The translations under genes and the position numbers were made by a program. Below the pieces are notes generated by a model, which saw only the letters and a list, made by a program, of their open reading frames with translations, did no database searches and had not been told where the DNA came from. Below, piece by piece: positions 1-64,000 of a DNA stretch of 64,000 bases (the first letter of the stretch is position 1; each line of letters begins with the position of its first letter). Source of the stretch: Eledone cirrhosa (taxonomy: Eukaryota); contig OZ024742.1 of assembly GCA_964016885.1 (NCBI GenBank), positions 260,524,001 through 260,588,000 on the forward strand, read 5' to 3'.

Positions 1-1884
1 ATACAGGCATTAAATTAATCAACCAGGTCATGAAGGTCACGGAAAAAGTAATAGCGCAACTAATCAGAGAGAGAATTGATCTAGATGAAATGCAGATCTA
101 GATGAAATGCAGTAAAAGTACCACAGACGCTCTTTTCATTGTACGACAACTACAGGAGAAGTACCTAGCTAAAAGTAAACCCCTATACTTAGCTTTTGTC
201 GACTTGGAGAAAGCCTTCGACAGAGTCCCCCGTTCCATTATCTGGTGGGCTCTTAGAAAACTAGGTGTTGACGAATGGCTTGTGAGAGCTATACAAGCCA
301 TGTATAAAGAAACAGTCAGCAAGGTTAGAATTAACAACGAATATAGTGAAGAGTTTAGCGTAAAAGTTGGCGTCCATCAGGGCTCTGTTCTCAGCCCCCT
401 ACTATTTATTATTGCCCTTCAGGCTATAACAGAGGAGTTCAAGACCGGCTGCCCATGGGAACTCCTATACGCAGATGACCTAACACTCATAGCTGAATCA
501 ATGACCGAGCTAGAGAAGAAATTCCAAACATGGAAGCACGGCCTAGAATCAAAAGGCCTTAAAATTAACCTGGCTAAGACTAAAGTTCTAGTTTGTAAGA
601 AAGAAAATAAGGCGGCCGTCCCTTCCGGGAAGTGGCCATGCTCAGTGTGTAGGAAAGGCGTAGGTAGAAACTCCATTTTGTGTCCCAAATGCAAAGTATG
701 GGTGCATAAAAGATGTAGTGGGATCACAGGTAAGCTAACTAAGAACATAGATTTTACATGTGGCCGGTGCTCTGGTGCAATAAGTAGCAGCAAGTGCCCA
801 CAAAATACTAGCTCTTTCAACTGCGCAGAGGGTTCTATAGAAATAGTGGACAGCTTCCGTTACCTGGGTGACAAAATCAGCAGTGGGGGAGGGTGCTCTG
901 AAAGTACAGTAGCTCGAGTCAGAACTGGATGGAAAAAGTTCAGAGAGCTTATACCACTATTAGGCAGGTTGTATGATGCCTGCATACGAACAGCAATGTT
1001 GCATGGCAGTGAGACCTGGGCATTGTGTGCAGAGGATATACGCAGACTAGAGAGGAATGAAGCTTGTATGCTCCGCTGGATGTGTAATAGTAATATACGT
1101 GAACGGCAAAGCATAAACGAACTAAGGAAAAAATTAGAAATAAGAGGGATCAGATGTTGTTTACTCGAGAGAAGGCTACGTTGGTATGGTCACGTGATGC
1201 GCATGAAAGACGATAGCTGTATAACAAAGTGCAGGGCAATAAAGATAGACGGTAGCCACGGAGTAGGCAGACCCAGAAAAACCTGGGACGAGCTGATAAA
1301 TTCCGACCTCACACACTTACACCTCTCCAAGACAATGTCACTGGACCGAGACCTTTGGCGGTACTCAGTAATAGAGAAGACCCGCCTTACCTAAATACAA
1401 AGTAAAACCTACTACAATCAGTAGGCATCTCTAACAAAATACACCCCCGTCCCACCACCCCCGCCCCTTTCAATGTAAAGTTATGTTGGTGCCACAACAT
1501 CCAGGCCGAAACAAATGAGATCGTGTAGGTGTCACGACAAAAAAAACACACAGTCCACGCTGTAATGTGGCCGTGTAGGTAACACGGTAAAAACCTCCCA
1601 GCCCCACACTGTAAATGTGGTTGGTGTTAGGAAGGGCATCCAGCTGTAGAAAACCCGCCAGACAGTTCACGCTGTAATGTGGCCGTGTAGGCAACACGGT
1701 AAAAACCTCCCAGCCCCACACTGTAAATGTGGTTGGTGTTAGGAAGGGCATCCAGCTGTAGAAAACCCGCCAGACAGTCCTATGCGAGCAAGACAATCAC
1801 TCTTGCCTCAAGTGGGAAGACCCCCCCCCCCCCCGTCCAAACCCATGCAAGCGTGGAACACGGACGTTAAACGTTGATGATGAT
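1..1884 (+). mobile_element. RTE-type LINE (PHD-containing family), continues past left edge, disabled
   Basis: RT motifs DLEKAFDRV, GVHQGSVLSP, LLYADDL; PHD finger 639-770; 3' UTR ending in (GAT)n followed by TA/TG microsatellite; stop from a local duplication near 96-112; 30-bp deletion near 962. Confidence 0.93.
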
Positions 1885-2125
1885 ATATGTGTGTGTGTGT
1901 GTCTTTGTAAGTATATGTATGTATATATATATGTGTGTGTGTGTGTTTGTAAGTATATATATGTATGTATATATATATGTGTTTATAAGTATATATATAT
2001 ATGTGTGTGTGTATATATATATATGTATGTATATGTATGCATTGTACATATGTATGTATATGTACATGGGTGCATGTGTATGTATATGCACGGGGACATA
2101 GAAATAGTCAGGCTGGACACCCGAT

Positions 2126-2863
2126 CGTGCGGTTAAACCACTGGGAGTGAAGGACCCCTAGCCTTTATCAGGGCATTCTTCTAGGAGAAGGCAACTCAGG
2201 AAACTGGGATAACTCCGATATAAAACCTGCGGCTCAGTAGTTACCGATGATGTTGATCTTTTCTTCTTTTCGGGTTATAGCTACTGTCGCTCAGAGAGTG
2301 GGATTGGCTCAGTGCACAGTCTTTCCTTATTAAAATAAGTATCTACACGCACAGGCATTGCACGATAGAATTAATTAATAATTATTAATAATGGTATATC
2401 ATACAATGGCCATACTCGATAACGAGGGGCAGCCATCATCATATGTATACATATACATGTAAGTATATATATGTATGTATGTATGTGTATATATATATGT
2501 ATATATGTATGTGTGTTTACATATATATATTTGTGTATGTATATATATATGATGGCTGCCCCCTCGTTATCGAGTATGGCCATTGCGCTATATACCATTA
2601 TTAATAATTATTAATTATTTCTATCGTGCAACGCCTGTGCGTGAAGATATTTTTTAAAGTGAGGAAAGACTGTGCACTGAGCCAATCCCACTCTCTGAGC
2701 GACAGTAGCTATAACCGGAAAAGAAGAAAAGAACAACATCATCGGTAACTACTGAGCCGCAGGTTTTATATCGGAGTTATCCCAGTTTCCTGAGTTGCCT
2801 TCTCCTAGAAGAATGCCCTGATAAAGGCTAGGGGTCCTTCACTCCCAGTGGTTTAACCGCGCG
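2126..2863. repeat. ~310-bp inverted repeat pair (two copies of a probable RTE-derived non-autonomous element) around a TA/TG microsatellite
   Basis: 2126-2440 is the near-perfect reverse complement of ~2547-2863. Inner ends read CTCGATAACGAG hairpin + GGGCAGC(CAT)n. Confidence 0.9.
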
Positions 2864-3068
2864 GAGCATGTGTATATACATATTTACACACTTGTGGATG
2901 GTCGTTGACTCTTATGAGTTCTTCCGCCCTATGTCAGGTTTTGTTTTTTGTCCTGCAGGATTTCAATAAACTTGGTGGGGTTGCCGGTTTAGTCGCCGAC
3001 CACCCGACCATGCGACAGATTGTACTGGGTTACATGTTACCAATAGCACTCAAGAGTGATCCGACATG

Positions 3069-3101
<33 letters not shown>

Positions 3102-3244
3102 GTCTGTATGTATACATACATACATATATGTATGTATATATATATATATATATGTGTATATATATATATACCTACATATATGTATATGTGTGTGTGTATA
3201 TATGTATATATATATATATATATGTGTGTATATATATACATGTG

Positions 3245-3385
3245 TCTATCTATCTAAGGTGGGTAAAATTCCCGCGATCCATGGACGAGTTCTCTCCAGC
3301 GGTCTCTGTCCCTCATTATCGCTGCCAGGGCATCAACATACGTTAACCTTGATCTTCCTCTTCCAGTGTGTCCATGTAGGGACAC
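3245..3385 (-). mobile_element. 3' fragment of another RTE-like LINE
   Basis: Minus strand reads [27 protein letters not shown], followed by an (AGAT)n tail. Confidence 0.6.
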
Positions 3386-3392
3386 ACATGTA

Positions 3393-3443
<51 letters not shown>

Positions 3444-3525
3444 ACTTAGATATTTGGGTCTAGCTGTCGAAATGGTTGCAGGTCAGGCATCGGGGTCCTG
3501 AATCTTTTCATATATATGTGTATAT

Positions 3526-3880
3526 ATCATCATCATCATATGTCTGTTCTTCCACGCTAGCATGGGTTAGATGGTTGTCCTGTTGTGGGCAGTGTCTGGT
3601 CGGCTGACCTTGTCTTGCTCATACGGGAACAGATTCTGGCTTGATTTCTACACTGGCTTCCTAACACTAACCTCATTTACAGTGAGTGCTGGGTGCTTTT
3701 TTGCCATGGCACCATAGGGACCACAGTCCTATCATCTCATTTCTACAGCTGATTAAACTGGAGCAATGTGAAATAAAGTGTCTTGCTCAAGGAAACAACA
3801 CATCACCCAGTCCGAGGATTGAACTCACAACATTTCGATTGTAAGCTCAATGCTCTAACCACTAAGCCAGGTGCCTTCAC
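3526..3880 (-). mobile_element. tRNA-derived SINE family A (tRNA head + CCTTGAGCAAGACACTT core + RTE-like 3' tail)
   Basis: A box TGGCTTAGTGG and B box GAGTTCAATCC on the minus strand; tail matches the LINE 3' UTR at 35940-36133; (GAT)n end. Confidence 0.85.
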
Positions 3881-4250
3881 ATATATATATGTGCCTTCAT
3901 ATATATATATATGTGTGTGTGAAAGCATATATATATATATATTTATATATATATATATGTATATATAGGAAAACAGGGAGAAAGAGACGATTATTAGGAA
4001 GAAAAATTTTTTTTTTTCCTTTTTTTATTTCTTTCTCTCTTTTTTCTGGGTTAGAAAATGATTAAAACAAAATGTTTTACTTTGTGTGAAGTGTTAAGGT
4101 ATTAGTTGATTGATTTATTAATTAACAATGGCATTTATTTATCTATTTATATATTTAATAATTGTCTATTACCGGTTTCAGCATTTTTATGCATTATCAA
4201 ATGATAGTGATATGTATTGGTGTAGAATGGTGGTGAAGGCACATATATAT

Positions 4251-4468
4251 GTGAAGGCACATGGCTTAGTGGTTAGATCATTGAGCTTGCAATTGAAAGG
4301 TTGTGAGTTCAATTCTCAGACTGGGTGATGTTGTTTCCTTGAGCAAGACACTTTATTTCACATTGCTCCAGTTTAATCAGCTGTAGAAATGGGATGATAG
4401 GACTGGGGTCATTCCACTGTAAAGTGGTCATGGAGGTGCCATGGCAAAAAAGCACCCAGCACTCACTG
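4251..4468 (+). mobile_element. SINE family A, 3'-interrupted
   Basis: GTGAAGGCACATGGCTTAGTGGTTAG...GAGTTCAATTC...CCTTGAGCAAGACACTT; inverted relative to the copy at 3526-3880. Confidence 0.85.
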
Positions 4469-6713
4469 CTGGGGCACTGCCCTTGAAAAATATAGTGTGG
4501 CAGAGGTGGGATAAGAGGACATTTTACCCCTTGTCTATTTTTAATCATATGTTCATGTTCACAACAACGCAGCACGCCATTCTTCATTCACATATTTTTT
4601 CTGTCACTTTACTGCTATCATCTTTTCTCTCTCCTTCACCTCTTGCCTTCCTCAACTCCCACTGCTGGTCACTCACTCTCGGCTGGCCCCTTCCTCCCAC
4701 TTTCACTCACTCCCTCTCTGCTTCTCCCCCCCCCCTCTCACTTCCTCCCGTCTGACCTGCTTGAATTTCTTTCCTCTCTCAATCTTCTCGCAGCTCGGAC
4801 GTGTCTATTTCTCCTCGTCAATTTGATTTTTCGGGCTTAAGCCCACAGGATTCATTGACTTGTCTCTATTTTCCTCTTTACGTTGCATACCACCATGTGT
4901 TTCTTTCCTTCCCTCTGTTTTCCCACTGATTTTAGGTATCTAGTCTTTAATACGTCGAAATACCAACGTTAATCAGCAGACTACGGAAGAGGACATTTTA
5001 CCGCTTGTCTATTTTTATTCATATGTTCATGTTCGCAACAACGCAGCACGCCATTCTTCATTTATATATATATATATATATATATATTAATCACCGCTGC
5101 CACAGTATATTTTTCAAGGGCAGTGCCCCAGTATGGCATCAGCCAGATGGCTGGAACAGGTAAAAGAGTATATATATCCTGCGATAATTTTCTTTAGACA
5201 TAAAAAAATATTGTACATGACAAAAAAGAGCATTACAAGAAATCCCATACATTATAAAATAAATAGGATAGGTTGGGGTCTCAATATTTAAAATAACTAA
5301 TTCTGGTTTCTAAAAATATCAAGGGAGACAACCTAAAGAAATTACCGATTTTTCTTTCACACCCAACTCCCTATTTTTTGGGACCTGAGAGTTTGTGTGT
5401 GTGTATAGCAATAGATATAGATAAAGGGTTGGGAGGACACTTTAGTTGTGTTAAGGATATGACAGCCTCCCTAGAGTTAGTGATCTACACAATAAACACA
5501 GCCAGAACACGCTGTAAAGTGGTTGGTGACAGGAAGGCATCCAACATAGAAATATTGCCAAGCAGAGTTGGGTGGATCTTCAGTTGTATCAGACATGACA
5601 ATCTCTCTAGTGCTGGTGCCACGATAAAATGAACTTGGTAGAATATAGAATTGTATGTAAGCAAGATGCAGGCATCCAGCTTTGGGAGGTCAGGAGCCCC
5701 ACTTCAGTACTGGCACAATCTGTGAAGACTCGTCTAACCATCGCAGGGAAAGCAGATGTTAAATGATGATGATGATATATATACATGCTCTGTATAACAG
5801 CGGTGAAGATTCGAAACCGAATCTGAGCTTTCCCGCCTCTGGGACAAGCCGTGGTAAGTTGCTTACCCCCGGCAGACCAACCCTTTGGGAGATGCTAAAC
5901 ACAGGTCAGATGTTGTTTACGCCTGGCAGAAAATAGGTCAGATGATATATCCTTCCTTCTGAGTTGTTTACGCCTGGCAAACCAACCCCTTGGGAGATTC
6001 TAACCAAAGGTCAGAGGATATATCTATCCTTCTAACTTCAACCGTTATAAATACAGGGGTTGTTTACGCCCCGGCAGTAAAAGTGTTACCACAGACAAGA
6101 ACGCTCCTTTCACCTACTCTATCAAATCTCCCTTCACGAAAAATGTCTGTCCACTATTTCTCACACGCCTCATGGGGTGATTACTACTACTGCTAAAAGA
6201 AGAAAGCATACTAATACGCACACATGCACACACAGTAAGTTCACACTGCTTGCATTTTTAGACGTACCATTTCTGTCACATTGTATCTTTCAGATACAAT
6301 ACAAATTATCTTATAATCGTATTCTGTGATACTTGTATTTACGTGGCTCGAAGAGCCACCACATTATTGTACGAATATTTCATGTTATAAATTTGATCAT
6401 ACAATATTCAAATTGAATATTGTTATAATAAAATAAACATTGTAACAACACAATCCTGGTATTATTCTTTGCATTGAAACCATCATACCAACAATTCCAT
6501 CTATTCACTTATCCGTTACAACCCGAATATTCGCTACACTCTGTGTAGCTCACTTTTTAGAATAAGTACTCTATATCCCTGCATATTGTACGAGGTGACT
6601 AAAACGTTGGCATCCAGAAGGACATCTGGCTGTAAAATATTCTCAAATCCATGCCACCATGGAAAGGTGGACATAACAATGATAATGAAGATATATATAT
6701 ATGTAGCTATGTA

Positions 6714-7077
6714 TATAGTAATGAAGTAGAAGGCAAATATGTTGTACTTCACCACATTTCATTTATTACATAATAGCTGTTTTATGTATTTTTAAACATT
6801 CAGATATGATTTTATCAGTCAGCTCTCACCTGTATAAATGTTAGTGATATGATCTGGTAATATATCGACCGGTTGGTTTCTAGTGTTGAATCTCGATTAC
6901 CGTGTCGATATATATCACCACATTACATCAATAAAATGTAGATAGGTGATAGCTAATGAAATTGTATCTGAATGATTTAGAATTACATAATAGATACTAT
7001 GGAAATATATATAACAGCTATTACATAATAGATATGTGGTGTACTATAACTCTACTGCCTTCTACTTCATTATTATA
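6714..7077. mobile_element. Foldback/MITE-like element
   Basis: TAATGAAGTAGAAGGCA / TGCCTTCTACTTCATTA termini, with imperfect inverted arms continuing inward to ~6870/6900. Confidence 0.7.
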
Positions 7078-7492
7078 CCAAAACTCCATCATACACACAC
7101 CTGTGTGATCCCATATCATATTAGGAAAGGTACACTGACCTTTTGTTTTTAATCCTGCTTATACCAGTGTTTATTGATCGATGTTTTTGACTGCAAAACT
7201 AATTATTGATTACCTAACACAAAATAACACTTTATATATATGAAGTCTGTATACATAGCCCTTTTGATACCAAACTCCTTGAAACCAGTCCTGGTTATAT
7301 GATATGAAATCAATTATTTTAAAGTGTTTATTTAAGAACCTTTAAGTTATCTTCCAATCACCAACTAGATAATAAGAAAGTTATATAACTAAATACCTAT
7401 TTATTCTCAAAATTATCTGCAAAACATAAGCAATGTCTTTCATTAGAAATTCAGTAAGAAAAGTATTAACATTTTTTATCTGCTCTATCCAG

Positions 7493-7581
7493 AAATATAA
7501 TGCTGCACTTGTTAGTGTCAACTCAGAAGGAGAACACAATTTCCTCACATCTTACTTTGGACAGAATAAACTAACTGGAGG
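7493..7581 (+). CDS. Cont: Contactin exon (C-type lectin domain)
   Basis: ctatccag|AAATAT...GGAGG|gtaagt; KYNAALVSVNSEGEHNFLTSYF is a CTLD-type L(V)S(I/V)NS..E..F(L) motif; phase 0 to 2. Confidence 0.85.
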
Positions 7582-10500
7582 GTAAGTCAACATTTGTTTT
7601 CCCCTAAATAAATACCATAATCGCTTGTATATAATACGATACATTATAAACTAAAATGAAGAGGAAATAGTAGGGTCATATTATACACAAATACATGTTT
7701 TCAGAAATGTTATTCTAAGCTTAAAAATGTTCATTTTAATTGGCAAGATTGAGTCAGCATATTTCCTGAAAATAGGATAAGCTCATTTCTACACCCTTTA
7801 ATGTTATGAGAAACTGGATATTATAGGGAAATATATATGTGTGGTCGATATTTTGGTGCATAGCATTGTACAAGTTTATAAAAGATGTACATAGATATAG
7901 CTGTACTCTCGGATTATGTTATACACAAGGATGATGGGCAGATCTGGAGGTTTGTCAAGGCTGGTGAAACGTGGAAGAGAGATACCAGCTGGTCTGAGTG
8001 TGATCTACCCACAATAACTGGCAATGTAAAAACTGCTACAACTCTGGGAAACTAAACCAGAACAACCTGCCACCCTCTACACACCATCATAAATTGCGAG
8101 CAGGGTACAAATTGTTGTCCTTAAATGCTCGCAGTTTATGCAACAAGATACATCTGTTCGAATCCTACGTCAGAAGCATCGACCCTGACTTCATCACAGT
8201 CACGGAAACATGGGCACATTCCTTACTCTGTGATGGGGTTTTCAGCATTACTGGGTACAACCTTTTCCGCAAGGACTGCATTAACCGCCGTGGTGGTGGT
8301 GTGATGGTCTACGTTCGTTCAAACTTTTCGGTAATTCCTTGCGTTGATTTGAACGAATCACAGGAAGAAGTTTTTTTCTGTGACATACGTATGACCATGT
8401 CAACACTTCTGCTTGGTGTTGTTTATCGCCCCCCAAACTACCATCAGGACACACAGCTTTGCGATGTCCTCAGAGTTGCTGCCAAGAAAACAGCCACTTA
8501 TGTGTTTATTGCAGGTGACTTCAATCATCCAGAGATCGATTGGGAAACCTTTCGTTGGCCACAAGGTGCAAACGATTTCCTTGAACTAGTGCTGGACTCA
8601 AACTGGTCACAAGTAGTCACCTCTCCAACAAGTGGTGACAACACTTTAGACCTGATCTTCACCACTACTCCTGAAGTGGTTATCAGTTGTACTACTGAGG
8701 AACCTCTAGGCGACTCTGATCATGCTATGATCATTGCCAATCTGGCACTTGAGGGCAGCAACAAAAACCAGAGCCATCTCCAATCTGCTTACTTTGATTG
8801 GAAGAGGGCGGATTGGAACTTGTACTGCACTGAGCTACAGCGCCCAAACTGGCATGAGATGTATAACTCTGGAGATGTGAACTCTATACTCCAGAGCATC
8901 CTGGACTCAATATAGATAGCATGTGCAGCATCAGTGCCACGGAAGCGGAAAAATAACCACCCCAAAAGTGCAATCTGGGAAACTTCAACAGTCCGACTTG
9001 CCAGGAAAGAACGTCGGAACGGGAATATAAACTGCATAGATCAGATGCCAACAGAAAAAAGGAATAAATCTTCTAACCATCTCAAGCAAGTGACAAAGAA
9101 GGCAGTGCTTGAATTTGAACAGTGCATCGCAACCAATCCTGACAGTAAGGTGTTCTGGAAATATGTTCATTCAAAGCAGAGACCTCACTCTCCAGTTGGT
9201 CCTCTTCGCAATCCCCACACAAGCCAGATCACTGACGATCCCAGGGAATGCGCAGAACTCATTGCTGAGTGCTATGCAAGTATTTTTACTGTTGAAAACC
9301 AGAATGTACCATCTCCACCATCTCTAACATCAAATTCCATAACAACTATGGAATTTACACCTGCAATGTTGCGACGTCACCTTAAGAATAAGCGCAACTA
9401 TGCCTCCCCTGGTCTTGATGGTGTGACATACCTGCTTCTCAAACGTGGCGGGTATTTCCTTTTGCGCCAGCTTTCTTTCTTTCTTTCAATACTGTCTCAA
9501 CAATGGTGCTACTCCGGAGCAGTGGAAAACTGCCAGTGTCATTCCCCTGTTCAAAAAGGGCAACCGCATGTCACCTGTCAACTATCGTCCAGTCAGTCTT
9601 ACTAGCTGTATGGCCAAACTGATGGAATCCTGTGTCAGAGAAACACTTTGGAACTTCTGGAGCTCTCACAGCCTCATCCGGCCCTCACAGTTTGGATTTA
9701 TCCCTAACTCCAGCTGCTGTGATCAGCTTATCGAGTTCCTTGAGGACATCACCCGGATCACTGACAGCGGCTCATGGGTGGATGTTGTTTACCTTGACTT
9801 TGCTAAGGCTTTTAATTCTGTGCCACACAAAATACTTATGGCAAAACTCTCTGCAATGGGTGTGAGGGATGATCTTTTCGACTGGTTGAAATCCTTCATT
9901 CTCAGCCGAAAAGAAGTAGTCACGGTTCTAGGACAGCATTCTTCACCATATGAGATGTCATCTGGTGTACCACAGGGATCTGTTCTTGGTCCTCTTTTGT
10001 TTGTGGCATATATTAACGACATAGATGCCAACTTACAGAATGCCACGGTACTAAAATATGCAGATGACATCAAGCTGTACCTTGAAATCAAAAGGACTGA
10101 TCCTGAAATTGACAACTCTTTCCTACAATCAGACCTGGACACAATGCAGCAATGGATCACAGACTGGCAACTGAAGCTGGCTGTGGACAAGTGTACCACC
10201 ATGCATTTTGGAAGGAAAAATCCAGCATCCACATACTCCCTCCACAACACTGATATCAAAAAGTCCTCTTGTGAACGTGACCTGGGCATTACTGTCAGCA
10301 ACGATTTGCGTTGGACAAAGCATGTCTCTAAGATTGTCAAGAAGGCCGAGGGTGTCTTGTCATCACTCAGCAAGACCTTTGTTAGCCGCTCTCCAGCCAT
10401 CTATTTAAAACTGTATACAGCTATGGTACGACCACACTTGGAATTCGCATCATCAGTCTGGAACCCCTATCTTGCTCAGAACATTGACCTCCTGGAAACT

Positions 10501-13500
10501 GTTCAGAGACGTGCAACCAAGCGCATACCCTCTATCAGACACCTACCATACTCTGAACGCCTTGCTTCCCTGGGCATGGATTCATTGAAGCTCCGACGTC
10601 TGGCAATGGACTTGGTGAATACCCACAAAGTTTTTAACCATCTCGCCAATTGCAACCCTGAGCGCCTCTTTGATCTCCATGTGTCTAACACACGTGGACA
10701 TGCCTACAAGATCAGAAAACAGCACAGCTCCCATGACTTTCGTAGACATTTTTTCACGCTCAGAGTTGCTGAAGCATGGAACAAACTGCCTGCGTCAATT
10801 GTTAGCTGCCGAGACACTGCATCCTTTAAGACACTCATGCTTCCTGAAATACGCCAAAACTACACCTGATGTACTCCTTCCATACACATGCACACGTGTG
10901 TATCATGACTCGTGCACTGTTCATTTTACTGATGTTTGTGCATTGCCCTATGTACTGTACATGCACTTTTTTGATGAGTTGTGGTGCACCTGGGCACTGT
11001 ACACAATATTTCATTATTGTTATTGTTATTATATCATGACTCGTACACTGTTCATTTTCCTGACATTTGTACATTATTCTATGTACTATACATGCACCTT
11101 TGATGAGTTGTAGTGCACCTGAGCACTGTACACAATAATTTCATTATTATTAAAATATAATTTATTCCTGTTCTTCTAGCTTCCAAAACAAGGGTAGTTA
11201 TACACAAAGAAATATGGTAGTTAAGGTTTTATATAATATTACTGGAAATAGCTCTTTTCTGGGCCCCACAAAGAATGAGAAAACAAGGTAAACAAAATGT
11301 CATTAGGCATTGAACCATAGGTAAAAAGCTGAAACAGGTGGATGGGGGTTGTCCTTAGAGACTGCTCTTAAGATGGCAAAGGAGAAGGCTATCTCTTAAT
11401 GTTTTGTACCACATGAAATCACATTAAAACATTCTAGAAAAGTATAAAACAGTGCTACGACTGTATCACATTGGATATTAAAGTTTTTACTCTAATATTG
11501 CAAATGTTCACTCTAATCTGTTCTCTAGTAAAGATACTATAAACATTTGAATTAGCAGAACACTTATAACCACATTAACAAGACATTCCTGAAAAGTACA
11601 AAATAGAGCTATGATGACATCATATTAAAAATTAACAATCCGTCCACTAGTAAAAATATTATAAACATTTTAATCTACAAACCTGTTTTTAGATATTTTC
11701 TGCTAAATTATTATATATGGGGGAGGGGGGTACTTAAAAGTTCCTGGCTTGATCGCTACTACAGAAGCCTGGTTGGAGGCCCAACCTTCTGAATTCTTTT
11801 AACAGGGCTTAGAAAAACTGAAGGACTGCTGCAATAAGTGTGTGGATCTGAGAGGGGAATATGTGGAATAAAATCATAATTAACTGATCCTCCTGTATTT
11901 TCTGTATTTTACCCAAAGCCAGGAACTTTTCAGCACCCTCTCATATTCAGAAATAAGTGGGAATCTCATGAAATTGCCCCAAAATATTTTCAGACAAGAG
12001 GAATGTTGGGTGTAAGCAGGGCCAACATCTGTGTATTTAGCACCTTAGGTTAGCTCTATAAAATATGCTTGGATAATTGATCATTTTTGGCTATCCCTAC
12101 AATGTGTGCTTTACCCAAACTTACAGTCTGGTAAGCTGACAAACCTAGTTTTTGACTCTTCTAACTCTAACCACACTAAGAAATTTACTAAATTTGAATT
12201 TTCTACTTTGTATAAAACTGTGATCCTTTGAGGTTCCATAATATGCCTCTGTGAAGTCTCCATCCTAGTTGACTGCTTAGTTGACATAATGGTAGTGGCA
12301 TAGGGTTAGTAACTCTATCCAACATGAACCCCTATATGCCATAGAAACAAAACAGTAGATATTTAAAACAATATTACCATTTGTTATTGATGTTTGTTTT
12401 TGTTCTTTTTAGTTTTACTTGGTACACAAGTGGGGAGTATGTAAAAAACAATAAATTTCGGTGGATGGGAGATGGAAAAGATGTGTCAAGCCAGGCAGCA
12501 TTTTGGGCAAACGGTGCTATAAACAACAATACAGAAAATAATATTGTGTATGAATATATTGGTGAGTTTTAAACATTTATTCTTTTTATTTTTTTTTATG
12601 CCTTCCGTATTGGCATTGGCTGGACAAGTTGTTACCATCTGAGTCTAGACTGATCAGAGAGACTTTATTTTGTTAATTAAAAAAACCTACTCAGTCCACC
12701 CTGCCAGGTATTAGTGGCAGTACCACAACAAAAGCACCCAGTCCACCCTGCCATGTGGTAGTGGTAGTACCACAAAAAATCCCACTCAGTCCACCCTACT
12801 AGGTGGTAGAGGTGGCAACTGGATAAAATACACCCAGTTCACCCTGCCAGGTGGTAGTGGCAGTACCACAATAAAATACACCCATTCCATTCTGCTAGGT
12901 GGTAGTGGCAATACCATGATAAAACACATCAAGTACATGCTGTAAAGTGGTTGGTGTTATGAAGGGTATCCAGCTGTTGAAACTGTCAGAATGGAATATA
13001 TGAGCAGGATGCAGGCATCTGACAAGTCTAACCTCAGAATGTGACCACTCATTCAACCCATGTGTGAATGGAAGGCAGACATAAAAACAATGGTGGTGGT
13101 GATGGTTACAATTGCATGGCTTGGAGGCTAGGGTGTTGGTCTCTCAAATATGAAAACATGAATTCAATCCACAGGCTAGGCATAGCATGTCCTTGAACAA
13201 AGCTCTTCATTTCATGTTAGTCCAGTATACTCAGCTGCTGGGTGTTAATTTTATAATTGACTGGCCTCTATCTTGTACTCTGTCACTTAACGCTAATGAA
13301 ACCAGATAATAAAAGAAAGACTCTAACATTTTTATAGTCATTAGACTGTTGCTGGAGTACCAAATTCAAGAGTCATATCAACCCTAATACTTATTTTGGT
13401 TTGGTATTTTAGTGATCTCTATTGATCGGATTGCTAATTTTTGCAATTTACATAAACATGCTGGTTTACTTGCGTAAACATGATCATCATTTATGACCCA

Positions 13501-16500
13501 CTTACCATGCTGATATGTATATGACAGGTTGTTATGGTTATACTCAGTTATCATCTAGAGTTACTGCACTCCAAGATGGGACAAAATACCACATACAACT
13601 TGTATGTTCTATTTTGGACATGGTTTCTTCAGTTGGATGTCCTTTATGATGCCAGCAACTTTACAGAATTTACTGGAGGCATTTTATTAGCAGATAGTGG
13701 CTGAAAATGAGGATGAAATAAAATGTAACAAAGTGTACGGGGGTACATTTTATCATGACACCAGCACTAGAGAGCTTGTTATATGATCAGCCAAACTGAA
13801 GATTCTTCTCAAATCTTATATTGTCTCTGGTCTCTTACTGTGTTGACTTTTAGTATCACACTGCTTGTACTGGTGGATGGATTTTTTTTATATTATAACA
13901 TATCGACAGTTAGCTCAGCCCTGTCTCAAACCATGACAACCCATAATATATATCATCATCACCGTTTTATGTCCATCTTCCATGCTAGCATGGGTTAGAC
14001 GGGTTGTCCTGTTGTGGGCAATGCCAGGTCGGGTGACCTTGTCTTGCTCATAAGGTGGGTATAACAGGATTGTTAGAATATCAGTGAAAATATTTCATGG
14101 TATTTGTTTCAGCTCTTTGCACTCTGTGTTTACATGGTTTCTATAGCTGCATTCTCCTCCCATCACCGACCTTACAGGGTGTACTGGAAGCATTTTTTGT
14201 GGCACCTGGTCTAGAAAGATTTTCATGTCATAACTGAAGGGTGTTTTCAATTCCTTTTAGCATGGTTTCTATAGTTGGAAGCTCTTCCTAACACCAATCA
14301 CTGTATAGAATGTATTGGGTGCATTAAACATATGAAAGACCACTTTACTTTATATAAATAAAGCTGATGCCATAATAAAATATACCCAGTTACTCTCTCA
14401 GGTGGTTGATAATAGGAAGGGCATTCAGCTACAGAAAGTTGCCAAATATGGAACATATGAGCATGATGAGATCTTTTCAACCCATCTAGTCTCAGACTGT
14501 GACAACCTGTCCAACCTCTGCCAGTATAGAAAGTGGATGTAAACTGAAGATTATTTCTTGATTTCTTTTTTCTAGATAACCAATACAGGTGGTTCCGAAG
14601 AGATGGACAAGAATTCCGTTCTAGCATCTGTGAAATTCCTGAAAAAGAGAATTTCAGAGTTTTCCATCAAAATCGAAGCCTTGGTAAGTTGGATTTGCCT
14701 CTTTCTTGCGACTTACTGACAATATTTACAGAACATAAAGGAAAGAAACTGATTGTCAGATCAATCTAAGGAAATAATATTTTCATTGTTTTTTTTCATT
14801 GTTGATAATCTGTTGGTCACAACTGGCAAAAGAAAGAAACTAATTGTAAGACCAAGAAAATAATTTTTCCATTGTTGATATTATCTGTCTGTTGCAACTC
14901 CTGGCAGAATGAGCACTGTGAAATAAAGTATTTTGCTCTAGGACACAGTGCACCACCTGTAAATAAGTGTTTTGGAGGAAGCATTACGTCAAGTTCTCTG
15001 GGGGTTGAGAAAACTCAGGAAAAGGATGATAGCAGTAGGGGTTAAAGTCATCTCTTATGTTAGATGATACAGCTTCATGTCGAACAGGATGTTAAGAGTT
15101 TTACAGTTTTTTTTTATTGTTTTATATATTTTCCAACTATGTGTGATTAAAAACCATACTATTTAAAACTGTGTAAGATGTGGGCTCATGATAATTCTCT
15201 TGTAGATTCTGGATACTGTAGGGATACAGTATACTTGTTCTACACTGGATATACTCTCCATGTCCTAAACGTTGACTAAAAGTATTGGCACCAGGAAAGG
15301 CATCTGACTAAAACATTGTTTCAAAAAGGACCCCATAATGAGCATGAAGCATTCCACAGGTCCTGTAAGGCTAACCCCCTCCTTTAGCCGGAGAAAAATT
15401 GATCAGGAAATGTTAGTTGCTTAGATAGTAGACATCTCCAGAAAAGGTCTGGTTAGGGTGTTGGGCTCATGATCATATGGTTATAAGTTCAATTCCTAGA
15501 CCAGGATGTGTATTGTGTTCTTGAACCAAACATTTCATTTTGTTTCTTTTCATGATAGGACCGGAGGACCCTATCATTAAAATCCCTAAGAAACCACCAA
15601 TGAAATGCAACCTCATAGGAGGCCAGCTACATTTGCATTGGTATGAGTGGTAATAACAACATACATATGTATGATAGGATTGGGGTCCCCTATCATTAAA
15701 ACACCCAAGCTGACCTTATAGAAGGCCAGCTAAACCTGCATAGGTGTGAACTGTAAATTTCATTTTTCTCTAAATTCTTCCCTTCACCATTCTAGATTAT
15801 GGACAACATCTCCAAAACAAGAATAATCTCCTGAGAGGACCAACGATGAAAGAAGAACCAACAAATGTACTTGCTGTATTGACTCCACCATCAGCTTTTA
15901 TGGAGTTTACAGCTTTTGGTAACCCACCACCAGTCTATGAATGGTACCGTGAAAACACTAAAATCAATTCCAAATCCAACCCTCGCTACACTCTTACCAA
16001 TGGAAGATTAACCATTTCCTCCCCAGTTCAGGGAGAAGATGACACCTTCTATCATTGCTTTGCTTCTAATAATGCTGGCAGAATCAGGAGTAGAAATGTG
16101 CAGTTTACATTCGGCTGTGAGTGGTCCTTTTTGTTTTAATTTAGGGTACATCTATTATCAGATAGTATAGTTGGGGTAGTCAATATCTTAAAATAAAATG
16201 TATAATTTAAATTTTTTTGACAGCTCTTGGAGAATTTTTGAATACTGAGCGAGAAGGAGTTCAGGCACAGCAGTATGAAGGAACATATCTACAATGTAAA
16301 CCACCAAAATATAATCCAGGTAATAATAATAATAATCCCATTTGTTTCATTATTTTCTGATTTTATTGTTGTCGTTGTTGTTATGGATCCCACCTATGCA
16401 CGTTTAGATGGCCTCTTATAAGGTTGCATCTCATAGAAGCTTTCTTGAATATTTTAATGATAGGGGTCCCAGTTCTATCAGAAGGACTCCCTTACCTGGA

Positions 16501-19500
16501 CTGAGTGCCATCCATTGCAGGAGTTGACCCCTTACTCCTGCTGCTGCTAGACATTCTCATTTAGCTTAGTGGGCTGAAATGTCTTGCTCAAGGACACAAC
16601 ACACTGTCTGATCCACTAATCATACCTACGACCTTATGATTGTGTCCCTTATACCCTAACCAATTATACCCAGACCAAACGGAGACAATATAGGATGGAG
16701 AGAACCTTCCAGTCTGGCTAGGCATATAACAACCTCTCTAATGTTGATGCTACATTAAAACACACCCAGTACACTCTGTAAAGTGTTAGTGCAACATTAA
16801 AATGCACCCAGTACACTCTGTAAAATGATTGGCAATCAGATATAGTGTGGGGTTTAAAAATGCATCCAGTCCATACTGTAAAGTGGTAGTGCTGGTGCTT
16901 CAATAAAATGCCCCAGTACACCCTGTAAGGTGGTTGGAGTTAAGAAGGGCATCCAGCCATAGAAGCCAAGTCAAAAATGGAAAGTATGATCAAGACATGG
17001 TCATCTGATCTGTCTAATATCAATATGTGAAAACCTGTATCTCATGAAAACATGTAAAATAAACATAAAGCAGTGATAATGATGAGGCCAGTGGCAACAA
17101 ATTAATGGAGGTAATTAACAGAATCATTAGAACACAAGATATGTCTTCTGATATTTGATGAGATCATCTTTGCCTTTCATATTTTTGGGTCAAGATAAAA
17201 TATAATAGTAGCACCAGTGAAGGATTAGTGGAATAAAGTAGTAATAGTAGTAATGAAAGATTGGTGGTCTGTAATAGTAGTAGTGGTAGTGAAGGAATGG
17301 TGGAATATAGCAGTAGTAGTTAAGGATTGGGGAATTGTTAAAGTATTGGACGCGATGCCTTGCGGTATCTGTTCCAGCTCTGTGCATTCTGAGTTCAAAT
17401 CCCACTTCTTGTCACTGCCAAACCTGTGGAAACATGGTTTCTTTGGTGACTCATTGTTGTGAGGTCAGTGAAATAGTAGAAAGTGCTTTGTGATGTTGAG
17501 CTACACTCAGATGATGGGATTGTTATGCTGAAAAATGAAATCCTTACAATCATAAAAATTGATCACAATAAATTAATACCTTGTATACTTGTGTAAAAGT
17601 TGATCCTATGTTAAATTCAACCTCCTATTTTTCAACTCCCAAAAATGCATTTTTCGGTGTATCTCTTGTAAAAGTTGACTTTAATTCTTTATGAACAACA
17701 TATCAAAATTATTGAATTAAGGTATTATCTTGAACATAAATATTACGGTGAGGAAAGTCATTTTACTATGCCATTATGCCCTGATGTATGTAAGTGGAAA
17801 TATCAGATACACAGCTTTATTTATGTGTTTTGGTAGAAAGAAATATGTCTTGATGGGTAGAAATATTGGTGTTATTTCTGTAATTCATTATTATTATTTT
17901 TTTAATTCATTTAGAATCCATTTACGTTTCTACTTATTGATACAGTATTAGTGTGAAACTCAATCCCTCAAAAGTAATATCCATATGACCCATAATATCC
18001 ATATGACCCATAAATTTAACAAAAACATAGGTTAACAAGTTTAATATTTACAAGAGTAAAAATCTTATGTAATTATGACATTTTTTTTAATTTCCCTCTA
18101 GCAATTCGTTATCAGTGGACGGTAAATAGCGACCTGAATTTTGTTCGGCCTGAAGTCAATGCATATATTTTTATTTCTCGCAATGGTAATCTATATTTCT
18201 CTGAGGTCAGTCACAATGATGCCGGCAAATATTTCTGTATTGTGGAATTGGCCAGTCTCCCAAACTATAAAGAGTTTAGCAGTACACAAAGTCTTGTTCG
18301 GACCAGTCTAGCTATACAATTGAAGGTGATTCCTAAAGGTAAGTGATGTCCTAAACAATGAGAGAGTCAATATGGGTGGACACCAACAGCAATGATTGAC
18401 GATGACAAGAGAAAGATTGACGGTTAGAAAAGTAGACATGACAATGACAGGAATAGACATCGGAGGTGGTGGGAGTGGACATTAATCACAAGTGACAAAA
18501 GTGGTCTCCATTCATTTTTCTTATCTTACATTCTTTCTTTCTCTCCTCACTCTTTCTCTCCTCACTCTTTCTCCTCTCACTGTCTTTCTGCAATCACTCT
18601 CTTTCTCCCCTCACTCTCTTTCTCTCTTCATTCTCTTCTTTTTCTCTCTCTTTCTTCTCCTTTTTCTCCCCCCTCTCTCTCTCTTTCTACTCTCTCTCTT
18701 CCTCTTTAACATCGTTAACCCTTCTTATATTTAGGTACTAGTAACATTAGACCTCAAATACATGAAGATTTTCCAGCAGTATTTCCAGAGCAACCATTGG
18801 AAGATGATTCCATCTATATAGAATGCTTTGCTTTTGGAACGTAAGAATTCAAAGACATCTTTTATTTCAACTTTTTCGTTACCATATTTCCTATTAAAGA
18901 CACTACCTATCTCTTTAACCCTTTCATTACCATATTTCTAATTAAAGACAATGCCTATGTTTAACCCTTTCCATATTATATTTCTAATGAAAAACACTGC
19001 CTATGATTTTCAAGTGATGCTTAAAATAATCAAACATTTGGTGGGATTTAATAATATAACCAACTTTACTGGGTAATTGCTGGCCTTATGCCAAAAGTAG
19101 AAACAATTATTAAGCTGGTGGTGAATTGGCAGTATCGGTAGAGGGTCGGACGCCATGTTTTGACGCATAGAGTTATGGCCCTTGCCATTCTGAGTTCAAA
19201 TCTCGCCGAGGTTAACTTTGCCTTTCATCCTTACGGGGGTCGATAAAATAAAGTATCAGTAATGCACTGGGATAATTACTGGCCTTGTGTCAATAGTAGA
19301 AACAATTATTAAGCTGGTGTGAGGGCGGTTGATTGACAGTATCAGTAGAGTGTCGGACGCCCTGCTTCGCAGCATAGAGTTACAGCCCTTTATGTTCTGC
19401 ATTCAGATCCCACCAAGGTTAGCTTTGCCTTTTGTCCTTACAGGGTCGATAAAATAAAGTACCAGTAATACACTGGGTTGAATTTAATCGACTTTCCATC

Positions 19501-22500
19501 CCTTTCAAATTGCTGGCCTTGCCTATATCAGAAATCATTATTACTCTGGTGTTGAAGCATAGCATAACAAATGTTTTTGCATAAAAATATGATGGAAAGT
19601 TTTTAGATAAATATAAAACATTTTAAAATAAACAAGTTTGTATCTTAAAACCTGGTGATTTCATATCAAAAGAGTTAAATGATTTGCATTTTATAAATAC
19701 AAATTATTCTCTTTTTTTGGAGTTGTACTTATTTGGCAAGTGACTTGATCTGGGACCGTGTTGAAACTATTACACCATGGAAGAGTCATTTTAGCCATTC
19801 AAAAAACACACAAAAACTTTACATTTATAATTTATTCCCTAGTGTCAAAATTTTCATCACACTCTTTCCGACCTTGTTACTGAATTACTGTGGAACTGTA
19901 GCAAGGTACCAGTAACTGTACCAGGTAGCAAATAGCATTACAAAAACATTTGACACCAAGAAATAAATGTAAAGTGAATTTGATAGTTTTTGTGTGTTGT
20001 GTGTTCACCTGTGATAATACTGGTGCTAAACAGTTTCAACCTGGTCTTTGTCTTTGATGACATCAGTGGCATGGAAAGAGAACATTTTCAGGCGTGAGCA
20101 ACTACTGGTCTTCTTCAAAAGGATCTTGCTTAGGTTCACACTTTAAAGTGAAACTTTCCTTGGACTGATCCTTCGTGTTTCAAGATCTACAGGAGTTCTG
20201 GATATATGATCTTTTTTACATCTGTTTTTCTCTGCTTGCATCAGTTGGAGAGGTCTTCTTTAGAACAGCCTCCTTTCACTTATGTTCCTTGGTAATCCCC
20301 CACTGTGAGCTTCAGCATTCTGAGATCAGCTCTAGCCACCTCTACTTAGGTATTCTTTGGTCTTCCTGTATTGGTTTTCCACTAGGAACTCATGGCACTT
20401 TATCAAACAATCATCATTCATTCACATTACATGTCCATACCAATGCTATCTTCTCTCTTTCACACTACATCTGATTCCCTTTATCCCTAGTTTTTCTTCA
20501 ACTCTTCTGTATTCCATCATCATTCACATTAACATTACACATGATAATTAAAAAAAAATTATTCAATTGATTTATTGATTGTATTTCAGGTTTAAACTTC
20601 AATACACGTGGACTCGAATTGATGGAGCGATACCAATAAATGTGAAATTTGAAGACCATAACAGGATAATGAGATTCCCAAAGGTCAGTGTTAGTGATAG
20701 TGGAATTTATAGATGTCGAGTAAACAATGATTTTGGAATAGGAAACAAAGATATTGTACTTGATGTAAAAGGTAAGAAATTTTACTTTACTTTTTAGTTA
20801 CCATATGTTACCATCAGGGCCAGTGCCAAACTATCTAGCACTCTAGGCAAACCCACCCTCAGGAAAATATCAATTTCAAAATTTATAAACAAATTTTAAA
20901 AAAAAATGTTTAACATTTATTTGTCCCTGTATGAAATAAACCAGGATAAAAAACGACCTTCAATAAAACTGAAATTTATTTATTTATTTTTCAAAATTAT
21001 TGTTGATTTTGGAGAAATACGACCCTGAAATCAGTGCCCTAGGTGGCTGCCTAGTTTGCCTATACGATAGACCCATCCCTGGTTACCATAGATACTAGCA
21101 TGATGTATTTTGGTTTTATGCTCTCTGAGTTCAAATCACACTGGGTTCAGTTTGCTATTTCATCCTTTTGGGTACCATCTGTTACCATAAATTGTCATTT
21201 GATTGAGATTTGGTTGCTGTTTCTAAAAGATTGAGTGACCACACGTTTTTTTAATATTCATATGTATCGACATTGGTAAATAAACCATTGCAGCATCAAG
21301 TGAGTTGAAATTCTTAAGAAATGTAGGAATTCTCAAACAGAATATAACTGTAACTACAGTCAATTTCTATAAATAATAGCTTAGAAAATCAGGTAATATA
21401 GATGGAAAAAAGTGACCAGCAGCTTCTACAGAGAATTGAATTCTGTACCTCTCATTTTATTTCTCTGTAGTGCCTGCTGGCTGCTTTTTCCATCTATAGA
21501 GGTATTTTTCCTGATTTTTTAAACTATTATTTATAACAATCAACTGTGTTCAATTATTTTCTCCATTTCTTAAGAATTTATATTTATATTTTTTCTATTT
21601 AAGCCTTATTTTATAAGGAAATATAATTTTAAATCCAAAAATAAGATTGTAATTAAAACTTCAACCCTTTTCTACTAATATTTTCTGTATTTTATATTTC
21701 AGTGAAGCCACATTTTAAAAATAGACTGAAGGATCAGATTTTAGACATTGGTAGCCAGATAACATGGCGTTGTGAGGCTCATGCCAAGCCAGCTGCGTCC
21801 TACACCTGGTACAAAGACGGTACCCAAATAAAGTCCAATACTGGAAAGATCAGTGTATACAACAATGTCCTCACCATATTTCAGATCTCAACATCAGACA
21901 ATGGCATGTACCAATGCCAAGCTGTAAATAGCTTTGGTTCGGCTCTCTCAAATGGTCAGTTGAGAGTTGTAGGTGAGTTTTTCATTATTTTTCACTCTTT
22001 TACCATATTGCTAAATACCCAGGCATACACTAGATATGCAGCCACACATTGTAGAGCTAGCCTAGAGCCTTAAATAGCTAGATACACGCTGTAGAGCTAG
22101 CTTAGGGTGCTAAATACCCAGGCACACACTGTAGAGCCAACCTAGAATACTAAATATCCTGGCACACATTGTAGAGCTAACTTAAGGTACTAAATACTCA
22201 TGCACACATTATAGAGCTAGCCTAGGATACTAAATACTAAGGTATTGACTCTGCTTACACTTACACACATTCTTTTATGTCAATTATAATGTTGATGATG
22301 ATGATATATTTATATTTTGGGATTTGTCTAATGTTCCATCTTTTAACTTTTATTTTTCAATAACACAACCAGAATTGAAGCCAGTTTTCTGGGAGAACCC
22401 TTTGCCACCCAGTACCCTATCATCGAAGTCTGGAAATGTTACATTAGAATGCCAACCAGAAGCAGCTCCATACCCCACTATTGAGTGGTCTAAAAATGAC

Positions 22501-25450
22501 AGGTCCCTTGGCTTAACTGCAGGTTCTACTAATAACCGCTACACTTTATATCACAATGGAAACCTTCTTATTACTGATATTACGACGGGTGATGCTGGTA
22601 CATATAAGTGTGAGGCTACAAACAATTTGGGAACTGCTTCAACAGAAACTAGGCTCATTGTTAAATGTAAGTAGTCTTTTTCTGGAATGTATGTATATAT
22701 ATATATATATATTTATTTATTTAGGTATCATCATCGCCTGCTTTTCCATGCTTACATGAATCTTTTCAGTACAGCATCTCTCCACTCATCACAATCCTTT
22801 ATCTCTATTGTGAGGTTCAGGGATTTGAGATCAGCTCTCACAACTTCTGCTCAAGTCTTCCTCTACTGTCGTTTCCTTCCACTGGGATTTTTTGGCACTT
22901 CTTCATCTCTTGCTTCATTTCTCTCCAGATTTCACATATTCTCTGCAGTCACTGCTCATGTCTCACTGCCATGCAACATTGCACACGGGCATCATACAGT
23001 CGACTTTTCATTCATAAGAAAAAACCTTTTCTTGTCAACAGAGATAGTAGCTCTCTAACTTTCTTCCATCCTGTTCTTATTCCACTGTTAATTAGGTCAT
23101 TTAAATAGAAGCTATCAACCACTTCTATGAAACCTACCTGGGATTGAAAAAGGTGTATATCACTCACACTCTCTTATCAATTTTCCCTAAACATCTATTA
23201 CATACAAAGTCTTCCTTTCCTTTTAGTCTGCTTGCTATCTCGCTACACCTCTTATGTACCCAAGATTTTCATTGTGTACATAGTATAGAGTTTCTACCTG
23301 TATATCATCATCATCACCGTTTTACATCCGTTCTTCCACGCTAGCATGGGTTAGATGGGTTGTCCTGTTGTGGGCAGTAGCCGGTCGGCTGACCATGCCT
23401 TGCTCATACGGGAACTGATTCTGGCTTGATTTCTACAGCTGGATGCCCTTCCTAACACCAACCTCATTTACAGTGAGTGCTGGGTGCTTTTTTTCCATGG
23501 CGCCTACACGTCCACTTTATAGTGTGGGCTGGGTGCTTTTTTGCCGTGGCACCTCCACGACCACTTTGCAGTGCGAGGGTGTGGGGGCATATTGTCTATA
23601 TGCTTTGTATATATAATGTAGCCTACTCCTGTCAATCCTATCACAGTCTTCCTAGCCTGGTCAAGGACACATCAAGCACTCTAGTGTTAAAAGGTGGTAG
23701 TGCTTATGCTATAATAAAAAGCACCCAGTCCACTCAGCCAGGCAGTATTGGTGGAGCCACCATAAAATGCACCCAGTATATGCCATAAAATGGTTGTCGT
23801 TAGGAAAAGCATCCAGTCATAGAAACCGTGCCAAAAATAGAATATATGGATGAGGTTCAGTCATTTAACCTGTCTCGTCTCAGAATATGATGATCCAAAT
23901 AACCCATGCAAGCATGGAAAATAGATGTAAAATGATGATGTTTATATATATATATATATATGTATATAAATTTCGTATTTTTAAAGAAACACGTTTATAG
24001 ATAAACATTTAGAAAGCCATAGCTTGGCAAAAAACACCGGGGCTAATGCCCTCTGGTGGTGTCCAGCAGAAGCAAGGGGGACAATTGTCGATGCATTTCG
24101 AACTTAACTGGTTCTTATCAGGACGATCCCTCCCACACCTGCCACTGCTGGACTTGAAAACAGTCGAGAATATATAGTTTTCTCGTCTGTGTAAATGAGG
24201 TGATTAATCTCATTTGCATATGAAGCTGCATAAGTTGGCTCAACTTATAATAGAATAGAATTAGGATTTATCTTCAGGCATAGCTGTGTTTCGTTAGAAA
24301 TACGAAATTTCTATACATATCTATATACAGCTATGCCTGAAGCTAAATCCTAATTCTATATATATATATAAGATGCAGAGCGTTCAAAGTCGATGGAAGC
24401 CTTGAAGTGGGGAGTCTCAGGAAGACTTTGGATGAAGTGATAAAAGCCGACCTTGCCTAATTGCACCTCTCAAAGGGGATGACACAGGACCAAGATCTCT
24501 GGTGTTATGTGATAATACAGAAGACCCGACTTCCCACGAGCACAGGCCAACGTTGAGACATATATATAGTATGCACCACCCCCATCCCACCCTCCCATGA
24601 TGACATTCCAAAACACTGTAAAGTGGTCATGATGATGACACTAAAAAGCACCCAGTCCACACAGTAAAGTGGCCATGTAGGTGTCAAGACAAAAAGCACC
24701 CAGTCCACACTGTAAAGTGGTCGTGGAGGTATCACAACAAAAAGCACTCAGTACTCACTGTAAATGAAGTTGGCAGTAGGAAGGGCATCCAGCTGTAGAA
24801 ACCAAGCCAAATTCTGTATGAGCAAGGCATGGTCAATTGACCTAACATTACCCACTATAAAACAACTCATCTAACCCATGCCAGTGTGGATGTAAAATGA
24901 TGATGATATATGTTCGTGAGTTGTTCCACATTGCAAAGCAATGTGTCAGTGTCAATCAAGGTGTTATTCGGGAAAAGTATTTTCAATATAACATTGGTGT
25001 GTGACTGATGCTCAAAAGAAATAAACCTATTTTGAAAAGTTGATGAATTTGGAGAATGAGAGGGAAGAAAAGAACATACCTCCAACAAAGGGACCAGCTA
25101 TTGAAATTGACAGTTATAGGGTCAATGAAGTAATCAGGGTGATGAAAAATGGAAAAGCCACTACACTGTTAGTTGCTGAGATGTTGAAATTGTCTAAACT
25201 AGTGACCTACATAATCAGATAATATAAAATTGGGTCATTATAAGGAAAATGGTGATTCACAAGAAAGGAGCAACTACAGAGACATAAAACTGATGGAGTG
25301 GACCAAGTTGTAAACAGTAAGAGTTTTAGCACAATTAAGGAAAGAGTCTGATGTTTATGCTGATATTGGTTTGGTATTGATGTGGTGTTGCTGTTGTGAT
25401 GCCCCATTGTTATTGATTGTGTAAGTAGTAACAGTAGTTTTTTTTGGTGT

Positions 25451-25486
<36 letters not shown>

Positions 25487-28400
25487 CAAACATACACGTA
25501 CACGTTTACTTTTAGCATATATATATATATATAAGGTTGAGAGGACTCTTCAGTTGTGTCAAGGACATGAAAACCTCCCTGGTGTTGGTGATAAACACAG
25601 CCAGTACACACTGTAAAATGGTTGGTGATATGAAGGGCATCCAGCCATTGAAATCTTGCCAAACAAAGGGTTGGGAGGACCTTCAGTTGTCAAAAACATG
25701 ACAACCTCTCGTGCTGGTGCCACAATATAGTGTTTGAGAAGCCCCTTCAATTTGGCCAAGCATATAACAACCTCTCTAGTGTTGATGCCACAATATAGAG
25801 TTTGAGAAGACCTTCTTTCCTTAGACATTCTGACCACATGTCCATAATATCAGAGCTGTGATCTCTCAATTTGGAGAAGTAACAACTCTACTGGAACAAC
25901 TCCCTGATCTCTGAGCTATACACTCTATCAAGTACCATTACTCCAGCCAGATCATTTTGAGAGAGTTGTTTCTGCTAGGACCCAGTGAAAGGCATGCTTG
26001 AAGACTCTACCCCAACGACCTTCCCAGGATTAAGTGGGTGAAGAAAAGACCCTTCAGTTTGACCTAGCATGTAACAACATTTTTAATTTTGGTGCCTTAA
26101 TATAAGGTTTGAGAGAATCCTTCAGTCTGTCTTAGTATGTAATGACCTTTAGTGTTGGTACCACAATAAAATGCACCCGGTACATTCTATAAAGTGGGAG
26201 TGTTAATGCAAAGAAAAAACACACCTGGCACACCCTTTAAGGTGGTTGGCATTAGTTTTGAAGGACATCAAGCCATAGAAACCATGCAAAATATAGAATG
26301 TACAAGGAAGATGGGTCACTCTGACCCATCAGATCTTAGACTGTGACAGCCTATATAACTGCCAGCATGGAAAGTAAATGTAAAATGATAATGATAATAT
26401 TGGGTTCTGATTTAGCCCACATAAATGTTAATTAGTTTGTGTAATGTATTTCTGTTTTTCTAATTAATACCAGTAAGCACAGTGATCACTACTAAACCAA
26501 GGAACACCAAAGTTATCTACAATGAGACAGCTGTTTTCAAATGTAAGGCCTCTTATAATAAAGGCTTGGATGCTATATACTCCTGGTCCTTTAATGGTTA
26601 TTATATTGATATCAAGAAAAACCCCTACTATGCTGCCGTAAGTCATTTTCTTTCTAGCTGCCTCTCTCTCTCTCTATTTAACTTTTTCATAACTATATTT
26701 CTAATGAAAGACTCTATTTATATATAATAAATAATTTTTAAAACAATAATTTAGAAGGATTTAATAATATAACTTTCTCATTAAGAACCTTTGTTATGTT
26801 GTTTTGAACATAACAGATTCTTACATGAAATTATGACAGATGGTTTTTAGATAAATATAAACACTTTAATGCTTTCATTACCATATTTCTAATGAAAGAC
26901 ACTGCCTGTGGTACTGTGGCCTGCAATGCAGAGGAAAGAAAGGCAAACAAATACCGGGATTGTTCAGCCACTTCCTCTTCGCATCGATCGCCGTTGAGAC
27001 CTCAGGCTTACTTGGACCTCGTACTGCTGAACTCCTCTGCAAGATGTGAACATCAGCAGCCCAACTAAGGAAGGAGCCCCGTGAGGTGGGGTGGCTGTTA
27101 CATTGGATATCGCTGGTCAACGGAAATGCTTTTGCAATCTTGTCCGCATAGCACAGCCCTAACACCGCTGTGCCCTAGGCCGAGAGCCCATCACCACCCC
27201 CTTTTCCCCTCCCATTATTCTGTGGCTCTAGAGCACTTGCTTTTCCCTTCTTTTTCCATTTTTAAATATTTGTATTTTTCTAATTATTTTATAGTCATTC
27301 ATTCCTGTAGTTGCTCATTTATTAAATTATGTATATTTCTATGTATTCTCCTGTGCTGGTTAAAAATCAATCTATAGATAATTGGTAGTACAGTACAATT
27401 TTGTAAATATTATTCACATTTTGTATCAATAATTGGCATTATCCTTATTAAAAATTTTCTCTGTTAGTTTTGAAAATAATCAAGAATTTCAAGGATTAGT
27501 AAAAAAAAAAAAAAAAAAAAAAACTTAGTATTCAGCTAGTGTTTGGATCATAACTTAAGAGTTTCTTCTACTTTTGGCAGAAGGCCAGCAATTATCCCAG
27601 TGCATTACCGGTACTTTATTTTATCGACCCCGTCAAGATGAAAAGCAAAGTTAACCTCGGCGGGATTTGAACTCAGATCGTAAAGGGGCGTAAATCTATG
27701 CTGTAAAGCATGACATCCGACCCTCTACCGATACTGCCAAAGTTTTTTAGTTAAATATAAACATTTTAAAACTGTATCATAAAAGCAAAGTTGGTTTCAG
27801 TTGGGATGGTATCGAAAGTGTTAAACATTATGGTTTGGTCAATTTCAATTTGTTCCATACATTGTGACTGTTTTTTTTTGTTTTTGTTTTTTGTTTTTTC
27901 TAGGGTGAAGGAGATGATAAAGGAGATTTATATATCAGGAATGCTGAGTTCAAACATGCAGGCTATTATTTGTGTCAAATAAAAACTATTGTTGACACAG
28001 TTAGCAGTGGTGCCTACCTTACAGTGATTGGTGAGATTTACTGTCATCATAATTATCTTTATTATGTCTTGGATTTCATTCCATAGTGTTGGTGACATGA
28101 TAAAATGCATCCAGTACAATCTCTAAAGTGGTAGTGCTGGTGCCACAACAAAATACAGTCAGTACACCCTGTAAAGTGTTAGAGTTGGTGACATGATACA
28201 ATGCATCCAGTACACCCTGTATAGAGTTAGTTACATGATAAAATACATCCAGTACACTCTATAAAGTGGTAGTGTTGTTTGCATGATAAGATGCACCCAG
28301 TACACTCTGTAAAATGATAGTGTTAGTGCCATGATAAAATATACCCAGTACACCTTGTAAAGTGGTAATACTGGTTATATGATAAAATGCACCCAGTACA

Positions 28401-30346
28401 CAATAAAGTGGTTGCCATTAGGAGGGACATCCAACTGTAAAAACCATGCCAAATATGGAATGTAATGAGCAAAATTGGTCATTCCAAACCATCTGGTCTT
28501 GGACCATAACAACCTGTCCAACCTATGCCATTATGGAAAGAGGATATAAAATGAAGATGATGAGTTAAGGTTGTTAAAGATCTCAATTATGTCTTAAATG
28601 TCATTCCATTGCTAAACATAACAATCCAACACATTGTGACAAATATAGTAATATTATAAATAACAGTGGTCTGAAAATATCTCTTTGGGGGCATACCCAA
28701 TGTTATCTACATTATTTTGTGATCGTAGCATGATTGAATGGTCCCAGGTTTCATTTGAGTGCATAAGAGGGATCAGATGCTGTTTACTTGAAAGAAGATT
28801 ACGTTGGTAAGGTGATGTGTATAAAAAAGTGCAGGGCAATCAAAATTGAGGGAAGTTTCGGAGTAGGTAGACCCAGAAAAATCTGGGACAACATGATAAA
28901 ATCCAACCTTGCACACTTACACCTCTCTAAGACAATGTCACTGGATTGAGATCTTTGGCGCCACACAGTAATACAGAAGACCCACCTTCCCTATGTACAA
29001 AGTTAACCTACAGTCAGTAGGCACCTCCTAACCAAATATACACCTCAACCCACTACCCCTACTCTATCCTCCCACCAACACCACCCTTTCTCTGTAAAGT
29101 TATGTTGGTACCACAACATCCAGTCAAAACTAATGAGGTCCTGTAGGTGTCATGACAAAAAAACACACACAGTCCACACTGTAAAGTGGTCGTGTAGGAG
29201 ACACAGTAAAAAGGCTCCCAGTGCACACTGTAAATGTGGTTGGTGTTAGGCAGGGCATCCAGCCGTAGAAAACCTGCCAGATACAGTCCTATATGAGCAA
29301 GACACGGTCACCCAATCAATCTTGCCTTAAGTGGGACAATTCCTTGTCTAATCCATGCTAGCGTGGAAGATAGGCGTTAAATGATGATGATGATATCTTG
29401 GACAAATGCTCATTTACCATAGCCTTGGGTCAACGCAAGCCTTGTGAGTGAAATTGGATAGAGGCAACATTGTCACACACACTCATGTTGAATCTCTCAC
29501 TGAAAAATTACATTAACTGTACACATGTCTGTGGAATGCTCATCCTCTTGCTTGTTAATTTCATGAACAGGCTGAATTGTTGATTGAATAACTGGAACAT
29601 TCATTGTTTAAACTGACAGAGGTCCATTTCATTCCATTTTATCTCATTTAATGGTCTGAACATTTACAGCCTTCTATCATCATTATCATCATTATTTTAC
29701 ATCCATTTTCCATACTAGCATGGGTTGGACGGGTTGTCATCATCTGAGACTAGACTGGTTGGCGAACCACTTCTGGCTCAGATTCCATATTTGGCATAGT
29801 TTCTTCATGACCTACCTAAAGCAACCAATTTATAGAGTGAACTTGGTGCATTTAATTGTAACACTAGCACAACCACTTTACAGAGTGGACAAGGGGCATT
29901 TTATGTAGAGCAGTGGGCCTCATGAGATATTACTGAATAGGTCAATAGAGACAAAGTCAGTACTTAATGAAGCTATTGTCATCCTTGTCCAATAGATTCT
30001 CTTCTTGCAGATTTTCTGCCACAGAATGCACTTTCTAACAGCAGCCATTTAACAGTGATATATATGTATGTATGTGTGTTGATAATGCTGGTGCTATGAC
30101 AAAAAACACACAGTTCACCCTGTAAAGTGGTAGTGGCAGTGCTACATGAAAAGCATATGCTATAGTGTGGTTGGCATTAGAAAAAACATCTAGCCATAGA
30201 AAACCAAGCCCAAAACAGATCAGTATGAGCAAGATATGGACACTTGACATGGCTAGCCTCATAATGAGAAAACCCATCTAACCCACACAAGTATAAAAAT
30301 TGACATTAAATGGTTATGATGATAATTAAATATATAGATATATGTA

Positions 30347-30377
<31 letters not shown>

Positions 30378-33300
30378 GTAGTTATAGATGAAATACAAAA
30401 CTATGATTAATAACTCCAAACTGTGGTTGAGTAGAATATTATAAATTCAAAGGTAAGTAAAGGTGGGTATTTGTGAGAAACTTAGGAATATAACTCAGGA
30501 AGACTCAGATTTGTGTGTGTGTGTGTTTGGATATATATATATAAACAAGAGGTATAAGTCTACATCTTGTTTATAGATTTACTCTGGAGTTAACAGACCC
30601 TCTTATGGACTTCGTTGAGTGCTCCACCTTGCATACTGAAGTGTTGGTGTTAAACTAACACAATCTGATTAATAATTATATATAGATATATATATGAAAT
30701 GAAGGTTATTAGTATTTATCATTAGATGAGATAACACGAATAGCTGGTTTACTTTTGATATAAAAGATTTACTTCACTTCACTTCATAAATGAACAAAGA
30801 ACAGGTTATTAAGAATGATAATGGTTGAAGGTGTTTTTGATGTTGCCTCATGATGCTGGTGTAGTCTGAGACCAGGAGAAAGAGAGTAAAGGTATGTAGT
30901 TGTCTGTATATCCCAGTGGCCTGTGGTTATAGGTAAATGTTTTACATAGCTATTCTCTAGCGTACTGATCCGATCTCTCTGTGTTAGAAGTGGGATGATA
31001 CAGGCTTTTTATACCTGTCGTTTTCTGTTTCCTGCTTCAAGGGATCGCCCATGCATGAACTTGTTTACGCCGAAAAGGAGGTGACCCAGAATTTGGCCTT
31101 TCTGTGTCACCCAGGGTTCAAGGCATGGTCAGATTTCGCTACATGTATACTTAAGAAAATACTATATATTTTCAACCGTTCAACACATTCGCAGAGAGGT
31201 ATACAGTCCTGATGAAGGGTAATGATCCAGAAACATGTTGATTGTTCCTCAAAGCCAGTGTTGAATAAACACATGACGACTGGTCACCAGCATGGCACTG
31301 TTTCTAATCGTGATCGTTTGTTTACAAACGAATCAAACATTATTATTAATGTTCGATATAACCCATACGAAACATATGTATATATGTACGTATGCATATT
31401 TACTTTTATGTATCAGCTGTGCTAGAGCAAGAAATAAATTTCTTATTTTATTTTTAATATTCGGCAAAGCCAGCTGCAACTAGCTCGGTATACAAATGAG
31501 ACTACTCAGCCGATGTATACTTAAGAAAATACTAAATATCTTCAACCGTTCAACACATTGGCAGAGAGGTATACAGTACTGATGAAGAGTAATGACCTAG
31601 ATACATGTTGATTGTTCCACAAAGCCAGTGTTGAACAAACAGGTGACAACTGGTCATTGGCATGGCACAGCTTGTAATGGGACTCGTTTGTTTACAAACG
31701 AATCAAACATTAATAATAATGTTCGATATAACCCATATGTATATGTGTGTGTATATATATCATCATCATCATCATTTCATTTTACGTCCGCTTTTTCCCT
31801 GCTTGCAAGGGTGAGACGGGAACTGATTCTGGCTTGATTTCTACGGCTGGATGCCCTTCTTAACACCAATCTCATTTACAGTGAGTGCTGGGTGCTTTTT
31901 TGCAGTGGAATGATATGGCCCCCAGTCCCTATCATCTCATTTCTACAGCTGAGTAAACTGGTGCAATGTGAAATAAAGTGTCTTGCTCAAGGAAACAACA
32001 CATCAGCCGGTCTGAGAATTGAACTCACAACCTTTCGATTGCAAGCCCAATGATATATACACACATATGTATACATATATATATATATGTGTATGTACAT
32101 ATGCATACTTACTTTTATGTATCAGCTGTGCTAAAGCGAGAAATACAATTCTTATTTTATTTATATATATGGTGTTAGGAAGGGCATCCAGCTGTAGAAA
32201 ACCCGCCAGACAGTCCTATGCGAGCAAGCCAATCACTCTTGCCTCAAGTGGGAAAACCCCCGTCCAAACCCATGCAAGCGTGGAACACGGACGTTAAACG
32301 TTGATGATGATGTAATGTATTGGTGTGTAATGTTTAGTTCCTATTGGTTCACAGTTTGAGCACTCAATGCTAAGATCAGAAGTCTCCCCCCCCTATTGGG
32401 GAATTTTTCCTTGTTTCTTTCTTTTGTTACATCCTCTGTTTTTGTTTTTTACATGCAGAAATGCCCATTTGTACCGTCCTGTATTGTCCTGTGCTGTCCT
32501 TAATGTCCTTTGTGTCAACCCTTGTGGTTAATAAAGAAAGCATTTAGTATCATTATAAGTTGAAGAGCGGTGGATTGGCAGTATCAGTAGGTCGGATGCC
32601 ATGCTTTTCAACATAGTTACGTCCCTTTACAGACAGTCCAAATCCTGCCAAGGTTAACTTTGCCTTTCATCCTTGTAGGGTCAATAAAATAAAGTGCCAG
32701 TAATGCACTGGGTAATTGCTGACCTTGTGCCAAAAGTAGAAACAATTATTATTATTTTTTTTTTTTTAAGGGAGAACAGTTAGAAAGCTAGAAGAGGCCA
32801 TTAGAGAAAGCATCGCAGCTGATGTGTTTACAGCAAGATTTGTGCTCGACAAATTCTTCAATGTGAAGCATGAAGGCTGTGTTGTCAGAGCTTAGCTGCG
32901 TGCTCTTAGACACGAGGGGATGAAAGCAGTTCAATGGGCCCGTGTGGCAACAGTCACAATTCAGTCTTTGGCAGATGCCAACATGTGCACGATAATCAAT
33001 CCCAAGCAGATATGCGTGATTTTTCAGCGACACTTTGCACAAGTGTTCGGAAGTGGTGATGGGTCAGATCGAGGGATGGATTTCAGTTCCTACCTTGATG
33101 GCTTGCCATGGCTTTTGGCGAAGGAGGTGGAGTTTTGCATAAAACCAATAACAGCCGGTGGAATATGGGATGTGATGGGTAACTACACGAGAGGCAAATT
33201 GCCTGGATTGGATGGTCTTCCCTATGAGCTTTATGCCAGATTTGTTTGGTGATATCTTAATGGATCTTTATGCTAACTTGCAGCAGAATGGGTCAATTCC

Positions 33301-34723
33301 CAGCTCTATGAACCGAGGAGCCATGGCATTGCTGAAAAGGGAACAATATAGATAATTTCAGGCCCATAACTCTGCTAAACGCAGAGTTTAAGATTTTGGC
33401 CAAGGTGTTAGCGATGAGGTTGATGCTTGTTGTTGGTTTTCTGGTAGGTGAAGGACAAGCATGTGCCATTCTGGATATATCCATTCATTACAACCTCCGC
33501 CTTATGTGATACATCATAGAGAGGGTGGTTAAGGAACCTGGCATGTGTGGATCCCTGCTCAACTTAGATCAGTCAAAAGCTTTGATAGGGTCGATCATCG
33601 GTACCTAGTGGCAGTCCTTAAGGCAGTGAGCTTTGGGCCTGTATTCAGAAGATTGGATTGCTGCAATGCACAGCAACAGCTATTCAGTGGTTAAAGTGAA
33701 CGGCTTCTTCTCAGAACATTTCAATATCATGTGCTCGGTTCACCAAGGTTGTTGTCTTTCATCCCTTTTGTATGTATAGATTCTCGAGCCACTACTGCAC
33801 AAATTAGAGACATTGAAGGACATCCCACACGAACTAGGACATGGGAGATCTGTGTCAGCTTATGTCGATGATGTCACCATAGTGGTGTCAAGCAGCAAGC
33901 ATATTGAGTTGATCAGCATTGCTCTTGAGAAATACAAAGCAACAACAGGAGCAAAAATTAACCAAGAAAAGTCAGTGGACCTCCAACAACGTCGTCGGGC
34001 ACTGGGCAGAGGGACTGGTTAAATTGCTTGGGGTCTGGTTTAGTTCAGACCTCTAAATGGACAAAAACTGGGACAAGGTAATGAACAGGGTGGCTACTCT
34101 CACCCAGAAATGGGCCAAGAGGAAGCTATTTCTGAAAGGTCTGGTCGAGGTGGTGAACACATACATTGCATCCATCATCTACTACTGACTGACCGTTGTG
34201 CCTTGTCCTGATTCACATCTGACCACACTGGAACATTTGCTCTTTTGCTTTTTGTGAAAGAGATGCATCCAATGGTTAGGCGGTCCATTTTCTGCCAACA
34301 CCTGCTAAGTGGAGGACTGGGCGTGCAATGGCTGATGATACACTCAGGCTATGTCATCTTCAGCTCAATCTCGATGGTGAACAGTTGTGGTTAGCATTTT
34401 CTAGCTGCAGTTTCCACAGTTCATCTTGACAAAGATGTAGTTCTGGGTCAAGTGAAGACAGAATGAGCGCTTGGAAATATGAATGTTTCCAATTGCTCAC
34501 AGCACTCAGCCATTGGCAGTATCGGTAGAATGTCAGATACCGTGCTTTGCAGCACAGTTACAGTCCTTTAAGTTCTGAGTTCAAATCCTGCCAAGGTTAG
34601 CTTTGCCTTTCATCCTTACGTGGTCGATAAAATAAAGTACCAGTCATGTACTGGGTTGATTTGATCAACTTTCCCTTCCCACCCCAAATTTGTTGGCTTG
34701 TGCCTAAATCAGAAACTATTATT

Positions 34724-34754
<31 letters not shown>

Positions 34755-37700
34755 GAATCAGCAAGTGGCAAGAGACCTCTAAATCAATGTGTGTGTGTAT
34801 ATATCTAACATAATATATATCTTTTACTCTAGCACCTATTCCAGCCGACAGGCTAAGGCCATGCTATATATATATATATATATTTATATAGTTCAAGGTT
34901 AAAAAAGATAAACACAAAGAAGAATTACAGAAAGTCTTAGTTTCAGGCTTTATAGAATAAGAAAAAGTATGTATCAAAGTATCAGATGTTAGTCCTTCAT
35001 CAGATAAAAGTAAATTGAGACTGAGGAAGTTGGAAGATTAGAAAAAGAAAAAAGAGCTATGTGTGTGGGTATATATACATATATATTCAGAGAGAGAAAA
35101 AGAGAAATTCAATGAGCTTCTATATAGTTTGATCTAGTAATTTCACTCACGAGGAATTGGTCAGGCTGTGTACATTCATATACTTGTTATTTTTGTTAAT
35201 TATACATTTTCTTTTCTGTTTCATCACCAGGTCCTCCTGAACGTCCCCAAGGTGTGACAGGCTATAAATTACCAAAGCAAAAGGAAAGTCTCAGCCTCGG
35301 TTGGTTTGATGGTATTGATAATGATGCACCAATCACTTACTATATTATAGAATACAAAACTAAGTTCAACAACACCTGGGAACTGTTTAGTTCAGGTTAG
35401 TAAAATATCTTATTACATTATTACAAAATGAAAGGCAGACTGTATGATGCGTGTATCCGAACAGCGATGTTGCATGGTAGTGAGACCTGGGCGCTGAAGG
35501 TGGAAGACTTACGTAGATTAGAGAGAAACGAAGCCTGCATGCTCCGATGGATGTGTAATAGTAATATACGTGAACGACAAAGCATAAATGAATTGAGAGA
35601 GAGACTGAGCATAAGAGGAATCAAATGCTGTGTGCAGGAGAGGCGGTTGTGTTGGTATGGACATGTGATGCGTATGAAGGATGACAGCTGCATAAAAAGG
35701 TGCAGAGCACTAGAAGTCGATGGAAACCGCGGAGTGGGGAGACTCAAGATGACCTGGGATGAGGTGATAAAAGCCGACCTTACCCAATTACACCTCTCAA
35801 AGGCGATGACACACGACCGTGACCTCTGGCGTCACGCAGTAATACAGAGTACCCGACCTCCCATGGGTACAAGCTGAAGCATATAGACAATATGCCCCCA
35901 CACCCCCCACTGCAAGGTGGTCGTGGAGGTGCCACGGCAAAAAAGCACCCAGCACTCACTGTAAATGAGGTTGGTGTTAGGAAGGGCATCCAGCTGTAGA
36001 AATCAAGCCAAATCAGTTCCTGTATGAGCAGGGCATGGTCAGCCGACCAGACACTGCCCACAACAGGACAACCCGTCTAACCCATGCTAGCGTGGAAGAA
36101 CGGACGTAAAACGCTGATGATGATGATGATGATTATCTGCTTATAAATAGGTACCATGGAGAGGTGCAGTTTGTTTATCTGGGGGTAAATGGAGTTAGTC
36201 GTGAAGGTCTGTCTTAGTGGTTAGTGTGTTGAACTCCAAATCATAAGTCTGATGGTTTGATTCCTGGGTTGGGTGGTGTGTTGTGTTCTTGAGCAAGATG
36301 CTTCATTTTACATTGTTTTTCATGACAGGACTAAGGCTCTTATCATTAAATCACCCAAGAAACCTCCTTTGAGTTACCTCATTCATAGGAGGCAGCTAAA
36401 AACCTACATAGGTTTGAGCTGTAACAACAACATGATAGGACTGATAGCCCCTATCGTTAACACAACTAAGAAACCTCCTATAAAATACCCCATAGGAAGC
36501 CAGCTAAACCTATATATGTGTGAGTTGTAACAACATAATAGGACTGGGTCTCTTATTAACACATCTGAAGAACTTGTTAGTTCTATGTGGAAGTACAGTC
36601 CACCTGGGATCATGGGGAAGTACTGGTCTCCTTGAAAAACAAATTGTAATTTTTTTTTTTTCCCCAGAAATTTCTAAACGTTTGATTGAAGTAGATACAC
36701 AAAACAGTCAACTGAAAACCATTATTCATGGGTTGATCCCTGCAACCAGCTATCAGTTTCGTATGGCTGCCATAAACAAATATGGCACAGGAGAGAGCAG
36801 TCTTCCTACAAGTAAGTCTATAAGTCTTATTTACAGAGTTTAGTGGATGTAATTTATTGTGGCAACAACTCTACCATTTTACAGAGTGTACTGGATGCAT
36901 TTTATCATGACTCCAACAATATATAGGGTGTACTGAGTGTGTTTAATTGTGACACCAGTACTATTATTTTACAGAGTGTACTGGGTGTATTATATTGTGG
37001 AACCAGCTACCAGCTTAGAGTATAATAAGTAAATTTTATTGTGGCACCAGCTCTACCACTTCATAGAGTGTACTTTACATTGTGTATTGGGTGCACTATA
37101 CAGTGTACTGGGTACATGTTATTGTGTCTCCATTGCTACCACTTTACACAGTGTACTAGGTGTATTTTATTATGGCAGGAGCACAATCACTTTACAGAGT
37201 GTAGTGGGTGATTTTATAATTGCACCAGCACTACCATTTTACAGAGTGTATTGGGTGCATTTTATTGTGGTACCACTTTACGGTGTGTATTAGGTGCATT
37301 TTAATGTAGCACCGACAATACCATTTTATTGTAGCACCAACAATACCACTTTATAATGTGTATTGAGTGCATTTTATTGTGACACCACCACTACCACTTT
37401 ACTGTGTGTATTTTGTATATTTTAACATGGCACCTGCACTACCACTTTACAGAGTATACTGGGTATAGTTTAGCATGACAATAACACAACCATTTTACAA
37501 AATGTTCTGGGTGCATTTTGTTGTAGCACCAGCAATACCACTTTTCAGAGTACTTCAAAGCAAACCCCTAACACTGTATTTATTTATCATCATTCTTGAT
37601 TCTGCATTGTGTTGCTATTGATAATTTTGATAGATATAACCTTCAAAAGCTTAGAAGCACAAGGTATCTACCTCAACCCTTAGCAGATATGGAATTTGCT

Positions 37701-40700
37701 GATGACATTGTTTTATGTACAGATTCACTAAGTAATGCAGAGGATCTTTTACACAAGTTAGAAGTGTCTACTCAAGCTATGGGACTCTTCTTAAATGCCA
37801 ACAAAACTAAATACATGACCATCAAGCAACAAACATCAAATCGTTAAACAATACTTGAAAAAGAAGATAATTTCAAATACCTTGGCGCATACATCATAGC
37901 ACAAGCATGATCTGCTATGAACCCACTAGATAAGGTGTGAAAATCTAACATAAACACAAAAACAAAAGTTAGGTTATTCAAAGCTACAGTGGAATCAATC
38001 TTACTGATTTCCTGTGAGTCATGGTTAGTGACAATACCTATCACCAAAGCTTTAGATGGTTGCTACACACAAATGTTAAGAAGGATAAAACACATTAATC
38101 CTTTCAATATTGTTACAACTTACTGCCTATTAGCTATATCATCCATATCAGGTGTCTCCAACTTGCAGATCATGTCATGAGAAGCAATGAACCTGCTACA
38201 AAACTTTTTACTATGGGAGCACACTGTGAAATGCAAATGCAGAAGACCTCTCAAGACATTAAAAAGAGTTGTTGAGGAAGATACAGGATTGTCTGGTGAA
38301 GAACTGGGGCAGTTAATGTTGGATCATTTGAGAGGGAAAGGTTTTATCATGTCACCACAAAAAAGTGGATAAATTTAGTAGTAGTAGTAGTAGTAGTAAT
38401 ATTAGTACTGGATATATTTCATTTCATTATTATTGTGGATTGGCAGTATTGGTAGAGGGTTGGACGTCATGCTTTGACGCATAGTTACGGCCCTTTCCAT
38501 TCTGAGTTCAAATCCCGCCGAGGTTAACTTTGCCTTTCATCCTTACGGAGTCGATAAAATAAAGTACCAGTAATGTACTGGGTAATTGCTGGCCTTGTGC
38601 CAAAAGTAGAAACAATTATTATTATTTTCTCTAGTAATGGCACATTCTGTAAAGTGGTTGAAGTCAAACGAGAGTACAGAAAACTCTAGTTTTTTTCATG
38701 GACATGACTCCCTCTCTGGGGATTGTCCATAATAAAATGCAACCAGTACACTCTGCAATGTGGTTAATATTACAGTGTGTACTGATGATGGTGAGAAATT
38801 ATTATAGATTTCAGTTAATCATATAAATATGTATAAAATTCTGATCCTTTAAGATTCAGTAATGTACTCCTCAGAGGATCTGTATGCCCAAGGTGGCTGC
38901 CTAGTTGGCCTTAATTGCAGTACCAGCTCTGTCAATATCATCTCTCTCTCTCTCCCCCCTCTCTCTCTTTCATTATAGTAAGTCTCTGTCTATTCTAGGT
39001 TGGATTAAAATAGGCTCTGACAAACCCAGAAAAGCCCCTGGAGAGGTGGGTGGTGGTGGAGGTAAAGTGAGTACGCTGGTCATAACCTGGAAGGTAAGAA
39101 ATTAACCCTTCTACCTATTGTTGTTACTTCTCCCAGATATGTTACACCACTTCTATCTATTGTTGTTGTTACTCTTCCTAGATATGTCATACCATTTCTT
39201 CTTATTGTTGTTCTTACCTGTAGGTGTAAGTTACACCCCTTTCTATGAAAATACCTCATGAAAACCCAGAATGTGTCTTATCTACTGGACCTACAAAATT
39301 CCAGTTCAAAATAAATGGTTCATTGTAAATGTTGTATGTAAAATGGTGTGACTTATCTACAGGACCAACAAAATTTCAGTTTAAAATATATGGTACATTG
39401 TAAAATTTGTAATATGGAGGTGTGACTGATACACAAATATATATATGGTTGGTGATATATTTTGCAGCCACTTTTACATCAGGATCAAAATGGCAAGAAG
39501 TTTGGTTACCAGGTGTTTTGGAGGAAGAAACGAGACGCAAATAAACCAGAACACACCTGGTCAGCTGTAAGTAGTACAACTGGTGTTGTTAACCTTTCTT
39601 ATACCAACATGCCTTTAGTTCTACAATACAAAGCTGTTTATTGTAAAGTGTTTATTGTAATTTTATGTAAGAACCTTTCTTACGTTGTATTCCAAACACC
39701 AGTTTAAAAGTATTTAACTAAAGACCTTTCTAAAAACCTTCCATCATAAATTTAAAATAAAAAAGACATGTTGTCACTCCCAAGTATGTCGCACCACTTT
39801 CCATGAAAATCCAGCACGTGAAATCCTTCCGAATTCTTTATTCTTTTCAAAATAATTTGAAGATCATAGGCAATATTTTATTATTAGAAATATGGTACCA
39901 ACAGGTTTAAATGGTTCCTAAATACAATGTTATCTTAATATCCCAGATCAGATCAGATCAATTATCTATATATTGTCAATATTATTTTTCTTGGTGATGG
40001 ATTGGCAGTATCGGTAGAGTGTCGAACAACATGCTTCATGGCATAGAGTTGCAACCCTTTGTTTTGAGTTCAAATCTCGCTGAGGTTAGCTTTGCTTTTC
40101 ATCCTACAGGGTCGATAAAATAAAGCACTAGTAATGCACTGGAGTCAATTTAATCGACTTTCTTCTCCCCTTCAAATTGCTGGCCTAAAGTAGAAACAGT
40201 TATTTTTCTTGGTGACCCTTTACAGCAGGTTCATTTCACTTGGATTTTTTGGTACGTTTTCACCCAATGATCATCATCCCCCTGCATCACATGTCCATAC
40301 CAATACAGTCTCCTCTCCTGTACATTTCATCTGATTCCTCTTTTATCCAATTTTTTCTCAGCTCATCCATGCTTTGTCATTTATGTGCATTAACATTACA
40401 CATCCATCAGAGCATGCTCACATTAAATTTATATTTTAACTCTTCCAGTGGAATGTATCTGGAAGTATAACAAAGGTGGTTGTCCAGATTGATTCCAATA
40501 ATTATTACACTGAATATGAAGTCCAGGTACAAGCTAAGAATGAGATTGGTCTAGGCCCTCGATCAACAATAGTCACAATATTTTCCGCTGAAGATTGTGA
40601 GTATATTTTTAAGAAGTTCTCTTTACAACTACATGTGACCACACACATCCTTATCCCTCATACTGACCTTCACATCACAATCACTTGGATCCCCTCTTGC

Positions 40701-43700
40701 CCTGCCCACTGACCTTCACATCACAAACACATGGGAACCCCTCTTGCCCTGCCCACTAACCTTCACATCACAATCACTTGGATCCCCTCTTGCCCTGCCC
40801 ACTAACCTTCACATCACAATCACATGGGAACCCCTCTTGCCCTGCCCACTGACCTTCACATCACAATCACTTGGATCCCCTCTTGCCCTGCCCACTAACC
40901 TTCACATCACAATCACATGGGAATCCCTCTTGCCCTGCCCACTGACCTTCACATCACAATCACTTGGATCCCCTCTTGCCCTGCCCACTGACCTTCACAT
41001 CACAATCACATGGGAATCCCTCTTGCCCTGCCCACTGACCTTCACATCACAAACACATAGGAACCCCTCTTGCCCTGCCCACTGACCTTCACATCACAAA
41101 CACATGGGAACCCCTCTTGCCCTGCCCACTGACCTTCACATCACAAACACATGGGAACCCCTCTTGCCCTGCCCACTGACCTTCACATCACAAACACATG
41201 GGAACCCCTCTTGCCCTGCCCACTGACCTTCACATCACAAACACATAGGAACCCCTCTTGCCCTGCCCACTGACCTTCACATCACAATCACATGGGAACC
41301 CCTCTTGCCCTGCCCACTGACCTTCACATCACAAACACATGGGAATCCCTCTTGCCCTGCCCACTAACCTTCACATCACAATCACATGGGAACCCCTCTT
41401 GCCCTGCCCACTAACCTTCACATCACAATCACATGGGAATCCCTCTTGCCTTGCGTACTAACCTTCACATCACAATCACATGGGAACCCCTCTTGCCCTG
41501 CCCACTGACCTTCACATCACAATCACATGGGAACCCCTCTTGCTCTGCCCACTAACCTTCACATCACAATCACATGGGAATCCCTCTTGCCCTGCCCACT
41601 AACCTTCACATCACAATCACATGGGAACCCCTCTTGCCCTGCCCACTAACCTTCACATCACAATCACATGGGAATCCCTCTTGCCTTGCGTACTAACCTT
41701 CACATCACAATCACATGGGAACCCCTCTTACCCTGCCCACTGACCTTCACATCACAATCACATGGGAACCCCTCTTGCCCTGCTCACTAACCTTCACATC
41801 ACAATCACATGGGAACCCCTCTTGCCCTGCTCACTAACCTTCACATCACAATCACATGGGAACCCCTCTTGCCCTGCCCACTGACCTTCACATCACAAAC
41901 ACATGGGAACCCCTCTTGCCCTGCCCACTGACCTTCACATCACAATCACATGGGAACCCCTCTTACCCTGCCCACTGACCTTCACATCACAATCACATGG
42001 GAACCCCTCTTGCCCTGCCCACTAACCTTCACATCACAATCACTTGGATCCCCTCTTGCCCTGCCCACTAACCTTCACATCACAATCACATGGGTACCCC
42101 TCTTACCCTGCCCACTGACCTTCACATCACAATCACATGGGAACCCCTCTTACCCTGCCCACTGACCTTCACATCACAATCACATGGGAACCCCTCTTAC
42201 CCTGCCCACTAACCTTCACATCACAATCACATGGGAACCCCTCTTACCCTGCCCACTGACCTTCACATCACAATCACATGGGAACCCCTCTTGCCCTGCC
42301 CACTGACCTTCACATCACAATCACATGGGAACCCCTCTTGCCCTGCTCACTAACCTTCACATCACAATCACATGGGAACCCCTCTTGCCCTGCCCACTAA
42401 CCTTCACATCACAATCACATGGGAACCCCTCTTGCCCTGCCCACTAACCTTCACATCACAATCACATGGGAACCCCTCTTGCCCTGCCCACTGACCTTCA
42501 CATCACAATCACATGGGAACCCCTCTTGCCCTGCCCACTAACCTTCACATCACAATCACTTGGATCCCCTCTTGCCCTGCCCACTAACCTTCACATCACA
42601 ATCACATGGGAACCCCTCTTACCCTGCCCACTAACCTTCACATCACAATCACATGGGAACCCCTCTTGCCCTGCCCACTAACCTTCACATCACAATCACA
42701 TGGGAACCCCTCTTGCCCTGCCCACTAACCTTTACATCACAATCACTTGGGAACCCCTCTTGCCCTGCCCACTAACCTTCACATCACAATCACATGGGAA
42801 CCCCTCTTGCCCTGCCCACTAACCTTCACATCACAATCACATGGGAACCCCTCTTGCCCTGCCCACTAACCTTCACATCACAATCACTTGGGAACCCCTC
42901 TTGCCCTGCCCACTAACCTTCACATCACAATCACTTGGATCCCCTCTTGCCCTGCCCACTAACCTTCACATCACAATCACATGGGAACCCCTCTTGCCCT
43001 GCCCACTAACCTTCACATCACAATCACATGGGAACCCCTCTTGCCCTGCCCACTAACCTTCACATCACAATCACATGGGAACCCCTCTTGCCCTGCCCAC
43101 TAACCTTCACATCACAATCACTTGGGAACCCCTCTTGCCCTGCCCACTAACCTTCACATCACAATCACATGGGAACCCCTCTTGCCCTGCCCACTAACCT
43201 TCACATCACAATCACATGGGAACCCCTCTTGCCCTGCCCACTAACCTTTACATCACAATCACTTGGGAACCCCTCTTGCCCTGCCCACTAACCTTTACAT
43301 CACAATCACTTGGATCCCCTCTTGCCCTGCCCACTAACCTTCACATCACAATCACATGGGAACCCCTCTTGCCCTGCCCACTAACCTTCACATCACAATC
43401 ACTTGGGAACCCCTCTTGCCCTGCCCACTAACCTTCATTTCACAATCACATGGGAACCCCTCTTGCCCTGCCCACTAACCTTTACATCACAATCACTTGG
43501 ATCCCCTCTTGCCCTGCCCACTAACCTTCACATCACAATCACATGGGATCCCCTCTTGCCCTGCCCACTAACCTTCACATCACAATCACATGGGAACCCC
43601 TCTTGCCTTGCCCACTAACCTTCACATCACAATCACTTGGGAACCCCTCTTGCCCTGCCCACTAACCTTCACATCACAATCACTTGGATCCCCTCTTGCC

Positions 43701-46700
43701 CTGCCCACTAACCTTCACATCACAATCACATGGGAACCCCTCTTGCCCTGCCCACTAACCTTCATTTCACAATCACATGGGAATCCCTCTTGCCTTGCGT
43801 ACTAACCTTCACATCACAATCACATGGGAACCCCTCTTGCCCTGCCCACTAACCTTCACATCACAATCACATGGGAACCCCTCTTGCCCTGCCCACTAAC
43901 CTTCACATCACAATCACATGGGAACCCCTCTTACCCTGCCCACTAACCTTCACATCACAATCACTTGGATCCCCTCTTGCCCTGCCCACTAACCTTTACA
44001 TCACAATCACATGGGAACCCCTCTTGCCTTGCCCACTAACCTTCACATCACAATCACTTGGGAACCCCTCTTGCCCTGCCCACTAACCTTCACATCACAA
44101 TCACATGGGAACCCCTCTTGCCCTGCCCACTAACCTTCATTTCACAATCACATGGGAACCCCTCTTGCCCTGCCCACTAACCTTCACATCACAATCACAT
44201 GGGAACCCCTCTTGCCTTGCCCACTAACCTTCACATCACAATCACATGGGAACCCCTCTTGCCCTGCCCACTAACCTTCACATCACAATCACATGGGAAC
44301 CCCTCTTGCCTTGCCCACTAACCTTCACATCACAATCACATGGGAACCCCTCTTGCCCTGCCCACTAACCTTCATTTCACAATCACATGGGAACCCCTCT
44401 TGCTCTGCCCACTAACCTTCACATCACAATCACATGGGAACCCCTCTTGCCCTGCCCACTAACCTTCACATCACAATCACATGGGAACCCCTCTTGCCCT
44501 GCCCACTAACCTTCACATCACAATCACATGGGAACCCCTCTTGCCCTGCCCACTAACCTTCACATCACAATCACATGGGAACCCCTCTTGCCCTGCCCAC
44601 TAACCTTCACATCACAATCACTTGGGAACCCCTCTTGCCCTGCCCACTAACCTTCACATCACAATCACATGGGAACCCCTCTTGCCCTGCCCACTAACCT
44701 TCACATCACAATCACATGGGAACCCCTCTTGCCCTGCCCACTAACCTTTACATCACAATCACTTGGGAACCCCTCTTGCCCTGCCCACTAACCTTTACAT
44801 CACAATCACTTGGATCCCCTCTTGCCCTGCCCACTAACCTTCACATCACAATCACATGGGAACCCCTCTTGCCCTGCCCACTAACCTTCACATCACAATC
44901 ACATGGGAACCCCTCTTGCCCTGCCCACTAACCTTTACATCACAATCACTTGGGAACCCCTCTTGCCCTGCCCACTAACCTTCACATCACAATCACATGG
45001 GAACCCCTCTTGCCCTGCCCACTAACCTTCACATCACAATCACTTGGGAACCCCTCTTGCCCTGCCCACTAACCTTCATTTCACAATCACATGGGAACCC
45101 CTCTTGCCCTGCCCACTAACCTTTACATCACAATCACTTGGATCCCCTCTTGCCCTGCCCACTAACCTTTACATCACAATCACTTGGGAACCCCTCTTGC
45201 CCTGCCCACTAACCTTCACATCACAATCACATGGGAACCCCTCTTGCCCTGCCCACTAACCTTCACATCACAATCACATGGGAACCCCTCTTGCCCTGCC
45301 CACTAACCTTTACATCACAATCACTTGGGAACCCCTCTTGCCCTGCCCACTAACCTTCACATCACAATCACATGGGAACCCCTCTTGCCCTGCCCACTAA
45401 CCTTCACATCACAATCACTTGGGAACCCCTCTTGCCCTGCCCACTAACCTTCATTTCACAATCACATGGGAACCCCTCTTGCCCTGCCCACTAACCTTTA
45501 CATCACAATCACTTGGATCCCCTCTTGCCCTGCCCACTAACCTTCACATCACAATCACATGGGATCCCCTCTTGCCCTGCCCACTAACCTTCACATCACA
45601 ATCACATGGGAACCCCTCTTGCCTTGCCCACTAACCTTCACATCACAATCACTTGGGAACCCCTCTTGCCCTGCCCACTAACCTTCACATCACAATCACT
45701 TGGGAACCCCTCTTGCCCTGCCCACTAACCTTCACATCACAATCACTTGGATCCCCTCTTGCCCTGCCCACTAACCTTCACATCACAATCACATGGGAAC
45801 CCCTCTTGCCTTGCCCACTAACCTTCACATCACAATCACTTGGGAACCCCTCTTGCCCTGCCCACTAACCTTCACATCACAATCACTTGGGAACCCCTCT
45901 TGCCCTGCCCACTAACCTTCACATCACAATCACTTGGATCCCCTCTTGCCCTGCCCACTAACCTTCATTTCACAATCACATGGGAATCCCTCTTGCCTTG
46001 CGTACTAACCTTCACATCACAATCACATGGGAACCCCTCTTGCCCTGCCCACTAACCTTCACATCACAATCACATGGGAACCCCTCTTGCCCTGCCCACT
46101 AACCTTCACATCACAATCACATGGGAACCCCTCTTACCCTGCCCACTAACCTTCACATCACAATCACTTGGATCCCCTCTTGCCCTGCCCACTAACCTTT
46201 ACATCACAATCACATGGGAACCCCTCTTGCCTTGCCCACTAACCTTCACATCACAATCACTTGGGAACCCCTCTTGCCCTGCCCACTAACCTTCATTTCA
46301 CAATCACATCGGAACCCCTCTTGCTCTACCCACTAACCTTCACATCACAATCACATGGGAACCCCTCTTGCCCTGCCCACTAACCTTCACATCACAATCA
46401 CATGGGAACCCCTCTTGCCCTGCCCACTAACCTTCACATCACAATCACATGGGAACCCCTCTTGCCCTGCCCACTAACCTTCACATCACAATCACATGGG
46501 AACCCCTCTTGCCCTGCCCACTAACCTTCACATCACAATCACATGGGAACCCCTCTTGCCCTGCCCACTAACCTTCACATCACAATCACATGGGAACCCC
46601 TCTTGCCCTGCCCACTAACCTTCACATCACAATCACATGGGAACCCCTCTTGCCCTGCCCACTAACCTTCATTTCACAATCACATGGGAACCCCTCTTGC

Positions 46701-49533
46701 CCTGCCCACTAACCTTCACATCACAATCACATGGGAACCCCTCTTGCCCTGCCCACTAACCTTCACATCACAATCACATGGGAACCCCTCTTGCCCTGCC
46801 CACTAACCTTCATTTCACAATCACATGGGAACCCCTCTTGCCCTGCCCACTAACCTTCACATCACAATCACATGGGAACCCCTCTTGCCCTGCCCACTAA
46901 CCTTCACATCACAATCACATGGGAACCCCTCTTGCCCTGCCCACTAACCTTCATTTCACAATCACATGGGAACCCCTCTTGCCCTGCCCACTAACCTTCA
47001 CATCACAATCACTTGGGAACCCCTCTTGCCCTGCCCACTAACCTTCACATCACAATCACATGGGAACCCCTCTTGCCCTGCCCACTAACCTTCACATCAC
47101 AATCACATCACAATCACATGGGAACCCCTCTTGCCCTGCCGACTGACCTTCACATCACAATCACATGGGAACCCCTCTTGCCCTGCCCACTAACCTTCAC
47201 ATCACAATCACATGGGAATCCCTCTTGCCTTGCCCACTAACCTTCACATCACAATCACATGGGAACCCCTCTTGCCCTGCCCACTAACCTTCACATCACA
47301 ATCACTTGGATCCCCTCTTGCCCTGCCCACTAACCTTCACATCACAATCACATGGGAACCCCTCTTGCCCTGCCCACTAACCTTCACATCACAATCACAT
47401 GGGAACCCCTCTTGCCCTGCCCACTGACCTTCACATCACAATCACATGGGAACCCCTCTTGCCCTGCCCACTAACCTTCACATCACAATCACATCACAAT
47501 CACATGGGAACCCCTCTTACCCTGCCCACTCACCTTCACATCACAATCACATGGGAACCCCTCTTGCCCTGCCCACTAACCTTCACATCACAATCACTTG
47601 GATCCCCTCTTGCCCTGCCCACTAACCTTCACATCACAATCACTTGGATCCCCTCTTGCCCTGCCCACTAACCTTCACATCACAATCACATGGGAACCCC
47701 TCTTGCCCTGCCCACTAACCTTCACATCACAATCACATGGGAACCCCTCTTGCCCTGCCCACTAACCTTCACATCACAATCACATGGGAACCCCTCTTGC
47801 CCTGCCCACTAACCTTCACATCACAATCACATGGGAACCCCTCTTGCCCTGCCCACTAACCTTCACATCACAATCACATGGGAACCCCTCTTGCCCTGCC
47901 CACTAACCATCACAATCACATGGGAATCCCTCTTGCCCTGCCCACTAACCTTCACATCACAATCACTTGGGAACCCCTCTTGCCCTGCGTACTAACCTTC
48001 ACATCACAATCACATGGGAACCCCTCTTGCCCTGCCCACTAACCTTCACATCACAATCACATGGGAACCCCTCTTGCCCTGCCCACTAACCTTCACATCA
48101 CAATCACATGGAACCCCTCTTGCCCTGCCCACTAACCTTCACATCACAATCACTTGGAACCCCTCTTGCCCTGCCCACTAACCTTCACATCACAATCACA
48201 TGGGAACCCCTCTTGCCCTGCCCACTAACCTTCACTTCATATTCACATGGTTCACCCACCCACTTCTCCTTCCCACTAACCTTCCCTTTACAACTATATG
48301 TGACTACACCCTTTCCTCCCTCCTACTAATCTTCCTTTCACACTCACATGTGACCACACCCTCTTCTCCCTCCTACTAATCTTCATTTCACAATCACGTG
48401 ACCACAGCCCTTCTCCCTCCCACTAACCTTCACTTCATAATCACCTGACCACACCCCTCAGTAACCATGTGAGAAAGCCAGATACATGTATTTCAGTGTA
48501 CTTTATCCATCATTAGTGACGCTTGCTTATTTGGTAATGAGGTATGTAGAACTTAATGCTTCTAATTTGAGATTTTACAAATACATTTTTAAAGAGATAT
48601 TATTTGTGTATAGTGTGAATTTGTTGGGCTACTATTAATTTTCCTTGTGATATATTACCACTTAGTACCAGCGATTACTGTGACCAATGTGAAAGGGCTT
48701 GCTTACAATGCTACAGCTATCAAAGTAACTTGGGACCCTGTCACAGATGACAGAAAGACTTTAAAAGGGAAACTTGTTGGATATAAGGTACAGTGGCTTT
48801 TTCGTATTTATAAATTCTATATTCTAATAATGAATGTTAAGAGAAATGGAAAGAAATGGTTGGGCCATGTGTTGAGGAATGGTGAGAGAAGTGGTAGAAA
48901 TGAATGTGGAAGGAAATAGAGAAAGCAAAAGACCAAGAAAGACATGGCTAAAAATGAGGAAGAATTTAAACCCATGGATCACTGCATCATTTTCATTGAA
49001 CCAGTCTTTATGCTTTCTATTGGTATGACCCAAAACTCCAGCACTAACATGATAGACAGTTTTCTTCAATGATTCCCACGTGTTTTCACATGGACTCAAG
49101 GGACCTCGACAGCTCAGCTCTGACTTTCTCTGTTTTCAGACGAGCCACGTTTAGTTGTTTTGGAAGTGCAACCTTCTTCCCTCTTACTTACATACATACA
49201 TACAGATACATAAGTATGTGTGTGTAGTGTCCTGCCTTGACCAGTTTTGCTCAATGACCGAAAGAATTAAAATAATCATATAATCAGAGTTATTTATCAA
49301 ATTATAAATACAAGGAAAGAATAGACAAAGATATACCCATTTTTTCTTCAAAGTCCCAACTGCAGTTTCACTGATTGGTCTGCAGTAATCATGCACCAGT
49401 GCTGTCAGGCAGTTGACTCTTCAGGAGAACCCCTCAATTTAGTGAATTATTTCCTGACCTGACCGTTATAATTTCCTATTTCATGACTGAAATAGGAAAT
49501 GTTTGTGTGTGCAAATTTTAAAGAGTTACAGAT

Positions 49534-49590
<57 letters not shown>

Positions 49591-50716
49591 AACATACATG
49601 GCATATAATTTATGGCTAATTCTTTTTCTTTTGTTCCAGATAAAATACTGGAGAATAGATTTAAACGAGATAAGAGCTATTGAAGCAATACATTATGGAC
49701 AGGCCTCGTCTGCTATAATAATTGGATTATTACCTAACACTTACTATAGGTTCAGAATGATGGTTTTTAACTCTGCTGGGTTTGGACCAATCAGTGACCC
49801 ATACTTTGCTAAAACTTATCATAAACGTAAGTTTATTTTATATTTATAAAATGCACCCAGTACGTGCAATAAAATTGTTGGCATTAAGTAGGGCATCAAG
49901 TTATAGAGACCATGTCAAAATGGAACACATCTCAATGAGACTCAGTACTCCAACTTGCCTAGAAAGTCAGTAGCTTCAGTTAAATTATGACTTGGTCTAT
50001 AACAACTTGTCCAATTCATATTAGCATGTAAAAGTGGAGATATGGTGATGATGATGATGATATTGATGCTGATGGTGGGGGTAATAACAGCAGTGTCTGC
50101 ACCTAATGAAAAGTATAATTTACAGTCCTATCATGTTGTGATTGCTACAGTTTACACCTCTATAGGTTTAGTTAGCCTCCTACAAGGTTGTACTTCAGAA
50201 AAGGTTTTAATGGCAGGGGTCCAGTATTATATTGTCAATGCTACAACTCAGATTTGTAGCTTTAGCTAGCCTCCTACAAAGTTGTATCTCATAGGAGGTT
50301 TCATGGGTGTTATAAGGATAAAGAACCCAGTCGTATCATGAAATTGCTACATCTCACACATATGTAGGTTTAGCTGAACTCCAATGGGATTGCGCCTCAG
50401 GAAGTTTCTTGAATGTTCAAATGATAAGGACTCAGTCTTAACATGAAACAACATACTTAAAAATACAATGTACTACCCAGTCCAGGAATTGAAGCCATGA
50501 CCTTATGATTGTGAACCCAACACCCTAACCACTAGGCCATATGCCTTCATACACCTGAGAGTCCCAAATGATATAATTTCATTCTTTCTATCTACTTCAG
50601 CACCGCAAGAATATCCAACTGAAATTCACATCCTTCCACACAGCAGTCATTCTTGTATTGTAACATTCCGAGGTGTTGGTACAAAAAGTGATGAGGAACC
50701 GCTACAGGGATATATA
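7493..50716 (+). CDS. Cont: Contactin (invertebrate type: CTLD + 6 Ig + FN3 repeats), 20 internal exons; 5' and 3' ends not found in window
   Basis: 20 exons with AG/GT boundaries and matching phases join into a 3219-nt stop-free frame. Domain order and motifs (ICE...DYG...RGP linker, GNLYFSEV, GGGGGKV.TL.ITW.PL...QNG..FGY.V.WR, TIFSAED) match contactins. Confidence 0.92.
7925..11152 (+). mobile_element. CR1-clade LINE, 5'-truncated (probable ORF1 end, APE endonuclease, RT), disabled
   Basis: APE motifs LNARSL, VTETW, VYRPP, GDFN, LDL, SDH (8094-8915); RT motifs YLDFAKAF, SGVPQGSVLGP, YADD, ERDLG, VRPHLE (9445-10869); stop at 8913-8915, frameshift near 9475; repeated 3' UTR and (ATT)n tail. 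Confidence 0.93.
11717..11943 (+). mobile_element. Mariner-derived MITE
   Basis: TIR core AAAAGTTCCTGGCTT / AAGCCAGGAACTTTT; internal GLEKLKDCCNKCVDLRGEYVE* resembles a mariner transposase C-terminus. Confidence 0.75.
12413..12561 (+). CDS. Cont: Contactin exon (C-type lectin domain)
   Basis: ctttttag|TTTTACTTGG...ATTG|gtgagt; FTWYTSGEYVKNNKFRWMGDGKDVSSQAAFW; phase 2 to 1. Confidence 0.88.
12685..12960 (+). repeat. Degenerate ~44-bp tandem repeat related to the LINE/SINE 3' tail
   Basis: Repeated AAAA(T/G)CACCCAGTCCACCCTGCCAGGTGGTAGTGG units leading into the common GTTGGTGTTA.GAAGGG.ATCCAGCTG tail. Confidence 0.7.
14576..14683 (+). CDS. Cont: Contactin exon (end of CTLD)
   Basis: ttttctag|ATAACC...CTTG|gtaagt; DNQYRWFRRDGQEFRSSICEIPEKENFRVFHQNRSL; phase 1 to 1. 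Confidence 0.88.
15796..16116 (+). CDS. Cont: Contactin exon (linker + Ig1)
   Basis: attctag|ATTATGGA...GGCT|gtgagt; DYGQHLQ...RGPTMKEEP...AFGNPPPVYEWY...NGRLTI...YHCFASNNAG. Confidence 0.93.
16224..16319 (+). CDS. Cont: Contactin exon (Ig2 N-half)
   Basis: ttgacag|CTCTTGG...CCAG|gtaata; SLGEFLNTEREGVQAQQYEGTYLQCKPPKYNP. Confidence 0.9.
18102..18338 (+). CDS. Cont: Contactin exon (Ig2 C-half)
   Basis: ccctctag|CAATTCG...AAAG|gtaagt; IRYQW...FISRNGNLYFSEVSHNDAGKYFC. Confidence 0.93.
18735..18840 (+). CDS. Cont: Contactin exon (Ig3 N-part)
   Basis: atttag|GTACTAG...GGAAC|gtaaga; RPQIHEDFPAVFPEQPLEDDSIYIECFAFG; phase 1 to 2. Confidence 0.9.
19116..19543 (+). mobile_element. Two tandem copies of SINE family B (TTGGCAGTATCGGTAGAG head; GCCTTTCATCCTTACGGGGTCGATAAAATAAAGTACC core)
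   Basis: B box GAGTTCAAATC; same sequence recurs at 27568-27740(-), 32566-32753, 34512-34725, 38435-38624, 39997-40202. Confidence 0.85.
20590..20771 (+). CDS. Cont: Contactin exon (Ig3 C-part)
   Basis: tttcag|GTTTAAA...AAAG|gtaaga; YTWTRIDG...DSGIYRCRVNN; phase 2 to 1. Confidence 0.92.
20815..21081. mobile_element. Non-autonomous hAT-type element
   Basis: CAGGG...CCCTG termini flanked by an exact 8-bp target-site duplication GTTACCAT (20807-20814, 21082-21089). Confidence 0.8.
21307..21580. mobile_element. Foldback/MITE-like element
   Basis: Nested inverted blocks AAATTCTTAAGAAATG, TATAAATAATAG, TATAGATGGAAAAA, CCAGCAG, CTACAGAGAA, each with a reverse complement in the right half. Confidence 0.75.
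21703..21972 (+). CDS. Cont: Contactin exon (Ig4)
   Basis: atttcag|TGAAGCC...GTAG|gtgagt; WRCEAHAKPAASYTWYKDG...DNGMYQCQAVNSFG. Confidence 0.94.
22010..22245. repeat. Degenerate ~41-bp minisatellite
   Basis: About six CTAAATACCCAGGCACACACTGTAGAGCTAGCCTAG-like units. Confidence 0.75.
22373..22666 (+). CDS. Cont: Contactin exon (Ig5)
   Basis: caaccag|AATTGAAG...AAAT|gtaagt; VTLECQPEAAPYPTIEWSK...DAGTYKCEATNNLG. Confidence 0.93.
22880..23610 (-). mobile_element. Old fragments of the PHD-RTE family plus a 3'-end copy of RTE subfamily 2
   Basis: Reverse complements of MLHGSET and the RNSIL..KRC region; 23303-23610 matches the reverse complement of 35880-36133. Confidence 0.7.
23960..24362 (-). 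mobile_element. Penelope-like remnant with inverted ends and a degenerate minimal hammerhead, within (TA)n
   Basis: Inverted repeats ~23966-23992/24286-24313 and ~24256-24287/24327-24360; hammerhead-like motif at 24087-24124(-). Confidence 0.55.
24370..24908 (+). mobile_element. Older 3' fragment of the RTE LINE family
   Basis: Decayed RCRA.KVDG...WDEVIKADL coding end, tail repeats and (GAT)n; starts in a TA tract. Confidence 0.75.
26474..26637 (+). CDS. Cont: Contactin exon (Ig6 N-half)
   Basis: ataccag|TAAGCAC...GCTGCC|gtaagt; TAVFKCKASYNKGLDAIYSWSFNG; phase 1 to 0. Confidence 0.9.
26920..27160 (+). mobile_element. Fragment of a CRE-like non-LTR retrotransposon (C-terminal restriction-like endonuclease region)
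   Basis: Frame-broken translation AEERKANKYR...HFLFASIAVETSGLLGPRTAELL...NGNAFAI fits the AE..K..KY...A.ET.G..G...RGNA pattern. Confidence 0.6.
27568..27740 (-). mobile_element. SINE family B
   Basis: Reverse complement of 19116-19311. Confidence 0.85.
27904..28030 (+). CDS. Cont: Contactin exon (Ig6 C-half)
   Basis: ttttctag|GGTGAA...ATTG|gtgaga; GDLYIRNAEFKHAGYYLCQIKTIVD; phase 0 to 1. Confidence 0.92.
28090..28420 (+). repeat. Degenerate ~40-44-bp tandem repeat (LINE/SINE tail unit)
   Basis: Repeated ATGATAAAATGCACCCAGTACACTCTGTAAAGTGGTAGTG units. Confidence 0.75.
28765..29395 (+). mobile_element. Older 3' fragment of the PHD-RTE LINE family
   Basis: Similar to 1140-1884 with indels; (GAT)n tail. 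Confidence 0.85.
31143..31740 (+). repeat. 370-bp-period tandem duplication carrying minimal hammerhead-like motifs (Penelope-like)
   Basis: 31143-31370 repeats at 31513-31740; motifs at 31203-31245 and 31573-31615. Confidence 0.7.
31203..31245 (+). ncRNA. Minimal type I hammerhead ribozyme-like motif
   Basis: ACAGTC-CTGATGA-AGGGTAATGATCCA-GAAA-CATG-TT-GATTGT: stem I ACAGTC/GATTGT, both core boxes, palindromic stem III. Confidence 0.6.
31759..32050 (-). mobile_element. SINE family A
   Basis: Reverse complement of 51811-52191. Confidence 0.8.
32770..34500 (+). mobile_element. Decayed Tx1/L1-clade LINE RT region
   Basis: PGLDGLPYELY, DNFRPITLLNAEFKILAKVLA, LDQSKAFDRVDH, SAYVDDVTI, GAKINQEKS with many stops and frameshifts. 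Confidence 0.8.
35231..35395 (+). CDS. Cont: Contactin exon (FN3-1 N-half)
   Basis: tcaccag|GTCCTCC...TCAG|gttagt; GPPERPQGV...LGWFDGIDNDAPITYYIIEYKT. Confidence 0.92.
35425..36133 (+). mobile_element. RTE LINE subfamily 2, 3' fragment inserted ~30 bp after an exon donor
   Basis: ORF 35428-35877 is homologous to the family C-terminus but has a different 3' UTR; (GAT)n tail. Confidence 0.9.
36668..36811 (+). CDS. Cont: Contactin exon (FN3-1 C-half)
   Basis: tccccag|AAATTTC...ACAA|gtaagt; IHGLIPATSYQFRMAAINKYGTGESSLP. Confidence 0.92.
36830..37550 (-). repeat. Degenerate ~44-bp tandem array (reverse complement of the LINE/SINE tail unit)
   Basis: Repeated CACCAGCACTACCACTTTACAGAGTGTACTGGGTGCATTTTATTGTG units. 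Confidence 0.8.
37552..38400 (+). mobile_element. Decayed RTE-like LINE 3' part
   Basis: DMEFADDIVL, GLFLNANKTKYM, FKYLG, FKATVESILL, LDGCYTQMLR; (AGT)n tail. Confidence 0.75.
38999..39093 (+). CDS. Cont: Contactin exon (FN3-2 start)
   Basis: attctag|GTTGG...GGAAG|gtaaga; PRKAPGEVGGGGGKVSTLVITWK, a Gly-rich contactin motif; phase 1 to 0. Confidence 0.92.
39468..39566 (+). CDS. Cont: Contactin exon (FN3-2 middle)
   Basis: ttgcag|CCACTT...TCAGCT|gtaagt; PLLHQDQNGKKFGYQVFWRKK; phase 0 to 0. Confidence 0.9.
40449..40596 (+). CDS. Cont: Contactin exon (FN3-2 end)
   Basis: cttccag|TGGAAT...GATT|gtgagt; YYTEYEVQVQAKNEIGLGPRSTIVTIFSAED; phase 0 to 1. Confidence 0.92.
40662..48237. repeat. 47-bp minisatellite array (~160 units) filling a contactin intron
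   Basis: Unit CCTGCCCACTAACCTTCACATCACAATCACATGGGAACCCCTCTTGC, with 46-bp TTGGATCC variants; more diverged units flank it at ~40620-40660 and 48240-48460. Confidence 0.97.
48666..48787 (+). CDS. Cont: Contactin exon (FN3-3 N-half)
   Basis: cacttag|TACCAGCG...TATAAG|gtacag; AYNATAIKVTWDPV...KGKLVGYK; phase 1 to 0. Confidence 0.9.
48965..49165 (-). mobile_element. RTE (BovB-like) LINE internal fragment
   Basis: Minus strand ENTWESLKKTVYHVSAGVLGHTNRKHKDWFNENDAVI resembles the APE-RT linker. Confidence 0.65.
49640..49826 (+). CDS. Cont: Contactin exon (FN3-3 C-half)
   Basis: gttccag|ATAAAA...AAAC|gtaagt; IKYWR...IIGLLPNTYYRFRMMVFNSAGFGPISD; phase 0 to 1. Confidence 0.92.
50601..50716 (+). CDS. 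Cont: Contactin exon (FN3-4 N-part)
   Basis: acttcag|CACCGC...TATATA|gtaaga; PPQEYPTEIHI...VTFRGVGTKSDEEPLQGYI; phase 1 to 0. Confidence 0.88.
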
Positions 50717-50859
50717 GTAAGAATCAATTAATTATTGGCAATAATTTATCTCGTCTTCCTCACTTCCGTTCTCTTTTAACGTTTTTATTTATCTTTCTAC
50801 ATAACACCTTGTTTTTTTTCCTTTTCATGTTTTTAAATATATGTATGTGTGTATATATA

Positions 50860-51750
50860 CAGGGTGCGGACGACATTGGTTCGCAAGATTACTGTCTAGG
50901 AAAAAATAACACAGTAGTTTTATTTTTTAAGATTTATTTATCAAACTTGGGTCAGTTTGTCTTCATGACTTGTTCTTTCGATCTCACTTGATAAACCCAC
51001 CATTGGCTTTGATGACGGCCCCTAGGCGGCCTCGGAACCGGCTACAGGCCTTCGTCACTGTCCCCCGACTTAGGCCCCTAAAGCACTTGTGATCCTGGCC
51101 TTCAGATCGTCTTTCGTATTGCAGCTAGATCTGTTGGTGTCTCGTTCCACTGCGCCCCACACAAAGAAGTCAAGGGGGTTGCAGTCAGGCGAGCTGGGAG
51201 GCCAGATGTCAGGTGAAGTGTGGTCGACGAAGTTCTCTGACAGCCAGGCTTGGGTCTTTCGGCTGGTATGGCAGGGCGCTGAGTCTTGCTACCACACGTA
51301 CGGCCTACCTGCAGCTACTTGGTTGATCCAGGGCTTTACTACCTCGCTCAGAACGCGGATGTAGCCATCGGTGTTCAGCTTGAGGCCCTCAGGGAAGAAG
51401 TAAGGTGGCATGACGTCACCTTGACTGCTGACAACACCTAAGACCAATGTTGTCACTGGAAACTTTATCTGCATGACTCTGGGCACATCTTTGGATGAGA
51501 CACCATTCTCCTGCTGACACTGAGAAAGTCTGAAATTTCCTTATTTGTCCTCCCGGCGCGGATTCCAAGAAGAACTCCGTGTCTCTTCCACAAATTTGGA
51601 GGTTCAAAATTATTCATAATCAATTATTCTGAAAATAAATAATGGAAATATAGTCAATGTTTTTATGAAGACAAGAGTGACAACGGAAGTAAAAAAAATT
51701 TGCATAAAATTAGCAGTTGAAAATTGCTAACAGATGTCGTCCGCACCCTG
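50860..51750 (-). mobile_element. Tc1/mariner DD37D (maT-type) transposon, internally deleted
   Basis: TIRs CAGGGTGCGGACGACAT (17 bp perfect) with TA on both sides; minus-strand YVW*QDSAPCH...WPPSSPDCNPLDFFVWG, with 37 residues between the 2nd and 3rd Asp. Confidence 0.9.
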
Positions 51751-51810
51751 TATATGTATGCAGATGTGTATATGTGTATGTATATATATATATATATACA
51801 ATGTATATAA

Positions 51811-52191
51811 TGGAGGCACATGGGTTAGTGGTTGGAACATTGGCCTTGCAATCGAAAGGTTGTGAGTTCAATTCTCAGACCGGGTGATGTGTTGTTTCCT
51901 TGAGCAAGACACTTTATTTCACATTGCTCCAGTTTACTCAGCTGTAGAAATGAGATGATAGAGACTGGGGTCCCTTTCATTCCACTGTAAAGTGGTCATG
52001 GAGGTGCCATGGAAAAAAAGCACCCAGCACTCACTGTAAAGTGGACGTGTAGGCGCCACGGAAAAAAAGCACCCAGCACTCACTGTAAATGAGGTTGGTC
52101 TTAGGAAGGGCATCCAGCTGTAGAAATCAAGCCAGAATCAGTTCCCGTCCCACCCTTGCAAGTAGGGAAAAGCGGACGTAAAATGATGATG
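51811..52191 (+). mobile_element. SINE family A, near full length
   Basis: tRNA-like head with A/B boxes, CCTTGAGCAAGACACTT core, duplicated CACCCAGCACTCACTGTAAA tail unit, (GAT)n end. Confidence 0.88.
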
Positions 52192-53157
52192 AATGTAAAT
52201 GACAATCAAAGAGTGTTTAAAACATTTAATCACTTACGAAGAGTGTTTAAAACATTTAATCACTTACGATTGTTTCATCCTAGCACAAGGGTGGAATCAT
52301 CAAAGGTCAAACACAAATATAATATGAGAACTTTGTCATAAGAACATTAAGAGGATACATAATATGGGAGGCTAGATAAGCATAAGTATCAATATTCATA
52401 TAAGATAAAAGAGGCGGAAAAAGCATATGAAGAATAGGAGCATATAAATGCAATAAAAATTAGGAGCAGATAAAATAGGAGCATATAAAAGCAATACAAA
52501 TATTAAAAACATGCTGTTACAGATAAAATAAGTACAGTGAAAAACATATATCATAAGTAGTTAAGAAAATTAATAAAGTTAATAAGAGAAGGCATGCAAT
52601 TCAAACATAAATTTTAAAATACATCTGTAGTAAGCAGTAGATTTCCCCTTGAATTCTTGGAAACTGACTGCTATTGTACTAACTGACCTTACTGAGAAAC
52701 TGGTCAATCGCGAGCCAGTTCAACATATCAATCAATGACTAATGAATTACGTCATAACTCTGATCTCTACAGTTCAACAGATAGTTCTCAAATGAGAACA
52801 CTTTAAATTCTGTTGTCCTCACCAATTCGACTTGGGTCCGACTATAACCCAACAAATATCTATGTTAATCTTGGTACGGAAAATATGACGTCTATAAACT
52901 CTCGACAACTTACCAAGGTAATCTAGTATTATATGCATACACTTTGTAATCTTTGCCACACAAATATGTATTTATTTGATGACATCTGCAAACACACTTG
53001 GAGAATACGTTCACACAGATAAATATTATGTTCAAAAATACTTCGACTAGATTTTGTTGTTCCAATCCAATTGACATTAAACGCAGCCTATCACCTTCTG
53101 ATACTACTTCTAAATTGGAGTAAATAAAATAGTAAAATGACCAAACCATTCATTTTC

Positions 53158-54170
53158 TATAGTGGTCAATCCACTATATTGGTGACCCACGACGTGATAC
53201 GAACACGCAATCCAATTACAACGCACTTCATACAACAAAAGTAAAAAAAAAAAAATTAAAATAAAGAAAAAAATTGAATAGACTTTCTGGAACAATGGAG
53301 AGAGAATTGTTTTTTTACTCATCAAGGAAGTATTGGGAAGTTGACAGAAATACCATTGGGAATGATGAACTAACACACATTCGTTTTGGCAAAATTATAT
53401 GTTACTTTTTTTTCCTTCCTTTTCCATTTCGTTTCCTCTGATATGATCATCTATAGTCGAACAATTCAATATTTCAGTGAAATATATTCCTTTATCAATT
53501 TTTTCCTGTTAACTAAAAGGAAAACGAAAGCTTTCCACGAAATTGGTTAATACTTGAAAAAAAATTTGTTTTCGCCGAAAATGAAACTTCTAATTCCAAC
53601 ATGGCGTTGTCTTCTTTTCCAACATTGACATTTTCGCGCCATCTTACGTTCATTGCACATGCACACTGAAATTGCGTGCAAAAACGGGAGACATATTGTA
53701 TTTGGCATGAAAATACAAATTTTTCCACTTCGAGATTCGGCAAGCAATATACATATTGCTACTCAGATTACAACTTATTTCCATCTTTTTGGTTCCATAC
53801 GAAATTTTCAACAATGAGTGGGAACTCCCTGCCTAATTTTTCAGGTTACGTGCGTGTGTGGTTTGTGCAAATGGAAGCACATTTCGCGGCCAATGGTTTG
53901 GTAGACCCTGCAAAACAATTGCACATATTGCTGAGTGCGATCCCGACTTCCTTGACTAACACAGTCAAGGATTTGATTACTGATCCGCCTCCTAACGCAA
54001 CCTATCTCAGCGTCAAAGCTGAAATTCTAAGAAGAACTTCACAGATGGCGGAAAAGAGATTTAGCATTCTGGTTAACGATGAACACCTAGGAGACAGATT
54101 GCCTCACAGCTTTTACGACGGATGGAGCTAGCAGAGAATGCCCCAGCGGAGAGCGAAATGTTAAAATTTT
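53158..54170 (+). mobile_element. Gypsy-type LTR retrotransposon remnant: tRNA-Trp primer-binding site and Gag N-terminal fragment
   Basis: TGGTGACCCACGACGTGAT at 53180 complements the tRNA-Trp 3' end; ORF from 53814 LPNFSGYVRVWFVQMEAHF...VKDLITDPP...Y..VKAEILRR...LGDR is Gypsy Gag-like; frameshifted. Confidence 0.75.
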
Positions 54171-54414
54171 AATTATCCTGTCTATAGTCTGCCTTTCATA
54201 GGTTATAGATTACATACACTGGTGGTTTTTTCCCTGTATTATTGATAACACACTATATATCTCTCTCTGGTGTGTTACCTTTTTAACATATTGTATCTCA
54301 AAGAGCTCAGGATCTCTTCTCCTTTGAGCACATTATTTACAGGGAATAGCGAGGGCCTGTGCCTCCGTTAATTTATCGTGATATTTATATATATATTTAT
54401 ATATATTTATATAT

Positions 54415-55181
54415 ATCATCATCATCATCATCAACGTTTAACGTCCGTGTTCCACGCTTGCATGGGTTTGGACGGGGGTAGTCCCACTTGAGGCAAGAGT
54501 GATTGTCTTGCTCGCATAGGACTGTCTGGCAGGTTTTCTACAGTTGGATGCCCTTCCTAACACCAACCACATTTACAGTGTGGGTCTGGGAGGTTTTTAC
54601 CGTGTTGCCTACACGGCCACATTACAGCGTGGACTGTGTGTTTTTTTGTCGTGACACCTACACGATCTCATTTGTTTCGGCCTGGATGGCGCGGCACCAA
54701 CATAACTTTACATAGAACGGGGTGGTGTGGATGGGGTGGTGGTGGTGGGACGGAGTGTATTTTGTTAGAGATGCCTACTGGCTGGAGTAGGTTTTACTAT
54801 ATATTTAGGTAAGGCGGGTCTTCTCTGTTACTGAGTACCGCCAAAGGTCTCGGTCCAGTGACATTGTCTTGGAGAGGTGTAAGTGTGTGATGTCGGAGTT
54901 TATCAGCTCGTCCCAGGTTTTTCTAGGTCTGCCTATTCTGTGACTACCGTCTATCTTTATTGCCCTGCACTTTGTTATACAGCTATCGACTTTCATGCGC
55001 ATCACGTGTCCATACCAACGTAGCCTTCTCTCGAGTAAACAACATCTGATCCCTCTTATCTCTAATTTTTTCCTTAGTTCGTTTATGCTTTGCCGTTCAC
55101 GTATATTACTGTTACACATCCAACGGAGCATGCAAGCTTCGTTCCTCTCTAGTCTGCGTATATCCTCTGCACACAATGCCC

Positions 55182-55185
<4 letters not shown>
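54415..55185 (-). mobile_element. PHD-RTE LINE, 5'-truncated young copy in (TA)n
   Basis: Near-identical to the other copies; TA tracts on both sides; (GAT)n tail. Confidence 0.93.
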
Positions 55186-55225
<40 letters not shown>

Positions 55226-55256
55226 TTATATATATATATTTATATATTTATATATA

Positions 55257-55292
<36 letters not shown>

Positions 55293-55712
55293 CCTTATTC
55301 AATATTCTCCAGTATGTAGAGAAAAATCTTGTCGTTCTATTTAGTTACGAAAAATCTTTTTTGGTAGCGATCATAGACGGCTAGTCTATGATTTCCCGCC
55401 TTCACTATACACCAACGTATTTATGGGTCACTTTCACTACCTTTCAGACCTGTATTAGTTGGAGTGAGGTTATATATTTTGTTGTTCCTGGGGTTTTAAC
55501 CCGAGGATAGGAAAATGCTTCTCTGATGATCTTCGCTTTTCCATTAATATCTACGTGATATCTAATGTTTTGCAAAGTGAAACTGTACAGTTAGGGCCAT
55601 TTGAATAGGTAAATATTTATATTATATTTTTTAATTTTGATTAATTTTAATTGTATATTAATTTTGATTTATTTTGAAAAATTGGTTGAATTTTACTTGT
55701 TCTGCTTATCTT

Positions 55713-56174
<462 letters not shown>

Positions 56175-56982
56175 TATGATGCCTGCATACGAACAGCAAT
56201 GTTGCATGGCAGTGAGACCTGGGCATTATGTGCAGAGGATATACGCAGACTAGAGAGAAACGAAGCTTGCATGCTCCGCTGGATGTGTAATAGTAATATA
56301 CGTGAACGACAAAGCATAAACGAACTAAGGAAAAAATTAGAAATAAGAGGGATCAGATGTTGTTTACTAGAGAGAAGGCTATGTTGGTATGGTCACGTGA
56401 TGCGCATGAAGGACAATAGCTGTATAACAAAGTGCAGGGCAATAAAGATAGACGGTAGCCACGGAATAGGCAGACCCAGAAAAACCTGGGACGAGCTGAT
56501 AAACTCCGACCTCACACACTTACACCTCACCAAGACAATGTCACTGGACCGAGACCTTTGGCGGTACTCAGTAATAGAGAAGACCCGCCTTACCTAAATA
56601 CAAAGTAAAACCTACTACAGTCAGTAGGCATCTCTAACAAAATACACCCCCGTCCCACCACCCCCACCCCATCCACACCGCCCCCTTCTATGTAAAGTTA
56701 TGTTGGTGCCACACCATCCAGGCCGAAACAAATGAGATCGTGTAGGTGTCACGACAAAAAAACACACAGTCCACGCTGTAATGTGGCCGTGTAGGCAACA
56801 CGGTAAAAACCTCCCAGACCCACACTGTAAATGTGGTTGGTGTTAGGAAGGGCATCCAACTGTAGAAAACCTGCCAGACAGTCCTATGCGAGCAAGACAA
56901 TCACTCTTGCCTCAAGTGGGAATACCCCCGTCCAAACCCATGCAAGCGTGGAACACGGACGTTAAACGTTGATGATGATGAT
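56175..56982 (+). mobile_element. PHD-RTE LINE, 5'-truncated young copy in (TA)n
   Basis: Starts at [10 protein letters not shown] directly after TA; ends in (GAT)n followed by TA. Confidence 0.93.
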
Positions 56983-56993
56983 ATATATATATT

Positions 56994-57024
<31 letters not shown>

Positions 57025-57034
57025 ATATATATAT

Positions 57035-58257
57035 AGACTAAAGTTCTAGTTTGTAGGAAAGAAAATAAGGCGGCGGTCCCTTCTGGGAAATGGTCGTGCT
57101 CGGTGTGTAGGAAAGGTGTAGGTAGAAACTCCATTTTATGTCCTAAATGCAAAGTATGGGTGCACAAAAGATGTAGTGGGATCACAGGTAAGCTAACTAA
57201 GAACATAGATTTTACATGTGGCCGGTGCTCTGGTGCAATAAGTAGCAGCAAGTGCCAACAAAATACTAGCTCTTTCAATTGCGCAGAGGGTTCTATAGAA
57301 ATAGTGGACAGCTTCCGTTACCTGGGCGATAAAATCAGCAGTGGGGGAGGGTGCTCTGAAAGTACAGTAGCTAGAGTCAGAACTGGTTGGAAAAAGTTCA
57401 GAGAGCTTATACCACTATTAGCTTCTAAAGGGTTCTCCCTAAAAATGAAAGGCAGGTTGTACGATGCCTGCATACGAACAGCAATGTTGCATGGCAGTGA
57501 GACCTGGGCATTGTGTGCAGAGGATATACGCAGACTAGAGAGGAACGAAGCTTGCATGCTCCGCTGGATGTGTAACAGTAATATACGTGAACGGCAAAGC
57601 ATAAACGAACTAAGGAAAAAATTAGAGATAAGAAGGATCAGATGTTGTTTACTCGAGAGAAGGCTACGTTGGTATGGACACGTGATGCGCATGAAAGTCG
57701 ATAGCTATATAACAAAGTGCAGGGCAATAAAGATAGACGGTAGCCACGGAATAGGCAGACCTAGAAAAACCTGGGACGAGCTGATAAACTCCGACCTCAC
57801 ACACTTACACCTCTCCAAGACAATGTCACTGGACCGAGACCTTTGGCGGTACTCCGTAACAGAGAAGACCCGCCTTACCTAAATACATAGTAAAACCTAC
57901 TACAGCCAGTAGGCATCTCTAACAAAATACACCCCGTCCCCCCACCCCATCCACACCAGCGTGTTCTATGTAAACTTATGTTGGTCCCGCGCCATCCAGG
58001 CCGAAACAAATGAGATCGTGTAGGTGTCACGACAAAAAAACACACAGTCCACGCTGTAATGTGGCCGTGTAGGCAACACGGTAAAAACCTCCCAGACCCA
58101 CACTGTAAATGTGGTTGGTGTTAGGAAGGGCATCCAACTGTAGAAAACCTGCCAGACAGTCCTATGCGAGCAAGACAATCACTCTTGCCTCAAGTGGGAC
58201 TACCCCCGACCAAACCCATGCAAGCGTGGAACACGGACGTTAAACGTTGATGATGAT
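57035..58257 (+). mobile_element. PHD-RTE LINE, 5'-truncated young copy in (TA)n
   Basis: Open frame through PHD finger and C-terminus (57103-57882); TA on both sides. Confidence 0.93.
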
Positions 58258-58266
58258 ATATATATA

Positions 58267-58310
<44 letters not shown>

Positions 58311-58315
<5 letters not shown>

Positions 58316-59021
58316 GAATAATCGAGTATCGAAAAATCGGCGCACGAGTTCACGATAAACAAAATTCGAGATGAGCGGCAGAGGGCTCCATAATTCAAAT
58401 ATATCAGAGCTATAACTATCGTTAAAATACCGTCACACGTAGAATATGTCTACAATCAACCAAATAACCGAAAATTTTAGATATGGAAGATTCGGGACAC
58501 TCAGATAAATTATCAATAAATCAATAAATGAAATGAATGTAAAAAGCATACCCGGACCCACTAGAGAGATGGTATATCTAGCTTCTTGGGTTTCTGTAAC
58601 TCCTTAAACCGTCCTCTATCAGCTCACACAAAAATATAAGACTTACAGACAACGGGGGACTGGAGCTACTTCTTCAACGAGCCTTAGTCCAAACGGATGA
58701 AAAGGCAAAACCCAGATTGAAAATACGCACATGGATTTCAGCAAGGGAGATAACCTTTATATCCGCAAAAAATATTCGTGAAAATGTGGAATAACACATA
58801 TCGAATAAGAGTGCTCAATAGACATGTTAAAATAAACAGGAGCTATTCATCATTTAATAGAATCGACAAAAAATGAACAATAAAATTAACTGGTCAATAG
58901 CTAGGTCTAGAGCTAAATATAGTAGAATAATCGAGTATCGAAAAATCGGCACACGAGTTCACGATAAACAAAATTCGAGATGAGCGGCAGAGGGCTCCAT
59001 AATTCAAATAAATCAGAGCTA
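58311..59021. mobile_element. Unclassified ~710-bp element with ~100-bp direct terminal repeats, in (TA)n
   Basis: 58311-58411 repeats at 58920-59021 with about two mismatches; TA tracts on both sides; no ORF in the track. Confidence 0.7.
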
Positions 59022-59043
59022 TATATATATTTATATATATATA

Positions 59044-59082
<39 letters not shown>

Positions 59083-59086
<4 letters not shown>

Positions 59087-61808
59087 TCATCATCATCAAT
59101 GTTTAACGTCCGTGTTCCAGGCTTGCATGGGTTTGGACGGGGGTAGTCCCACTTGAGGCAAGAGTGATTGTCTTGCTCGCATAGGACTGTCTGGCAGGTT
59201 TTCTACAGTTGGATGCCCTTCCTAACACCAACCACATTTACAGTGTGGGTCTGGGAGGTTTTTACTGTGTTGCCTACACGGCCACATTACAGCGTGGACT
59301 GTGTTTTTTTTTGTCGTGACACCTACACGATCTCATTTGTTTCGGCCTGGATGGCGCGGCACCAACATAACTTTACATAGAACGGGGTGGTGTGGATGGG
59401 GTGGGGGTGGTGGTGGTGGGACGGGGTGTATTTTGTTAGAGATGCCTACTGGCTGGAGTAGGTTTTACTATATATTTATTTAAGGCGGGTCTTCTCTGTT
59501 ACTGAGTACCGCCAAAGGTCTCGGTCCAGTGACATTGTCTTGGAGAGGTGTAAGTGTGTGAGGTCGGAGTTTATCAGCTCGTCCCAGGTTTTTCTAGGTC
59601 TGCCTATTCCGTGGCTACCGTCTATCTTTATTGCCCTGCACTTTGTTATACAGCTATCGACTTTCATGCGCATCACGTGTCCATACCAACGTAGCCTTCT
59701 CTTGAGTAAACAACATCTGATCCCTCTTATCTCTAATTTTTTCCTTAGTTCGTTTATGCTTTGCCGTTCACGTATATTACTGTTACACATCCAGCGGAGC
59801 ATGCAAGCTTCGTTCCTCTCTAGTCTGCGTATATCCTCTGCACACAAAGCCCAGGTCTCCCTGCCATGCAACATTGCTGTTCGTATGCAGGCATCGTACA
59901 ACCTGCCTTTCATTTTTAGGGAGAACCCTTTAGCAGCTAATAGTGGTATAAGCTCTCTGAACTTTTTCCAACCAGTTCTGACTCTAGCTACAGTACTTTC
60001 AGAGCACCCTCCCCCACTGCTGATTTTATCGCCCAGGTAACGGAAGCTGTCCACTATTTCTATAGAACCCTCTGCGCAATTGAAAGAGCTAGTATTTTGT
60101 GGGCACTTGCTGCTACTTATTGCACCAGAACATCGGCCACATGTAAAGTCTATGTTCTTAGTTAGCTTACCTGTGATCCCACTACATCTTTTATGCACCC
60201 ATACTTTGCATTTAGGACATAAGATGGAGTTTCTACCTACGCCTTTCCTACATACCGAGCACGACCATTTCCCAGAAGGGACCGCCGCCTTGTTTTCTTT
60301 CCTACAAACTAGAACTTTGGTCTTAGCCAGGTTAATTTTAAGTCCTTTTGACTCTAGGCCGTGCTTCCATGTTTGGAATTTCTTCTCTAGCTCGGCCATT
60401 GATTCCGCTATGAGTGTCAGGTCGTCTGCGTATAGGAGTTCCCATGGGCAGCCTGTCTTGAACTCCTCTGTTATAGCCTGAAGGGCAATAATAAATAGTA
60501 GGGGGCTGAGAACAGAGCCCTGATGGACGCCAACTTTTACGCTAAACTCTTCACTATATTCGTTGTTAATTCTAACCTTGCTGACTGTTTCTTTATACAT
60601 GGCTTGTATAGCCCTCACAAGCCATTCGTCAACGCCTAGTTTTCTAAGAGCCCACCAGATAATGGAGCGGGGGACTCTGTCGAAGGCTTTCTCCAGGTCG
60701 ACAAAAGCTAAGTAGAGGGGTTTACCTTTAGCTAGGTACTTCTCCTGTAGTTGTCGTACTATGAAAAGAGCGTCTGTGGTGCTTTTGCCTGACACAAACC
60801 CGAACTGCATTTCATCTAGATCAATTCTCTCTCTGATTAGTTGCGCTATTACTTTTTCCGTGACCTTCATGACCTGGTCGATTAATTTAATGCCTCTATA
60901 GTTACTCCTATCTAGGGCGTCTCCTTTACCCTTATAACAGTTAACGATGATGCTGCTATGCCAGTCCTTCGGAACAACCCCATTCTGTACGACTTGGTTA
61001 ACTATGCGGGTGACCATGGTGTGTCCCACCGTGCCAGATGCCTTCAGCATCTCAGCAACTATTTCCGAAGGCCCAGCCGCCTTACCAGTCTTCATATCCT
61101 TGATTGCCTTACTTATTATACTCCCCTCGACTAACACTGCTGGTCCCTCTATCGGGTCGATATGGGGGAGACTGTCTTTCTCCCATTTATTCTCCTCATT
61201 TAGTAGCCTTTCATAGTGACACTTCCAAGCTACCTTCTTATCAGTGTCGGTGATGGCAAGTATGCCATCATCGTTAAGTACACACTTCTCCCCGACAATA
61301 TCACGGTTTTCCTTGACGCATTGCCTGGCAATCCTGAACACCTCACGTTTTTGGTCATCGCGTTGTAGAACATGCTTGAACTTTCTTTCCTCCGCTTCCT
61401 TTCTTGCTAAGTACACTTCTCTCCTAGCTTCCCTCCTGGCCACTTGATAGTCTACTCTACTTCCCCCATCCCGCCATACTTTCCAAGCCTGCTTTTTGGC
61501 CTTAATTGACCCCTCCACCCTATTGTTCCACCACCATGTTACTCTCCTCCTGCCTACAGGCCTGCTCCAGCCACAGACCTCGTCTGTCGCCAACAGCAGG
61601 TTTGCTTTCAGAAATTTCCACTGTCCCTCTATATTGTCCGATTCTAGATGCTCTTCCTTACTGTCGAAAGCATCAAGTAATATGCTTTGAAATTTATTTC
61701 TGGCTGTGGGGTCCTTTAGTTTCCATATTTTCCTCCTGAGGATAGTCCTCTTCTGCTGTCGGGTACGTCTCGTCCTGACTATGAGGTCGCTAATTATCAG
61801 TCTATGTT
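59083..61808 (-). mobile_element. PHD-RTE LINE, longest copy (2.7 kb), 5'-truncated at the end of the APE domain, ORF intact
   Basis: Frame open from 61806 (HRLIISDL) to the stop at 59476; full RT (NYRGIKL, QFGF, DLEKAFD, QGSVLSP, YADD); PHD finger 60130-60261. Confidence 0.95.
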
Positions 61809-63115
<1,307 letters not shown>

Positions 63116-63535
63116 ATTTGGGTTTGTACCAGGGAGAGGCACCACTGATGCCCTCTTCCTTGTGAGGCAATTACAGGAAAAGTACCTAGCGTCACGCAGT
63201 AATACAGGGTACCCGACCTCCCATGGGTACATGCTGAAGCATATAAACAATATGCCCCCAATCCCCCCACCGCAAGGTGGTCGTGGAGGTGCCACGGCAA
63301 AAAAGCACCCAGCCCACACTGTAAAGTCGACGTGTAGGTGCCACGAAAAAGCACCCAGCACTCACTGTAAATGAGGTTGGTGTTAGGAAGGGCATCCAGC
63401 TGTAGAAATCAAGCCAGATCAGTTCCTGTATGAGCAAGGCATGGTCAGCCGACTAGACACTGCCCACAACAGGACAACCCGTCTAACCCATGCTAGCGTG
63501 GAAGAACGGACGTAAAACGTGATGATGATGATGAT
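63116..63535 (+). mobile_element. RTE subfamily 2 copy with large internal deletion, in (TA)n
   Basis: FGFVPGRGTTDALFLVRQLQEKYLA joined directly to the sequence matching 35829-36133. Confidence 0.85.
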
Positions 63536-63542
63536 ATATATA

Positions 63543-63595
<53 letters not shown>

Positions 63596-64000
63596 ATATT
63601 TATTTATATATATATTTATTTAAGAGGGTGTTAAATTTTAAATATTTTTCTCCCCATAACGGCATTCCTGTCTTAACGACATCACCACTTTCTCCGCTTG
63701 GCCTGTTTTTCCCCCCTTTTGGAACTTTTCCCCCGTTGATGGGCGTGAGCCCGAAATATTGGGATTAAAATCTCTACTACGGTAACCCTTCTGCCTTTGT
63801 TTTGTTTTCATCTTTGTCTCTCTCAACTTTTACTTTCACCTGTTTTTCCTATCTATATTTCACTTCCTACCTCGAGATTTCCCTTTGCATTGTTGTGGCT
63901 TTCTTAAATACGTATTTTTATATATTTATTTATATATATATTTATATATATATTTATATATATATATACATTTATATATATATATATATATTTATATATT

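What the first reader, a model, noticed from the sequence alone, without database searches (positions are those of the whole stretch)
59083..61808. Young RTE LINE whose reverse transcriptase carries an inserted C4HC3 PHD-type zinc finger
Seen: in the uninterrupted ORF (61806 to 59476), the segment between GLKINLAKTKVLV and EIVDSFRYLG contains CSVC-x10-CPKC-x4-H-x2-C-x14-CGRC (60130-60261). The same segment is at 639-770 and ~57097-57229. Known: Cys4-His-Cys3 is the PHD spacing, PHD fingers often read histone H3 tails, and in typical RTE proteins this linker is short. PHDs in LINEs are usually discussed for ORF1 of CR1/L2 groups. Inference: a chromatin- or nucleic-acid-binding module grafted next to the RT thumb could guide integration, like chromodomains in chromoviruses. 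Similar architectures may already exist among catalogued invertebrate RTE families, so the novelty is more likely functional than structural.
Basis: partly seen in the sequence, partly recalled or inferred. Interest (0 to 1): 0.75.

Follow-up and report, generated by a model that had tools for sequence, protein, structure and literature searches.

The report
PHD finger inside LINE reverse transcriptase
A very abundant young jumping gene, with relatives from corals to fish, carries a conserved PHD zinc finger inside its copying enzyme, at the sequence position of the loop that a related transposon uses to grip its target DNA, and its copies favour CpG-poor DNA, so the finger likely tethers the enzyme to gene-body chromatin where it inserts.

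Summary
Observation confirmed. The 776-aa frame is a 5'-truncated copy of a young RTE LINE (76,429 candidate sites in this 3-Gb genome). A C4HC3 finger (residues 516-559) lies between RT motifs 6 and 7. Pfam, profile and fold searches call it a PHD, closest to Pygopus.

It is an old lineage trait. With a finger-free query, 98 of 98 relatives spanning the site carry the long insert; named hosts include cnidarians, molluscs and fish. dN/dS is about 0.08.

The insert starts where R2Bm's target-reading loop 6a lies (sequence collinearity). It keeps four of five Pygo methyl-lysine pocket positions, lacks both acidic residues, and is basic (+7).

Copies insert at (TA)n and lean to CpG-poor DNA: 21/33, against 9/33 random windows and 28/71 for a finger-less RTE. 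The control sample was enlarged after a first, inconclusive look.

Best reading (0.45): a chromatin tether during target-primed reverse transcription. Binding is untested. Six literature searches found no description of this arrangement. This scan has already noted it 18 times on other DNA.

The parts
59083..61808 (-). 5'-truncated young RTE LINE copy (no endonuclease), flanked by (TA)n on both sides
59476..61806 (-). Open frame, 776 aa (P0001): linker, RT core (Pfam RVT_1 300-500), finger insert, motif 7, thumb and wrist region
   Evidence: AF2 model mean pLDDT 83.8; matches L1 ORF2p Z 25.6 (rmsd 7.5, 638 aligned) and R2Bm Z 20.2 (rmsd 4.5, 506 aligned)
60304..60345 (-). RT motif 6 and the following strand (residues 488-501); R2Bm residues 666-668 align to its end
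60130..60261 (-). C4HC3 PHD finger, Pygo-like (C516-C559). Pocket positions V523, S527 and W536 lie inside it; W514 lies just before it
60031..60045 (-). RT motif 7 / primer grip (F-x-Y-L-G, residues 588-592)
59083..59475 (-). 3' UTR ending in a (GAT)n tail that runs into (TA)n
1..1884 (+). Second copy, about 92% identical, with the same finger at 639-770
57035..58257 (+). Third copy, 96% identical, truncated just before the finger (57097-57228)

Best explanation
The insert is a conserved PHD zinc finger inside the palm of the reverse transcriptase of an old, widespread RTE lineage, and it likely works as a target-side tether that holds the enzyme on chromatin while it inserts. Shown: the fold class, the position between motifs 6 and 7, conservation and selection, and insertion at (TA)n with a lean to CpG-poor DNA. 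Inferred steps: (1) the loop faces the upstream target duplex, as loop 6a does in R2Bm; (2) the basic surface grips DNA or the nucleosome; (3) the Pygo-like pocket (W514, V523, S527, W536) takes a methylated histone lysine of transcribed gene bodies (H3K4me1/2 or H3K36me; the mark is not identified); (4) the endonuclease and the (GAT)n tail choose the (TA)n site locally, while the finger biases which chromatin domain is used.
For: Position: R2Bm 666/668 align to L499/C501, so its 6a loop (672-677, which reads upstream DNA and is needed for nicking; PMC10499050, passages) falls at about 505-510, the start of the insert. Pocket: Pygo1 uses Y341, V350, A356, W366 and D352 (PMC2726290, passages). 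The first four align to W514, V523, S527 and W536 (alignment to Pygo2); all four are kept in 69 of 86 relatives, and V523 and S527 are 52/52 and W536 51/52. The seven best PHD hits of the profile are all Pygo chains; the best fold hit is fly Pygo, Z 5.2, rmsd 3.2, 53 aligned, tied with other PHDs. Selection: dN 0.124 / dS 1.48 between two in-genome families, like the thumb and unlike the adjacent linker (dN 0.58). No amplified finger-less subfamily was seen among the top single-stretch hits; those are copies with differing private deletions. Genomic setting: flank CpG o/e median 0.43 (33 of 40 windows usable), against 0.75 for random windows (33 of 40) and 0.71 for a finger-less RTE of the same genome (71 of 76); Mann-Whitney p 0.0015 and 0.0007; control versus random p 0.71. 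In windows not chosen for the family, pieces of it occur in 8 of 37 CpG-poor and 1 of 67 CpG-normal windows (p 0.001). (TA)n runs are not richer in CpG-poor random windows (11.6 versus 15.0). Octopus methylation marks bodies of expressed genes (PMC9476566, abstract).
Against: The acidic residues that Pygo uses for H3 binding are absent: an acid in the D352 loop in 3 of 86, at E360 in 2 of 86; E360 is essential in Pygo. Net charge is +3 to +12 in all 86, unfavourable for a basic tail. The bias is partial: 12 of 33 copies have CpG-normal flanks. With the first 35 control windows the difference from the finger-less family was not clear (21/33 versus 18/35, Fisher p 0.34, Mann-Whitney 0.03), and 40 more control windows were added after seeing that. 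It is one family against one family that differs in endonuclease, tail and age, and on partly different contigs (C1 versus C1-C4). In random plus control windows together, CpG-poor ones hold slightly more (TA)n runs (17.1 versus 16.4). The link to loop 6a is sequence collinearity, not a structural superposition with DNA. No flank was CpG-rich (maximum 0.81), which argues against reading H3K4me3 at promoters.
Confidence: 0.45

Rival explanations
1. DNA-only binder: the finger has given up histone reading and contacts the upstream target duplex directly, as a large analogue of R2 loop 6a, reading (TA)n or its shape or simply raising affinity.
For: Basic in 86 of 86 relatives, with conserved K521, K539, R/K540 and K/R547; acids absent. 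Position matches loop 6a. (TA)4 lies at 31 of 41 3' junctions and 27 of 37 5' junctions, against 1 of 31 for the finger-less RTE and 647 of 8000 random 40-mers.
Against: It does not explain why four pocket positions are kept (69 of 86) or the CpG-poor bias, which (TA)n abundance does not account for. The (GAT)n tail and the endonuclease can explain (TA)n choice (inference). Targets of finger-bearing relatives in other hosts were not examined.
Confidence: 0.25
2. The finger acts off the target: it binds the element's own RNA or a host protein (for RNP assembly, nuclear entry or replication forks), standing in for an ORF1. The CpG bias then comes from open chromatin or later selection.
For: PHDs of CR1/L2 elements sit in ORF1 and also hit Pygo structures 2vpb and 3zpv (PMC4120745, passages). 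Pygo uses a second face to bind a protein partner. The finger is basic.
Against: It is placed at a loop that faces target DNA in R2Bm. The finger-less RTE shows no clear CpG bias in the pooled sample (p 0.71 versus random), so general accessibility does not obviously give the pattern.
Confidence: 0.22
3. Structural passenger: an old insertion tolerated in a surface loop and kept folded only so as not to disturb the polymerase.
For: Catfish, plant and SR2-like RTEs transpose without it.
Against: Surface positions are conserved beyond the zinc ligands. Length is held at about 90 aa in 97 of 98 relatives. A clean deletion would restore the ordinary RT, yet none has spread in this genome's top hits.
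Confidence: 0.06

Closest known systems
RTE-clade LINEs: finger-less catfish (Hemibagrus, Pangasius) and plant (Capsicum, Glycine) relatives; octopus RTE-2_OV (PMC9115989, passages and section 8)
   Same: One long ORF with APE endonuclease and RT, a short-repeat tail, frequent 5' truncation. Finger-bearing and catfish/plant rows form one group (98/98) apart from the SR2-like RTE and the CR1-like row.
   Different: About 63 extra residues holding a PHD between motifs 6 and 7. RTE-2_OV is described with a terminal C2H2 finger, and the paper's main text mentions no PHD domain. Whether its O. bimaculoides RTE belongs to this lineage was not tested; supplements were not read.
R2Bm RT loop 6a (PMC10499050, passages)
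   Same: An insertion between RT motifs 6 and 7, starting at the same aligned point.
   Different: 6a is a short loop reading two bases of a fixed rDNA target in an RLE-type element, and the authors call it unique to R2. Here a whole zinc finger sits there in an APE-type element. No homology between the two inserts is claimed.
Pygopus PHD finger (PMC2726290, passages; Pfam PHD_Pygo PF27108)
   Same: Best profile hits (E 5e-8 to 7e-6); Y341, V350, A356, I357 and W366 equivalents kept.
   Different: No D352 or E360 equivalents; basic rather than acidic; embedded in a polymerase; no BCL9-type partner known.
PHD domains of CR1/L2 LINEs (PMC4120745, passages)
   Same: A PHD carried by a LINE, often with Pygo structures as top hits; general chromatin targeting was proposed and untested.
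   Different: Those lie in ORF1 or at the N-terminus of ORF2 or a single ORF. That paper calls ORF2 structure highly constrained; here the PHD is inside the RT core.
Chromoviruses and Ty3 integrase-PHD elements (recalled; no call)
   Same: A chromatin-reader module fused to the insertion enzyme.

Membership tests
RTE-clade LINE | APE endonuclease and RT in one long ORF | tested here: met
   Full-length sister L032: Exo_endo_phos 74-287, RVT_1 604-804 in 1084 aa. The focal copy has lost the endonuclease by 5' truncation.
RTE-clade LINE | 3' tail of short tandem repeats, not poly(A) (feature recalled) | tested here: met
   (GAT)n tails in the three in-genome families.
RTE-clade LINE | RT phylogeny places it with reference RTE elements | tested here: inconclusive
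   Groups with catfish and plant RTE-type proteins (98/98), apart from SR2-like and CR1-like rows. No named Repbase or Dfam reference was in the tree; the clade labels are recalled.
RTE-clade LINE | ORF1 absent or very short | not tested
   Only ORFs of 500 aa or more were listed for L032; the 5' region was not analysed for a short ORF1.
PHD finger | Cys4-His-Cys3 ligand pattern with conserved spacing | tested here: met
   (six ligands 52/52, last two 51/52); 92 of 98 relatives from a finger-free query.
PHD finger | Profile score over the curated cut-off | tested here: met
   33.4 bits isolated, 28.1 in the full-length sister, cut-off 24; 23.8 for the whole focal protein. C1 and RING profiles score below their cut-offs.
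PHD finger | PHD fold | tested here: met
   Model pLDDT 74.6. Nearly all of the top 50 VIA rows are PHD-containing chains, best Z 5.2; Foldseek rows likewise, none at E <= 0.001. Scores are modest, as for any 50-residue domain.
PHD finger | Binds two zinc ions | not testable with these tools
   Needs metal analysis or a structure.
Pygo-type H3K4me reader | Semi-aromatic pocket (Y341, V350, A356, W366) | tested here: met
   All four kept in 69 of 86; alignment.
Pygo-type H3K4me reader | Acidic D352 lip and E360 | tested here: not met
   3 of 86 and 2 of 86. It is therefore not filed as a Pygo-type reader.
Pygo-type H3K4me reader | Measured binding to methylated H3 tail | not testable with these tools
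   Needs ITC or peptide arrays.
R2 loop-6a-type target reader | Insertion between RT motifs 6 and 7 at the 6a point | tested here: met
   By sequence collinearity only.
R2 loop-6a-type target reader | Contacts the upstream target DNA and is needed for nicking | not testable with these tools
   No coordinates with DNA could be superposed; needs biochemistry or cryo-EM.

The most novel reading that the evidence does not exclude
A major animal RTE lineage evolved chromatin-guided target-primed reverse transcription: a histone-methyl reader built into the polymerase loop that R2 uses for DNA recognition steers insertions into transcribed, methylated gene bodies. The motif 6-7 loop is then a natural plug-in port for retargeting LINE polymerases. 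The finger may have come from a CR1/L2 ORF1 PHD, and the finger-less plant and fish RTEs may have lost it.
Probability: 0.3. Interest if true: 0.85.

Novelty: new variant of a known kind. Interest (0 to 1): 0.62.

Why it matters
How APE-type LINEs choose chromatin is open, and their ORF2 core is thought to be structurally constrained. A reader-type domain inside the RT palm, at the site R2 uses to read DNA, makes the question testable with point mutants in a family that is highly active in this genome. It may help explain where LINE copies pile up in cephalopod genomes. It also shows that a folded 60-residue domain is tolerated at that loop, which matters for LINE- and R2-based gene-insertion tools.

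Tried and rejected
Complex prediction of the finger (503-572) with the unmodified H3 tail (1-30) gave no answer (score 0.02, alignment not used, controls not folded); it is no evidence either way.

C1, RING and FYVE readings were rejected: lower profile scores, and PHDs dominate the fold hits.

'Recent, octopus-specific graft' was rejected.

A finger-less subfamily of this lineage was sought in the genome with a finger-less query; the top hits were private deletions (23 loci inspected of 280 matches).

A search with a finger-less profile returned almost only one catfish family, so finger-less sampling is thin. One gain versus gain followed by loss is unresolved: p-AU 0.45 for a single finger clade, 20% of bootstraps, long outgroup branches.

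Target-site duplication lengths could not be fixed because flanks are microsatellites.

A larger sample of finger-family flanks was not obtained, so that group stays at 40 windows.

Kapitonov and Jurka 2003 (PMC7528939) is not held, and Repbase Reports and Dfam could not be searched. The donor of the finger (host Pygo or CR1/L2 ORF1) was not tested.

Full report
Observation. The frame 61806-59476 (-) is open for 776 aa. It holds Pfam RVT_1 at 300-500 and PHD at 516-559. The isolated segment scores 33.4 bits against a cut-off of 24; the whole focal protein scores 23.8. The copy is 5'-truncated, lacks the endonuclease, ends in (GAT)n and has (TA)n on both sides.

The family. The genome has 3.0 Gb and is likely a cephalopod's; this is inferred from the nearest named hit, Octopus bimaculoides. 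A 150-aa query gave 76,429 first-look candidates; the 150 scored, being the best, were all 100% identical. Twenty loci picked for long frames gave stop-to-stop frames of 1084-1414 aa. L032 encodes APE, RT and PHD in one 1084-aa ORF. At least three families with intact fingers and (GAT)n tails coexist. Between the focal family and a second one the finger has dN 0.124 and dS 1.48, similar to the thumb region (0.12-0.14 over 1.8-2.7). The RT core is lower (dN 0.065-0.084) and the linker after the finger much higher (dN 0.58). Against the third family dS is saturated.

Spread. A query that left the finger out (residues 225-500) found 1815 proteins at E <= 1e-20. Of the 120 listed, 98 span motifs 6 and 7. 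All 98 have a long insert (84-137 aa) and 92 match the strict pattern. The other 22 are truncated or frameshifted, one with a deletion that also removes part of motif 6. Among 150 representatives at 50% identity, 75 span the site. Ten of these are short: seven rows of one catfish family, one plant, one unnamed, and one partial deletion of the finger. Named hosts of the finger lineage are Octopus, Mercenaria, Hydractinia, Montipora, Neoarius, and, as cluster members or RT hits whose finger I did not check, Branchiostoma and Myxine. In a tree of 55 rows without the insert's columns, finger-bearing rows and the finger-less catfish and plant rows form one group (98/98). A single finger clade is neither shown nor rejected (p-AU 0.45), so one gain, or a gain followed by loss, both stand. 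Rows were thinned at 70% identity from 284, and garbled finger-less gene models were dropped.

Where it sits. The AF2 model (pLDDT 83.8) matches L1 ORF2p and R2. The insert follows the strand after motif 6 (491-501) and precedes the hairpin and motif 7 (574-596). R2Bm residue 666 aligns to L499 and 668 to C501. R2Bm loop 6a (672-677) reads the upstream target motif, its deletion blocks nicking, and the authors predicted it unique to R2. They also note that the upstream DNA could be modelled onto L1 ORF2 (PMC10499050, passages). The insert thus begins where 6a lies. That it faces the same DNA is an inference.

What kind of PHD. Profile searches rank Pygo first among PHDs. The Atlas, queried with a fish homologue, gave PHD and PHD_Pygo clusters. 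The finger model (pLDDT 74.6) retrieves PHDs almost throughout, fly Pygo first at Z 5.2, tied with others. In Pygo1 the K4me2 pocket is Y341, W366, D352, V350 and A356, and E360 and I357 are also needed (PMC2726290, passages). By the alignment, W514, V523, S527, I528 and W536 match. All four pocket positions are kept in 69 of 86 relatives; I chose that set for having complete fingers. The acids are not kept (3 of 86 and 2 of 86), and net charge is +3 to +12. So the pocket is kept, but the finger is not a Pygo-type reader by membership. PHDs in CR1/L2 ORF1 also hit Pygo structures, with no functional studies known to those authors (PMC4120745, passages), which makes another LINE a possible donor (untested).

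Where copies land. A finger-less RTE in the same genome (DUF6451-bearing, SR2-like by recall, 26-aa linker, (CTGAGT)n tail, best pairwise identities 97.6-100%) served as control. (TA)4 lies within 40 nt of 31 of 41 readable 3' junctions and 27 of 37 5' junctions of the finger family (60 loci given). The control has 1 of 31 and random 40-mers 8%. Following a lead from earlier notes, I measured CpG o/e in 8-kb flanks with repeats masked; the genome is bimodal. Below 0.6 were 21 of 33 finger-family windows (40 fetched), 9 of 33 random (40) and 28 of 71 control (76). Mann-Whitney p is 0.0015 against random, 0.0007 against control, and 0.71 for control against random. The first control batch alone was inconclusive (18 of 35; Fisher 0.34, Mann-Whitney 0.03), and I enlarged it afterwards. 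In windows not chosen for the family, its pieces occur in 8 of 37 CpG-poor and 1 of 67 CpG-normal windows. (TA)n supply does not explain this in random windows. Octopus methylation is enriched in bodies of expressed genes (PMC9476566, abstract), so CpG-poor likely means gene body. The window fits: exons of an Ig/FN3 adhesion gene lie at 15.8-50.7 kb and CpG o/e is 0.16-0.36 over the first 40 kb, though 0.58 at 48-56 kb and not measurable around the focal copy. This is a correlation between two families, not proof that the finger is the cause.

Mechanism. Most likely (0.45) the finger tethers the RT to target chromatin. It would do so through a basic surface on DNA or the nucleosome and a pocket for a methyl-lysine of transcribed chromatin, while the endonuclease and tail pick (TA)n locally. 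Rivals are a DNA-only binder (0.25), an RNA- or host-protein-binding module (0.22) and a structural passenger (0.06). Promoter H3K4me3 reading is disfavoured because no flank was CpG-rich.

Novelty. Searches for RTE with PHD terms and for octopus RTE zinc fingers gave no paper describing a PHD inside an RTE reverse transcriptase. I saw listings, plus passages of PMC3849965, PMC4120745, PMC9115989 (also section 8) and PMC12988792. No supplements were read; those of PMC9115989 may bear on whether its O. bimaculoides RTE is this lineage. Subscription papers, Repbase Reports and Dfam were out of reach, and Kapitonov and Jurka 2003 was not held. Automatic annotation already pairs RVT_1 with PHD on many records. 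This scan noted the same arrangement 18 times in at least 3 genomes; those are unchecked notes and not independent support. The loop-6a and Pygo-pocket readings here predate that look-up (notes). Verdict: a real, selected, apparently undescribed variant of RTE LINEs with a testable but unproven targeting role; interest 0.62.

Noticed in passing
window 15774-50731 (+): Exons of an Ig + FN3 cell-adhesion gene, contactin-like by inference: six Ig-type and two FN3 Pfam hits, four more FN3-looking exons without hits. Its last exons were not found, so the focal LINE may lie in an intron.
   Followed up: partly
window 8004-10869 (+): CR1/L2-type LINE ORF2 (APE + RT; label recalled) broken by a stop and a frameshift, with a short motif 6-7 linker; used as outgroup.
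   Followed up: partly
window 54418-58257: Three more short 3' fragments of the same RTE family cluster beside the focal copy, each in (TA)n.
   Followed up: partly
window 61810-63110; L044, L045, L077, L109: 5' junctions of young copies often carry long tandem amplifications of target or element sequence (about 1.3 kb of imperfect (TA)n here), suggesting slippage during insertion.
   Followed up: no
window 1550-1780: 112-bp tandem duplication inside the 3' UTR of the copy at 1-1884.
   Followed up: no
window about 40640-48330: A satellite of about 7.5 kb of short repeated units in an intron of the adhesion gene.
   Followed up: no
window 53670-54131 (+): DUF7041 match (E 4e-13), likely a fragment of an LTR-retrotransposon gag-like gene (inference).
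   Followed up: no
L257-L260, L221-L256: A young finger-less RTE family with a (CTGAGT)n tail that does not target (TA)n.
   Followed up: yes
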